This document shows, piece after piece, positions 1-64,000 of a stretch of DNA of 64,000 nt (positions are counted from its first letter, which is position 1; each line of letters starts with the position of its first letter). The notes below the pieces were generated by a model. The model searched no databases. It had not been told where the DNA came from and was given only the letters and a program-made list of their open reading frames with translations. Position numbers and translations under genes: made by a program. The stretch comes from the human T2T-CHM13v2.0 reference genome, Homo sapiens, in assembly GCA_009914755.4 (NCBI GenBank), contig CP086569.2, positions 21,120,001 through 21,184,000 on the forward strand, in the 5' to 3' direction.

Positions 1-3000
1 AGATATGCCCAGAGTTTCTTCCTTCTGGCAGGTTCATGGTCTTGCTCACTTCAAGAATGAAACTGCAGACCCTTACGGTGAGTGTTACAGCACTTAAAAG
101 TGTTATGTCTAGAGTTTGTTTCTTCAGATGTGTCCAGTTTCTTCAGTATGGAAGGTTCATGGTCTTGCTCACTTCAAGAATGAAACTGTAGACTTTTACG
201 GTGAGTGTTACAGCACTGAAAGATGTTATGTCCAGAGTTTGTTCCTTCAGATATGTCCAGAGTTTCTTCCTTCTAGCAGGTTCCTGGTCTTGCTCACTTC
301 AAGAATGAAGCTGCAGAAATTAGTGGTCAGTTTTACAGCACTTAATGGTGTTATGTCCAGAGATTGTTCCTTCAGATGTGTCCAGACTTTCTTCCTTCTG
401 GCAGGTTCATGGTCTTGCTCACTTCAGGAATGAAGCTGCAGACCTTAGTGGTGGGTGGTACAGCACTTAAGATGTTATGTCCAGAGTTTGTTCCTTCAGA
501 TGTGTCCAGAGTTTCTTCCTTCTGGCAGGTTCATGGTCTTGCTCACTTCAAGAATGAAGCTGCAGTCCTTTACGGTCAGTGTTACAGCATTTTAAGATGT
601 TATGTCTAGAGTTTGTTCCTACAGATGTGTCCAGAGGTTCTTCCTTCTGGCAGGATCATGGTCTTGCTCACTTCAGGAATGAAGCTGCAGACCTTAGTGG
701 TGAGCGATACGGCACTTAAGTTTTTATGTCCAGAGTTTGTTCCTTCACATAAGTCCATAGTTTCTTCCTTCTGTCCGGTTCATGGTCTTGCTCACTTCAA
801 GAATGAAGCTACAGAACTTAGTGGTGAGTTTTACAGCACTTAAAGTTGTTATGTCCAGAGTTTGTTCCTTCAGATGTGTCCAGAGTTTCTTCCTTCTGGC
901 AGGTTCATGGTCTTGCTCACTTCAAGAATGAAACTGTAGACTTTTACGGTGAGTGTTACAGCAATGAAAGATGCTATGTCCAGAGTTTGTTCCTTCAGAT
1001 GTGTCCAGAGTTTCTTCCTTCTGACAGGTTCATGGTCTTGCTAACTTCCAGAATGAAACTGAAGACCTTTACGGTGAGTGTTACAGAACTGAAAGATGTT
1101 ATGTCCAGAGTTTTTTCCTTCAGATGTGTCCAGAGTTTCTTCCTTCTGGCAGGTTCATGGTCTTGCTCACTTCAAGAATGAAGCTGCAGAAATTAGTGGT
1201 GAGTTTTACAGCACTTAAAGGTGTTATGTCCAGAGTTTGTTCCTTCAGATGTGTCCAGACTTTGTTCGTTCTGGCAGGTTCATGGTCTTGCTCACTTCAA
1301 GAATGAAGCTGCAGACCTTAGTGGTGAGTGTTACAGCACTTAAAGATGTTATGTCCAGAGTTTGTTCCTTCAGATGTGTCCAGAGTTTCTTCCTTCTGGC
1401 TGGTTCATGGTCTCGCTCACTTCAAGAATGAAGCTGCAGACCTTTACGGTGAGTGTTACAGCATTTAAAGGTGTTATGTCCATAGTTTGTTCCTTCAGAT
1501 GTGTGCAGAGTTTCTTCCTTCTGGCAGGTTCATGGTATTGCTCACTTCAAGAATGAAGATGCAGACCTTAGTGGTGAGTGTTACAGCAGTTAAAGTTGTT
1601 ATGTCCAGAGTTTCTTCCTTCAGATGTGTCCATTTTTTTCCTTCTGGCTGGTTCATGGTCCTGCTCACTTCAAGAATGATACTGTAGACCTTTACGGTGA
1701 GTGTTACAGCACTGAAACATGTCATGTCCAGAGTTTGTTCCTTCAGATAGGTCCAGTGTTTCTTCCTTCTGGCAGGTTCATGGTCTTGCTCACTTCCAGA
1801 ATGAAGCTGCAGACCTTTACGTTGAGTGTTACAGCACTTAAAGGTGCTATGTCCAGAGTTTGTTCCTTCAGATGTGTCCAGAGTTTCTTTCTTCTGGCAG
1901 GTTCATGGTCTTGCTCACTTCAAGAATGAAGCTCCAGTCCTTTACGGTGAGTGTTACAGCACTTAAAGGTGTTATATCCAGATTTTGTTCCTTCAGATGT
2001 GTCCAGCATATCTTCCTTCTTGCAGGTTCATGGTCTTGCTCACCTCAAGAATGAAAATGCAGACCTTTACGGTGAGGGTTACAGCATTTAAAAGTGTTAT
2101 GTCCAGAGTTTTTTCCTTCAGATGTGTCTAGAGTTTCTTCCTTCTCACAGGTTCGTCTCTTGCTCACTTCAAGAATGAAGCTGCACAGCTTAGTGGTGAG
2201 CGTTACAGCACTTACGTTTTTATGTCCAGAGTTTGTTCCTTCAGATGTGTCCAGGGTTTCTTCCTTCTGGCAGGTTCATGGTCTTGCTGACCTCAAGAAT
2301 GAAGCTGCAGACCTTTACGGTGAGTGTTACAGCACTTAAATGTGTTATGTCCAGAGTTTGTTCATTCAGATGTTTCCAGAATTTCTTCATTGTGGCAGGT
2401 TCATGGTCTTGCTCACTTGAAGAATGAAGCTGCAGACCTTTACGCTGAGTGTTACAGCACTTAAAACTGTTATGTCCAGAGTTTGTTCCTTCAGATGTGT
2501 CCAGAGTTTCTTCCTTCTGGCAGGTTCATGGTCTTGCTCACTTCAAGAATGAAGCTGCAGACTTTTACGGTGAGTGTTACAGCATTTAAATGTGTTATGC
2601 CCAGAGTTTTTTCCTTCAGATGTGTCCAGAGTTTCTACCTTCTGGCAGGTTGATGGTCTTGCTCACTTGAAGAATGAATCTGCAGACCTTTACGTTGAAT
2701 GTTACAGCACTTAAAGGTGTTATGTCCACAGTTTGTTCCTTCAGCTGTGTCCAGAGTTTCTTCCTTCTAGCAGGTTCATGGTCTGGCTCACTTCAAGAAT
2801 GAAGCTCCATTCCTTTACGGTGAGTGTAACAGCAATTAAAGGTGTTATGTCCGGAGTTTTTTCCTTCAGATCTGTCCAGAGTTTCTTCCTTCTGGTAGGT
2901 TCATGGTCTTGCTCACTTCAAGAATGAAACTGCAGACCCTTACGTTGAGTGTTACAGCACTTAAAGGTGTTATGTCCAGAGTTTGTTCCTTCAGATGTGT

Positions 3001-6000
3001 CCACTTTCTTCCTTCTGGCCGGTTTATGGTCTTGCTCACTTCAGGAATGAATCTGTAGACTTTTACGGTGAGTGTTACAGCACTGTATGATGTTATGTCC
3101 AGAGATTGTTCCTTCAGATGTGTCTAGAGTTTGTTCCATCTGGCAGGATCTTGTCCTTGCTCACCTCAAGAATGAAGCTGTAGAACTTAGTGATGTGTTT
3201 TACACCACTTAAAGGTGTTATGTCCAGAGTTTCTTCCTTCAGATGTGTCCAGAGTTTCTTCCTTCTGGCAGGTTCATGGTCTTGCTGACCTCAAGAATGA
3301 AGTTGCAGACCTTTACGGTGAGTGTTACAGCACTTTAAGGTGTTATGTCCAGAGATTGTTCCTTCAGATGTGTCCAGCGTTTCTTCCTTCTGGCAAGTTC
3401 ATGGTCTTGCTCACTTCAAGAATGAAGCTGCAGACATTTACGGTGAGTGTTACAGCATTTAAAGGTGTTATGTCCAGAGTTTGTTCCTTCAGATGTGTGC
3501 AGAGTTTCTTCCTTCTGGCAGGTTCATGGTATTGCTCACTTGAAGAATGAAGCTGCAGACCTTAGTGTTGAGTGTTACAGCACTTAAAGTTGTTATGTCC
3601 AGAGTTTGTTCCTTCAGATGTGTCAAGAGTTTCTTCCTTCTGGCAGGTTCTTGGTCTTGCTCACTTCAAGAATGAAGCTGCAGACCTTTACGGTGAGTGT
3701 TACAGCATTTAAAGGTGTTATGTCCAAAGTTTCTTACATCAGATGTGTCTAGAGTTCCTTCCTTCTGGGAGGTTCATGGACTTGCTCATTTCAAGAATGA
3801 AGCTGCAGAACTTAGTGGTGAGTTTTACAGCACTTAAAGGTGTTATGTCCAGAGTTTGTTCCTTCAGATCTGTCCAGAGATTCTTCCTTCTGGCAGGTTC
3901 ATGGTCTTGCTCACTTCAAGAATGAAGCTGCAGACCTTAGTGGTGAGCATTACAGCACTTAAGTTTTTATGTCCAGAGTTTGTTCCTTCATATAAGTCCA
4001 GAGATTCTTCCTTCTAGCAGGTTCATGGTCTTGCTCACTTCAAGAATGAAACTGCAGACCCTTACGATGACTGTTACAGCAATTAAATGTGTTATGTCTA
4101 GAGTTTGTTCCTTCATGTGTGTCCAGTTTCTTCCTTCTGGAAGGTTCATTGTCTTGCTCACTTCAAGAATGAAACTGTAGACCATTACAGTGAGTGTTAC
4201 AGCACTGAAAGATGTTATGTCCAGAGTTTCTTCCTTCAGATGTGTCCAGAGTTTCTTCCTTCTGGCAGGTTCATGGTCTTGCTCACTTCAAGAATGAAGC
4301 TGCAGAACTTAGTGGTGAGCTTTACAGCACTTAAAGGTGTTATGTCCAGAGTTTATTCTTTCAGATGTGTCCAGAGTTTCTTCCTTCTGGCAGGTTCATG
4401 GTCTTGCTCACTTCAAGAATGAAGCTGCAGACCTTTACGGTCAGTGTTACAGCACTTAAAGGTGTTATGTCCAGAGATTCTTCCTTCAGATGTGTCCAGA
4501 GTTTCTTCCTTCTGGCAGGTTCATGGTCTTCCTCACTTCAAGAATGAAGCTGCAGACCTTTACGGTGAGTGTTACAGCATTTAAACGTGTTATGTCCACA
4601 GTTTGTTCCTTCAGATGTGTGCAGAGTTTCTTCCTTCTGGCAGGTTCATGGTATTGCTCACTTCAAGAATGAAGCTGCAGACCTTAGTGGTGAGTGTTAC
4701 AGCACTTAAAGTTTTTATGTCCAGAGATTGTTCCTTCAGATGTGTCCAGAGTTTCTTCCTTCTGGCAGGCTCATGGTCTTGCTCACTTCAAGAATGAAGC
4801 TGCAGACCTTAGTGGTGAGCGTTACAGCACTTAAGTTTTTATGTGCAGAGTTTGTTCCTTCAGATAAGTCCAGAGTTTCTTCCTTCTGGCAAGTTCATGG
4901 TCTTGCTCACTTCAAGAATGAAGCTGCAGAACTTAGTGGTGAGTTTTACAGCACTTAAAGGTGTTATGTCCAGAGTTTGTTCCTTCAGATGTGTCCAGAG
5001 TTTCTTCCTTCTGGCAGGTTCATGGTCTTGCTCACTTCAAGAATGACGCGGCAGACCTTTACGGTGAGTGTTACAGCATTTAAAGGTGTTATGTCTAGAG
5101 TTTGTTCCTTCAGATGTGTCCACTTTCTTCCTTCTGGCAGGTTCATGGTCTTGCTCACTTCAGGAATGAAACTGTAGACCTTTACGGTGAGTGTTACATC
5201 ATTTAAAGGTGTTATGTTCATAGTTTGTTCCTTCAGATGTGTGCAGAGTTTCTTCCTTCTGGGAGGTTCATGTACTTGATCATTTCAAGAATGAAGCTGC
5301 AGACCTTAGTGGTGAGTTTCACAGCACTTAAAGGTGTTATGTCCAGAGTTTGTTCTTTCAGATATGTCCAGAGTTTCTTCCTTCTGGCAGGTTCATGGTC
5401 TTGCTCACTTCAAGAATGAAGCTGCAGACCTTTGTTGTGAGCAGTACATCAGTTAAGTTTTTATGTCCAGGGTTTGTTCCTTCAGATAAGTCCAGAGTTT
5501 CTTCCTTCTGGCAGGTTCATGGTCTTGCTCACTTCAAGAATGAAGCTGCAGAACTTAGTGGTGAGTTTTACAGCACTTAAAGGTGTTATGTCCAGAGTTT
5601 GTTCCTTCAGATGTGTCCAGAGTTTCTTCCTTCTGGCAGGTTCATGGTCTTGCTCACTTCAAGAATGAAGCTGCAGACCTTTACGGTGAGAGTTACAGCA
5701 CTTAAAGGTGTTATGTCCAGAGATTGTTCCTTCAGATGTGTCCAGAGTTTCTTCCTTCTGGCAGGTTCATGGTCTTGCTCACTTCAAGAATGACGCGGCA
5801 GACATTTACGGTGAGTGTTACAGCACTTAAAGGTGTTATGTCCACAGATTGTTCCTTCAGATGTGTCCAGAGTTTCTTCCTTCTGGGAGGTTCATGGTCT
5901 TGCTCACTTCAAGAATGACGCGGCAGACATTTACGGTGAGTGTTACAGCACTTAAAGGTGTTATGTCCAGAGTTTTTTCCTTCAGATGTGTCCAGACTTT

Positions 6001-9000
6001 CTTCCTTCTGGCAGGTTCATGGTCTTGCTCACTTCCAGAATGAAGCTGCAGACCTTAGTGGTGAGTGTTACAGCACTTAAAGATATTATGTCCAGAGTTT
6101 GTTCCTTCAGATGTGTCCAGATTGTCTTCCTTCTGGCAGTTTCATGGTCTTGCTCACTTCAAGAATGAAACTGTAGACCTTTACGGTCAGTGTTATAGTA
6201 CTTAAAGGTGTTATGTCCAGAGTTTTTCCTTCAGATATGTCAAGAGTTTCTTCCTTCTGGCAGGTTCATGGTATTGCTCACTTCAAGAAAGATGCTGCAG
6301 ACCTTTACGGTGAGTGTTACAGCATTTAAAGGTGTTATGTCCAGAGTTTGTTCCATCAGATGTGTCTAGAGTTCCTTACTTCTGGGAGGTTCATGGACTT
6401 GCTCATTTCAAGAAGGAAGCTGCAGACCGTAGTGGTGAGTTTTACAGCACTTAAAGGTGTTATGTCCATAGTTTGTTCCTTCAGATGTGTCCAGAGTTTC
6501 CTCCTTCTGACATGTTCATGGTCTTGCTCACTTCAAGAATGAAGCTGCAGACCTTTACGGTCAGTGTTACAGCACTTAAATGTGTTATGTCCAGAGTTTG
6601 TTCCTTCAGATGTGTCCAGAGTTTCTTCCTTCTGGCAGGTTCATGGTCTTGCTCACTTCAAGAATGAAGCTGCAGAACTTAGTGGTGACTTTTACAGCAC
6701 TTAAAGGTGTTATGTCCAGAGTTTGTTCCTTCAGATGTGTCCAGAGTTTCTTCCTTCTGGCAGGTTCATGGTCTCGCTCACTTCAAGAATGACGCGGCAG
6801 ACCTTTACGGTGAGTGTTACAGCATTTAAAGGTGTTATGTCCATAGTTTGTTCCTTCAGATGTGTGCAGAGATTCTTCCTTCTGGCAGGTTCATGGTGTT
6901 GCTCACTTCAAGAATGAAGCTGCAGACCTTAGTGGTGAGTGTTACAGCACTTAAGTTGTTATGTCCAGAGTTTGTTCCTTCAGGTGTGTCCAGAGTTTCT
7001 TCCTTCTGGCAGGTTCATGGTCTTGCTCACTTCAAGAATGAAGCTGCAGACCTTTAAGGTGAGTGTTACAGCATTTAAAGGTGTTATGTCCAGAGTTTTT
7101 TCCAACAGATGTGTCTAGAATTCCTTACTTCTGGGAGGTTCATGGACTTGCTCATTTCAAGAATGAAGCTGCAGACCATAGTGGTGAGTTTTACAGCACT
7201 TAAAGGTGTTATGTCCAGAGTTTGTTCCATCAGATGTGTCCAGAGTTTTTTCCTTCTGGCACGTTCATGGTCTTGCTCACTTCAAGAATGAAGCTGCAGA
7301 CCTTAGTGGTGATCATTACAACACTTACGTTTTTATATCCAGAGTTTGTTCCTTCAGATATGCCCAGAGTTTCTTCCTTCTGGCAGGTTCATGGTCCTGC
7401 TCACTTCAAGAATGAAACTGCAGACCCTTTCGGTGAGTGTTACAGCACTTAAAAGTGTTATGTCTAGAGTTTTTCCTTCAGATATGTCCAGTTTCTTCCG
7501 TCTGGAAGGTTTATGGTCTTGCTCACTTCAAGAATGAAACTGTAGACCTTTACGGTGAGTTTTACAACACTGAAAGATATTATGTCCAGAGTTTCTTCCT
7601 TCAGATGTGTCCAGAGTTTCTTCTTTCTGGCAGGTTCATGGTCTTGCTCACTTCAAGAATGAAGCTGCAGTAATTAGTGGTGAGTTTTACAGCACTTAAA
7701 GGTGTTATGTCCAGAGTTTTTTCCTTCAGATGTGTCCAGACTTTCTTCCTTCTGGCAGGTTCATGGTCTTGCTCACTTCCAGAATGAAGCTGCAGACGTT
7801 AGTGGTGAGTGTTACAGCACTTAAAGATGTTATGTCCAGAGTTTGTTCCTTCAGATGTGTCCAGAGTGTCTTCCTTCTGGCAGGTTCATGGTCTTGCTCA
7901 CTTCAAGAATGAAACTGTAGACCTTTACGGTCAGTGTTATAGCACTTAAAGGTGTTATGTCCAGAGTTTTTTCCTTCAGATATGTCCAGAGTTTCTTCCT
8001 TCTGGCAGGTTCATGGTATTACACACTTCAACAATGAAGCTGCAGACCTTTACGGTGAGTGTTATAGCATTTGAAGGTGTTATGTCCAGAGTTTGTTCCA
8101 TCAGATGTGTCTAGAGTTCCTTACTTCTGGGAGGTTCATGGACTTGCTCATTTGAAGAACGAAGCTGCAGACGGTAGTGGTGAGTTTTACAGCACTTAAA
8201 GGTGTTATGTCCAGAGTTTGTTCCTTCAGATGTGTCCAGAGATTCCTCCTTCTGGCATGTTCATGGTCTTGCTCACTTCCTTAATGAAGCTGCAGACCTT
8301 ACTGGTGAGTGTTACAGCACTTAAAGGTGTTACGTCCAGTGTTTGTTCCTTCAGATGTGTCCAGGGTTTCTGTCTTCTGTCAGATTCATGGTCTTTCTCA
8401 CTTCAAGAATGAAGCTGCAGACCTTAGTGGTGAGTGTTACAGCACTTAAAGGTGTTATGTCCAGAGTTTTTTCATTCAGATGTGTCCAGAGTTTCTTCCT
8501 TCTTGCAGTTTCGTGGTCTTGCTCACTTCCTTAATGAAGCTGCAGGCTTTACTGGTGAGTGTTACAGCACTTAAAGGTGTTATGTCCAGAGTTTGTTCCT
8601 TCAGATGTGTCCAGAGTTTCTTCCTTCTAGCAGGTTCATGGTCTTGCTCATTTCAAGAATGAAGCTGTAGACCTTTTCGGTGTGTGTTACAGCATTTATA
8701 GGTGTTATGTCCATAGTTTGTTCCTTCAGATGTGTGCAGAGTTTCTTCCTTCAGGCAGGTTCATGGTATTGCTCACTTCAGGAATAAAGCTGCAGACCTT
8801 AGTCGTGAGTGTTACAGCACTTAAGTTGTTATGTCCAGAGTTTGTTCCTTCAGATGTGTCCAGAGTTTCTTCCTTCTGGCAGGTTCATGGACTTCCTCAT
8901 TTCAAGAATGAAGCTGCAGACCTTACTGGTGAGTTTTACAGCACTTAAAGGTGTTATGTCCAGAGTTTGTTCCTTCACATGTGTCCAGAGTTTCTTCCTT

Positions 9001-10706
9001 CTGGCAGGTTCATGGTCTTGCTCACTTCAAGAATGAAGCTGCAGACCTTAGTGGTGAGCGTTACAGCAGTTAAGTTTTTATGTCCAGAGTTTGTTCCTTC
9101 AGATAAGTCCAGAGTCTCTTCCTTCTGGCAGATTCATGGTCTTGCTCACTTCAAGAATGAAGCTGCGGACCTTAGTGGTGAGCGTTACAGCACTTAAGTT
9201 TTTATGTCGAGAGTTTGTTCCTTCAGATAAGTCCAGAGTTTCTTCCTTCTGGCAGGTTCATGGTCTTGCTCACTTCAAGAATGAAGCTGCAGACCTTTAC
9301 GGTGAGTGTTACAGCACTTAAAGGTGCTATGTCCAGAGATTGTTCCTTCAGAAGTGTCCACAGTTTCTTCCTTCTGGCAGGTTCATGGTCTTGCTCACTT
9401 CAAGAATGACGCAGCAGACCTTTACGGTGAGTGTTACAGCATTTAAAGGTGTTATGTCCAGAGTTTGTTCCTTCAGATGTGTCCAGTTTCTTCCTTCTGG
9501 GAGGTTCATGGTCTTGCTCACTTCAATTATGAAACTGTAGAACTTTACGGTGAGTGTTACAGCAATGAAAGAGGCTAGGTCCAGAGTTTTTTCCTTCAGA
9601 TGTTTCCAGGGTTTCTTCCTTCTTTCAGGTTCATGGTCTTGCTCACTTCAAGAATGAAGCTGCAGACCTTTACGGTGAGTGTTACAGCATTTAAAGGTTT
9701 TATGTCCAGAGTTTGTTCCATCAGATGTGTCTAGAGTTCCTTACTTCTGGGAGGTTCATGGACTTGCTCATTTCAAGAATGAAGCTGCAGACCTTTACGG
9801 TGAGTGTTTTAGCACGTAAAGGTGTTATGTCCAGAGTTTGTTCCTTCAGATGTTTCCAGAGTTTCTTCTCTGGCAGGTTTATGGTCTTGCTCACTTCAAG
9901 AATGAAGCTGCAGAACTTTGTGGTGAGTTTTACAGCACTTAAAGGTGTTATGTCCAGAGTTTTTCCTTCAGATGTGTCCAGAATTTCTTCCTTCTGACAG
10001 TTCCATGGTGTTGCTAACTTCAAGAATGATGCTGCAGACCTTAGTGTTGAGTGTTATAGCACTTAAAGGTGTTATGTCCAGATTTTGTTCCATCAGATGT
10101 GTCTAGAGTTTCTTCCTTCTGGGAGGTTCATGGTCTTGCTCACTTCGAGAATGAAGCTGCATACTTTAGTGTTGAGTTTTACAGCACTTAAAGGTGTTAG
10201 GTCCAGAAGTTGTTCCTTCAGATGTGTCCAGAGTTTCTTACTTCTGGCAGGTTCATGGTCTTGCTCACTTCAAAAATGAAGCTGCAGACCTCAGTGGTGA
10301 GCGTTACACCACTTAAGTTGTCAAGTCCAGTGTTTCTTCCTTCAGATGTGTCCAGAGTTTCTTCCTTCGGGCAGGTTCATGGTCCTGCTCACTTCAAGAA
10401 TGAAGCTCCAGTCCTTTACGGTGAGTGTTACAGCACTTAAAGGTGTTATGTCCAGAGTTTGTTCCTTCAGATGTGTGCAGAGTTTCTTCCTTCTGGCAGG
10501 TTCATAGTCTTGCTCACTTCAAGAATGAAACTGCAGACCCTTACGATGAGTGTTACAGCACTTAAAGGTTTTATGTCCAGAGTTTGTTCCTTCAGATGTG
10601 TCCAGTTTGTTCCCTCTGGCAGGTTCATGGTCTTGCTTACTTCAAAATTGAAACTGTAGACCTTTACGTTTAGTGTTATAGCACTGAAAGATGTTATGTC
10701 CAGAGT

Positions 10707-11650
10707 TTGTTCCTTCATATGTGTCCAGAGTTTCTTCCATCTGGCAGGTTCATGTCCTTGCTCACTTCAAGAATGAAGCTGCAGAACTTAGTGGTGAGTT
10801 TTACAACACTTAAGGGTGTTATGTCCAGAGTTTGTTCCCTCAGATGTGTCCAGAGTTTCTTTCTTTTGGCAGGTTCATGGTCTTGCTCACTTTAGGAATG
10901 AAGCTGCAGACCTTTACCGTGAGTGTTACAGCACTTAACGGTATTATGTCCATAGTTTGTTCCTTCAGATGTGTCCCGAGTTTCTTCCTTCTGGCAGATT
11001 CATGGTCTTGGTAGCTTCAACAATGAAGCTGCAGACCTTTACGGTGAGTGTTACAGCACTTAATGTTGTTATGTCCAGAGTTTGTTCCTTCAGATGTGTC
11101 CAGAGTTTCTTCCTTCTGGCAGGTTCATGGTCTTCCTCACTTCAACAATGAAGCTGCAGACCTTAGTGGTGAGCGTTACAGCAATTAAGTTGTTATGTCC
11201 AGAGTTTTTTCCTTCAGATGTGTCCAGAGATTCTTCCTTCTGGCAGGTTCATGGTCTTGCTCACTTCAAGAATGGAACTGCAGACCCTTACGGTGAATTT
11301 TACAGCACTTAAAGTTGTTATGTCCAGAGTTTGTTCCTTCAGATGTGTCCATTTTCTTCCTTCTGGCTGGTTCATGGTCCTGCTCACTTCAAGTATGAAA
11401 TTGTAGACCTTTACGGTGAGTGTTACAGCACTGAAACATGTCATGTCCAGAGTTTGTTCCTTCAGATATGTCCAGAGTTTGTTCCTTCTGGCAGGTTCAT
11501 GGTCTTGCTCACTTCAAGAATGAAGCTGCGGACATTTAGGGTGAGTGTTACAGCACTTAAAGGTGTTATGTCCATAGTTTGTTCCTTCAGATGTGTCCAG
11601 TTTCTTTCTTCTGGCAGGTTCATGGTCTTGCTCACTTCAAGAATGAAGCT
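10707..11650. repeat. ~1-kb multi-monomer block, copy 1 of 3; copies at 12825-13770 and 14693-15276. It lies inside a larger block, 10085-11290, which is duplicated at 14072-15276 (offset 3986)
   Basis: Near-identical ORF peptides at 10707/12825/14693, 10832/12950/14818, 10957/13075/14943, 11082/13200/15068, 11331/13449, and at 10085/14072, 10210/14181, 10459/14445. Confidence 0.75.
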
Positions 11651-11667
11651 GCAGACCATACTGGTGA

Positions 11668-12777
11668 GTGTTACAGCACTTAAAGGTGTTATGTCCAGAG
11701 TTTTTTCCTACAGATGTCTCCAGAGTTTCTTCCTTCTGGCAGGTTCGTGGTCTTGTTCACTTCAAGAATGATGCTGCAGACCTTAGTGGTGAGTGTTACA
11801 GCACTAAAAGGTGTTATGTCCAGAGTTTGTTCCTGCAGAAATATCCAGAGTTTCTTCCTTCTGGCAGGTTTATGGTCTTGCTCACTTTAAGAATGAAGCT
11901 GCAGACCTTACTGGTGAGTGTTACAGCAGTTAAAGTTTTTATGTCCAGAGTTTGTTCCTTCAGATGTGTCCAGAGTTTCTTCCTTCTGGCAGGTTCATGG
12001 TCTTGCTCACTTCAAGAATGAAGCTGCAGACCTTAGTGGTGAGTGTTACAGCTCTTAAAGCTGTTATGTCCAGAGTTTTTTCATTCAGATGTCTCCAGAG
12101 TTTCTTCCTTCTGGCAGGTTCGTGGTCTTGCTCACTTCAAGAATGAAGCTGCAGACCTTACCGGTGAGGGTTACAGCACTTAAAGGTGTTATGTCCAGAG
12201 TTTGTTCCTTCAGATGTGTCCAGAGTTTCTTCCTTCTGACAGGTTCGTGGTCTTCCTCACTTCCTTAATGAAGCTGCAGACCATACTGGTGAGTGTTACA
12301 ACACTTAAAGCTGTTATGTCCAGAGATTGTTGCTTTAGATATGTCCAGAGTTTCTTCTTTCTGACAGTTTCATGGTCTTGCTCACTTCAAGTATGAAACT
12401 GCAGACCTTACTGGTGAGTGTTACAGCACTTAAAGGTGTTATTTCCAGAGTTTGTTCCTTCAGATATGTCCAGAGTTTCTTCCTTCTGGCAGGTTCATGG
12501 TCTTGCTCACTTCAAGAATGAAGCTGCAGACCTTTGCGGTGAGTGTTACAACACCTAAAGGTGTTATATCCAGAGATTGTTCCTTCAGATGTGTCCAGAG
12601 TTTCTTCCTTCTGTCCGGTTCACGGTCTTGCTCACTTCAAGAATGAAGCTGCAGACCTTACTGGTTAGTGTTACAGCACTTAAAGGTGTTATTTCCAGAG
12701 TTTGTTCCTTCAGATGTGTCCAGTTTCTTCCTTCTGGCAGGTTCATGGTCTTGCTCACTTCAAGAATAAAACTGTAG
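11668..12777. repeat. Block 'K', ~9 monomers, recurring at 15283-16382 and 22025-23003, with partial copies at 18154-18420 and 25397-25657
   Basis: The distinctive 117-aa read-through peptide (…KYPEFLPSGRFMVLLTLRMKLQTLLVSVTAVKV…) recurs at 11668, 15283, 18154, 22025 and 25397. It is followed by the same series of monomer variants: FVVFLTSLMKLQTILVSVTTLKAVMSRDCCFRYVQ; ICPEF…TFAVSVTTPKGVISR; PSVRFTVLLTSR. Confidence 0.7.
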
Positions 12778-15700
12778 AACTTTACGGTTAGTGTTACAGC
12801 ACTGAAAGATGTTATGTCCAGAGTTTGTTCCTTCAGATGTGTCCAGAGTTTCTTCCATCTGGCAGGTTCATGTCCTTGCTCACTTCAAGAATGAAGCTGC
12901 AGAACTTAGTGGTGGGTTTTACAACACTTAAGGGTGTTATGTCCAGAGTTTGTTCCCTGAGATGTGTCCAGAGTTTCTTTCTTTTGGCAGGTTCATGGTC
13001 TTGCTCACTTTAGGATTGAAGCTGCAGACCTTTACCGTGAGTGTTACAGCACTTAACGGTATTATGTCCATAGTTTGTTCCTTCAGATGTGTCCCGAGTT
13101 TCTTCCTTCTGGCAGATTCATGGTCTTGGTAGCTTCAAGAATGAAGCTGCAGACCTTTACGGTGAGTGTTACAGCACTTAATGTTGTTATGTCCAGAGTT
13201 TGTTCCTTCAGATGTGTCCAGAGTTTCTTCCTTCTGGCAGGTTCATGGTCTTCCTCACTTCAACAATGAAGCTGCAGACCTTAGTGGTGAGCGTTACAGT
13301 AATTAAGTTGTTATGTCCAGAGTTTTTTCCTTCAGATGTGTCCAGAGCTTCTTCCTTCTGGCAGGTTCATGATCTTGCTCACTTCAAGAATGGAACTGCA
13401 GACCCTTACGGTGAGTTTTACAGCACTTAAAGTTGTTATGTCCAGAGTTTGTTCCTTCAGATGTGTCCATTTTCTTCCTTCTGGCTGGTTCATGGTCCTG
13501 CTCACTTCAAGAATGAAATTGTAGACCTTTACGGTGAGTGTTACATGACTGATACATGTCATGTCCAGAGTTTGTTCCTTCAGATATGTCCAGAGTTTCT
13601 TCCTTCTGGCAGGTTCATGGTCTTGCTCACTTCAAGAATGAAGCTGCGGACTTTAAGGGTGAGTGTTACAGCACTTAAAGGTGTTATGTCCAGAGTTTGT
13701 TCCTTCAGATGTGTCCAGAGTTTCTTTCTTCTGGCAGGTTCATGGTCTTGCTCACTTCAAGAATGACGCAGCAGACCTTTACGGTGAGTGTTACAGCATT
13801 TAAAGGTGTTATATCCAGAGTTTGTTCCTTCAGATGTGTGCAGAGTTTCTTCCTTCTGGCAGGTTCATGGTCTTGCTCACTTCAAGAATGAAGCTGCAGA
13901 TCTTTCTGGTGAGTTTTACAGCACTTAAAGGTGTTATGTCCAGAGTTTTTTCCTTCAGATGTGTCCAGAGTTTCTTCCTTCTGACAGGTCCATGGTGTTG
14001 CTAACTTCAAGAATGATGCTGCAGACCTTAGTGTTGAGTGTTACAGCACTTAAAGGTGTTATGTCCAGATTTTGTTCCATCAGATGTGTCTAGAGTTTCT
14101 TCCTTCTGGGAGGTTCATGGTCTTGCTCACTTCGAGAATGAAGCTGCATAATTTAGTGTTGAGTTTTACAGCACTTAAAGGTGTTAGGTCCAGAAGTTGT
14201 TCCTTCAGATGTGTCCAGAGGTTTTACTTCTGGCAGGTTCATGGTCTTGCTCACTTCAAGAATGAAGCTGCAGACCTTAGTGGTGAGCGTTACACCACTT
14301 AAGTTGTCATGTCCAGTGTTTCTTCCTTCAGATGTGTCCAGAGTTTCTTCCTTCTGGCAGGTTAATGGTCTTGCTCACTTCAAGAATGAAGCTCCAGTCC
14401 TTTACGGTGAGTGTTACAGCACTTAAAGGTGTTATGTCCAGAGTTTGTTTCTTCAGATGTGTGCAGAGTTTCTTCCTTCCGGCAGGTTCATAGTCTTCCT
14501 CACTTCAAGAATGACACTGCAGACCCTTACGATGAGTGTTACAGCACTTAAAGGTTTTATGTCCAGAGTTTGTTCCTTCAGATGTGTCCAGTTTGTTCCC
14601 TCTGGCAGGTTCATGGTCTTGCTTACTTCAAAATTGAAACTGTAGACCTTTACGGTTAGTGTTATAGCACTGAAAGATGTTATGTCCAGAGTTTGTTCCT
14701 TCAGATGTGTCCAGAGTTTCTTCCATCTGGCAGGTTCATGTCCTTGCTCACTTCAAGAATGAAGCTGCAGAACTTAGTGGTGAGTTTTACAGCACTTAAG
14801 GGTGTTATGTCCAGAATTTGTTCCCTCAGATGTGTCCAGAGTTTCTTTCTTTTGGCAGGTTCATGGTCTTGCTCACTTTAGGAATGAAGCTGCAGACCTT
14901 TACCGTGAGTGTTACAGCACTTAACGGTATTATGTCCATAGTTTGTTCCTTCAGATGTGTCCCGAGTTTCTTCCTTCTGGCAGATTCATTGTCTTGGTAG
15001 CTTCAAGAATGAAGCTACAGACCTTTACGGTGAGTGTTACAGCACTTAATGTTGTTATGTCCAGAGTTTGTTCCTTCAGATGTGTCCAGAGTTTCTTCCT
15101 TCTGGCAGGTTCATGGTCTTCCTCACTTCAACAATGAAGCTGCAGACCTTAGTGGTGAGCGTTACAGTAATTAAGTTGTTATGTCCAGGGTTTTTTCCTT
15201 CAGATGTGTCCAGAGTTTCTTCCTTCTGGCAGGTTCATGGTCTTGCTCACTTCAAGAATGGAACTGCAGACCATACTGGTGAGTGTTACAGCACTTAAAG
15301 GTGTTATGTCCAGAGTTTTTTCCTTCAGATATCTCCAGAGTTTCTTCCTTCTGGCAGGTTCGTGGTCTTGTTCATTTCAAGAATGGTGCTGCAGACCTTA
15401 GTGGTGAGTGTTACAGCAGTAAAAGGTGTTATGTCCAGAGTTTGTACCTGCAGAAATATCCAGAATTTCTTCCTTCTGGCAGGTTTATGGTCTTGCTCAC
15501 TTTAAGAATGAAGCTGCAGACCTTACTAGTGAGTGTTACAGCAGTTAAAGTTGTTATGTCCAGAGTTTGTTCCTTCAGATGTGTCCAGAGTTTCTTCCTT
15601 CTGGCAGGTTCATGGTCTTGCTCACTTCAAGAATGAAGCTGCAGACCTTAGTGGTGAGTGTTACAGCTCTTAAAGCTGTTATGTACAGAGTTTTTCCTTC

Positions 15701-17062
15701 AGATGTCTCCAGAGTTTCTTCCTTCTGGCAGGTTCGTGGTCTTGCTCACTTCAAGAATGAAGCTGCAGACCTTACCGGTGAGGGTTACAGCACTTAAAGG
15801 TGTTATGTCCAGAGTTTGTTCCTTCAGATGTGTCCAGAGTTTCTTCCTTCTGGCAGGTTCGTGGTCTTCCTCACTTCCTTAATGAAGCTGCAGACCATAC
15901 TGGTGAGTGTTACAACACTTAAAGCTATTATGTCCAGAGATTGTTGCTTTAGATATGTCCAGAGTTTCTTCCTTCTGACACTTTCATGGTCTTGCTCACT
16001 TCAAGAATGAAGCTGCAGACCTTACTGGTGAGTGTTACAGCACTTAAAGTTGTTATTTCCAGAGTTTCTTCCTTCAGATATGTCCAGAGTTTCTTCCTTC
16101 TGGCAGGTTCATGGTCTTGCTCACTTCAAGAATGAACCTGCAGACCTTTGCGGTGAGTGTTACAACACCTAAAGGTGTTATATCCAGAGATTGTTCCTTC
16201 AGATGTGTCCAGAGTTTCTTCCTTCTGTCAGGTTCACGGTCTTGCTCACTTCAAGAATGAAGCTGCAGACCTTACTGGTTAGTGTTACAGCACTTAAAGG
16301 TGTTATTTCCAGAGTTCGTTCCTTCAGATGTGTCCAGTTTCTTCCTTCTGGCAGGTTCATGGTTTGCTCACTTCAAGAATGAAACTGTAGAACTTTACGG
16401 TGAGTGTTACAGCAATGAAAGAGGCTATGTCCAGAGTTTTTTCCTTCAGATGTGTCCAGAGTTTCTTCCTTCTGGCAGGTACATGGTCTTGCTCACTTCA
16501 AGAATGAAGCTGCAGACCTTTACGGTGAGTGTTACAGCATTTAAAGGTTTTATGTCCAGAGTTTGTTCCATCAGATGAGTCTAGAGTTCCTTACTTCTGG
16601 GAGGTTCATGGACTTGCTCATTTCAAGAATGAAGCTGCAGACCTTTACGGTGAGTGTTATAGCACTTAAAGGTGTTATGTCCAGAGGTGGTTCCTTCAGA
16701 TGTTTCCAGAGTTTCTTCCTTCTGGCAGGTTCATGATCTTGCTCACTTCAAGAATGAAGCTGCAGAACTTTGTGGTGAGTTTTACAGCACTTAAAGGTGT
16801 TATGTCCAGAGTTTTTTCCTTCAGATGTGTCCAGAGTTTCTTCCTTCTGACAGGTCCATGGTGTTGCTAACTTCAAGAATGATGCTGCAGACTTTAGTGT
16901 TGAGTATTACAGCACTTAAAGGTGTTATGTCCAGATTTTGTTCCATCAGATGTGTCTAGAGTTTCTTCCTTCTGGAAGGTTCATGGTCTTGCTCACTTCG
17001 AGAATGAAGCTGCATACTTTAGTGGTGAGTTTCACAGCACTTAAAGGTGTTAGGTACAGAAG

Positions 17063-18022
17063 TTGTTCCTTCAGATGTGTCCAGAGTTTCTTCCTTCTGG
17101 CAGGTTCGTGGTCTTTCTCACTTCCTTAATGAAGCTGCAGACCATACTGGTGAGTGTTACAACACTTAAAGCTGTTATGTCCAGAGATTTTTGCTTTAGA
17201 TATGTCCAGAGTTTCTTCCTTCTGACAGTTTCATGGTCTTGCTCACTTCAAGAATGAAGCTGCAGACCTTACTGGTGAGTGTTACAGCACTTAAAGGTGT
17301 TATTTCCAGAGTTTGTTACTTCAGATATGTCCAGAGTTTCTTCCTTCTGGCAGGTTCATGGTCTTGCTCACTTCAAGAACGAAGCTGCAGACCTTTGCGG
17401 TGAGTGATACAACACCGAAAGGTGTTATATCCAGAGTTTGTTCCTTCAGATGTGTCCAGAGTTTCTTCCTTCTGTCAGGTTCACGGTCTTGCTCACTTCA
17501 AGAGTGAAGCTGCAGACCTTACTGGTTAGTGTTACAGCACTTAAAGGTGTTATTTCCAGAGTTTGTTCCTTCAGATGTGTCCAGAGTTTCTTCCTTCTGG
17601 CAGGTTCATGTTCTTGCTCCCTTCACGAATGAAGCTGCAGACCTTACTGTTGAGTGTTAAAGCACTGAACGGTGATATGTCCAGAATTTGTTCCTTCAGA
17701 TGTGTCCAGAGTTTCTTCCTTCTTGCAGATTCATGGTGTTGCTCACTTCAAGAATGAAGCTGCAGACCTTAGTGATGAGTGTTACAGCACTTTAAGGTGT
17801 TATGTCCAGAGTTTTTTCCTTCAGATGTGTCCAGCGTTTCTTCCTTCTGGCAGGTTCATCGTCTTGCTCACTTCAAGAATGAAGCTGCAGACCTTACTGT
17901 TGAGTGTTAAAGCACTTAAAGCTGTTATGTCCAGAGTTTGTTCCTTCAGATGTGTACAGAGTGTCTTGCTTCTGGCAGGTTCATGGTGTTGCTCACTTCC
18001 AGAATTAAGCTGCAGACCTTAG
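17063..18022. repeat. ~1-kb block duplicated at 22446-23314 (offset ~5.38 kb)
   Basis: Matching peptides at 17063/22446, 17313/22684, 17438/22821 and 17563/22934 (…LLPSRMKLQTLLLSVKALNGDMSR…), and 17672/23045 (…LQIHGVAHFKNEAADL…). Confidence 0.65.
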
Positions 18023-21000
18023 TGTTGAGTGTTACAGCACTTAATGCTGTTATGTCCAGAGTTTGTTCCTTCAGAAGTGTCCAGAGTTTCTTCCTTCTTG
18101 CAGGTTCGTGGTCTTGCTCAATTCCTTAATGAAGCTGCAGACCTTCCTGGTGAGTGTTACAGCACTTAAAGGTGTTATGTCCAGAGTTTTTTCCTTCAGA
18201 TGTCTCCAGAGTTTCTTCCTTCTGGCAGGTTCGTGGTCTTGTTCACTTCAAGAATGATGCTGCAGACCTTAGTGGTGAGTGTTACAGCACTAAAAGGTGT
18301 TATGTCCAGAGTTTGTTCCTGCAGAAATATCCAGAGTTTCTTCCTTCTGGCAGGTTTATGGTCTTGCTCAATTTAAGAATGAAGCTGCAGACCTTACTGG
18401 TGAGTGTTACAGCACTTTAAGGTGTTATGTCCAGAGTTTTTTCCTTCAGATGTGTCCAGAGTTTCTTCCTTCTGGCAGGTTCATGGTCTTGCTCACTTCA
18501 AGAATGAAGCTGCAGACCTTTGCGGTGAGTGTTGCAACTATTAAAGGTGTTATGTCCAGAGTTTGTTCCTTCAGATATGTCAAGAGTTTCTTCCTTCTGG
18601 CAGGTTCGTGGTCTTGCTCACTTCTTTAATGAAGCTGCAGACCTTACTGGTGAGTGTTATAGCACTTAAAGGTGTTATGTCCGGAGATTGTTCCTTCAGA
18701 TGTGTCCAGAGTTTCTTCCTTCTGGCAGGTTCCAGGATTGCTCACTTCAACAATGAAGCTTCAGACCTTACTGGTGAGTATTACGGCACTTAAATGTGTT
18801 ATGTCCGGAGTTTGTTCCTTCAGATGTGTCCAGAGTTTCTTCCTTCTGACAGGTTCCTGGCTTGCTCACTTCAAGAATGAAGCTGCAAACATTTGCGGTG
18901 AGTGTTGCAGCACTTAAAGTGTTATTTCCAGAGTTTGTTCCTTCAGATGTGTCCAGAGTTTCTTCCTTCTGGCAGGTACACGGTCTTGCGCACTTCAAGA
19001 ATGAAGCTGCAGACCTTACTGGTGAGTGTTACTGCACTTTAAGTTGTTATGTCCAGACTTTTTTCCTTCAGATCTGTCCAGAGTTTCTTCCTTCTGGCAG
19101 GTTCATGGTCTTGCTCACTTCAAGAATGAAGCTGCAGACCTTTGCGGTGAGTGTTGCAGCACTTAAAGGTGTTATGTCCAGAGTTTGTTCCTTCAGATGT
19201 GTCTAGAGTTTCTTCCTTCTGGCAGGTTCACGGTCTTGCTCACTTCACGAATGAAGCTGCAGACCTTACTGGTGAGTGTTACAGCACTTTAAAGTGTTAT
19301 GTCCAGAGTTTTTTCCTTCAGATTTGTCCACAGTTTCTTCCTACTGGCAGGTTCATGGTCTTGGTCACTTCAAGAATGAAGCTGCAGACCTTACTAGTGA
19401 GTGTTACAGCACTTAAAGGTGTTATTTCCATTGTTTGCTCCTTCAGATGTGTCCAGAGTTTCTGTCTTCTGGCAGGTTCATGGTCTTGCTCACTTCAAGA
19501 ATGAAGCTGCGGACCTTAGTGGTGAGTGTTACAGCACTTAAATGTGTTATACACACAGTTTTTTCCTTCAGATGTGTCCAGGGTTTCTGTCTTCTGGCAG
19601 GTCCATGGTCTTGCTCATTTAAAGAATGAAGCTGCAGACCTTAGTGGTGTGTGTTACAGCACTTAAATGTGTTATGTCCAGAATTTGTTCCTTCAGATAT
19701 GTCCAGAGTTTCTTCCTTCTTGCAGGTTCGTGGTCTTGCTGACTTCACTAATGAAGCTGCAGGCCTTACTGGTGAGTGTTACAACACTTAAAGGTGTCAT
19801 GTCCAGAGTTTGTTCCTTCAGATGTGTCCAGAGTTTCTTCCTTCTGGCAGTTTCGTGATCTTGCTCACTTCAAGAACGAAGCTGCAGACCTTAGTGGTGA
19901 ATGTTACAGCACTTAAAGGTGTTATGTCCAGAATTTTTTCCTTCAGATGTGTCCAGCGTTTCTTCCTTCTGGCAGGATTATGGTCTTGCACACTTCAAGA
20001 ATGAAGCTGCAGACCTTACTGTTCAGTTTTAAAGCACTTAAATGTGTTATGTCCAGAGTTTGTTCCTTCAGATGTGTCTAAAGTTTCTTCCTTCTGGCAG
20101 GTTCACGGTCTTGCCCACTTCAAGAATGAAGCTGCAGACCTTACTGGTGAGTGTTACAGCACTTTAAGTTGTTATGTCCAGAGTTTTTTCCTTCAGATGT
20201 GTCCAGAGTTTCTTCCTACTGGCAGTTTAATGGTCTTGGTCACTTCAAGAATGAAGGTGCACACCTCAGTGGTGCCTGTTACAGCACTTAAAAGTGTTAT
20301 GTCCAGCGTTTGATCCTTCAGATGTGTCCAGAGTTTCTTCCTTCCGGGAGGTTCGTGGTCTTGCTCACTTCAAGAATGAAGCTGCAGACCTTAGTGGTGA
20401 GTGTTAAAGCACTTAAAGGTGTTATGTCCGGAGTTTTTTCCTTCAGATGTGTCCAGAGTTTCTTCCTTCTGGGAGGTTCATGGTCTTGCTCACTTCAATA
20501 ATGAAGCTGCAGACCTTACTGTTGAGTGTTACAGCACTTAAAGGTGTTATGTAAAGAGTTTGTTCCTTCAGATGTGTCCAGAGTTTCTTCTTTCTGGCAG
20601 GTTCATGGTCTTGCTCACTTCAAGAATGAAGCTGCAGACCTTACTGGTGTGTGTTACAGCACTAAAGGTGTTATGTCCAGAGTTTGTTCCTTCAGATGTG
20701 TGCAGAGTTTCTTCCTTCTGACAGATTCATGGTCTTGCTCACTTCAAGAATGAAGCTGCAGACCTTACTGGTGAGTGTTACAGCACTTAAAGGTGTTATG
20801 TCCAGAGTTTGTTCCTTCAGTTGTTTCCAGAGTTTCTTCCTTCTGACAAGTTCGTGGTCTTGCTCACTACCTTAATGAAGCTGCAGACCTTACTGTTGAG
20901 TGTTACAGCACTTAAAGCTGTTATGTCCAGTGTTTGTTCCTTCAGATGTGTCCAGGGTTTCTGTCTTCTGGCAGGTTCATGGTCTTGCTCATTTCAAGAA

Positions 21001-24000
21001 TGAACCTGCAGACCTTACTGGTGAGTGTTACAGCACTTAAAGGTGTTATGTCCAGAGTTTGTTCCTTCAGATGTGTCCAGGGTTTCTGTCTTCTGGCAGG
21101 TACATGGTCTTGCTCTCTTCAAGAATGAAGCTGCCGAACTTAGTGGTGAGTGTTACAGCACTTAAAGGTCTTATGTCCAGAGTGTGTTCCTTCAGATGTG
21201 TCCAGACTTTCTTCCTTCTGGCAGGTTCATCGTGTTGCTCACTTCAACAATGAAGCTGCAGACCTTAGTGTTGAGTGTTACAGCACTTAAAGCTGTTATG
21301 TCCAGAGTTTGTTCCTTCAGAAGTGTCCAGAATGTCTTCCTTCTTGCAGGTTCGTGGTCTTGCACACTTCCTTAATGAAGCTGCAGACCTTACTGGTGAG
21401 TGTTACAGCACTTAAAGGTCTTAAGTCCAGAGTATGTTCCTTCAGATGTGTCCAGTGTTCCTTCCTTCTGGCAGGTTCATGGTCTTGCTCACTTCAAGAA
21501 TGAAGCTGCAGACCTTACTGGTGAGTGTTACAGCACTTAAAGGTGTTATGTCCAGAGTTTGTTCCTTCAAAGTTTTCCAGAGTTTCTTCCTTCTGACAGG
21601 TTCGTGGTCTTGCTCACTTCTTTAATGAAGCTGCAGACCTTACTGGTGAGAGTTACAGCACTTAAAGGTGTTATGTCCAGTGTTTGTTCCTTCAGATGTG
21701 TCCAGGGTTTCTGTCTTCTGGCAGGTTCATGGTCTTGCTCACTTCAAGAATGAACCTGCAGACCTTAGTCGTGAGTGTTACAGCACTTAAAGGTGTTATG
21801 TTCAGAGTTTTTTCCTTCAGATGTGTCCGGCGTTTCTTCCTTCTGGCAGGTTCATCGTCTTGCTCACTTCAAGAATGAAGCTGCAGACCTTACCTGTGAG
21901 GGTTACAGCACTTAAAGGTGTTATGTCCAGAGTTTGTTCCTTCAGATGTGTCCAGAGTTTCTTCCTTCTGGCAGGTTCATGGTGTTGCTCACTTCAAGAA
22001 TGAAGCTGCAGACCCTAGTGTTGAGTGTTACAGCACTTAAAGGTGTTATGTCCAGAGTTTTTTCCTTCAGATGTCTCCAGAGTTTCTTCCTTCTGGAAGG
22101 TTCGTGGTCTTGTTCACTTCAAGAATGATGCTGCAGACCTTAGTGGTGAGTGTTACAGCACTAAAAGGTGTTATGTCCAGAGTTTCTTCCTGCAGAAATA
22201 TCCAGAGTTTCTTCCTTCTGGCAGGTTTATGGTCTTGCTCACTTTAAGAATGAAGCTGCAGACCTTACTGGTGAGTGTTACAGCAGTTAAAGTTGTTATG
22301 TCCAGAGTTTGTTCCTTCAGATGTGTCCAGAGTTTCTTCCTTTTGGCAGGTTCAGGGTCTTGCTCACTTCAAGAATGAAGCTGCAGACCTTAGTGGTGAG
22401 TGTTACAGCTCTTAAAGCTGTTATGTCCAGAGTTTTTTCCTTCAGATGTGTCCAGAGTTTCTTCCTTCTGGCAGGTTCGTGGTCTTCCTCACTTCCTTAA
22501 TGAAGCTGCAGACCATACTGGTGAGTGTTACAACACTTAAAGCTGTTATGTCCAGAGATTTTTGCTTTACATATGTCCAGAGTTTCTTCCTTCTGACAGT
22601 TTCATGGTCTTGCTCACTTTATGAATGAAGCTGCAGACCTTACTGGTGAGTGTTACAGCACTTAAAGGTGTTATTTCCAGAGTTTGTTCCTTCAGATATG
22701 TCCAGAGTTTCTTCCTTCTGGCAGGTTCCTGGTCTTGCTCACTTCAAGAATGAAGCTGCAGACCTTTGCGGTGAGTGTTACAACACCTAAAGGTGTTATA
22801 TCCAGAGTTTCTTCCTTCAGATGTGTCCAGAGTTTCTTCCTTCTGTCAGGTTCACGGTCTTGCTCACTTCAAGAATGAAGCTGCAGACCTTACTGTTTAG
22901 TGTAACAGCACTTAAAGGTGTTATTTCCAGAGTTTGTTCCTTCAGATGTGTCCAGAGTTTCTTCCTTCTGGCAGGTTCATGTTATTGCTCCCTTCCCGAA
23001 TGAAGCTGCAGACCTTACTGTTGAGTGTTAAAGCACTGAACGGTGATATGTCCAGAGTTTGTTCCTTCAGATCTGTCCAGAGTTTCTTCTTCTTGCAGAT
23101 TCATGGTGTTGCTCACTTGAAGAATGAAGCTGCAGACCTTTGTGATGAGTGTTACAGCACTTTAAGATGTTATGTCCAGAGTTTTTTCCTTCAGATGTGT
23201 CCAGAATTTCTTCCTTCTGGCAGGTTCATGGTCTTGCTCACTTCACTAATGAAGCTGCAGACCTTACTAGTGAGTGTTACAGCACTTAAAGGTGTTATGT
23301 ACAGAGTTTGTTAATTCAGATGTGTCCAGAGTTTCTGTCTTCCGGCAGGTTCATGGTCTTGCTCACTTCAAGAGCGAAGCTGCAGACCTTAGTGGTGAGT
23401 GTTACAGCACTTAAAGGTGTTATCTCCAGAGTTTTTTCCTACACATGTGTCCAGCGTTTCTTCCTTCTGGCAGGTTCATGGTCTTGCACACTTCAAGATT
23501 GAAGCTGCAGACCTTACTGTTGAGTTTTAAAGCACTTAAAGGTTTTATGTCCAGAGATTGTTCCTTCAGATGTGTCTAGAGTTTCTTCCTTCTGGCAGGT
23601 TCACGGTCTTGCTCACTTCAAGAATGAAGCTGCAGACCTTACTGGTGAGTGTTACAGCACATTAAGGTGTTATGTCCAGAGTTTTTTCCTTCAGATGTGT
23701 CCAGAGATTCTTCCTACTGGCAGGATCATGGTCTTGTTCACTTCAAGAATGAAGCTGCAGACCTTACTGGTGAGGGTTACAGCACTTAAAGGTGTTATGT
23801 CCAGAGTTTGTTCCTTCAGATGTGTCCAGAGTTTCTTCCTTCTCGCAGGTTCGTGGTCTTCTTCACTTCCTTAATTAAGCTGCAGACCATACTGGTGAGT
23901 GTTACAGCACTTACAGCTGTTATGTCCAGATATTTTTGCTTTAGATATGTCCAGAGTTTCTTCCTTCTGACAGTTTCATTGTCTTGCTCACTTCAAGAAT

Positions 24001-27000
24001 GAAGCTGCAGACCTTACTGGTGAGTGTTACAGCACTTAAAGGTGTTATTTCCAGAGTTTGTTCCTTCAGATGTGTCCAGAGTTTCTTCCTTCTGGCAGGT
24101 TCATGGTCTTGTTCACTTCACTAATGAAGCTGCAGACCTTACTAGTGAGTGTTACAGCACTTAAAGGTGTTATGTCCAGAGTTTTTTCCTTCAGATGTGT
24201 CGAGAGTTTCTGTCTTTTGGCAGGTTCATGTTCTTGCTCACTTCAAGAACGAAGCTGCAGACCTTAGTGGTGAGTGTTACAGCACTTAAAGGTGTTATGT
24301 CCAGAATTATTTCCTTCAGATGTGTCCAGAGTTTCTCCCGTCTGGCAGGTTCATGGTCTTGCTCACTTCAAGTATGAAGCTGCACACCTTAGTGTTGAGT
24401 GTTACAGCACTTAAAGATGTTATGTCCAGAGTTTGTTCCTTCAGAAGTGTCCAGAGTTTCTTCCTTCTTGCAGGTTCGTGGTCTTGCTCACTTCCTTAAT
24501 GAAGCTGCAGATCTTACTGGTGATTGTTACAGCACTTAAAGGTGTTATGTCCTGAGTTTTTTCCTTCAGATGTGTCCAGTGTTTCTTCCTTCTGGCAGGT
24601 TCATAGTCTTGCTCACTTCAAGAATGAAGCTGCAGACTATTTTGGTGAGTGTTACAGCAGTTAAAGATGTTATGTCCAGAATTTGTTCCTTCAGATGTGT
24701 CCAGAGTTTCTTCCTTCTGGCAGGTTCATAGTCTTGCTCACTTCAAGAATGAAGCTGCAGACCTTACTGGTGAGTGTTACGGCACTTAAAGGTGTTATGT
24801 CCAGAGTTTGGTCCTTCAGATGCGTCCACAGTTTCTTTCTTCTTGCAGGTTCATTGTCTTGCTCATTTCAAGAATGAAGCTGCAGACCTTAGTGGTGAGT
24901 GTTACAGCATTTAAAGGTGTTATGTCCAGGGTTTGTTCATTCAGATGTGTCCAGAGTGCCTTCCTTCTGGCAGGTTCATGCTCTTGCTCACTTCACTAAT
25001 GAAGCTGCAGACCTTACTGGTGAGTGTTACAGCACTTAAAGGTGTTATGTCCAGAGTTTGTTCCTTCAGATGTGCCCAGGGTTTCTGTCTTCTGGCAGGT
25101 TTATGGTCTTGCTCACTTCAAGAATGAAGCCCCTGACCTTAGTGGTGAGTGTTACATCACTTAATGGTGTTATGTCCAGAGTTTTTTCCTTCAGATGTCT
25201 AGCATTTCTTCCTTCTGGCAGGTTCATGGTGTTGCTCAATTCAAGAATGAAGCTGCAGACATTACTGTTGAGTGTTAAGGCACTTAAAGGTGTTATGTAC
25301 AGAGTTTGTTCCTTCAGATATGTCCAGAGTTTCTTCCTTCTGGCAGGTTCATGGTGTTCCTCACTTCAAGAATGAAGCTGCAGACCTTAGTGTTGAGTGT
25401 TACAGCAGTTAAAGGTGCTATGTCCAGAGATTTTTCCTTCAGATATCTCCAGAGTTTCTTCCTTCTGGCAGGTTCGTGGTCTTGTTCACTTCAAGAATGA
25501 TGCTGCAGACCTTAGTGGTGAGTGTTACAGCACTGAAAGGTGTTATGTCCAGAGTTTGTTCCTTCAGAGGTATCCAGAGTTTCTTCCTTCTAGCAGGTTT
25601 ATGGTTTTGCTCACTTTAAGAATGAAGCTGCAGACCTTACTGGTGAGTGTTACATAGCTTAAAGTTGTTATGTCCAGAGTTTGTTCCTTCAGATGTGTCC
25701 AGAGTTTCTTCCTTCTGGCAGGTTCATGGTCTTGCTCACTTCAAGAATGAAGCTGCAGACCTTAGTGTTGAGTGTTACAGCACTTAAAGGTGTTATGTCC
25801 AGAGTTTGTTCCTTCAGATGTGTCCAGAGTTTCTTCCTTCTGGCATGTTCATGGTCTTTCTCACTTCAAGAATGAAGCTGCAGATCGTACTGGTGAGTGT
25901 TACAGCACTTAAAGGTGTTATGTCCGGAGTTTGTTTCTGCAGATGTGTCCAGATTTTCTTCCTTCTGGCAGGTTAATGCTCTTTCTCACTTCAACAATGA
26001 AGCTGCAGACCTTAGTGGTGAGTGTTACAGCAGTTAAAGGTGTTATGTCCAGAGTTTGTTCCTTCAGATGTGTCAAGTGTTTCTTCCTTCAGGCAGGTTC
26101 GTGGTCTTGCTCACTTCCTTAATGAAGCTGCAGACCTTACTGTTGAGTGTTACAGCACTTAAAGGTGTTATGTCCAGAGTTTGGTCCTTCAGATGTGTCC
26201 AGAGTTACTTCCTTCTGGCAGGTTCATGGTCTTGCTCACTTCAAGAATGAAGCTGCAGACCCTTGCGGTGAGTGTTGCAGCACTTAAAGTGTTATGTCCA
26301 GAGTTTGTTCCTTCAGATGTGTCCAGAGTTTCTTCCTTCTGGCAGGTTCACGGTCTTGCTCACTTCAAGATTGAAGCTGCAGACCATACTGGTGAGTGTT
26401 ACTGCACTTTAAGTTGTTATGTCCAGAGTTTGTTCCCTCAGATGTGTCCAGAGTTCCTTCTTTCTGGCAGGTTCATGATCTTGCTCACTTCAAGAATGAA
26501 GCTGCAGACCTTTGCGGTGAGTGTTACAACACCTAAAGGTGTTATATCCAGAGTTTGTTCCTTCAGATGTGTCCAGAGTTTCTTCCTTCTGGCAGGTTCA
26601 CGGTCTTGCTCACTTCAGGAATGAAGCTGTAGACCTTAGTGGTGAGTGTTACAGCACTTAAATGTGTTATGTCCAGAGTTTGTTCCTTCAGATGTGTCCA
26701 GAGTTTCTTCCTTCTGGCAGGTTCGTGGTCTTGCTCACTTCCTTAATGAAGCTGCAGACCTTACTGGTGAGTGTTACAGCACTTAAAGTTGTTATGTCCA
26801 GAGTTTTTTCTTCAGATGTGTCCAGAGTTTCTTCCTTCTGTCAGTTTCGTGGTCTTCCTCACTTCAAGAATGAAGCTGCAGACCTTACTGGTGAGTGTTA
26901 CAGCACTTAAAGGTGTTATGTCCAGAGTTTGTTCCTTCAGATGTGTCCAGAGTGTCTTCCTTCTGGAAGGTTCATGGTCTTGCTCACTTCACTAATGAAG

Positions 27001-30000
27001 CTGCAGACCTTACTGGTGAGTTTTACAGCACTTAAAGGTGTTATGTCCAGAGTTTTTCCTTAAGATGTGTCCAGCGTTTCTTCCTTCTTGCAGGTTCATG
27101 GTCTTGCTCACTTCAAGAATGAAGCTGCAGACTTTACTGTTGAGTGTTAAAGCACTTAAAGGTGTTATATCCAGAGTTTGTTCCTTCAGAAGTGTCCAGA
27201 GTTTCTTCCTTCTGGCAGGTTCATGGTCTTGCTCACTTCAAGAATGAATCTGCAGACTTTTGTGGTGAGTGTTACAGCAGTTAAAGATGTTATGTCCAGA
27301 ATTTCTTCCTTCAGATGTGTCCAGAGTTTCTTCCTTCTGGCAGGTTCATGGTCTTGCTCACTTCAAGAATGAAGCTGCAGACCTTACTGGTGAGTGTTAC
27401 AGCACTTAAAGCTGTTATGTCCAGAGTTTGTTCCTTCAGATGTGTCCAGAGTTTCTTCCTTCTGGCAGGTTCGTGGTCTTCCTCACTTCAAGAATGAAGC
27501 TGCAGACCTTTCTGGTGAGTGTTACAGCACTTAAAGGTGTTATGTCCAGAGTTTGTTCCTTCAGATGTGTCCATTGTGTCTTCCTTCTGGCAGGTTCATG
27601 GTCTTGCTCACTTCACTAATTAAGTTGCAGACCTTACTGGTGAGTGTTACAGGACTTAAAGGTGTTATGTCCAGAGTTTTTTCCTTCAGATGTGTCCAGG
27701 GTTTCTGTCTTCTGGCAGGTTCATGGTCTTGCTCACTTCAAGAATGAAGCTGCCGACATTAGTGGTGAGTGTTACAGCACTTCAAGTTGTTATGTCCAGA
27801 GTTTTTTCCTTCAGATGTGTGCAGCGTTTCTTCCTTCTGGCAGGTTCATGATCTTGCTCGCTTCAAGAATGAAGCTACAGACCTTACTGTTGAGTGTTAA
27901 AGCACTTAAAGGTGTTATATGCTGAGTTTGTTCCTTCAGATGTGTCCAGAGTTTCTTCCTTCTGGCAGGTTCATGGTGTTACTCACTTCAACAATGAAGC
28001 TGCAGACCTTAGTGTTGAGTGTTACAGCACTTAAAGGTGTTATATCCCGAGTTTGTTCCTTCAGATGTGTCTAGAGTTTCTTCCTTCTGACAGCTTCACG
28101 GTCTTGCTCACTTCAAGAATGAAGCTGCAGACCTTACGGGTGAGTGTTACAGCATTTTAAGGTGTGATGTCCAGAGCTTTTTCCTTCAGATGTGTCCAGA
28201 GTTTCTTCCTACTGGCAGGTTCATGGTCTTGGTCACTTCAAGAATGAAGGTGCAGACCTTACTGGTGCGTGTTACAGCACTTAAAAGTGTTATGTCCAGA
28301 GTTTGTTCCTTCAGATGTGTCCAGAGTTTCTTCCTTCCGGCAGGTTCATGGTCTTGCTCACTTCAAGAATGAAGCTGCAGACCTTAGTGGTGAGTGTTAA
28401 AGCACTTAAAGGTGTTATGTCCGGAGTTTGTTCCTTCAGATGTGTCCAGAGTTTCTTCCTTCTGGGAGGTTCAGGGTCTTGCTCACTTCAATAATGAAGC
28501 TGCAGACCTTAATGGGGAGTGTTACACACTTAAAGGTGTTTTGTCCATAGTTTGTTCCTTCAGATGTGTCCAGAGTTTCTTCCTTCTAGCAGGTTCATTG
28601 TCTTGCTCATTTCAAGAATTAAGCCGCAGACCTTACTGGTGAGTGTTACAGCACTTAAAGCTGTTATGTGCAGAGTTTTTTCCTCCAGATGTTTCCAGAG
28701 TTTCTTCCTTCTGGCAGGTTCGTGGTCTTGCTCACTTCTTTAATGAAGCTGCGGACCTTACTGGTGAGTGCTACAGCACTTAAAGGTGTTATGTCCAGAG
28801 TTTCTTTCTTCAGATGTGTCAAGAGTTTCTTCCTTCTGGCAGTTTCGTGGTCTTCCTCACTTCTAGAATGTAGCTGCAGACCTTACTGGTGAGTTTTACA
28901 GCTCTTTAAGGTGTTATGTCCAGAGTTTTTTCCTTCAGATCTGTCCGGAGTTTTTTCCTACTGGTAGGTTCATGGTCTTGGTCACGTCAAGAATGAAGCT
29001 GCAGACCTTACTGTTGAGTTTTAAAGCACTTAAAGGTGTTAGGTCCAGAGTTTGTTCCTTCAGATGTGTCCAGAGTTTCTTCCTTCTGGCAGGTTCATGG
29101 TCTTGCTCACTTCAAGAATGAAGCTGCAGACCTTAGTGGTGAGTGTTACAGCAATTAAAGGTGGTATGTCCAGAGTTTTTTCCTTCAGATGTGTCCAGAG
29201 TGTCTTCCTTCTGGCAGGTTCATGGTCTTGCTCACTTCACTAATGAAGCTGCAGACCTTACTGGTGAGTGCTACAGCACTTAAAGGTGTTATGTCCAGAG
29301 TTTGTTCCTTCAGATGTGTCCAGGGTTTCTGTCTTCTGGCAGGTTCATGGTCTTGCTCACTTCAAGAATGAAGCTGCCGACCTTAATGGTGAGTGTTACA
29401 GCAGTTAAAGCTGATATGTCCAGAGTTTTTTCCTTCAGATGTGTCCAGAGTTTCTTCCTTCTGGCAGCTTCATGGTGTTGCTCACTTCAAGAATGAAGCT
29501 GCAGACCTTAGTGTTGAGTGTTACAGCACTTAAAGGTGTTATGTCCAGAGTTTGTTCCTTCAGATGTGTCCAGAGTTTCTTCCTTCTTGCAGGTTCCTGA
29601 TCTTGCTCACTTCCTTAATGAAGCTGCAGACCTTACTGGTGAGTGTTACAGCACTTAAAGGTGTTATGTCCAGAGTTTGTTCCTTCAGATGTGTCCAGGG
29701 TTTCTTCCTTCTGTCAGGTTCATGGTCTTGCTCACTTCAAGAATGAAGCTGCAGACCTTACTGGTGAGTGTTACAGCACTTAAAGCTGTTATGTCCAGAG
29801 TTTGTTCCTTCAGATGTTTCCAGAGTATCTTCCTTCTGGCAGGTTCGTGGTCTTGCTAACTTCTTTAATGAAGCTGCAGACCTTACTGGTGAGTGTTACA
29901 GCACTTAAAGGTGTTATGTCCAGAGTTTTTTTCTTCAGATGTGTCCAGAGTTTCTTCCTTCTGGCAGTTTCGTGGTCTTCCTCACTTCAAGAATGAAGCT

Positions 30001-33000
30001 GCAGACCTTACTAGTGAGTTTTACAGCACTTAAAGGTGTTATGTACAGAGTTTGTTCATTCAGATGTGTCCAGAGTGTCTTCCTTCTGGCAGGTTCATGG
30101 TCTTGCTCACTTCACTAATGAAGCTGCAGACCTTACTGGTGAGTGTTACAGCACTTAAAGGTGTTATGTCCAGAGTTTGTTCCTTCAGATGTGTCCAGAG
30201 TTTCTTCCTTCTAGCGGGTTCATTGTCTTGCTCATTTCAAGAATTAAGCTGCAGACTTAGTTGTGAGTGTTACAGCACTTAAAGCTGTTATGTCCAGAGT
30301 TTGTTCCTTCAGATGTGTCAAGAGTTTCTTCCTTCTGGCAGGTTCATTGTGTTGCTCAATTCAAGAAAGAAGCTGCAGAACTTACTGGTGAGTGTTACAG
30401 CACTTAAATCTGTTATTTCCAGAGTTTGTTCCTTCAGATGTTTCCAGAGTTTCTTCCTTCTGGCAGGTTCGTGGTCTTGCTCACTTCTTTAATGAAGCTG
30501 CAGACCTTACTGGTGAGTGTTACAGCACTTAAAGGTGTTATGTCCAGAGTTTGTTCCTTCAGATGTGTCCAGAGTTTCTTCTTTCTTGCACGTTCGTGGT
30601 CTTGCTCACTTCCTTAATGAAGCTGCAGACCTTTCTGGTGAGTGTTACAGCACTTAAAGGTGTTATGTCCACAGTTTTTTCCTTCAGATGTGTCCAGTGT
30701 TTCTTCCTTCTGGCAGGTTCATGGTCTTGCTCATTTCAAGAATGGAGCTGCAGACTTTTGTGTTGAGTGTTACAGCAGTTAAAGTTGTTATGTCCAGAAT
30801 TTGTTCCTTCTGATGGGTCCAGTGTTTCTTCCTTCTGGCAGTTTCATGGTCTTTCTCACTTCAAGAATGGAGCTGCAGACCTTACTGGTGAGTGTTACAG
30901 CACTTAAAGGTGTTATGTCCAGAGATTGTTCCTTCAGATGCGTCCAGAGTTTCTACCTTCTGGCAGGTTCATGGTCTTGGTCACTTCAAGAATGAAGGTG
31001 CAGACCTTAGTGGTGAGTGTGACAGCACTTAAAGGTGTTATATCCAGACTTTGTTCCTTCAGATATATCCAGAGTTTCTTCCTTCTGGCAGGTTCATTGT
31101 CTTGCTCATTTCAAGAATGAAGCTGCAGACCTTAGTGGTGAGTTTTACAGCACTTAAAGGTGTTATGTCCTGACTTTGTTCCTTCAGATGTGTCCAGCGT
31201 TTCTTCCTTCTGGCAGGTTCATGATCTTTCTCACTTCAAGAATGAAGCTACAGACCTTACTGTTGAGTGTTAAGGCACTTAAACGTGTTATGTCCATAGT
31301 TTGTTCCTTCAGATGTGTCCAGAGTTTCTTCCTTCTGGCAGATTCATGGTCTTGCTCACTTCAAGAATGAAGCTGCAGACCTTAGTGTTGAGTGTTACAG
31401 CACTTAAAGGTGTTATGTCCAGAGTTTTTTCCTTCAGATATGTCCAGCGTTTCTTCCTTCTGGCAGGTTCATGGTGTTGCTCACTTCAAGAATGAAGCTG
31501 CAGACCTTACTGTTGAGTGTTAAAGCACTTAAAGGTGTTATCTCCAGAGTTTGTTCCTTCAGATGTGTCCAGAGTTTCTTCCTTCTGGCAGGTTCATGGT
31601 GTTGCTCCCTTCAAGAATGAAGCTGCAGACCTTAGTGTTGAGTGTTACAGCACTTAAAGGTGTTATGTCCAGAGTTTGTTCCTTCAGATGTGTCCAGAGT
31701 TTCTTCCTTCTTGCAGGTTCGTGGTCTTGCTCACTTCCTTAATGTAGCTGCAGACCTTCCTGGTGAGTATTACAGCACTTAAAGGTGTTATGTCCAGAGT
31801 TTGTTCCTTAAGATGTGTCCAGTGTTTCTTCCTTCTGGCAGGTTCATGGTGTTACTCACTTCAAGAATGAAGCTGCAGACCTTACTGGTGAGTGTTACAG
31901 CAGTTAAAGTTGTTATGTCCAGAATTTGTTCCTTCAGATGTGTCCAGTGTTTCTTCCTTCTGGCAGGTTCATGGTCTTGCTCACTTCAAGAATGAAGCTG
32001 CAGACCTTACTGGTGAGTGTTACAGCACTTAAAGCTGTTATGTCCAGAGTTTGTTCCTTCAGATGTTTCCAGAGTTTCTTCCTTCTGGCAGGGTCGTGGT
32101 CTTGCTCCCTTCTTTAATGAAGCTGCAGACCTTACTGGTGAGTGTTACAGCACTTAAAGGTGTTATGTCCAGAGTTTTTTCCTTCAGATGTGTCCGGAGT
32201 TTCTTCCTACTGGTAGGTTCATGGTCTTGGTCACTTCAAGAATGAAGCTGCAGACCTTACTGTTGAGTTTTAAAGCACTTAAAGATGTTATGTCCAGAGT
32301 TTGTTCCTTCAGATATGTCCAGAGTTTCTTCCTTCTGGCAGGTTCATGGTCTTGCTCACTTCAAGAATGAAGCTGCAGACCTTAGTGGTGAGTGTTTCAG
32401 CAATTAAAGGTGTTATGTCCAGAGTTTGTTCCTTCAGATGTGTCCAGAGTGTCTTCCTTCTGGCAGGTTCATGGTCTTGCTCACTTCACTAATGAAGCTG
32501 CAGACCTTACTGGTGATTGTTACAGCACTTAAAGGTGTTATGTCTAGAGTTTCTTCCTTCAGATGTGTCCAGAGTTTCTTCCTTCTAGCAGGTTCATTGT
32601 CTTGCTCATTTCAAGAATTAAGCTGCAGACCTTACTTGTGAGTGTTAAAGCACTTAAAGGTGTTGTGTCCAGAGTTTTTTCCTTCAGATGTGTCCAGAGT
32701 TTCTTCCTTCTGGCAGGTTCATGGTGATGCTCACTTCAAGAATGAAGCTGCAGAACTTACTGGTGAGTGTTACAGCACTTAAAGGTGTTATTTCCAGAGT
32801 TTGTTTCCTCAGATGTGTCCAGAGTTTCTTCCTTCTGGCAGTTTCGTGGTCTTCCTCACTTCAAGAATGAAGCTGCAGTACTTACTGGTGAGTGTTACAG
32901 CACTTAAAGGGGTTATGTCCACAGTTTGTTCCTTCATATGTGTCCATTGTGTCCTCCTTCTGGCAGGTTCATGGTCTTGCTCACTTCACTAATGAAGCTG

Positions 33001-36000
33001 CAGACCTTACTGGTGAGTGTTACAGCACTTAAAGGTGTTATATCCAGAGTTTTTTCCTTCAGATGTGTCCAGGGTTTCTGTCTTCTGGCAGGTTCATGTC
33101 TTGCTCACTTCAAGAATGAAGCTGCCGACCTTAGTGGTGAGTGTTACAGCACTTAAAGGTGTTATGTCCAGACTTTGTTCCTTCAGATGTGTCCAGCGTT
33201 TCTTCCCTCTGGCAGGTTCATGATCTTTCTCACTTCAAGAATGAAGCTGCAGACCTTACTGTTGAATGTTAAGGCACTTAAAGGCGTTATGTCCATAGTT
33301 TGTTCCTTCAGATGTGTCCAGCGTTTCTTCCTTCTGGCAGATTCATGGTCTTGCTCACTTCAAGAATGAAGCTGCAGACCTTACTGTTGAGTGTTACAGC
33401 ACTTAAAGGTGTTATGTCCAGAGTTTTTTCCTTCAGATGTGTCCAGCGTTTCTTCCTTCTGGCAGGTTCATCGTCTTGCTCACTTCAAGAATGAAGCTGC
33501 AGACCTTACTGTTGAGTGTTAAAGCACTTAAAGGTGTTATCTCCAGAGTTTGTTCCTTCAGATGTGTCCAGAGTTTCTTCCTTCTGGCAGGTTCATGGTG
33601 TTGCTCACTTCAAGAATGAAGCTGCAGACCTTAGTGTTGAGTGTTACAGCACTTAAAGGTGTTATGTCCAGAGTTTGTTCCTTCAGATGTGTCCAGAGTT
33701 TCTTCCTTCTTGCAGGTTCGTGGTCTTGCTCACTTCCTTAATGAAGCTGCAGACCTTCCTGGTGAGTGTTACAGCACTTAAAGGTGTTATGTCCAGAGTT
33801 TGTTCCTTCAGATGTGTCCAGTGTTTCTTCCTTCTGGCAGGTTCATGGTGTTGCTCACTTCAAGAATGAAGCTGCAGACTTTTGTGGTGAGTGTTACAGC
33901 AGTTAAAGTTGTTATGTCCAGAATTTGTTCCTTCAGATGTGTCCAGTGTTTCTTCCTTCTGGCAGGTTCATGGTCTTGCTCACTTCAAGAATGAAGCTGC
34001 AGACCTTACTGGTTTGTGTTACAGCACTTAAAGCTGTTATGTCCAGTGTTTGTTCCTTCAGATGTTTCCAGAGTTTCTTCCTTCTGGCAGGTTCGTGGTC
34101 TTGCTCACTTCTTTAATGAAGCTGCAGACCTTACTGGTGAGTGTTACAGCACTTAAAGGTGTTATGTCCAGAGTTTTTTCTTCAGATGTGTCTAGAGTTT
34201 CTTCCTTCTGGCAGGTTCATGGTGTTGCTCACTTCAAGAATGAAGCTGCAGACCTTACTGGTGAGTGTTACAGCACTTAAAGCTGTTATGTCCAGAGTTT
34301 GTATCTTCAGATGTTTCCAGAGTTTCTTCCTTCTGGCAGGGTCGTGGTCTTGCTCACTTCTTTAATGAAGCTGCAGACCTTACTGGTGAGTGTTACAGCA
34401 CTTAAAGGTGTTATGTCCAGAGTTTTTTCTTCAGATGTGTCCAGACTTTCTTCCTTCTGGCAGTTTCGTGGTCTTCCTCACTTCAAGAATGAAGCTGCAG
34501 ACCTTAGTGGTGAGTGTTACAGCTCTTTAAGTTGTTATGTCCAGAGTTTTTTCCTTCAGATGTGTCCGGAGTTTCTTCCTACTGGTAGGTTCATGGTCTT
34601 GGTCACTTCAAGTATGAAGCTGCAGTCGTTACTGTTGAGTTTTAAAGCACTTAAAGGTGTTATGTCCAGAGTTTGCTCCTTCAGATGTGTCCAGAGTTTC
34701 TTCCTTCTGGCAGGTTCATGGTGATGCTCACTTCAAGAATGAAGCTGCAGAACTTACTGGTGAATGTTACAGCACTTAAAGGTGTTATGTCCAGAGTTTG
34801 TTTCCTCAGATGTGTCCAGAGTTTCTTCCTTCTGGCAGTTTCGTGGTCTTCCTCACTTCAAGAATGAAGCTGCAGAACTTACTGGTTTGTGTTACAGCAC
34901 TTAAAGGGGTTATGTCCACAGTTTGTTCCTTCATATGTGTCCATTGTGTCCTCGTTCTGGCAGGCTCATGGTCTTGCTCACTTCACTAATGAAGCTGCAG
35001 ACCTTACTGGTGAGTGTTACAGCACTTAAAGGTGTTATATCCAGAGTATTTTCCTTCAGATGTGTCCAGGTTTTCTGTCTTCTGGCAGGTTCATGTCTTG
35101 CTCACTTCAAGAATGAAGCTGCCGACCTTAGTGGTGAATGTTACAGCACTTCAATGTGTTATGTCCAGAGTTTTTTCCTTCAGATGTGTCCAGTGTTTCT
35201 TCCTTCTGGCAGGTTCTTGGTCTTGCTCACTTAGAGAATGAAGCTGCAGACCTTACTGTTGAGTGTTAAGGCACTTAAAGGTGTTATGTCCAGAGTTTCT
35301 TCCTTCAGATGTGTCCAGAGTTTCTTCCTTCTGGCAGGTTCATGGTGTTGCTCACTTCAAGAATGAAGCTGCAGACCTCAGTGTTGAGTGTTACAGCACT
35401 TAAAGATGTTATGTCCAGAGTTTTCTCCTTCAGATATGTCCAGCGTTTCTTCCTACTGGCAGGTTCATGGTCTTGCACACTTCAAGAATGAAGCTGCAGA
35501 CCTTACTGTTGAGTTTCAAAGCACTTAAATTTGTTAGGTGCAGAGTTTTTTCCTTCAGATGTGTCCAGAGTTTCTTCCTTCTGGCAGGTTCACGGTGTTG
35601 CTCACTTCAAGAATGAAGCTGCAGACCTTAGTGTTGAGTGTTACAGCACTTAAAGGTGTTATGTCCAGAGTTTTTTCCTTCAGATGTGTCTAGCGTTTCT
35701 TCCCTCTGGCAGGTTCATCGTCTTGCTCACTTCAAGAATGAAGCTGCAGACCTTACTGTTGAGTGTTAAAGCACTTAAAGGTATTATCTCCAGAGTTTGT
35801 TCCTTCAGATGTGTCCAGAGTTTCTTCCTTCTGAGAGGTTCATGGTGTTGCTGACTTCAAGAATGAAGCTGTAGACGTTAGTGTTGAGTGTTACAGCACT
35901 TAAAGGTGTTATGTCCAGAGTTTGTTCCTTCAGATGTCTCCAGTGTTTCTTCCTTCTGGCAGGTTCATGGTCTTGCTCACTTCATGAATGAAGCTGCAGA

Positions 36001-39000
36001 CTTTTGTGGTGAGTGTTACAGCAGTTAAAGTTGTTATGTCCAGAATTTGTTCATTCAGATGTGTCTAGGGTTTCTTCCTTCTGGCAGGTTCATGGTCTTG
36101 CTCACTTCAACAATGAAGCTGCAGACCTTCCTGGTGAGTGTTACAGCACTTAAAGTGTTATGTCCAGTGTTTGTTCCTTCAGATGTGTCCATTGTGTCCC
36201 CTTTCTGGCAGGTTCATGGTCTTGCTCACTTCACTAATGAAGCTGCAGACCTTACTGGTGAGTGTTACAGCACTTAAAGGTGTTATGTCCAGAGTTTGTT
36301 CCTTCAGATGTGTCCAGTGTCTCTTCCTTCTAGCAGGTTCATGGTCTTGCTCACTTCAAGAATGGAGCTGCAGACTTTTGTGGTGAGTGTTACAGCACTT
36401 AAAGGTGTTATGTCCAGAATTTGTTCCTTCAGATGTGTCCAGTGTTTCTTCCTTCTGACAGGTTCATGGACTTGCTCACTTCAAGAATGAAGCTGCAGAC
36501 CTCACTGGTGAGTGTTACAGTACTTAAAGGTGTTATGTCCAGAGTTTGTTCCTTCAGATGCGTCCAGAGTTTCTACCTTCTCTCAGGTTCATGGTCTTGG
36601 TCACTTCAAGAATGAAGGTGCACGCCTTAGTGATGAGTGTTACAGCACTTAAAGGTGTTATGTCCAGACTTTGTTCCTTCAGATATGTCCAGAGTTTCTT
36701 CCTTCTGGCAGGTTCCTTGTCTTGCTGATTTCAAGAATGAAGCTGCAGACCTTAGTGGTGAGAGTTACAGCACTTAAAGGTGTTATGTCCAGACTTTGTT
36801 CCTTCAGATATGTCCAGAGTTTCTTCCTTCTGGCAGGTTCATAGTCTTGCTCACTTCACTAATGAAGCTGAAGACCTTACTGGTGAGTGTTACAGCACTT
36901 AAAGGTGTTATGTCCAGAGTTTGTTCCTTCAGATGTGTCCAGAGTTTCTTCCTTCTGGCAGGTTCATGGTGTTGCTCACTTCAAGAATGAAGCTGCAGAC
37001 CTTAGTGTTGAGTGTTACAGCACTTTAAGGTGTTATGTCCAGAGTTTTTTCCTTCAGATATGTCCATCGTTTCTTCCTTCTGGCAGGTTCATGGTCTTGC
37101 ACACTTCAAGAATGAAGCTGCATACCTTACTCTTGAGTGTTAAGGCATTTAAAGGTGTTATGTCCAGAGTTTGTTCCTTCAGATGTCTCCAGAGTTTCTT
37201 CCTTCTGGCAGGTTCATGGTGTTGCTCACTTCAAGAATGAAGCTGCAGACCTTAGTGTTGAGTGTTACAGCACTTAAAGGTGTTATGTCCAGAGATTTTT
37301 CCTTCAGATATGTCCAGCGTTTCTTCCTTCTGGCAGGTTCATGGTCTTGCACACTTCAAGAATGAAGCTGCAGACCTTACTGTTGAGTTTTAAAGCTCTT
37401 AAAGGTGTTATGTCCAGAGTTTTTTCCTTCAGATGTGTCCAGAGTTTCTTCCTTCTGGCAGGTTCATGGTGTTGCTCACTTCAAGAATGAAGCTGCAGAC
37501 CTTAGTGTTGCGTGTTACAGCACTTAAAGGTGTTATGTCCAGAGTTTTTTCCTTCAGATGTGTCCAGCGTTTCTTCCTTCTAGCAGGTTCATCGTCTTGC
37601 TCACTTCAAGAATGAAGCTGCAGACCTTACTGGTGAGTGTTACAGCACTTAAAGGTGTTATGTCCAGAGTTTGTTCCTTCAGATGTGTCCAGAGTGTATT
37701 CCTTCTGGCAGGTTCATGGTCTTGCTCCCTTCACTAATGAAGCTGCAGACCTTACTGTGGAGTGTTACAGCACTTAAAGGTGTTTTGTCCAGAGTTTGTT
37801 CCTTCAGATGTGTCCAGAGTTTCTTCCTTCTAGCAGGTTCATTGTCTTGCTCATTTTAAGAATTAAGCTGCAGACCTTAGTGGTGAGTGTTAAGGCACTT
37901 AAAGGTGTTATGTCCAGAGTTTGCTCCTTCAGATGTGTCCAGAGATTCTTCCTTCTGGCAGGTTCATGCTGTTGCTCACTTCAAGAATGAAGCTGCAGAC
38001 CTTACTGGTGAGTGTTACAGCACTTAAAGCTGTTATGTCCAGCGTTTGTTCCTTCAGATATTTCCAGAGTTTCTTCCTTCTGGCAGGCTCGTGGTCTTGC
38101 TAACTTCTATAATGAAGCTGCAGACCTTACTGGTGAGTGTTACAGCACTTAAAGGTGTTATGTCCAGAGTTTGTTTCTTCAGATGTGTCCAGAATTTCTT
38201 CCTTCTGGCAGTTTCGTGGTCTTCCTCACTTCAAGAATGAAGCTGCAGACCTTACTAGTGAGTGTTACAGCACTTAAATGTGTTATGTCCAGAGTTTGTT
38301 CCTTCAGATGTGTCCAGGGTTTCTGTCTTCTGGCAGGTTCATGTCTTGCTCACTTCAAGATTGAAGCTGCCGACCTTAGTGGTGAGTGTTACAGCACTTA
38401 AAGGTGTTAAGTTCCAGAGTTTTTTCCTTCAGATGTGTCCAGTGTTTCTTCCTTCTGGCAGGTTCTTGGTCTTGCTCACTTCAAGAATGAAGCTGCAGAC
38501 CTTACTGTTGAGTGTTAAAGCACTTAAAAGTGTTATCTCCAGAGTTTGTTCCTTCAGATGTGTCCAGAGTTTCTGCCTTCTGGCAGGTTCATGGTGTTGC
38601 TCACTTCAAGAATGAAGCTGCAGACCTTAGTGTTGAGTGTTACAGCACTTAAAGGTGTTATGTCCAGACTTTTTTCCTTCAGATGTGTCCAGAGTTTCTT
38701 CCTTCTTGCAGGTTCGTGGTCTTGCTCACTTCCTTAATGAAGCTGCAGACCTTACTGGTGAGTGTTACAGAACTTAAAGCTGTTATGTCCAGAGTTTGTT
38801 CCTTCAGATGTTTCCAGAGTATCTTCCTTCTGGCAGGTTCGTGGACTTGCTCACTTCTTTAATGAAGCTGCAGACCTAACTGGTGAGTGTTACAGCACTT
38901 AAAGGTGTTATGTCCAGAGTTTCTTTCTTCAGATGTGTCCAGAGTTTCTTCCTTCTGGCAGTTTCCTGGTCTTCCTCACTTCAAGAATGAAGCTGCAGAC

Positions 39001-40419
39001 CTTACTGGTGAGTGTTACAGCACTTAATGGTGTTATGTCCAGAGTTTGTTCCTTCAGATGTGTCCATTGTGTCCTCCTTCTGGCAGGTTCATGGTCTTGC
39101 TCACTTCACTATTGAAGCTGCAGACCTTACTGGTGAGTGTTACAGCACTTAAAGGTGTTATGTCCAGAGATTGTTCCTTCAGATGCGTCCAGAGTTTCTA
39201 CCTTCTGGCAGGTTCATGGACTTGGTCACTTGAAGAATGAAGGTGCAGAACTTAGTGGTGACTGTTACAGCACTTAAAGGTGTTATGTCCAGACTTTGTT
39301 CCTTCAGATATGTCCAGAGTTTCTTCCTTCTGGCAGGTTCATTGTCTTGCTCATTTCAAGAAAGAAGCTGCAGACCTCAGTGGTGAGTGTTACAACACTT
39401 AAATGTAGTATGTCCAGACTTTGTTCCTTCAGATATGTCCAGATTTTCTTCCTTCTGGCAGGTTCATGGTCTTGTTCACTTCACTAATGAAGCTGCAGAC
39501 CTTACTGGTGAGTGTTACAACACTTAAAGGTGTTATGTCCAGAGTTTATTCCTTCAGATGGGTCCAGGGTTTCTGTCTTCTGGCAGGTCCATGGTCTTGC
39601 TCACTTCAAGAATGAAGCTGCAGACCTTAGTGGTGAGTGTTACAGCACTTAAAGGTGTTATGTCCAGAGTTTCTACCTTCAGATGTGTCCAGAGTTTCTT
39701 CCTTCTTGCAGGTTCGTGGTCTTGCTCACTTCCTTTATGAAGCTGCAGACCTTCCTGGTGAGTGTTACAGCCTTTAAAGGTGTTATGTCCAGAGTTTGTT
39801 CCTTCAGATGTGTCCATTGTGTCCTCCTTCTGGCAGGTTCATGGTCTTGCTCACTTCACTAATGAAGCTGCAGACCTTACTGGTGAGTGTTACAGCACTT
39901 AAAGGTATTATGTCCAGAGTTTTTTCCTTCAGATGTGTCCAGGGTTTCTGTCTTCTGGCTGGTTCATGTCTTGGTCACTTCAAGAATGAAGCTGCCGACC
40001 TTAGTGGTGACTGTTACAGCACTTAAACGTGTTATGTCCAGAGTTTTTTCCTTCAGATGTGTCCAGCGTTTCTTCCTTCTGGCAGGTTCATGGTCTTGCT
40101 CACTTCAAGAATGAAGCTGCAGACCTTACTGTTGAGTGTTAAAGCACTTAAAGGTGTTATATCCAGAGTTTGTTCCTTCAGATGTGTCCAGAGTTTCTTC
40201 CTTCTGGCAGGTTCATGGTGTTGCTCACTTCAACAATGAAGCTGCAGACCTTAGTGTTGAGTGTTACAGCACTTAAAGGTGTTATGTCCAGAGTTTGTTC
40301 CTTCAGATGTGACCAGAGTTTCTTCCTTCTTGCAGGTTCGTGGTCTTGCTCACTTCCTTAATGAAGCTGCAGGCCTTCCTGGTTTGTGTTACAGCACTTA
40401 AAGTTGTTATGTCCAGAGT

Positions 40420-42500
40420 TTGTTCCTTCAGATGTGTCCATTGTGTCCTCCTTCTGGCAGGTTCATGGTCTTGCTCACTTCACTAATGAAGCTGCAGACC
40501 TTACTGGTGAGTGTTACAGCACTTAAAGGTGTTATGTCCGGAGTTTGTTCCTTCAGATGTGTCCAGTGTGTCTTCCTTCTGGCAGGTTCATGGTCTTGCT
40601 CACTTCAAGAATGGAGCTGCAGACTTTTGTGGTGAGTGTTACAGCAGTTAAAGTTGTTATGTCCAGAATTTGTTCCTTCAGATCTGTCCAGTGTTTCTTC
40701 CTTCTGGCAGGTTCATGGTCTTGCTCAGTTCAAGAATGAAGCTGCAGACCTTACAGGTGAGTGCTACAGAACTTAAAGGTGTTGTGTCCAGAGGTTGTTC
40801 CTTCAGATGCGTCCAGAGTTTCTACCTTCTGGCAGGTTCATGGTGTTGGTCACTTCAAGAATGAAGGTGCAGACCTTAGTGGTGAGTGTTACAGCACTTA
40901 AAGGTGTTATGTCCAGACTTTGTTCCTTCAGATATGTCCAGAGTTTCTTCCTTCTGGCAGGTTCATTGTCTTGCTCATTTCAAGAATGAAGCTGCAGACT
41001 TTAGTGGTGAGTGTTACACCACTTAAAGGTGTTATGTCCAGACTTTGTTCCTTCAGATATGTCCAGAGTTTCTTCCTTCTGGCAAGTTCATGGTCTTGCT
41101 CACTTCACTAATAAAGCTGAAGACCTTACTGGTGAGTATTACAGCACTTTAAGGTGTTATGTCCAGAGTTTTTTCCTTCGGATGTGTCCAGCGTTTCTTC
41201 CTTCTGGCAAGTTCATGGTCTTGCTCACTTCAAGAATGAAGCTGCAGACCTTACTGTTTAGTGTTAAAGCACTTAAAGGTGTTATATCCAGAGTTTGTTC
41301 CGTCAGATGTGTCCAGAGTTTCTTCCTTCTGGCAGGTTCATGGTGTTGCTCACTTCAAGAATGAAGCTGCAGACCTTAGTGTTGAGTGTTAAAGCACTTA
41401 AAGGTGTTATGTCCAGAGTTTGTTCCTTCAGATGTGTCCAGAGTTTCTTCCTTCTTGCAGGTTCGTGGTCTTGCTCACTTCCTTAATGAAGCTGCAGACC
41501 TTCCTGGAGAGTGTTACAGCACTTAAAGGTGTTATGTCCAGAGTTTGTTCCTTCAGATGTGTCCATTGTGTCCTCCTTCTGGTAGGTTCATGGTCTTGCT
41601 CACTTCACTAATGAAGCTGCAGACCTTACTGGTGAGTGTTAAAGCACTTAAAGGTGTTATGTCCAGAGTTTGTTCCTTCAGATGTGTCCACTGTCTCTTC
41701 CTTCTGGCAGGTTCATGGTCTTGCTCACTTCAAGAATGGAGCTGCAGACATTTGTGGTGAGTGTTACATCAGTTAAAGTTGTTATGTCCAGAATTTGTTC
41801 CTTCAGATGTGTCCAGTGTTTCTTCCTTCTGCCAGGTTCATGGGCTTGCTCACTTCAGGAATGAAGCTGCAGACCTTACAGGTGAGTGTTACAGAACTTA
41901 AAGGTGTTGTGTACAGAGATGGTTCCTTCAGATGCGTCCAGAGTTTCTACCTTCTGGCAGTTTCATGGTCTTGGTCACTTCAAGAATGAAGGTGCAGGCC
42001 TTAGTGGTGAGTGTTACAGCACTTAAAGGTGTTATGTCCAGACTTTGTTCCTTCAGATATGTCCAGAGTTGCTTCCTTCTGGCAGGTTCATTGTCTTGCT
42101 CATATCAAGAATGAAGCTGCAGACTTTAGTGGTGAGTGTTACAGCACTTAAAGTTGTTATGTCCAGACTTTGTACCTTCAGATATGTCCAGAGTTTCTTC
42201 CTTCTGGCAGGTTCATGGTCTTGCTCACTTCACTAATAAAGCTGAAGACCTTACTGGTGAGTGTTACAGCACTTTAAGGTGTTATGTCCAGAGTTTGTTT
42301 CCTCAGATGTGTCCAGGGTTTCTGTCTTCTGGCAGGTTCCTGGTCTTGCTCACTTCAAGAATGAAGCTGCAGACCTTAGTGGTGAGTGTTACAGCACTTA
42401 AAGGTGTTATGTCCAGAGATTTTTCCTTCAGATGTGTCCAGCGTTTCTTCCTTCTGTCAGGTTCATGGTCTTGCTCACTTCAAGAATGAAGCTGCAGACC
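40420..42500. repeat. Tandem ~9-monomer (1125-bp) higher-order unit x ~2, copies moderately diverged; related modules at 36138-36730 and 30801-31120
   Basis: Peptide series C(PLCPPSGRF)/V/…SFYLLAGSWCWSLQE/MRPEF…KVQ/ICPEF…ISRMKLQ/…TNKAEDLTG recurs with a 1125-bp offset (40420/41545, 40545/41670, 40670/41795, 40795/41932, 40920/42045, 41011/42136) and with a 4249-bp offset from 36138/36296/36421/36546. Confidence 0.7.
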
Positions 42501-44169
42501 TTAGTGTTGAGTGTTAAGGCACTTAAAGGTGTTATGTCCAGAGTTTGTTCCTTCAGATGTCTCCAGGTTTTCTTCCTTCTGGCAGGTTCATGGTGTTGCT
42601 CACCTCAAGAATGCAGCTTCAGACCTCAGTGTTGAGTGTTACAGCACTCAAAGGTGTTATGTCCAGAGTTTTTTCCTTCAGATATGTCCAGCGTTTCTTC
42701 CTTCTGGCAGGTTCATGGTCTTGCACACTTCAAGAATGAAGCTGCAGACCTTACTGTTGAGTTTTAAAGCACTTAAATGTGTTATGTCCAGAGTTTGTTC
42801 CTACAGATGTGTCCAGAGTTTCTTCCTTCTGGCAGGTTCATGGTGTTGCTCACTTCAAGAATGAAGCTGCAGACCTTACTGTTGAGTGTTACAGCACTTA
42901 AAGGTGTTATGTCCAGAGTTTTTTCCTTCAGATGTGTCCAGCGTTTCTTCCTTCTGGGAGGTTCATCGTCTTGCTCACTTCACTAATGAAGCTGCAGACC
43001 TTACTGGTGAGTGTTACAGCACTTAAAGCTGTTATGTCCAGAGTTTGTTCCTTCAGATTTGTCCAGTGTCTCTTCCTTCTGGCAGGTTCATGGTCTTGCT
43101 CACTTCAAGAATGGAGCTGCAGACTTTTGTGGTGAGTGTTACAGCAGTTAAAGTTGTTATGTCCAGAATTTGTTCCTTCAGATGTGTCCAGTGTTTCTTC
43201 CTTCTGGCAGGTTTATGGTCTTGCTCACTTCAAGAATGAAGCTGCAGACCTTAGTGGTGAGTGTTACAGCACTTAAAGGTGTTATGTCCAGAGTTTTTTC
43301 CTTCAGATATGTCCAGCGTTTCTTACTTCTGGCAGGTTCATGGTCTTGCTCACTTCAAGAGTAAAGCTGCAGACCTTACTGTTGAGTTTTAAAGCTCTTA
43401 AAGGTGTTATGTCCAGAGTTTGTTCCTTCAGATGTGTCCAGAGTTTCTTCCTTCTGGCAGGTTCATGGTGTTGCTCACTTCAAGAATGAAGCTGCAGACC
43501 TTAGTGTTGAGTGTTACAGCACTTAAAGGTGTTATGTCCAGAGTTTTTTCCTTCAGATGTGTCCAGCGTTTCTTCCTTCTGGCAGGTTCATCGTCTTGCT
43601 CACTTTAAGAATGAAGCTGCAGACCTTACTCTTGAGTGTTAAGGCACTTAAAGGTGTTATGTCCAGAGTTTGTTCCTTCAGATGTGTCCAGAATTTCTTC
43701 CTTCTGGCAGGTTCATGGTGTTGCTCACTTCAAGAATGAAGCTGCAGACCTTAGTGTTGAGTGTTACGGCACTTAAAGGTGTTATGTCCAGAGTTTTTTC
43801 CTTCAGATATGTCCAGCGTTTCTTCCTTCTGCCAGGTTCATGGTCTTGCACACTTCAAGAATGAAGCTGCAGACCTTACTGTTGAGTTTTAAAGCACTTA
43901 ATGGTGTTATGTCTAGAGTTTGTTCCTTCAGATGTGTCCAGAGTTTGTTCCTTCTGGCAGGTTCATGGTGTTGCTCACTTCAAGAATGAAGCTGCAGACC
44001 TTAGTGTTGAGTGTTACAGCACTTAAACGTGTTATGTGCAGAGTTTGTTCCTTCATATGTGTCCAGAGTTTCTTCCTTCTTGCATGTTCGTGGTCTTGCT
44101 CACTTCCTTAATGAAGCTGCAGACCTTCCTGGTGAGTGTTACAACACTTAAATGTGTTATGTCCAGAGT

Positions 44170-45300
44170 TTGTTCCTTCAGATGTGTCCTGAGTGTCTTC
44201 CTTCTGGCAGGTTCATGGTCTTGCTCACTTCACTAATGAAGCTGCAGACCTTACTGGTGAGTGTTACAGCCCTTAAAGGTGTTATGTCCAGAGTTTGTTC
44301 CTTCAGATGTGTCCAGGGTTTCTGTCTTCTGGCAGGTACATGGTCTTGCTCACTTCAAGAATGAAGCTGCCGAACTTAGTGGTGAATGTTACAGCACTTA
44401 AAGGTGTTATGTCCAGAGTTTGTTCCTTCAGATGTGTCCAACGTTTCTTCTTTCTGGCAGGTTCATGGTCTTGCTCACTTCAAGAATGAAGCTGCAGACC
44501 TTACTGTTTAGTGCTAAAGCTCTTAAAGGTGTTATGTCCAGAGTTTGTTCCTTCAGATGTGTCCAGAGTTTCTTCCTTCTGGCAGGTTCATGGTGTTGCT
44601 CACATCAAGAATGAAGCTGCAGACCTTAGTGTTGAGTGTTACAGCACTTAAAGGTTTTATGTCCAGAGTTTGTTCCTTGAGATGTATCCAGAGTTTCTTC
44701 CTTCTTGCAGGTTCGTGATCTTGCTCACTTCCTTAATGAAGCTGCAGACCTTACTGGTGAGTGTTACAGCACTTAAAGGTGTTATGTCCAGAGTTTGTTC
44801 CTTCAGATGTGTCCAGTGTTTCTTCCTTCTGGCAGGTTCATGGTCTTGCTCACTTCAAGAATGAAGCTGCAGAGTTTTGTGGTGAGTGTTACAGCAGTTA
44901 AAGTTGTTATGTCCAGAATTTGTTCCTTCAGATGTGTCCAGTGTTTCTTCCTTCTGGCAGGTTCATGGTCTTGCTCACTTCAAGAATGAAGCTGCAAACC
45001 ATACTGGTGAGTGATACAGCACTTAAAGGTGTTATGCCCAGAGTTTGTTCCTTCAGATGTGTCCAGAGTGTCTTCCTTCAGGCAGGTTCATGGTCTTGCT
45101 CATTTCAAGAATTAAGTTGCAGACCTTAGTGGTGAGGGTTACAGCACATAAAGGTGTTATGTTCAGAGTTTGTTCCTTCAGATGTGTCCAGAGTTTCTTC
45201 CTTCTGGCCGTTTCGTGGTCTTCCTCACTTCAGCAATGAAGCTGCAGACCTTACTTGTGAGTGTTACAGCACTTAAAGGTGTTATGTCCAGAGTTTGTTC
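44170..45300. repeat. ~1.1-kb block (9 monomers) with a copy 25 monomers downstream (47295-48425) and a partial copy at 53668-54240
   Basis: ORF peptides match pairwise at an exact 3125-bp (25 x 125) offset: 44295/47420, 44420/47545, 44670/47795, 44795/47920, 44920/48045, 45045/48170. They match again at 44670/53668, 44795/53793, 44920/53918, 45045/54043 and 45170/54168. Confidence 0.75.
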
Positions 45301-45414
45301 CTTCAGATGTGTCCAGAGTGTCTTCCTTCTAGCAGGTTCATGGTCTTGCTCACTTCACTAATGAAGCTGCAGACTTTACTGGGGAGTGTTACAGCACTGA
45401 AAGGTGTTTTGTCC

Positions 45415-46950
45415 AGAGTTTGTTCCTTCAGATGTGTCCAGAGTTTCTTCCTTCTAGCAGGTTTATTGTCTTGCTCATTTCAAGAATTACGCTGCAGACC
45501 TTAGTGGTGAGTGTTTCAGCACTTAAAGGTGTTATGTCCAGAGTTTGTTCCTTCAGATGTGTCCTGAGTTTCTTCCTTCTGGCAGGTTCATGGTGTTGCT
45601 CACTTCAACAATGAAGCTGCAGACCTTAGTATTGAGTGTTACAGCACTTAAAAGTGTTATGTCCAGAGTTTCTTCCTTGAGATGTGTCCAGAGTTTCTTC
45701 CTTCTTGCAGGTTCGTGGTCTTGCTCAGTTCCTTAATGAAGCTGCAGACCTTACTGGTGAGTGTTACAGCACTTAAAGGTGTTATGTCCAGAGTTTGTTC
45801 CTTCAGATGTGTCCAGTGTTTCTTCCTTCTGACAGGTTCATGGTGTTGCTCACTTCAAGAATGAAGCTGCCGACCTTACTGGTGAGTGTCACAGCACTTA
45901 AAGGTATTATGTGCAGAGTTTGTTCCTTCAGAATTGTCCAGTGTTTCTTCCTTCTGGCAGGTTCATGGTCTTGCTCACTTCAAGAATGAAGCTGCAGACC
46001 TTACTGGTGAGTGTTACAGCACTTAAAGCTGTTATGTCCAGAGTTTGATCCTTCAGATGTTTCCAGAGTTTCTTCCTTCTGGCAGGTTCATGGTGTTGCT
46101 CACTTCAACAATGAAGCTGCAGACCTTAGTGTTGAGTGTTACAGCACTTAAAGGTGTTATGTTCAGAGTTTGTTCCTTCAGATGTGTCCAGAGTTTCTTC
46201 CTTCTAGCAGGTTTATTGTCTTGCTCATTTCAAGAATTACGCTGCAGACCTTAGTGGTGAGTGTTTCAGCACTTAAAGGTGTTATGTCCAGAGTTTGTTC
46301 CTTCAGATGTGTCCTGAGTTTCTTCCTTCTGGCAGGTTCATGGTGTTGCTCACTTCAACAATGAAGCTGCAGACCTTAGTATTGAGTGTTACAGCACTTA
46401 AAAGTGTTATGTCCAGAGTTTCTTCCTTGAGATGTGTCCAGAGTTTCTTCCTTCTTGCAGGTTCGTGGTCTTGCTCAGTTCCTTAATGAAGCTGCAGACC
46501 TTACTGGTGAGTGTTACAGCACTTAAAGGTGTTATGTCCAGAGTTTGTTCCTTCAGATGTGTCCAGTGTTTCTTCCTTCTGACAGGTTCATGGTGTTGCT
46601 CACTTCAAGAATGAAGCTGCCGACCTTACTGGTGAGTGTCACAGCACTTAAAGGTATTATGTGCAGAGTTTGTTCCTTCAGAATTGTCCAGTGTTTCTTC
46701 CTTCTGGCAGGTTCATGGTCTTGCTCACTTCAAGAATGAAGCTGCAGACCTTACTGGTGAGTGTTACAGCACTTAAAGCTGTTATGTCCAGAGTTTGATC
46801 CTTCAGATGTTTCCAGAGTTTCTTCCTTCTGGCAGGTTCATGGTGTTGCTCACTTCAACAATGAAGCTGCAGACCTTAGTGTTGAGTGTTACAGCACTTA
46901 AAGGTGTTATGTTCAGAGTTTGTTCCTTCAGATGTGTCCAGAGTTTCTTC
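45415..46950. repeat. Tandem duplication of a 750-bp (6-monomer) unit, ~2.05 copies, 100% identical where compared
   Basis: Direct comparison of sequence lines 45421-46200 with 46171-46950 shows identity at every position checked. ORF peptides 45420/46170, 45545/46295, 45682/46432 and 45795/46545 are identical. Flanks diverge immediately outside. Confidence 0.9.
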
Positions 46951-49900
46951 CTTCTTGCAGGGTCGTAGTCTTGCTCACTTCCTTAATGAAGCTGCAGACC
47001 TTACTGGTGAGTGTTACAGCACTTAAAGGTGTTATGTCCAGAGTTTCTTCCTTCAGATGTCTCCAGTGTTTCTTCCTTCTGGCAGGTTCATGGTGTTCCT
47101 CACTTCAAGAATGAAGCTGCAGACCTTACTGGTGAGTGTTACAGCACTCATAGGTGTTATGTGCAGAGTTTGTTCCTTCAGATGTGTCCAGAGTTTCTTC
47201 CTTCTTGCAGGTTGGTGGTCTTTCTCACTACCTTAATGAAGCTGCAGACCTTACTGGTGAATGTTACAGCACATAAAGGTGTTATGTCCAGAGTTTGTTC
47301 CTTCAGATGTGTCCTGAGTGTCTTCCTTCTGGCAGGTTCATGGTCTTGCTCACTTCACTAATGAAGCTGCAGACCTTACTGGTGAGTGTTACAGCCCTTA
47401 AAGGTGTTATGTCCAGAGATTGTTCCTTCAGATGTGTCCAGGGTTTCTGTCTTCTGGCAGGTACATGGTCTTGCTCACTTCAAGAATGAAGCTGCCGAAC
47501 TTAGTGGTGAGTGTTACAGCACTTAAAGGTGTTATATCCAGAGTTTGTTCCTTCAGATGTGTCCAGCGTTTCTTCTTTCTGGCAGGTTCATGCTCTTGCT
47601 CACTTCAAGAATGAAGCTGCAGACCTTACTGTTTAGTTCTAAAGCTCTTAAAGGTGTTATGTCCAGAGTTTGTTCCTTCAGATGTGTCCAGAGTTTCTTC
47701 CTTCTGGCAGGTTCATGGTCTTGCTCACATCAAGAATGAAGCTGCAGACCTTAGTGTTGAGTGTTACAGCACTTAAAGGTTTTATGTCCAGAGTTTGTTC
47801 CTTGACATGTGTCCAGAGTTTCTTCCTTATTGCAGGTTCGTGATCTTGCTCACTTCCTTAATGAAGCTGCAGACCTTACTGGTGAGTGTTACAGCACTTA
47901 AAGGTGTTATGTCCAGAGTTTGTTCCTTCAGATGTGTCCAGTGTTTCTTCCTTCTGGCAGGTTCATGGTCTTGCTCACTTCACGAATGAAGCTGCAGAGT
48001 TTTGTGGTGAGTGTTACAGCAGTTAAAGTTGTTATGTCCAGAATTTTTTCCTTCAGATGTGTCCAGTGTTTCTTCCTTCTGGCAGGTTCATGGTCTTGCT
48101 CACTTCAAGAATGAAGCTGCAAACCTTACTGGTGAGTGATACAGCACTTAAAGGTGTTATGCCCAGAGTTTGTTCCTTCAGATGTGTCCAGAGTGTCTTC
48201 CTTCAGGCAGGTTCATGGTCTTGCTCATTTCAAGAATTAAGTTGCAGACCTTAGTGGTGAGGGTTACAGCACTTAAAGGTGTTATGTTCAGAGTTTCTTC
48301 CTTCAGATGTGTCCAGAGTTTCTTCCTTCTGGCAGGTTCATGGTGTTGCTCACTTCAAGAATGAAGCAGCAGACCTTACTGGTGAGTGTTACAGCACTTA
48401 AAGCTGTTATGTCCAGAGTTTTTTCCTTCAGATGTTTCCAGAGTTTCTTCCTTCTGGCAGGTTCGTGGTCTTGCTCACTTCTTTAATGAAGCTGCAGACC
48501 TTACTGGTGAGTGTTACAGCACTTAAAGGTGTTATGTCCAGAGTTTGTTTCTTCAGATGTGTCCAGAGTTTCTTCTTTCTGGCAGTTTCGTGGTCTTCCT
48601 CACTTCAAGAATGAAGCTGCAGACCTTAATGGTGAGTGTTACACCACTTAAAGGTGTTATGTCCAGAGTTTGTTCCTTCAGATGTGTCCAGAGTGTCTTC
48701 CTTCTGGCAGGTTCATGGTCTTGCTCACTTCACTAATGAAGCTGCAGACCTTACTGGGGAGTGTTACAGCACTTAAAGTTGTTTTGTGCAGAGTTTGCTC
48801 CTTCAGATGTGTCCAGAGTTTCTTCCTTCTAGCAGGTTCATTGTCTTGCTCATTTCAAGAATTAAGCTACAGATCTTAGTGGTGAGTGTTACAGCACATA
48901 AAGGTGTTATGTCCAGAGTTTTTTCCTTCAGATGTGTCCAGTGTTTCTTCCTTCTGGCAGGTTCTTGGTCTTGCTCACTTCAAGAATGAAGCTGCAGACC
49001 TTACTGTTGAGTGTTAAAGCACTTAAAAGTGTTATCTCCAGAGTTTGTTCCTTCAGATCTTTCCAGAGTTTCTGCCTTCTGGCAGGTTCATGGTCTTGCT
49101 CATTTCAAGAATTGAGCTGCAGACCTTAGTGGTGAGGGTTACAGCACTTAAAGGTGTTATGTGCAGAGTTTGTTCCTTCAGATGTGTCCAGAGTTTCTTC
49201 CTTCGTGCAGGTTCGTGGTCTTTCTCACTTCCTTAATGAAGCTGCAGACCTTACTGATGAGTGTTACAGCAATAAAAGGTGTTATGTCCAGAGTTTGTTC
49301 CTTCAGATGTGTCCTGAGTGTCTTCCTTCTGGCAGGTTCATGGTCTTGCTCACTTCAAGAATGAAGCTGCAGACCTTATTGTTGAGTGTTAAAGCACTTA
49401 AAGGTGTTATCTCCAGAGTTTGTTCCTTCAGATGTGTCCAGAGTTTCTTCCTTCTGGCAGGTTCTTGGTGTTGCTCACTTCAACAATGAAGCTGCAGACC
49501 TTAGTGTTGAGTGTTACAGCACTTAAAGGTGTTATGTCCAGAGTTTGTTCCTCCAGATGTGTCCAGAGTTTCTTCCTTCTTTCAGGGTCGTAGTCTTGCT
49601 CACTTCCTTAATGAAGCTGCAGACCTTACTGGTGAGTGTTACAGCACTTAAAGGTGTTATGTCCAGAGTTTCTTCCTTCAGATGTGTCCAGTGTTTCTTC
49701 CTTCTGGCAGGTTCATGGTGCGGCTCACTTCAAGAATGAAGCTGCAGACCTTACTGGTGAGTGTTACAGCACTCAAAGGCGTTATGTGCAGAGTTTGTTC
49801 CTTCAGATGTGTCCAGAGTTTCTTCCTTCTTGCGGGTTGGTGGTCTTTCTCACTACCTTAATGAAGCTGCAGACCTTACTGGTGAATGTTACAGCACTTA

Positions 49901-51234
49901 AAGGAGTTATGTCCAGAGTTTGTTCCTTCAGATGTGTCCTGAGTGTCTTCCTTCTGGCAGGTTCATGGTCTTGCTCACTTCACTAATGAAGCTGCAGACC
50001 TTACTGGTGAGTGTTACAGCACTTAAAGGTGTTATGTCCAGAGTTTGTTCCTTCAGATGTGTCCAGGGTTTCTGTCTTCTGGCAGGTACATGGTCTTGCT
50101 CACTTCAAGAATGAAGCTGCCGAACTTAGTGGTGAATGTTACAGCACTTAAAGGTGTTATGTCCAGAGTTTTTTCCTTCAGATGTGTCCAGTGTTTCTTC
50201 CTTCTGGAAGGTTCATGGTCTTGCTCACTTCAGGAATGAAGCTGCAGAACTTACTGGTGTGTGATACAGCACTTAAAGGTGTTATGTCCAGAGTTTGTTC
50301 CTTCAGATGTGTCCAGAGTTTCTTCCTTCTGGCAGGTTCATGGTGTTGCTCACTTCAAGAATGAAGCAGCAGACCTTACTGGTGAGTGTTACAGCAGTTA
50401 AAGGTGTTATGACCAGAGTTTGTTCCTTCAGATGTTTCCAGAGTTTCTTCCTTCTGGCGGGTTCGTGGTCTTGCTCACTTCTTTAATGAAGCTGCAGACC
50501 TTACTGGTGAGTGTTACAGCACTTAAAGGTGTTATGTCCAGAGTTTGTTTCTTCAGATGAGTCCAGAGTTTCTTCCTTCTGGCAGTTTCGTGATCTTCCT
50601 CACTTCAAGAATGAAGCTGCAGACCTTACTGGTGAGTGTTACAACACTTAAAGGTGTTATGTCCAGAGTTTATTCCTTCAGATGTGTCCAGAGTGTCCTC
50701 CTTCTGGCAGGTTCATGGTCTTGCTCACTTCACTAATGAAGCTGCAGACCTTACTAGTGAGTGTTACAGCACTTAAAGGTGTTATGTCCAGAGTTTTTTC
50801 CTTCAGATGTGTCCAGGGTTTCTGTCTTCTGGCAGGTTCATGGTCTTGCTCACTTCAAGAATGAAGCTGCAGACCTTAGTGGTGAGTGTTACAGCACTTA
50901 AAGGTGTTATGTCCAGAGTTTATTCTTTCAGATGTGTCCAGCGTTTCTTCCTTCTGGCAGGTTCATGGTCTTGCTCACTTCAAGAATGAAGCTGCAGTCC
51001 TTACTGTTGAGTGTTAAAGCACTTAAAGGTGTTATCTCCAGAGTTTTTTCCTTCAGATGTGTCCAGAGTTTCTTCCTTCTGGCAGGTTCTTGGTGTTGCT
51101 CACTTCAACAATGAAGCTGCAGACCTTAGTGTTGAGTGTTACAGCAGTTAAAGGTGTTATGTCCAGAGTTTGTTCCTTCAGATGTGTCCAGAGTTTCTTC
51201 CTTCTTGCAGGGTCGTAGTCTTGCTCACTTCCTT

Positions 51235-53232
51235 AATGAAGCTGCAGACCTTACTGGTGAGTGTTACAGCACTTAAAGGTGTTATGTCCAGAGTTTCTTC
51301 CTTCAGATGTGTCCAGTGTTTCTTCCTTCTGGCAGGTTCATGGTGTTCCTCACTTCAAGAATGAAGCTGCAGACCTTACTGGTGAGTGTTACAGCACTCA
51401 TAGGTGTTATGTGCAGAGTTTGTTCCTTCAGATGTGTCCAGAGTTTCTTCCTTCTTGCAGGTTGGTGGTCTTTCTCACTACCTTAATGAAGCTGCAGACC
51501 TTAATGGTGAATGTTACAGCACATAAAGGTGTTATGTCCAGAGTTTGTTCCTTCAGATGTGTCCTGAGTGTCTTCCTTCTGGCAGGTTCATGGTCTTGCT
51601 CACTTCACTAATGAAGCTGCAGACCTTACTGGTGAGTGTTACAGCCCTTAAAGGTGTTATGTCCAGAGATTGTTCCTTCAGATGTGTCCAGGGTTTCTGT
51701 CTTCTGGCAGGTACATGGTCTTTCTCACTTCAAGAATGAAGCTGCCGAACTTAGTGGTGAGTATTACAGCACTTAAAGGTGTTAGGTCCAGAGTTTTTTC
51801 TTCAGATGTGTCCAGCGTTTCTTCCTTCTGGCAGGTTCTTGGTCTTGCTCACTTCAAGTATGAAGCTGCAGACCTTACTGTTGAGTGTTAAAGCACTTAA
51901 AGGTGTTATGTCCAGAGTTTGTTCCTTCAGATGTGTCCAGACTTTCTTCCTTCTGGCAGGTTCATGCTGTTGCTCACTTCAAGAATGAAGCTGCAGACCT
52001 TAGTGTTGAGTGTTACAGCACTTAAAGGTGTTTTGTCCAGAGTTTGTTCCTTCAGATGTGTCCAGAGTTTCTTCCTTCTAGCAGGTTCATTGTCTGGCTC
52101 TTTTCAGGAATGAAGCTGCAGACCTTAGTGGTGAGTGTTACAACACTTAAAGGTGTTATGTCCAGAGTTTTTTCCTTCAGATGTGTCCAGAGTGTCTTCC
52201 TTCTGGCAGGTTCATGGTCTTGCTCACTTCACTAATGAAGCTGCAGACCTTACTGGTGAGTGTTACAGCACTTAAAGGTGTTATGTCCAGAGTTTCTTCC
52301 TTCAGATGTGTCCAGTGTTTCTTCCTTCTGGCAGGTTCATGGTGTTCCTCACTTCAAGAATGAAGCTGCAGACCTTACTGGTGAGTGTTACAGCACTCAT
52401 AGGTGTTATGTGCAGAGTTTGTTCCTTCAGATGTGTCCAGAGTTTCTTCCTTCTTGCAGGTTGGTGGTCTTTCTCACTACCTTAATGAAGCTGCAGACCT
52501 TACTGGTGAATGTTACAGCACATAAAGGTGTTATGTCCAGAGTTTGTTCCTTCAGATGTGTCCTGAGTGTCTTCCTTCTGGCAGGTTCATGGTCTTGCTC
52601 ACTTCACTAATGAAGCTGCAGACCTTACTGGTGAGTGTTACAGCCCTTAAAGGTGTTATGTCCAGAGATTGTTCCTTCAGATGTGTCCAGGGTTTCTGTC
52701 TTCTGGCAGGTACATGGTCTTTCTCACTTCAAGAATGAAGCTGCCGAACTTAGTGGTGAGTATTACAGCACTTAAAGGTGTTAGGTCCAGAGTTTTTTCT
52801 TCAGATGTGTCCAGCGTTTCTTCCTTCTGGCAGGTTCTTGGTCTTGCTCACTTCAAGTATGAAGCTGCAGACCTTACTGTTGAGTGTTAAAGCACTTAAA
52901 GGTGTTATGTCCAGAGTTTGTTCCTTCAGATGTGTCCAGACTTTCTTCCTTCTGGCAGGTTCATGCTGCTGCTCACTTCAAGAATGAAGCTGCAGACCTT
53001 AGTGTTGAGTGTTACAGCACTTAAAGGTGTTTTGTCCAGAGTTTGTTCCTTCAGATGTGTCCAGAGTTTCTTCCTTCTAGCAGGTTCATTGTCTGGCTCT
53101 TTTCAGGAATGAAGCTGCAGACCTTAGTGGTGAGTGTTACAACACTTAAAGGTGTTATGTCCAGAGTTTTTTCCTTCAGATGTGTCCAGAGTGTCTTCCT
53201 TCTGGCAGGTTCATGGTCTTGCTCACTTCCCT
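51235..53232. repeat. Tandem duplication of a 999-bp (8-monomer) unit, 2 copies with only single-base differences noted; the first ~0.5 kb of the unit also occurs at 46920-47500 and 49545-50125
   Basis: Sequence at 51241-51320 equals 52240-52319. Single mismatches were seen at 51970/52969 and 52231/53230. ORF peptides 51261/52260 (116 aa), 51545/52544, 51670/52669, 51779/52778 and 51919/52918 are identical, and 52044/53043 differ only in the last residue. Confidence 0.88.
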
Positions 53233-55542
53233 AATGAAGCTGCAGACCTTACTGGTGAGTGTTACAGCACTTAAAGGTGTTATATCCAGAGTTTGTTCCT
53301 TCAGATGTGTCCAGAGTTTCTGTCTTCTGGCAGGTTCATGGTCTTGCTCACTTCAAGAATGAAGCTGCAGACCTTAGTGGTGAGTGTTACAGCACTTAAG
53401 GGTGTTATGTCCAGAGTTTTTTCCTTCAGATGTGTCCAGCGTTTCTTCCTTCTGGCAGGTTCATGGTGTTGCTCACTTCAAGAATGATGCTGCAGACTTT
53501 ACTGTTGAGTGTTAAGGCACTTAAACGTGTTATTTCCAGAGTTTGTTCCTTCAGACATGTCCAGAGTTTCTTCCTTCTGGCAGGTTCATGCTGTTGCTCA
53601 CGTCCAGAATGAAGCTGCAGACCTTAGTGTTGAGTGTTACAGCACTTAAAGGTTTTATATCCAGAGTTTGTTCCTTGAGATGTATCCAGAGTTTCTTCCT
53701 TCTTGCAGGTTCGTGATCTTGTTCACTTCCTTAATGAAGCTGCAGACCTTACTGGTGAGTGTTACAGCACTTAAAGGTGTTATGTCCAGAGTTTGTTCCT
53801 TCAGATGTGTCCAGTGTTTCTTCCTTCTGGCAGGTTCATGGTCTTGCTCACTTCAAGAATGAAGCTGCAGAGTTTTGTGGTGAGTGTTACAGCAGTTAAA
53901 GTTGTTATGTCCAGAATTTGTTCCTTCAGATGTGTCCAGTGTTTCTTCCTTCTGGCAGGTTCATGGTCTTGCTCACTTCAAGAATGAAGCTGCAAACCTT
54001 ACTGGTGAGTGATACAGCACTTAAAGGTGTTATGCCCAGAGTTTGTTCCTTCAGATGTGTCCAGAGTGTCTTCCTTCAGGCAGGTTCATGGTCTTGCTCA
54101 TTTCAAGAATTAAGTTGCAGACCTTAGTGGTGAGGGTTACAGCACTTAAAGGTGTTATGTTCAGAGTTTGTTCCTTCAGATGTGTCCAGAGTTTCTTCCT
54201 TCTGGCCGTTTCGTGGTCTTCCTCACTTCAGCAATGAAGCTGCAGACCTTAGTTGTGAGTGTTACAGCACTTAAAGGTGTTATGTCCAGAGTTTGTTCCT
54301 TCAGATGTGTCCAGAGTTTCTTCCTTCTGGCAGGTTCATGTTGTTGCTCACTTCAAGAATGAAGCTGCAGACCTTAGTGTTGAGTGTTACAGCACTTAAT
54401 GGTGTTTTGTCCAGAGTTTGTTCCTTCAGATGTGTCCAGAATTTCTTCTTTCTAGTAGGTTCATTGTCTTGCTCATTTCAAGAATGAAGCTGCAGACCTT
54501 AGTGGTGGGTGTTACAACACTTAAAGGTGTTATGTCCAGAGTTTTTTCCTTCAGATGTGTCCAGAGTGTCTTCCTTCTGGCAGGTTCATGGTCTTGTTCA
54601 CTTGAAGAATGAAGCTGCAAACCTCACTCTTTAGTGCTAAAGCACTTAAAGGTGTTATGTCCAGAGTTTGTTCCTTCAGATGTGTCCAGAGTTTCTTCCT
54701 TCTGGCAGGTTCATGGTGTTGCTCACATCAAGAATGAAGCTGCAGACCTTAGTGTTGAGTGTTACAGCACTTAAAGGTGTTATGTCCAGAGTTTGTTCCT
54801 TGAGATGTGTCCAGAGTTTCTCCATTCTTGCAGGTTCGTGGTCTTGCTCACTTCCTTAATGAAGCTGCAGACCTTACTGGTGAGTGTTACGGCACTTAAA
54901 GGTGTTATGTCCTGAGTTTGTTCCTTCAGATGTGTCCAGAGTGTCTTCCTTCTGGCAGGTTCATGGTCTTGCTCACTTCACTAATGAAGCTGCAGACCTT
55001 ACTGGGGAGTGTTACAGCACTTCAAGGTGTTTTGTCCAGAGTTTGTTCCTTGAGATGTGTCCAGAGTTTTTTCTTTCTAGCAGGTTCATTGTCTTGCTCA
55101 TTTCAAGAATTAAGCTGCAGACCTTACTGGTGAGTTTTACAGCACTTAAAACTGTTATGTCCAGAGTTTGTTCCTTCAGATGTTTCCAGAGTTTCTTCCT
55201 TCTGGCAGGTTCGTGGTCTTGCTCACTTCCTTAATAAAGCTGCAGACCTTCATGGTGAGTGTTACAGCACTTAAAGGTGTTATGTCCAGCGTTTGTTCCT
55301 TCAGATGTGTCCAGCGTTTCTACCTTCTGGCAGGTTCATGGTCTTGCTCACTTCAAGAATGAAGCTGCAGACCTTACTGTTTAGTGTTAAAGCACTTAAA
55401 GGTGTTATGTCCAGAGTTTGTTCCTTCAGATGTGTCCAGAGTTTCTTCCTTCTGGCAGGTTCATGGTGTTGCTCACTTCAAGAATGAAGCTGCAGACCTT
55501 AGTGTTGAGTGTTACAGCACTTAAAGGTGTTATGTCCAGTGT

Positions 55543-58500
55543 TTGTTCCTTCAGATGTGTCCAGAGTTTCTTCCTTCTTGCAGGTTCGTGGTCTTGCTAA
55601 CTTCCTTAATGAAGCTGCAGACCTTACTGGTGAGTGTTACAGCACTTAAAGGTGTTATTTCCAGAGTTTCTTCCTTCAGATGTGTCCAGTGTTTCTTCCT
55701 TCTGGCAGGTTCATGGTCTTGCTCATTTCAAGAATGAAGCTGCAGACTTTTGTGGTGAGTGTTACACCAGATAAAATTGTTATATCCACAATTTGTTCCT
55801 TCAGATGTGTCCAGTGTTTCTTCCTTCTGGCAGGTTCATGGTCTTGCTCACTTCAAGAATGAAGCTGCAGACCTTACTGGTGAGTGTTACAGTACTTAAA
55901 GCTGTTATGTCCAGAGTTTGATCCTTCAGATGTTTCCAGAGATTCTTCCTTCTGGCTAGTTCGTGGTCTTGCTCACTTCTTTAATGAAGCTGCAGACCTT
56001 ACTGGTGAGTGTTACAGCATTTAAAGGTATTATGTCCAGAGTTTGTTTCTTCAGATGTGTCCAGAGTTTCTTCCTTCTGGCAGTTTCGTGGTCTTTCTCA
56101 CTTCAAGATTGAAGCTGCAGACCTTAGTGTTGAGTGTTACAGCCCTTAAAGCTGTTATCTCCAGAGTTTGTTCCTTCAGATGTGTCCAGAGTTTCTTCCT
56201 TTTGGCAGGTTCATGGTCTTGCTCACTTCACTAATGAAGCTGCAGACATTACTGGGGAGTGTTACAGCACTTAAAGGTGTTTTGTCCAGAGTTTCTTCCT
56301 TCAGATGTGTCCAGAGTTTCTTCCTTCTAGCAGGTTCATTGTCTTGCTCATTTCAAGAATTAAGCTGCAGACCTTAGTGGTGACTGTTACAGCACTTATA
56401 GGTGTTAGGTCCAGAGTTTGTTCCTTCAGGTGTATCCAGAGTTTCTTCCTTCTGGCAGATTCATGGTGTTGCTCACTTCAAGAATGAAGCTGCAGACCTT
56501 ACTGGTGAGTGTTACAGCACTTAAAGCTGTTATGTCCAGAGTTTGTTCCTTCAGATGTTTCCAGAGTTTCTTCCTTCTGGCAGGTTCATGGTCTTGCTCA
56601 CTTCTTTAATGAAGCTGCAGACCTTACTGGTGAGTATTACAGCACTTAAAGGTGTTATGTCCAGAGTTTGTTCCATCAGATGTGTCCAGAGTGTCTTCCT
56701 TCTGGCAGGTACATGGTCTTGCTCACTTCAAGAATGAAGCTGCAGACCTTACTGGTGAGTGTCACAGCACTTAAAGGTGTTATGTCCAGAGTTTTTTCCT
56801 TCAGATGTGTCCAGGGTTTCTGTCTTCTGGCAGGTTCATGGTCTTCCTCACTTCAAGAATGAAGCTGCCGACCTTTGTGGTGAGTGTTACAGCACTTGAA
56901 GGTGTTATGTCCAGAGTTCTTTCCTTCAGATGTGTCCAGCATTTCTTCCTTCTGGCAGGTTCATGGTCTTCCTCACTTCAAGAATGAAGCTGCAGACCTT
57001 ACTGGTGAGTGTTACAGCAATTAAAGTTGTTATGTCCAGAGCTTTTTCCTTCAGATGCGTCCAGAGTTTCTTCCTTCTGGCAGGTTCATGGTCTTGGTCA
57101 CTTCAAGAATGAAGGTGCAGACCTTAGTGGTGAGTGTTACAGCACTTAAAGGTGTTATGTCCAGACTTTGTTCCTTCAGATATGTCCAGAGTTTCTACCT
57201 TCTGGCAGGTTCATGGTCTTGCTCACATCAAGAATGAAGCTGCATACCTTACTGTTTAGTGTTAAAGCACTTAAAGGTGTTATGTCCAGAGTTTGTTCCG
57301 TCAGATGTGTCCAGAGTTTCTTCCTTCTGGCAGGTTCATGGTGTTGCTCACTTCAAGAATGAAGCTGCAGACCTTAGTGTTGAGTGCTACAGCACTTAAA
57401 GGTGTTATGTCCAGTGTTTGTTCCTTCAGATGTGTCCAGAGTTTCTTCCTTCTTGCAGGTTCGTGGTCTTGCTCACTTCCTTAATGAAGCTGCATATCTT
57501 ATTGGTGAGTGTTACAGCACTTAAAGGTGTTATTTCCAGAGTTTCTTCCTTCAGATGTGTCCAGTGTTTCTTCCTTCTGGCAGGTTCATGGTCTTGCTCA
57601 TTTCAAGAATGAAGCTGCAGACTTTTGTGCTGAGTGTTACACCAGTTAAAGTGGTTATGTCCACAATTTGTTCCTTCAGATATGTCCAGTGTTTCTTCCT
57701 TCTGGCAGGTTCATGGTCTTGCTCACTTCAAGAATGAAGCTGCAGACCTTACTGGGGAGTGTTACAGCACTTAAAGGTGTTTTGTCCAGAGTTTGTTCCT
57801 TGAGATGTGTCCAGAATTTCTTCCTTCTAGCAGGTTCATTGTCTTGCTCATTTCAAGAATTAAGCTGCAGACCTTAGTGGTGAGTGTTACAGCACTTAAA
57901 GGTGTTATGTCCAGAGTTTGTTCCTTTAGATGTGTCCAGAGTTTCTTCCTTCTGGCAGATTCATGGTGTTGCTCACTTCAAGAATGAAGCAGCAGACCTT
58001 ACTGGTGAGTGTTACAGCACTTAAAACTGTTATGTCCAGAGTTTGTTCCTTCAGATGTTTCCAGAGTTTCTTCCTTCTGGCAGGTTCGTGGTCTTGCTCA
58101 CTTCTTTAATGAAGCTGCAGACCTTACTGATGAGTGTTACAGCACTTAAAGGTGTTATGTCCAGAGTTTGTTCCTTCAGATGTGTCCAGTGTTTCTTCCT
58201 TCTGGCAGGTTCATGGTGTTGCTCACTTCAAGAATGAAGGTGCAGACTTTACTGGTGAGTGCTACAGCACTTAAAGGTGTTATGTGCAGAGTTTTTTCCT
58301 TCAGATATGTCCAGAGTTTCTTCCTTCTTGCAGGTTCGTGGTCTTGCTCACTTCCTTAATGAAGCTGCAGACCTTCAAGGTGAGTGTTACAGCACTTAAA
58401 GGTGTTATGTCCAGAGTTTGTTCCTTCAGATGTGTCCAGCGTTTCTTCCTTCTGGCAGGTTCAAGGTCTTGCTCACTTCAAGAATGACGCTGCAGACCTT

Positions 58501-58680
58501 AGTGTTGAGTGTTACAGAACTTAAAGGTGTTATGTCCAGTGTTTGTTCCTTCAGATGTGTCCAGAGTTTCTTCCTTCTTGCAGGTTCGTGGTCTTGCTCA
58601 CTTCCTTAATGAAGCTGCAGAACTTACTGGTGAGTGATACAGCACTTAAAGGTGTTATGTCCAGAGTTTCTTCCTTCAGA
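55543..58680. repeat. Variable-length higher-order units delimited by a recurring B-type then V-type monomer pair: one 15-monomer unit (55543-57417) followed by a 9-monomer unit (57418-58542) that is a deleted version of it. A further copy of part of the unit lies at 59418-60042, offset 2875 from 56543-57167
   Basis: The B/V pair (…PSCRFVVLLTSLMKLQ… then …PVFLPSGRFMVLLISRMKLQTFV…SVTP/AVKVVMS) starts at 55543, 57418 and 58543. Peptides 56168~57668~58918, 56305~57793~59043, 56543~58043~59418, 56668~59543, 56805~59650, 56930~59805, 57055~59918. Confidence 0.65.
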
Positions 58681-61600
58681 TGTTTCCAGTGTTTCTTCCT
58701 TCTGGCAGGTTCATGGTCTTGCTCACTTCAAGAATGAAGCTGCAGACTTTTGTGGTGAGTGTTACAGCAGTTAAAGTTGTTATGTCCAGAATTTGTTCCT
58801 TCAGATGTGTCCAGTGTATCTTCCTTCTGGCAGGTTCATGGTCTTGCTCACTTCAAGAATGAATCTGCAGACCTTACTGGTGAGTGTTACAGCACTTAAA
58901 GGTGATATGTCCTGAGTTTGTTCCTTCAGATGTGTCCAGAGTTTCTTCCTTCTGGCAGGTTCATGGTCTTGCTCACTTCACTAATGAAGCTGCAGACCTT
59001 ACTAGGGAGTGTTACAGCACTTAAAGGTGTTTTGTCCAGAGTTTGTTCCTTGAGATGTGTCCAGAGTTTCTTCCTTCTAGCAGGTTCATTGTCTTGCTCA
59101 TTTCAAGAATTAAGCTGCAGACCTTGGTGGTGAGTGTTACAGCACTTAAAGGTGTTATGTCCAGAGTTTGTTCCTTTAGATGTGTCAAGAGTTTCTTCCT
59201 TCTGGCAGATTCATGGTGTTGCTCACTTCAAGAATGAAGCAGCAGACCTTACTGGTGAGTGTTACAGCACTTAAAACTGTTATGTCCAGAGTTTGTTCCT
59301 TCAGATATTTCCAGAGTTTCTTCCTTCTGGCAGGTTCGTGGTCTTGCTCACTTCTTTAATGCAGCTGCAGACCTTACTGATGAGTGTTACAGCACTTAAA
59401 GGTGTTATGTCCAGAGTTTGTTCCTTCAGATGTGTCCAGTGTTTCTTCCTTCTGGCAGGTTCATGGTCTTGCTCACTTCTTTAATGAAGCTGCAGACCTT
59501 ACTGGTGAGTGTTACAGCACTTAAAGGTGTTATGTCCACAGTTTGTTCCTTCAGATGTGTCCAGAGTGTCTTCCTTCTGGCAGGTACATGGTCTTGCTCA
59601 CTTCAAGAATGAAGCTGCAGACCTTACTGGTGAGTGTTACAGCACTTAAATGTGTTATGTCCAGAGTTTGTTCCTTCAGATGTGTCCAGGGTTTCTGTCT
59701 TCTGGCAGGTTCATGGTCTTCCTCACTTCAAGAATGAAGCTGCCGACCTTAGTGGTGAGTGTTACAGCACTTGAAGGTGTTATGTCCAGAGTTCCTTCCT
59801 TCAGATGTGTCCAGCGTTTCTTCCTTCTGGCAGGTTCATGGTCTTCCTCACTTCAAGAATGAAGCTGCAGACCTTACTGGTGAGTGTTACAGCAATTAAA
59901 GTTGTTATGTCCAGAGCTTGTTCCTTCAGATGCGTCCAGAGTTTCTTCCTTCTGGCAGGTTCATGGTGTTGCTCACTTCAAGAATGAAGGTGCAGACCTT
60001 AGTGGTGAGTGTTACAGCACTTAAAGGTGTTATGTCCAGACTTTGTTCCTTCAGATATGTCCAGAGTTTCTTCCTTCTGGCAGGTTCATTGTCTTGCTCA
60101 TTTCAAGAATGAAGCTGCAGACCTTAGTGGTGAGTGTTACAGCACTTACAGGTGTTATGTCCAGAGTTTGTTCCTTCAGATGTTTCCAGAGTTTCTTCCT
60201 TTGAGCAGGTTCGTGTTCTTCCTCACTTCAAGAATGAAGCTGCAGACCTTACTGGTGAGTGTTACAGCACTTAAAGGTGTTATGTCCAGAGTTTGTTCCT
60301 TCAGATGTGTCCAGAGTTTCTTCCTTCTTGCAGGTTCGTGGTCTTGCTCACTTCCTTAATGAAGCTGCAGACCTTACTGGTGAATGTTACAGCACTTAAA
60401 GGTGTTATGTCCAGAGTTTGTTCCTTCAGATGTGTCCTGAGTGTCTTCCTTCTTGCAGGTTCATGGTCTTGCTCACTTCATTAATGAAGCTGCAGACCTT
60501 ACTGGTGAGTGATACAGCACTTAAAGGTGTTATGTCCAGAGTTTGTTCCTTCAGATGTGTCCAGGGTTTCTGTCTTCTGGCAGTTACATGGTGTTGCTCA
60601 CTTCAAGAATGAAGCTGCAGACCTTAGTGTTGAGTGTTACAGCACTTAAAGGTGTTATGTCCAGAGTTTGTTCCTTGAGATGTGTCCAGAGTTTCTTCCT
60701 TCTTGCAGGTTCGTGGTCTTGCTCACTTCCTTAATGAAGCTGCAGACCTTACTGGTGAGTGTTACAGCACTTAAAGGTGTTATGTCCAGAGTTTGTTCCT
60801 TCAGATGTGTCCAGTGTTTCTTCCTTCTGGCAGGTTCATCGTCTTGCTGACTTCCCTAATGAAGCTGCAGACCTTACTGGTGAGTGTTACAGCACTTAAA
60901 GGTGTTATGTCCAGAGTTTGTTCCTTCAGATGTGTCCAGGGTTTCTGTCTTCTGGCAGGTACATGGTCTTGCTCACTTCAAGAATGAAGCGGCCGAACTT
61001 AATGGTGAGTGTTACAGCACTTAAAGGTTTTATGTCCAGAGTTTTTTCCTTCAGATGTGTCCAGCGTTTCTTCCTTCTGGCAGGTTCATGGTCTTGCTCA
61101 CTTCAAGAATGAAGCTGCAGACCTTACTGTTGAGTGTTAAAGCAATTAAAGGTGTTATGTCCAGAGTTTGTTCCTTCAGATGTGTCCAGAGTTTCTTCCT
61201 TCTGGCAGGTTCATGGTGTTGCTCACTTCAAGAATGAAGCTGCAGACTTTAGTGTTGAGTGTTACAGCACTTAAAGGTGTTATGTCCAGAGTTTGTTCCT
61301 TGAGATGTGTCCAGAGTTTCTTCCTTCTTGCAGGTTCGTGGTCTTGCTCACTTCCTTAATGAAGCTGCAGACCTTACTGGTGAGTGTTACAGCACTTAAA
61401 GGTGTTATGTCCAGAGTTTGTTCCTTCAGATGTGTCCAGTGTTTCTTCCTTCTGGCAGGTTCATGGTCTTGCTCACTTCAAGAATGAAGCTGCAGACTTT
61501 TGTGGTGAGTGTTACAGCAGTTAAAGTTGTTATGTCCAGAATTTGTTCCTTTTAGATGTGTCCAGTGATTCTTCCTTCTGGCAGGTTCATGATCTTGCTC

Positions 61601-64000
61601 ACTTCAAGAATGAAGCTGCAGACCTTACTGGTGAGTGTTACAGCACTTAAAGCTGTAATGTACAGAGTTTGATCCTTCAGATGTTGCCAGAGTTTCTTCC
61701 TTCTAGCAGGTTCGTGGTCTTGGTCACTTCTTTAATGAAGCTGCAGACCTTACTGGTGAGTGCTACAGCACTTAAAGGTGTTATGTCCAGAGTTTGTTTC
61801 TTCAGATGTGTCCAGAGTTTCTTCCTTCTGGCAGTTTCGTGGTCTTCCTCACTTCAACAATGAAGCTGCAGACCTTACTGGTGAGTGTTACAGCACTTAA
61901 ACGTGTTATGTCCAGAGTTTTTTCCTTCAGATGTGTCTAGAGTGTCTTCTTTCTGGAAGGTTCATGGTCTTGCTCACTTCACTAGTGAAGCTGCAGACCT
62001 TACTGGGGAGTTTTACAGCACTTAAAGGTGTTTTGTCCAGAGTTTGTTTCTTCAGATGTGTCCAGAGTTTCTTCCTTCTAGCAGGTTCATTGTCTTGCTC
62101 ATTTCAAGAATTAACCTGCAGACCTTAGTGGTGAGTGTTACAGCACGTAAAGGTGTTATGTCCAGAGTTTGTTCCTTCAGATGTGTCCAGAGTTTCTTCC
62201 TTCTGGCAGGATCATGGTGTTGCTCACTTCAAGAATGAAGCTGCAGACCTTACTGGTGAGTGTTACAGCATTTAAAGCTGTTATGTCCAGAGTTTGTTCC
62301 TTCACATGTTTCCAGAGTTTCTTCCTTCTGGCAGGTTCGTGGTCTTGCTCACTCCTTTAATGAAGCTGCAGACCTTACTGGTGAGTGTTACAGCACTTAA
62401 AGGTGTTATGTCCAGAGTTTGTTCCTTCAGATGTGTCCAGAGTTTCTTCCTTCTTGCAGGTTGGTGGTCTTGCTCACTTCCTTAATGAAGCTGCAGACCT
62501 TACTGGTGAATGTTACAGCACTTAAAGGTGTTATGTCCAGAGATTGTTCCTTCAGATGTGTCCTGACTGTCTTCCTTCTGGCAGGTTCATGGTCTTGCTC
62601 ACTTCACTAATGAAGCTGCAGACGTTACTGGTGAGTGTTACAGCACTTAAAGGTGTTATGTCCAGAGTTTCTTCCTTCAGATGTGTCCAGGGTTTCTGTC
62701 TTCTGGCAGGTACATGGTCTTGCTCACTTCAAGAATGAAGCTGCCGAACTTAGTGGTGAGTGTTACAGCACTTAAAGGTGTTATGTCCAGAGTTTTTTCC
62801 TTCAGATGTGTCCAGCGTTTCTTCCTTCTGGCAGTTTCATGGTCTTGCTCACTTCAAGAATGAAGCTGCAGACCTTACTGTTGAGTGTTAAAGCACTTAA
62901 AGGTGTTATGTCCAGAGTTTGTTCCTTCAGATGTGTCCAGAGTTTCTTCCTTCTGGCAGGTTCATGGTGTTGCTCACTTCAAGAATGAAGCTGCAGACCT
63001 TAGTGTTGAGTGTTACAGCACTTAAAGGTGTTTTGCCCAGAGACTGTTCCTTCAGATGTGTCCAGAGTTTCTTCCTTCTAGCAGGTTCATTGTCTTGCTC
63101 ATTTCAAGAATGAAGCTGCAGACCTTAGTGGTGAGTGTTACAACAGTTAAAGGTGTTATGTCCAGAGTTTTTTCCTTCAGAAGTGTCCAGAGTGTCTTCC
63201 TTCTGGCAGGTTCATGGTCTTGCTCACTTAACTAATGAAGCTGCAGACCTTACTGGTGAGTGTTACAGCTCTTAAAGTTGTTATGTCCAGAGTTTGTTCC
63301 TTCAGATGTGTCCAGAGTTTCTGTCTTCTGGCAGGTTCATGGTGTTGCTCACTTCAAGAGTGAAGCTGTAGACATTAGTGGTGAGTGTTACAGCACTTAA
63401 AGGTGTTATGTCCAGAGATTTTTCCTTCAGATGTGTCCAGCGTTTCTTCCTTCTGGCAGGTTCATGGTCTTGCTCACTTCAAGAATGAAGCTGCACACCT
63501 TACTGTTGAGTGTTAAGGCACTTAAAGGTGTTATTTCCAGAGTTTGTTCCTTCAGACGTGTCCAGGGTTTCTTCCTCCTGGCAGGTTCATGGTGTTGCTC
63601 CCTTCCAGAATGAAGCTGCAGACCTTAGTGTTGAGTGTTACAACACTTAAAGGTGTTATGTCCAGAGTTTTTTCCTTCAGATATGTCCAGCGTTTCTTCC
63701 TTCTGGCAGGTTCACGGTCTTGCACACTTCAAGAAAGAAGCTGCAGACGTTACTGTTGAGTTTTAAAGCACTTAAAGCTGTTATGTCTAGAGTTTATTCC
63801 TTCAGATGTGTCCAGAATTTCTTCCTTCTGGCAGGTTCATGGTGTTGCTCACTTCAAGAATGAAGCTGCAGACCTTAGTGTTGGGTTTTACAGCACTTAA
63901 AGGTGTTATATCCAGAGTTTGTTCCTTCAGATGTGTCCAGAGTTTCTTCCTTCTTGCAGGTTCGTGGTCTTGCTCACTTCCTTAATGAAGCTGCAGACCT

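What the first reader, a model, noticed from the sequence alone, without database searches (positions are those of the whole stretch)
45415..46950. Perfect 2 x 750-bp tandem duplication, a footprint of a very recent unequal exchange
About 1.5 kb reads as two back-to-back identical copies of a 6-monomer unit; every line I compared is identical, including rare variants such as 'gtttattgtc…gaattacgctgcagacc' and 'gaattgtccag'. The surrounding array is only ~90-97% identical between monomers. A duplication this clean must be extremely young, or else an assembly collapse or expansion artefact.
Basis: seen in the sequence. Interest (0 to 1): 0.6.

Follow-up and report, generated by a model that had tools for sequence, protein, structure and literature searches.

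The report
Young six-monomer duplication in Y satellite DYZ19
The window is a piece of the human Y-chromosome satellite DYZ19, and the flagged 1.5 kb is a real, perfectly clean back-to-back duplication of six 125-bp repeat units, which is an ordinary product of repeat misalignment in a region already known to be very unstable.

Summary
Window 45414-46205 equals 46164-46955 base for base (792 bp at offset 750). That makes two identical 750-bp copies (6 x 125 bp) plus a 42-bp shared junction. Identity at that offset drops at once to 86-94% per monomer block on both sides. It is the longest exact repeat in the window; the next is 465 bp.

The whole 64-kb window is one head-to-tail 125-bp satellite with about 512 monomers, mean pairwise identity 88.7% and no higher-order periodicity. 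It is human DYZ19 (Yq11.222, derived from an LTR12B fragment):
- A published male-specific qPCR target (YRS) matches hundreds of monomers and gives the published 117-bp amplicon.
- Ten monomer fingerprints at window 9.8-22.8 kb are collinear with GRCh38 chrY:20,305,318-20,318,282.

The part holding the duplication is absent from GRCh38, so copy number could not be cross-checked.

The best explanation is an in-register unequal sister-chromatid exchange or replication slippage, resolved inside 42 bp of consensus sequence. An 8-monomer duplication 5 kb away (4 mismatches) has the same anatomy.

"Extremely young" is overstated. At the standard Y substitution rate, zero differences in 750 bp only bounds the age at about 2.6 My or less (95%).

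This is an ordinary event in a known, highly variable satellite, so interest is low.

The parts
1..64000 (+). Uninterrupted head-to-tail array of the 125-bp DYZ19 satellite monomer (about 512 copies). Consensus: CAGAGTTTGTTCCTTCAGATGTGTCCAGAGTTTCTTCCTTCTGGCAGGTTCATGGTCTTGCTCACTTCAAGAATGAAGCTGCAGACCTTACTGGTGAGTGTTACAGCACTTAAAGGTGTTATGTC
   Evidence: TRF finds period 125, 512.6 copies and 88% matches. nhmmer finds 513 + strand monomers that tile the window; most gaps between hits are 0-3 bp and the largest is 12 bp. 458 of 511 monomers are exactly 125 bp. The YRS primers and probe match and give the 117-bp amplicon. Fingerprints are collinear with GRCh38 chrY.
45414..46163 (+). Copy 1 of the duplicated 750-bp unit (monomers 363-368 of my segmentation)
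   Evidence: String-identical to 46164-46913. All six monomer pairs at lag 6 have 0 differences.
46164..46913 (+). Copy 2 of the duplicated 750-bp unit (monomers 369-374)
   Evidence: Same as copy 1. It carries the same variants that are unique in the window: GTTTATTGTC...GAATTACGCTGCAGACC at 46211/46234 and GAATTGTCCAG at 46681.
46914..46955 (+). 42-bp stretch (CAGAGTTTGTTCCTTCAGATGTGTCCAGAGTTTCTTCCTTCT), also present at 45414-45455 and 46164-46205. The exchange point can only be placed somewhere inside this stretch.
   Evidence: The exact run at offset 750 is 792 = 750 + 42 bp. The first mismatches are at 45413/46163 and at 46206/46956. The 42-mer is the consensus form of monomer positions 1-42 and is carried by 69 of 511 monomers.
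51289..53286 (+). Comparator: an older back-to-back duplication of 8 monomers (51289-52287 and 52288-53286, offset 999) with the same anatomy
   Evidence: There are 4 mismatches in 999 bp. The near-identical run is 51234-52295, which is 999 + 63 bp. The run of 8 monomers equals the lag of 8. Both copies share the same 124-bp monomer variant, at 51789 and 52788.

Best explanation
The window is part of DYZ19. This is the 125-bp, LTR12B-derived, heterochromatic satellite array in Yq11.222 of the human Y chromosome. Positions 45414-46913 are a genuine tandem duplication of six monomers.

The most likely mechanism has four steps:
1. In the male germ line, two sister chromatids (or the nascent and template strands at a replication fork) paired out of register by exactly six monomers.
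2. The exchange or template switch was resolved inside a 42-bp stretch where both misaligned monomers carry the consensus sequence.
3. The product gained 750 bp, and no spacer or foreign bases were added.
4. No substitution has hit either copy since.

The structure, the in-register junction and the identity of the array are shown. Sister-chromatid exchange versus replication slippage, the germ-line timing and the absolute age are inferred. The duplication has no known function. It is one step in the ordinary turnover by which this array expands, contracts and becomes locally homogeneous.
For: **The structure**
- There is a 792-bp exact run at offset 750, the longest exact repeat in the window.
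- The edges are sharp, with flank blocks at 86-94% identity.
- Both copies are exactly 6 x 125 bp, and the junction overlap is the consensus 42-mer.

**Duplication rather than conversion**
- For both back-to-back events in the window, the near-identical run equals the lag plus a short overlap: 750 + 42 bp and 999 + 63 bp. Duplication predicts this. For a conversion tract it would be a coincidence.

**Continuum of similar events**
- There are 27 diagonal segments of at least 3 monomers, each monomer pair differing at no more than 4 positions. The 27 listed show 0-3% divergence.
- All are in register and they cluster at 44-54 kb.

**No higher-order repeat**
- Mean monomer distance is flat across lags 1-60.

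**Identity as DYZ19**
- The male-specific human Y qPCR target YRS (PMC10454206) matches exactly 134, 170 and 165 times (forward primer, reverse primer, probe), all on the + strand. 456 of 512 in-silico amplicons are the published 117 bp.
- Ten monomer fingerprints at window 9803-22649 sit at GRCh38 chrY 20,305,318-20,318,166, nine of them at the constant offset 20,295,517. These include three perfect-trio spacings of 8108, 1249 and 875 bp.
- The literature describes DYZ19 as 125-bp head-to-tail units derived from LTR12B. [quoted passage not shown]

**Non-coding**
- No ORF exceeds 147 aa, and there are no Rfam or tRNA hits.
Against: - No reads and no second haplotype could be examined, so the copy number rests on a single assembly of unknown provenance.
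- The neighbourhood is absent from GRCh38. Unit-specific and flank-specific variants give zero true hits in the GRCh38 hit table, so the ancestral single-copy state has not been seen.
- The six monomers have no collinear older paralogue elsewhere in the window that could serve as an outgroup.
- The sequence alone cannot separate sister-chromatid exchange from replication slippage or template switching.
Confidence: 0.85

Rival explanations
1. Assembly artefact: the assembler wrongly inserted a second copy of the 750-bp unit, or the true copy number is higher and was collapsed to two.
For: Perfect identity is what an artefactual copy would show. DYZ19 is hard to assemble, and the GRCh38 version is incomplete and rearranged. 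No read evidence is available here.
Against: - A false join needs a long, high-identity overlap at offset 750. Outside the unit that offset gives only 86-94% identity per monomer block, and only 42 exact bases at the junction.
- The structure is 1.5 kb, shorter than single HiFi or ONT reads. This is an inference, because the window's provenance is unknown.
- The duplicate is exactly 750 bp, in register. An untrimmed-overlap artefact would be a multiple of 125 only 1 time in 125.
- An older event with identical anatomy and 4 accumulated mismatches lies at 51.3-53.3 kb. That shows the process is biological in this array.
Confidence: 0.07
2. Gene conversion without length change: twelve distinct monomers already existed, and a conversion tract of about 750-790 bp from a partner misaligned by six monomers overwrote six of them.
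For: Conversion also gives perfect identity with sharp boundaries. Homogenisation of parts of DYZ19 is reported.
Against: The tract length would have to equal the misalignment offset by coincidence. The observed run is 792 bp at an offset of 750. The same coincidence would then be needed again for the 8-monomer event (1062 bp at an offset of 999). Duplication predicts both values directly.
Confidence: 0.05
3. A local 6-monomer higher-order repeat (HOR): the two copies are the visible core of an established 750-bp periodicity.
For: The 750-bp period is an exact multiple of the monomer length. Satellites such as alpha satellite are organised in this way.
Against: There are only two copies. Blocks on both sides at offset 750 are at the background of 86-94%. 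Mean monomer distance is flat across lags 1-60 in the whole window and in each third of it.
Confidence: 0.02

Closest known systems
DYZ19 satellite array of the human Y chromosome (Yq11.222)
   Same: - It has a 125-bp unit arranged head to tail.
- Monomers match the male-specific YRS primers and probe and give the 117-bp amplicon.
- Ten fingerprints are collinear with GRCh38 chrY:20.305-20.318 Mb.
- Patchy recent tandem duplications and regional homogenisation fit published descriptions.
   Different: Only window 9.8-22.8 kb is represented in GRCh38. Three markers in the first 5 kb (2823, 3446, 4318) and every marker tested from 23.5 to 63 kb, including the duplication, are absent there. The window therefore comes from another Y assembly or from a part that GRCh38 lacks.
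Tandem duplication by unequal sister-chromatid exchange or replication slippage in satellite DNA (the classical unequal-crossover model of repeat evolution; from my own knowledge)
   Same: It is in register, has no spacer, places the junction within shared homology, and has a duplicate length equal to the lag.
   Different: The exact identity at the junction is short (42 bp), and the flanking homology is only about 89%. A replication-based template switch is therefore as plausible as classical homologous exchange.
Higher-order repeats of alpha satellite (for example the 34-mer DYZ3 HOR mentioned)
   Same: If copied further, a multi-monomer unit duplicated in register would become a higher-order repeat.
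   Different: There are only two copies, and the array has no periodicity beyond the monomer.

Membership tests
DYZ19 satellite | 125-bp repeat unit in a long head-to-tail array | tested here: met
   TRF finds period 125 and 512.6 copies. There are 513 + strand monomers and none on the - strand. 458 of 511 monomers are exactly 125 bp.
DYZ19 satellite | Sequence identity with the units annotated at GRCh38 chrY about 20.05-20.35 Mb | tested here: met
   The YRS primers and probe have their GRCh38 hits on chrY 20.055-20.349 Mb (Table S4 of PMC10454206). They match the window and give 117-bp amplicons. Ten monomer fingerprints are collinear, nine at the constant offset 20,295,517.
DYZ19 satellite | Male-specific, on the Y chromosome | not testable with these tools
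   This rests on the literature only. There was no YRS signal in female samples (PMC10454206). The same paper's Primer-BLAST also predicted chimpanzee products.
DYZ19 satellite | Monomer derived from the internal ~125-bp repeats of LTR12B (~85% similar) | not testable with these tools
   No copy of the LTR12B consensus was available. The statement comes from PMC2588610 and 10.1101/2022.12.01.518724.
Tandem duplication by unequal exchange or slippage | Two adjacent copies with no spacer, in register with the repeat, and an identical run equal to the duplicate length plus the junction homology | tested here: met
   The exact run is 792 = 750 + 42 bp. The copies are 6 x 125 bp. The flank blocks are at 86-94%.
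Tandem duplication by unequal exchange or slippage | Existence of the ancestral single-copy allele in related chromosomes | not testable with these tools
   GRCh38 lacks the whole neighbourhood. The unit-specific 40-mer is absent from the three contig collections.
Higher-order repeat (HOR) organisation | Many successive copies of a multi-monomer unit, with identity between units far above identity between monomers | tested here: not met
   There are two copies only. The lag profile is flat at about 13.5 differences for lags 1-60.
Gene-conversion tract | Tract length independent of the offset between donor and acceptor, with array length unchanged | tested here: inconclusive
   The run length tracks the offset in both back-to-back events, which favours duplication. 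Array length before the event is unknown.

The most novel reading that the evidence does not exclude
The duplication is very recent, either private to one Y haplogroup or arising in a cell line. It would then be a segregating copy-number marker that catches the first step of a 6-monomer higher-order repeat forming inside the otherwise monomeric DYZ19 array. That would allow the per-generation rate of small in-register duplications in a non-recombining satellite to be measured on the Y phylogeny.
Probability: 0.25. Interest if true: 0.3.

Novelty: already known. Interest (0 to 1): 0.15.

Why it matters
It matters little on its own. DYZ19 is a described satellite and the most size-variable assembled subregion of the human Y, ranging from 63.5 to 428 kb. 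Tandem duplications within it have already been noted in the complete Y assembly.

The practical value is modest. Small, cleanly bounded events like this one and the 8-monomer event at 51.3-53.3 kb could be scored across the dozens of assembled Y chromosomes. That would date them on the Y tree and estimate how fast a non-recombining satellite turns over.

The age calculation is a useful caution. A perfect 750-bp duplicate is not in itself evidence of a very recent or polymorphic event.

Tried and rejected
- **Self-BLAST.** A self-BLAST of the window to catalogue duplications returned nothing usable. I replaced it with monomer segmentation by nhmmer plus a MAFFT distance matrix.
- **Whole-window ungapped identity by offset.** This is misleading because 53 monomers differ in length and register is lost. 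I used monomer-level lags instead.
- **HOR hypothesis.** Rejected.
- **Older paralogue as outgroup.** I looked for an older collinear paralogue of the 6-monomer unit in the window. There is none; the best non-self matches have 2-7 differences and are not collinear.
- **Copy number in GRCh38.** I tried to check copy number through the per-monomer mismatch table of PMC10454206. The unit, both flanks and every marker tested from 23.5 to 63 kb are absent, so no comparison is possible.
- **Public contig collections.** The unit-specific 40-mer gave 0 hits in metagenome, GTDB-genome and IMG/VR contigs.
- **Coding and RNA checks.** The only ORFs are periodic ones of 147 aa or less, mostly with non-ATG starts, and there are no Rfam families or tRNAs.
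- **Protein and structure tools.** Not used, because nothing suggests a gene.
- **First literature search.** It was too loose and returned irrelevant papers.

Full report
**1. What is there**

The entire 64-kb window is one tandem array.
- Tandem Repeats Finder reports a single array from 1 to 64000 with period 125, 512.6 copies, 88% matches and no indel excess.
- A profile built from 12 monomers finds 513 monomers, all on the + strand. They tile the window; most gaps between hits are 0-3 bp and the largest is 12 bp.
- Of 511 complete monomers, 458 are exactly 125 bp and the rest are 122-126 bp.
- GC content is flat at 0.43-0.44.
- Monomers differ from one another at 14.1 of 125 positions on average, which is 88.7% identity.
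- Mean monomer distance does not depend on lag for lags 1-60, either in the whole window or in each third of it. There is no higher-order repeat. The array is monomeric with patches of recent local copying.
- There is no ORF above 147 aa, no Rfam family and no tRNA.

**2. The observation**

- Window 45414-46205 is identical to 46164-46955. This is an exact run of 792 bp at offset 750.
- Copies 45414-46163 and 46164-46913 are string-identical, 750 bp each, and made of six 125-bp monomers.
- Identity at offset 750 is 100% in six consecutive 125-bp blocks and 86-94% in every block to the left and right.
- With a per-base identity of 0.887, a 792-bp exact run has a probability near 1e-41 per start position. 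It is the longest exact repeat in the window; the next are 465 and 411 bp.
The one correction is that the surrounding monomers are about 89% identical on average, not 90-97%.

**3. Anatomy of the junction**

- The extra 42 bp beyond 750 reads CAGAGTTTGTTCCTTCAGATGTGTCCAGAGTTTCTTCCTTCT. It is present at 45414, 46164 and 46914.
- It is the consensus form of monomer positions 1-42 and is carried by 69 of 511 monomers.
- The first mismatches lie immediately outside it, at 45413 versus 46163 and at 46206 versus 46956.
- This is what an exchange between two monomers misaligned by six units leaves behind: a product 750 bp longer, with a breakpoint that can only be placed somewhere within the shared 42-mer.

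**4. Duplication or conversion?**

- A gene-conversion tract at offset 750 could be any length. A duplication must give a run equal to the offset plus the junction homology.
- The window holds two back-to-back events, and both obey the duplication rule:
  - lag 6 with a run of 6 monomers (750 + 42 bp, 0 mismatches);
  - lag 8 with a run of 8 monomers (51289-52287 versus 52288-53286, near-identity over 999 + 63 bp, 4 mismatches).
- Both copies of the second event share the same 124-bp monomer variant.
- I therefore favour duplication over conversion. Only an orthologous haplotype can settle it.

**5. Context within the window**

- The 44-54 kb zone is a mosaic of recent copies at lags of 25, 34, 42, 47 and 72 monomers with 0.6-1.4% divergence.
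- In that zone each monomer's nearest relative differs at only about 1 position, against 3-7 elsewhere.
- The flagged duplication is therefore the youngest of a continuum of in-register copying events.
- The six monomers of the unit have no collinear older paralogue in the window, so the window provides no internal outgroup.

**6. What the array is**

- A full-text search for fragments of the monomer found one paper, PMC10454206. Its YRS qPCR target is described as a male-specific multi-copy region of the human Y, with no signal from female samples.
- In the window the forward primer, reverse primer and probe match exactly 134, 170 and 165 times, all on the + strand. With 2 mismatches or fewer they match 435-476 times. 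456 of 512 in-silico amplicons are the published 117 bp.
- The paper's Table S4 lists every GRCh38 hit with coordinates and mismatch patterns. The hits lie on chrY at 20.055-20.349 Mb.
- The window's perfect primer/probe trios at 12417, 20525, 21774 and 22649 have spacings of 8108, 1249 and 875 bp. These are identical to GRCh38 20,307,934 / 20,316,042 / 20,317,291 / 20,318,166.
- Unique mismatch patterns at window 11917, 14037, 14410, 15407, 15906 and 20275 are found in GRCh38 at exactly window + 20,295,517. The pattern at 9803 is found 2 bp off that offset.
- The locus is DYZ19. The literature describes it as follows:
  - it is a 125-bp head-to-tail array in Yq11.222 whose unit is about 85% similar to three tandem ~125-bp copies inside the LTR12B consensus (PMC2588610; 10.1101/2022.12.01.518724);
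  - it is heterochromatic and methylated, and it is the most size-variable assembled Y subregion at 63.5-428 kb (10.1101/2022.12.01.518658);
  - it is strongly variable in population data (PMC4500966) and between two complete Y chromosomes (PMC10542383).
- Derivation from LTR12B and male specificity rest on those papers. I could not test either here.

**7. Relation to GRCh38**

- Only window 9.8-22.8 kb is collinear with GRCh38.
- Markers at 2823, 3446, 4318 and 12667 are absent from the GRCh38 table. So is every marker tested from 23.5 to about 61 kb, including the unit-specific variants and unique variants in both flanks.
- These markers have total mismatch counts of 5 or fewer, so they fall in the retained part of the table.
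- The window therefore comes from another human Y assembly, or from a part that GRCh38 lacks or has rearranged. GRCh38's DYZ19 is known to be incomplete.
- As a result, the copy number at this site could not be cross-checked.
- The unit-specific 40-mer is also absent from the metagenome, GTDB-genome and IMG/VR contig collections.

**8. Age**

- I used the Y substitution rate of 0.76e-9 per site per year quoted in 10.64898/2026.06.03.729890. At that rate two 750-bp copies diverge at 1.14e-6 differences per year.
- Zero differences gives a 95% upper bound of 2.6 My.
- The probability of remaining identical is 0.81 after 180 ky and 0.71 after 300 ky.
- The 8-monomer event (4 differences in 999 bp) gives a point estimate of about 2.6 My on the same clock.
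- The same clock would put the 11.3% mean monomer divergence at 74 My. That looks too old for a satellite derived from a primate LTR (my own knowledge). Either the array mutates faster than unique Y sequence or it was seeded from already diverged copies. If the rate is severalfold higher, the upper bound falls below 1 My.
- Either way, 'extremely young' is not required. The duplication could be fixed in all living men.

**9. Assembly artefact**

- I could not examine reads, so this rival is not excluded.
- A false join needs a long near-perfect overlap at offset 750. The sequence offers only 86-94% identity per monomer block there, and 42 exact bases.
- An untrimmed-overlap artefact would be in register with the 125-bp period only 1 time in 125.
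- The older 8-monomer event shows the same process acting biologically.
- I put the artefact at about 7%.

**10. Verdict**

The flagged feature is a real, sharply bounded, perfect duplication of six monomers in the known human Y satellite DYZ19. It was most likely produced by in-register unequal sister-chromatid exchange or replication slippage. It is an ordinary instance of a known process at a locus already known to be highly variable. Interest is low (0.15). The most novel reading still open is that it is a haplogroup-private marker of an incipient higher-order repeat (probability about 0.25).

Noticed in passing
window 51234-53294: There is a second back-to-back duplication of 8 monomers (51289-52287 and 52288-53286, offset 999). 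It has 4 mismatches (51504, 51970, 52231, 52285) and a 63-bp junction overlap. Both copies share a 124-bp monomer variant (51789, 52788).
   Followed up: yes
window 44164-54160: This zone is a mosaic of dispersed recent copies. Monomers 353-360 resemble 378-385 (lag 25, 1.4%), 357-361 resemble 429-433 (lag 72, 0.64%), and 375-379 resemble 409-413 (lag 34, 0.96%). 376-379 resemble 418-421, and 382-385 resemble 429-432. The order of events was not reconstructed.
   Followed up: partly
window 1-20700 versus 20700-64000: The left part is more diverged (15-17 differences per 125 bp within 16-monomer blocks) and holds 37 of the 53 monomers of odd length (122-124 bp). The right part shows 11.5-14.7 differences and is almost entirely 125 bp. 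This fits the published picture of homogenised central and distal domains of DYZ19.
   Followed up: partly
window 9803-22765 (GRCh38 chrY:20,305,318-20,318,282): Only this ~13-kb segment is collinear with GRCh38. Markers at 2823, 3446, 4318 and 12667, and every marker tested from 23.5 kb onward, are absent from GRCh38's DYZ19. The window's source Y therefore differs structurally from GRCh38 on both sides, or GRCh38 is misassembled there.
   Followed up: partly
every monomer, e.g. window 45409-45458; TRF rows at 1726, 4846, 13938, 16804, 17674, 29413, 58904: The 125-bp monomer contains an internal 25-bp direct sub-repeat (GTCCAGAGTTTGTTCCTTCAGATGT / GTCCAGAGTTTCTTCCTTCTGGCAG). The 42-bp crossover interval of the duplication lies within this sub-repeat region.
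   Followed up: no
window, + strand, e.g. 11668-12021, 15283-15636, 36887-37240, 42136-42489: There are recurrent GTG-initiated ORFs of 116-117 aa (about 354 nt). They are by-products of the periodic sequence, and there is no evidence that they are coding.
   Followed up: no

What the first reader, a model, noticed from the sequence alone, without database searches (positions are those of the whole stretch)
46920..53232. Near-perfect 2 x 999-bp tandem duplication, with older copies of its leading half upstream
Units 51235-52233 and 52234-53232 differ at only a few positions, including one at 51970/52969 and one at 52231/53230. The first ~0.5 kb of the unit also appears at 46920 and 49545, at offsets of 21 and 13 monomers. 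This records successive rounds of duplication of the same segment, giving a local time series of array expansion.
Basis: seen in the sequence. Interest (0 to 1): 0.55.

Follow-up and report, generated by a model that had tools for sequence, protein, structure and literature searches.

The report
Recent eight-monomer duplication in 125-bp satellite
The near-perfect 2 x 999-bp repeat is real, but it is an ordinary recent tandem duplication of eight monomers inside a 125-bp satellite array that matches published descriptions of human Y-chromosome DYZ19, where local duplications are already reported.

Summary
The whole 64-kb window is one head-to-tail 125-bp satellite array. Monomers are about 89% identical at every spacing, so there is no array-wide higher-order repeat. 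The period, the monomeric organisation and the LTR-derived monomer match published descriptions of human DYZ19 (Yq11).

The reported duplication is confirmed. Positions 51234-52284 and 52233-53283 differ at 3 of 1051 bases. The unit is 999 bp: seven 125-bp monomers plus one 124-bp monomer. Identity falls to background (about 90%) immediately outside.

The junction monomer (52173-52297) is a hybrid of the two flanking parental monomers. The switch lies in a 52-bp tract identical in both. This is the signature of an in-register, homology-guided unequal exchange.

The "time series" reading is only partly right:
- The copy at about 46.9 kb is 99.6-99.8% identical to the pair, so it is not resolvably older.
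- Only the copy at about 49.6 kb (97.8%) is older.
- The dispersed copies are short mosaic patches. Gene conversion explains them at least as well as expansion.
- A perfect six-monomer (750-bp) tandem duplication at 45414-46955 shows the event is not unique.

Verdict: a real and well-characterised feature of a known, ordinary kind. Interest is low.

The parts
1..64000 (+). Uninterrupted head-to-tail array of a 125-bp satellite monomer (about 512 copies). There is no strand switch and no array-wide higher-order period.
   Evidence: TRF gives period 125, 512.6 copies and 88% matches. Segmentation gives 458 monomers of 125 bp, 33 of 124, 17 of 123, 2 of 122 and 1 of 126. Mean monomer identity is 0.887-0.893 at every offset.
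51234..52232 (+). Copy 1 of the 999-bp (8-monomer) tandem duplication.
   Evidence: 3 mismatches in 1051 against the copy 999 bp downstream. Its private derived base is at 51504.
52233..53231 (+). Copy 2 of the 999-bp tandem duplication.
   Evidence: Same comparison. Its private derived base is at 52969, where C replaces the T found in 453 of 458 monomers.
52173..52297 (+). Hybrid junction monomer. The left part is like the monomer at 53172 and the right part is like the monomer at 51174. The exchange tract is 52233-52284, 52 bp identical in both parents.
   Evidence: Monomer-by-monomer variant display and mismatch positions at offset 999.
53232..53283 (+). 52-bp start of a third period. This is the parental monomer's own copy of the homology tract in which the exchange occurred.
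   Evidence: The first mismatch to the right at offset 999 is 52285/53284. The next 125 bp show 11 mismatches in 125, which is background.
51674..51797 (+). 124-bp monomer with a 1-bp deletion. Its duplicate lies at 52673-52796. This deletion explains why the unit is 999 bp and not 1000.
   Evidence: Monomer length table. The two sequences are identical.
46914..47472 (+). Dispersed copy A of the left flank plus the first 489 bp of the unit. It is as young as the tandem pair.
   Evidence: 2 mismatches in 559 against 51164-51722 and 1 in 489 against 52233-52721. Its flanks show 4/115 and 5/75 mismatches and then background.
49321..50135 (+). Dispersed copy B, the older paralogue of the same block.
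   Evidence: 18 mismatches in 815 against 50946-51760, and 10-11 in 489 against the units and copy A, which is 97.8%.
45414..46955 (+). A second, perfect tandem duplication of 6 monomers (750 bp, 2.06 copies), directly abutting copy A.
   Evidence: 0 mismatches in 792 at offset 750. Flanks show 14/125 and 17/125 mismatches. The exchange tract is 42 bp.
44154..45319 (+). Another paralogous block, with copies at 47279-48333 (98.6%) and 53606-54317 (99.3%). It is part of the 44-54.5 kb patchwork.

Best explanation
The window lies inside a long monomeric 125-bp satellite array of the DYZ19 type, whose monomer derives from a tandem module of an LTR. At 51234-53283 a block of eight consecutive monomers was recently duplicated in tandem by a homology-guided, in-register misaligned exchange between two monomers eight units apart. 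The exchange could have been unequal sister-chromatid exchange or a replication template switch; the sequence cannot separate them. It took place inside a 52-bp tract that was identical in the two parental monomers and left a hybrid junction monomer. After the event each copy acquired about one to two point substitutions.

The surrounding 10 kb (44-54.5 kb) is a local patchwork of similarly young events. It contains one further perfect 6-monomer tandem duplication and several dispersed 0.2-1 kb high-identity patches, which are best read as gene-conversion-like transfers between older paralogous blocks. The DNA is non-coding. The duplication has no function of its own; it is a snapshot of normal satellite turnover.

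Shown directly: the repeat, its boundaries, the hybrid junction, the polarity of the substitutions, and the relative divergences. Inferred: the molecular mechanism, the assignment to DYZ19/human Y, and conversion as the origin of the dispersed patches.
For: - Array structure.
- Duplication: 3 mismatches in 1051, with flanks dropping at once to 12/125 and 11/125.
- Geometry: copy length (1051) equals the offset (999) plus a 52-bp homology tract, exactly as unequal exchange predicts. The same geometry holds for the independent 6-monomer event (792 = 750 + 42).
- Junction: monomer 52173-52297 carries the left-hand diagnostic bases of the monomer at 53172 (G at offset 21, C at offset 59). It carries the right-hand diagnostic bases of the monomer at 51174 (C at offset 123, no A at offset 112), with no inserted or deleted base.
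- Shared 1-bp deletion: both copies carry the same 124-bp monomer.
- Polarity: the differences fall on both copies, 51504 derived in copy 1 and 52969 derived in copy 2. This fits independent decay after a real event.
- Non-coding: no ORF longer than 116 aa and no Rfam family.
- LTR origin: two metagenome contigs carry 2-3 copies of the same module, 91-97% identical to the window consensus. In one of them (L002) the module lies at the 5' edge of an LTR-like element with GCTGATTGG repeats.
Against: - No human or primate genome could be searched here. The assignment to DYZ19 and the Y chromosome rests on period, organisation, the LTR relationship and the literature, not on a sequence match to a reference.
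- Sequence alone cannot separate sister-chromatid exchange from replication slippage or template switching.
- A gene-conversion tract whose length happened to equal the misalignment offset would give the same picture.
- No reads are available to exclude an assembly error.
Confidence: 0.85

Rival explanations
1. There was no expansion. A gene-conversion tract of about 1 kb copied block 51234-52284 over the pre-existing, homologous but diverged next eight monomers and homogenised them without changing array length.
For: Every monomer is homologous to every other at about 89%, so misaligned conversion is possible. The dispersed patches nearby are much shorter than their spacing and look like conversion.
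Against: The tract length would have to equal the misalignment offset to within 52 bp, so that donor and recipient abut exactly. The same coincidence would be needed again for the 6-monomer event (792 against 750). Unequal exchange predicts this geometry without any coincidence.
Confidence: 0.07
2. Assembly artefact: a false tandem duplication of a 1-kb satellite segment introduced by the assembler.
For: Satellite arrays are prone to mis-assembly. No reads are available here. The T2T-Y paper documents that the GRCh38 DYZ19 array is incomplete and rearranged relative to T2T-Y.
Against: The copies differ by three clean substitutions split between both copies. One of them (52969) is a base found in only 3 of 458 monomers. 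The junction is a clean in-phase hybrid monomer. A 2-kb structure is easily spanned by single long reads. Comparable events of graded age occur throughout the window.
Confidence: 0.05
3. Birth of a higher-order repeat: the 8-monomer (and 6-monomer) units are the first cycles of a new HOR that is being amplified and will homogenise this part of the array.
For: The region 44-54.5 kb holds 9 of the 12 best high-identity segments of the window, and its 4-kb block at 44-48 kb has the highest nearest-neighbour identity, 0.992. Published work reports rounds of expansion and homogenisation in DYZ19.
Against: There are only 2.05 and 2.06 copies. The offsets of the other paralogues (13, 21, 25, 34, 47, 72 monomers) share no common unit. 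No periodicity above 125 bp appears in the identity-by-offset profile.
Confidence: 0.1

Closest known systems
DYZ19 satellite array of the human Y chromosome long arm (Skaletsky 2003; T2T-Y, Rhie et al.; Hallast et al.)
   Same: Both have a 125-bp unit in head-to-tail orientation and a monomer that is a fragment of an LTR. Both are monomeric arrays of more than 60 kb containing local, highly identical tandem duplications and layers of expansion.
   Different: Nothing tested differs. The chromosomal location and species of the window could not be checked, and the published papers do not describe this particular 8-monomer event at base level.
Unequal crossing-over model of tandem-repeat evolution (G. 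P. Smith 1976; own knowledge)
   Same: The duplication is in register and spans an integral number of monomers. The junction monomer is a hybrid, the exchange lies in a tract of perfect identity, and the flanks are at background divergence.
   Different: On a male-specific Y region the exchange would have to be between sister chromatids or within a chromatid rather than between homologues. The reciprocal deletion product cannot be observed.
Higher-order repeats of alpha satellite (for example the DYZ3 34-mer)
   Same: A multi-monomer unit is repeated with much higher identity between units (99.7%) than between monomers within a unit (about 89%).
   Different: There are only two copies, with no array-wide period and no shared unit among neighbouring paralogues. 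This is not an HOR array.

Membership tests
DYZ19 (human Yq11 125-bp satellite) | Tandem head-to-tail array with a 125-bp primary unit. | tested here: met
   TRF gives period 125 and 512.6 copies over the whole window. 458 of 511 monomers are exactly 125 bp.
DYZ19 (human Yq11 125-bp satellite) | The monomer is derived from a portion of an LTR (LTR12B according to T2T-Y). | tested here: inconclusive
   Contig L002 carries three copies of the same module (91-92% to the window consensus) at the 5' edge of an LTR-like element. This is followed by GCTGATTGG-containing 25-bp repeats. The element resembles LTR12 as I recall it, but no repeat library was available to name it.
DYZ19 (human Yq11 125-bp satellite) | Located on the human Y long arm, flanked by X-degenerate sequence. 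| not testable with these tools
   The window contains no flanking sequence, and no human genome collection is available. The scan of bacterial and archaeal genomes gave 0 hits.
DYZ19 (human Yq11 125-bp satellite) | Array size of tens to hundreds of kb (63.5-428 kb reported). | tested here: met
   The array fills all 64 kb of the window and runs off both ends. This is a lower bound consistent.
Tandem duplication by in-register unequal homologous exchange | The two copies are adjacent, and copy length equals the offset plus a short homology tract. | tested here: met
   Periodic span 51234-53283 equals 2 x 999 + 52.
Tandem duplication by in-register unequal homologous exchange | Hybrid junction repeat with no inserted or deleted bases. 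| tested here: met
   Monomer 52173-52297 combines the left part of the monomer at 53172 with the right part of the monomer at 51174, in phase.
Tandem duplication by in-register unequal homologous exchange | A reciprocal deletion product, or haplotypes lacking the duplication. | not testable with these tools
   This needs other haplotypes of the same array.
Higher-order repeat (HOR) satellite | A multi-monomer unit tandemly iterated many times, giving a peak of identity at the HOR period. | tested here: not met
   Identity by monomer offset is flat at 0.889-0.893 for offsets 1-300. The 8-mer and 6-mer units have only 2.05 and 2.06 copies.

The most novel reading that the evidence does not exclude
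The 10-kb stretch 44-54.5 kb is an active homogenisation focus of the array. Repeated in-register exchanges and conversions are generating a nascent higher-order structure in an otherwise monomeric LTR-derived satellite, so comparison across haplotypes would catch HOR birth in progress on a non-recombining chromosome.
Probability: 0.1. Interest if true: 0.35.

Novelty: already known. Interest (0 to 1): 0.1.

Why it matters
The finding matters little by itself. It is a clean, base-resolved example of how a monomeric satellite turns over: an in-register exchange within a roughly 50-bp identity tract, followed by point decay and conversion patches. Local tandem duplications and rounds of expansion in this satellite are already published. 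If the window is human DYZ19, the two junctions (52173-52297 and the 750-bp unit junction near 46164) could serve as presence/absence markers. These would help date array events on the Y phylogeny and calibrate satellite mutation rates.

Tried and rejected
- Array-wide higher-order periodicity was rejected. Identity by offset is flat, and the apparent decay is only phase drift from 1-2 bp indels.
- Coding potential was rejected. There are only monomer-periodic ORFs of 60-116 aa.
- A structured RNA was rejected. There is no Rfam family at gathering threshold in 44000-54500.
- An ancestral 13-monomer HOR (block P-Q-R-S-D-E-F-B-G-H-I-J-K) was considered and rejected. Only one pair of copies sits at offset 13; the others sit at 21, 25, 34, 47 and 72.
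- A full-text search of the paper library for three monomer motifs found nothing. The supplement of Hallast et al. does not print the DYZ19 consensus.
- The scan of bacterial and archaeal genomes for a 24-mer found nothing.
- Molecular-clock dating was considered and not adopted. Using my recollection of the Y-chromosome rate of about 0.8e-9 per bp per year (not a tool result), 0.29% divergence (95% CI 0.06-0.83%) would give about 1.8 Myr. The same clock would make the 11% monomer divergence older than the LTR family itself, so the unique-sequence rate evidently does not apply inside the array.
- Clustering of breakpoints by monomer phase was not pursued. There are too few events, and resolution is limited to the informative sites.

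Full report
**What the window is**

Tandem Repeats Finder reports a single array of period 125 bp covering positions 1-64000, with 512.6 copies, 88% matches and one orientation. Base composition is uniform at 43-44% G+C with constant skews.

I segmented the array with a profile HMM built from its own monomers. This gave 511 complete monomers: 458 of 125 bp, 33 of 124, 17 of 123, 2 of 122 and 1 of 126.

Mean pairwise monomer identity is 0.887. It stays at 0.889-0.893 for every monomer offset from 1 to 300. The array is therefore monomeric and has no array-wide higher-order repeat. The decay of raw autocorrelation with distance is only phase drift caused by the 1-2 bp indels.

The DNA is non-coding. 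The only ORFs are monomer-periodic and 60-116 aa long. No Rfam family matches. CpG is strongly depleted, with observed/expected 0.12.

**Identity of the satellite**

A 125-bp monomeric, head-to-tail array longer than 60 kb matches published descriptions of DYZ19 on the human Y long arm.
[quoted passage not shown] No primate genome can be searched with these tools. An exact 24-mer scan found nothing in bacterial or archaeal genomes. It found two short metagenome contigs, presumably host DNA:
- L002 carries three copies of the same module, 91-92% identical to the window consensus. They start at the 5' edge of an LTR-like element that continues into GCTGATTGG-containing 25-bp repeats.
- L001 carries two copies (93-97%) next to sequence that I recognise, from memory only, as L1-like.

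This shows directly that the monomer exists as a short native tandem module of a dispersed LTR element, as the literature says. Calling that element LTR12 rests on the literature and on my memory of the consensus, not on a test made here.

**Checking the observation**

Positions 51235-52233 and 52234-53232 differ at exactly three positions: 51504/52503, 51970/52969 and 52231/53230. The near-identity at offset 999 runs from 51234 to 52284 on the left coordinate, so the periodic span is 51234-53283, with 3 mismatches in 1051. Just outside, the same offset gives 12/125 and 11/125 mismatches, which is background.

The unit is 999 bp rather than 1000 because one of its eight monomers is 124 bp. This monomer occurs identically in both copies at 51674 and 52673. 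These are two of only three monomers that are not 125 bp long in the last 24 kb of the window.

Against background, the match stands out clearly:
- Other 8-monomer runs at offset 8 average 0.889 identity, with sd 0.014 and maximum 0.924.
- This locus scores 0.995 on the monomer alignment (z = 7.8).
- Of 126,755 8-monomer run pairs at all offsets, only two reach 0.99, and both belong to this locus.

**Anatomy of the junction**

I displayed the monomers as differences from the consensus. In the three statements below, "offset" means the position within the 125-bp monomer.
- The monomer at 51174, in which copy 1 begins, has T32, G38, G41, A43 and CTT at 58-60, and then C at offset 123.
- The monomer at 53172, in which copy 2 ends, has G21 and CCT at 58-60, then A at offset 112 and no C123.
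- The junction monomer at 52173 has G21 and C59 like the latter. It has C123 and no A112 like the former.

The junction monomer is therefore a hybrid: left part from the distal parent, right part from the proximal parent. The switch lies somewhere in offsets 60-111, which is 52233-52284. That 52-bp tract is identical in both parents. No base is gained or lost.

This is what an in-register misaligned homologous exchange between monomers eight units apart predicts. It also explains why the periodic span is 2 x 999 + 52.

**Polarity of the three differences**

- At 51504, copy 1 has A. Copy 2 and both dispersed copies have C, so the change is derived in copy 1.
- At 52969, copy 2 has C, where 453 of 458 monomers and copy 1 have T, so the change is derived in copy 2.
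- At 52231/53230 there has been one further change after the duplication, and its side is ambiguous.

Changes on both copies argue for a real event followed by independent decay. They argue against an assembler-made duplicate.

**The upstream copies and the "time series"**

Over the first 489 bp of the unit, the four copies are A (46984), B (49609), C (51234) and D (52233). Their pairwise differences are:

| Pair | Differences in 489 bp |
|---|---|
| A-C | 2 |
| A-D | 1 |
| C-D | 1 |
| A-B | 11 |
| B-C | 11 |
| B-D | 10 |

A, C and D form a star with at most one private change each. Copy A is therefore not resolvably older than the tandem pair (Fisher p = 1), whereas B is older (p = 7e-4 to 9e-3).

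Copy A also shares the 70 bp to the left of copy C (46914-46983 = 51164-51233). This ties it to C with its flank rather than to D.

The copies are mosaic. In the monomer preceding the block, C (51049) differs from B (49424) at one site but from A (46799) at four. In the next four monomers, C is nearly identical to A and 2% from B.

I labelled monomer families at 97% identity. Monomers 353-434, spanning about 44.2-54.4 kb, then read:

DEFBGHIJK . LMGNOP LMGNOP QRSDEFBGHIJ ... PQ.SDE ... PQRSD XYZaD RSDXYZaD W..GHIJK

This is a patchwork of partial copies of a block P-Q-R-S-D-E-F-B-G-H-I-J-K at offsets of 13, 21, 25, 34, 47 and 72 monomers, with no common unit. For these dispersed patches the length (0.2-1 kb) is much shorter than the spacing (1.6-9 kb). 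Gene-conversion-like transfer on top of older paralogy is at least as good an explanation as fresh duplication, and expansion is not demonstrated for them.

Statistically only two or three tiers can be told apart: about 0-0.7%, about 1.4% and about 2.2%, against 11% background.

**Context**

The 8-monomer event is not unique. A six-monomer (750-bp) tandem duplication at 45414-46955 is perfect, with 0 mismatches in 792. It has background flanks (14/125 and 17/125) and a 42-bp identity tract at its junction. Two independent events with copy length equal to offset plus a tract of about 50 bp strongly favour true tandem duplication. A conversion model would need the tract length to equal the misalignment offset twice, by coincidence.

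Nine of the twelve best high-identity segments of the whole window lie in 44-54.5 kb. The 4-kb block at 44-48 kb has the highest nearest-neighbour identity, 0.992. Older multi-monomer duplications of 97.5-98.2% occur elsewhere, for example at 10.3-15.2 kb, 31.2-34.2 kb and 56.5-60.1 kb. The process is therefore general across the array, and this stretch is simply the most recently active part.

**Mechanism and rivals**

The best explanation is a recent homology-guided, in-register unequal exchange that duplicated eight monomers. On a male-specific Y region this would be between sister chromatids or within a chromatid; a replication template switch would leave the same scar. I give the duplication itself a confidence of 0.85. 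The choice between exchange and slippage cannot be made from sequence.

The rivals are:
- Conversion without expansion (0.07). It is disfavoured by the geometry argument above.
- Assembly artefact (0.05). It is disfavoured by the polarised substitutions and the clean hybrid junction, but it cannot be excluded without reads.
- Incipient higher-order repeat (0.1). Only two copies exist and the neighbouring paralogues share no unit.

**Novelty and verdict**

The satellite, its LTR origin, its monomeric organisation, and the presence of local tandem duplications and rounds of expansion are all published. The base-level dissection here adds detail but no new kind of thing. That detail is the hybrid junction, the 52-bp exchange tract and the equal age of copy A.

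Noticed in passing
window 45414-46955: A perfect six-monomer (750-bp) tandem duplication with 0 mismatches in 792 at offset 750 and background flanks. It is at least as young as the reported 999-bp pair, it directly abuts copy A, and it is not mentioned in the finding.
   Followed up: yes
window 44000-54500: Nine of the twelve best high-identity (>=97.8%) ungapped segments of the whole 64-kb window fall in this 10-kb stretch. The block at 44-48 kb has the highest nearest-neighbour monomer identity, 0.992. This is a local focus of recent duplication and conversion.
   Followed up: partly
window 1-40000 versus 40000-64000: Fifty of the 53 monomers that are not 125 bp long (mostly 123 or 124 bp) start before position 40000. 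Only three lie after it, and two of those are the duplicated 124-bp monomer. The first 16-20 kb is also about 1.5-2% more divergent from the rest than the rest is from itself. This suggests sub-domains of different age or homogenisation history.
   Followed up: partly
every monomer; for example window 1726-1777, 13938-13992, 29413-29461: The 125-bp monomer contains an internal direct repeat of about 25 bp (GTCCAGAGTTTSTTCCTTC...), with copies 25 bp apart. TRF finds places where two full 25-bp periods are especially similar.
   Followed up: no
L001 (OOKJ01005318.1) 154-412 and L002 (OOKJ01007490.1) 344-803: Two contigs in the metagenome collection carry 2-3 copies of the same 125-bp module. In L002 the module sits in an LTR-like element with GCTGATTGG repeats. 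In L001 it sits next to L1-like sequence and an (AC)n-rich tract. Both look like primate host DNA within a metagenome assembly.
   Followed up: partly
window 1-64000: CpG is strongly depleted, with observed/expected 0.12 and 0.73 CpG per monomer, and the consensus monomer contains no CpG. This fits a source sequence or array that was long methylated.
   Followed up: no
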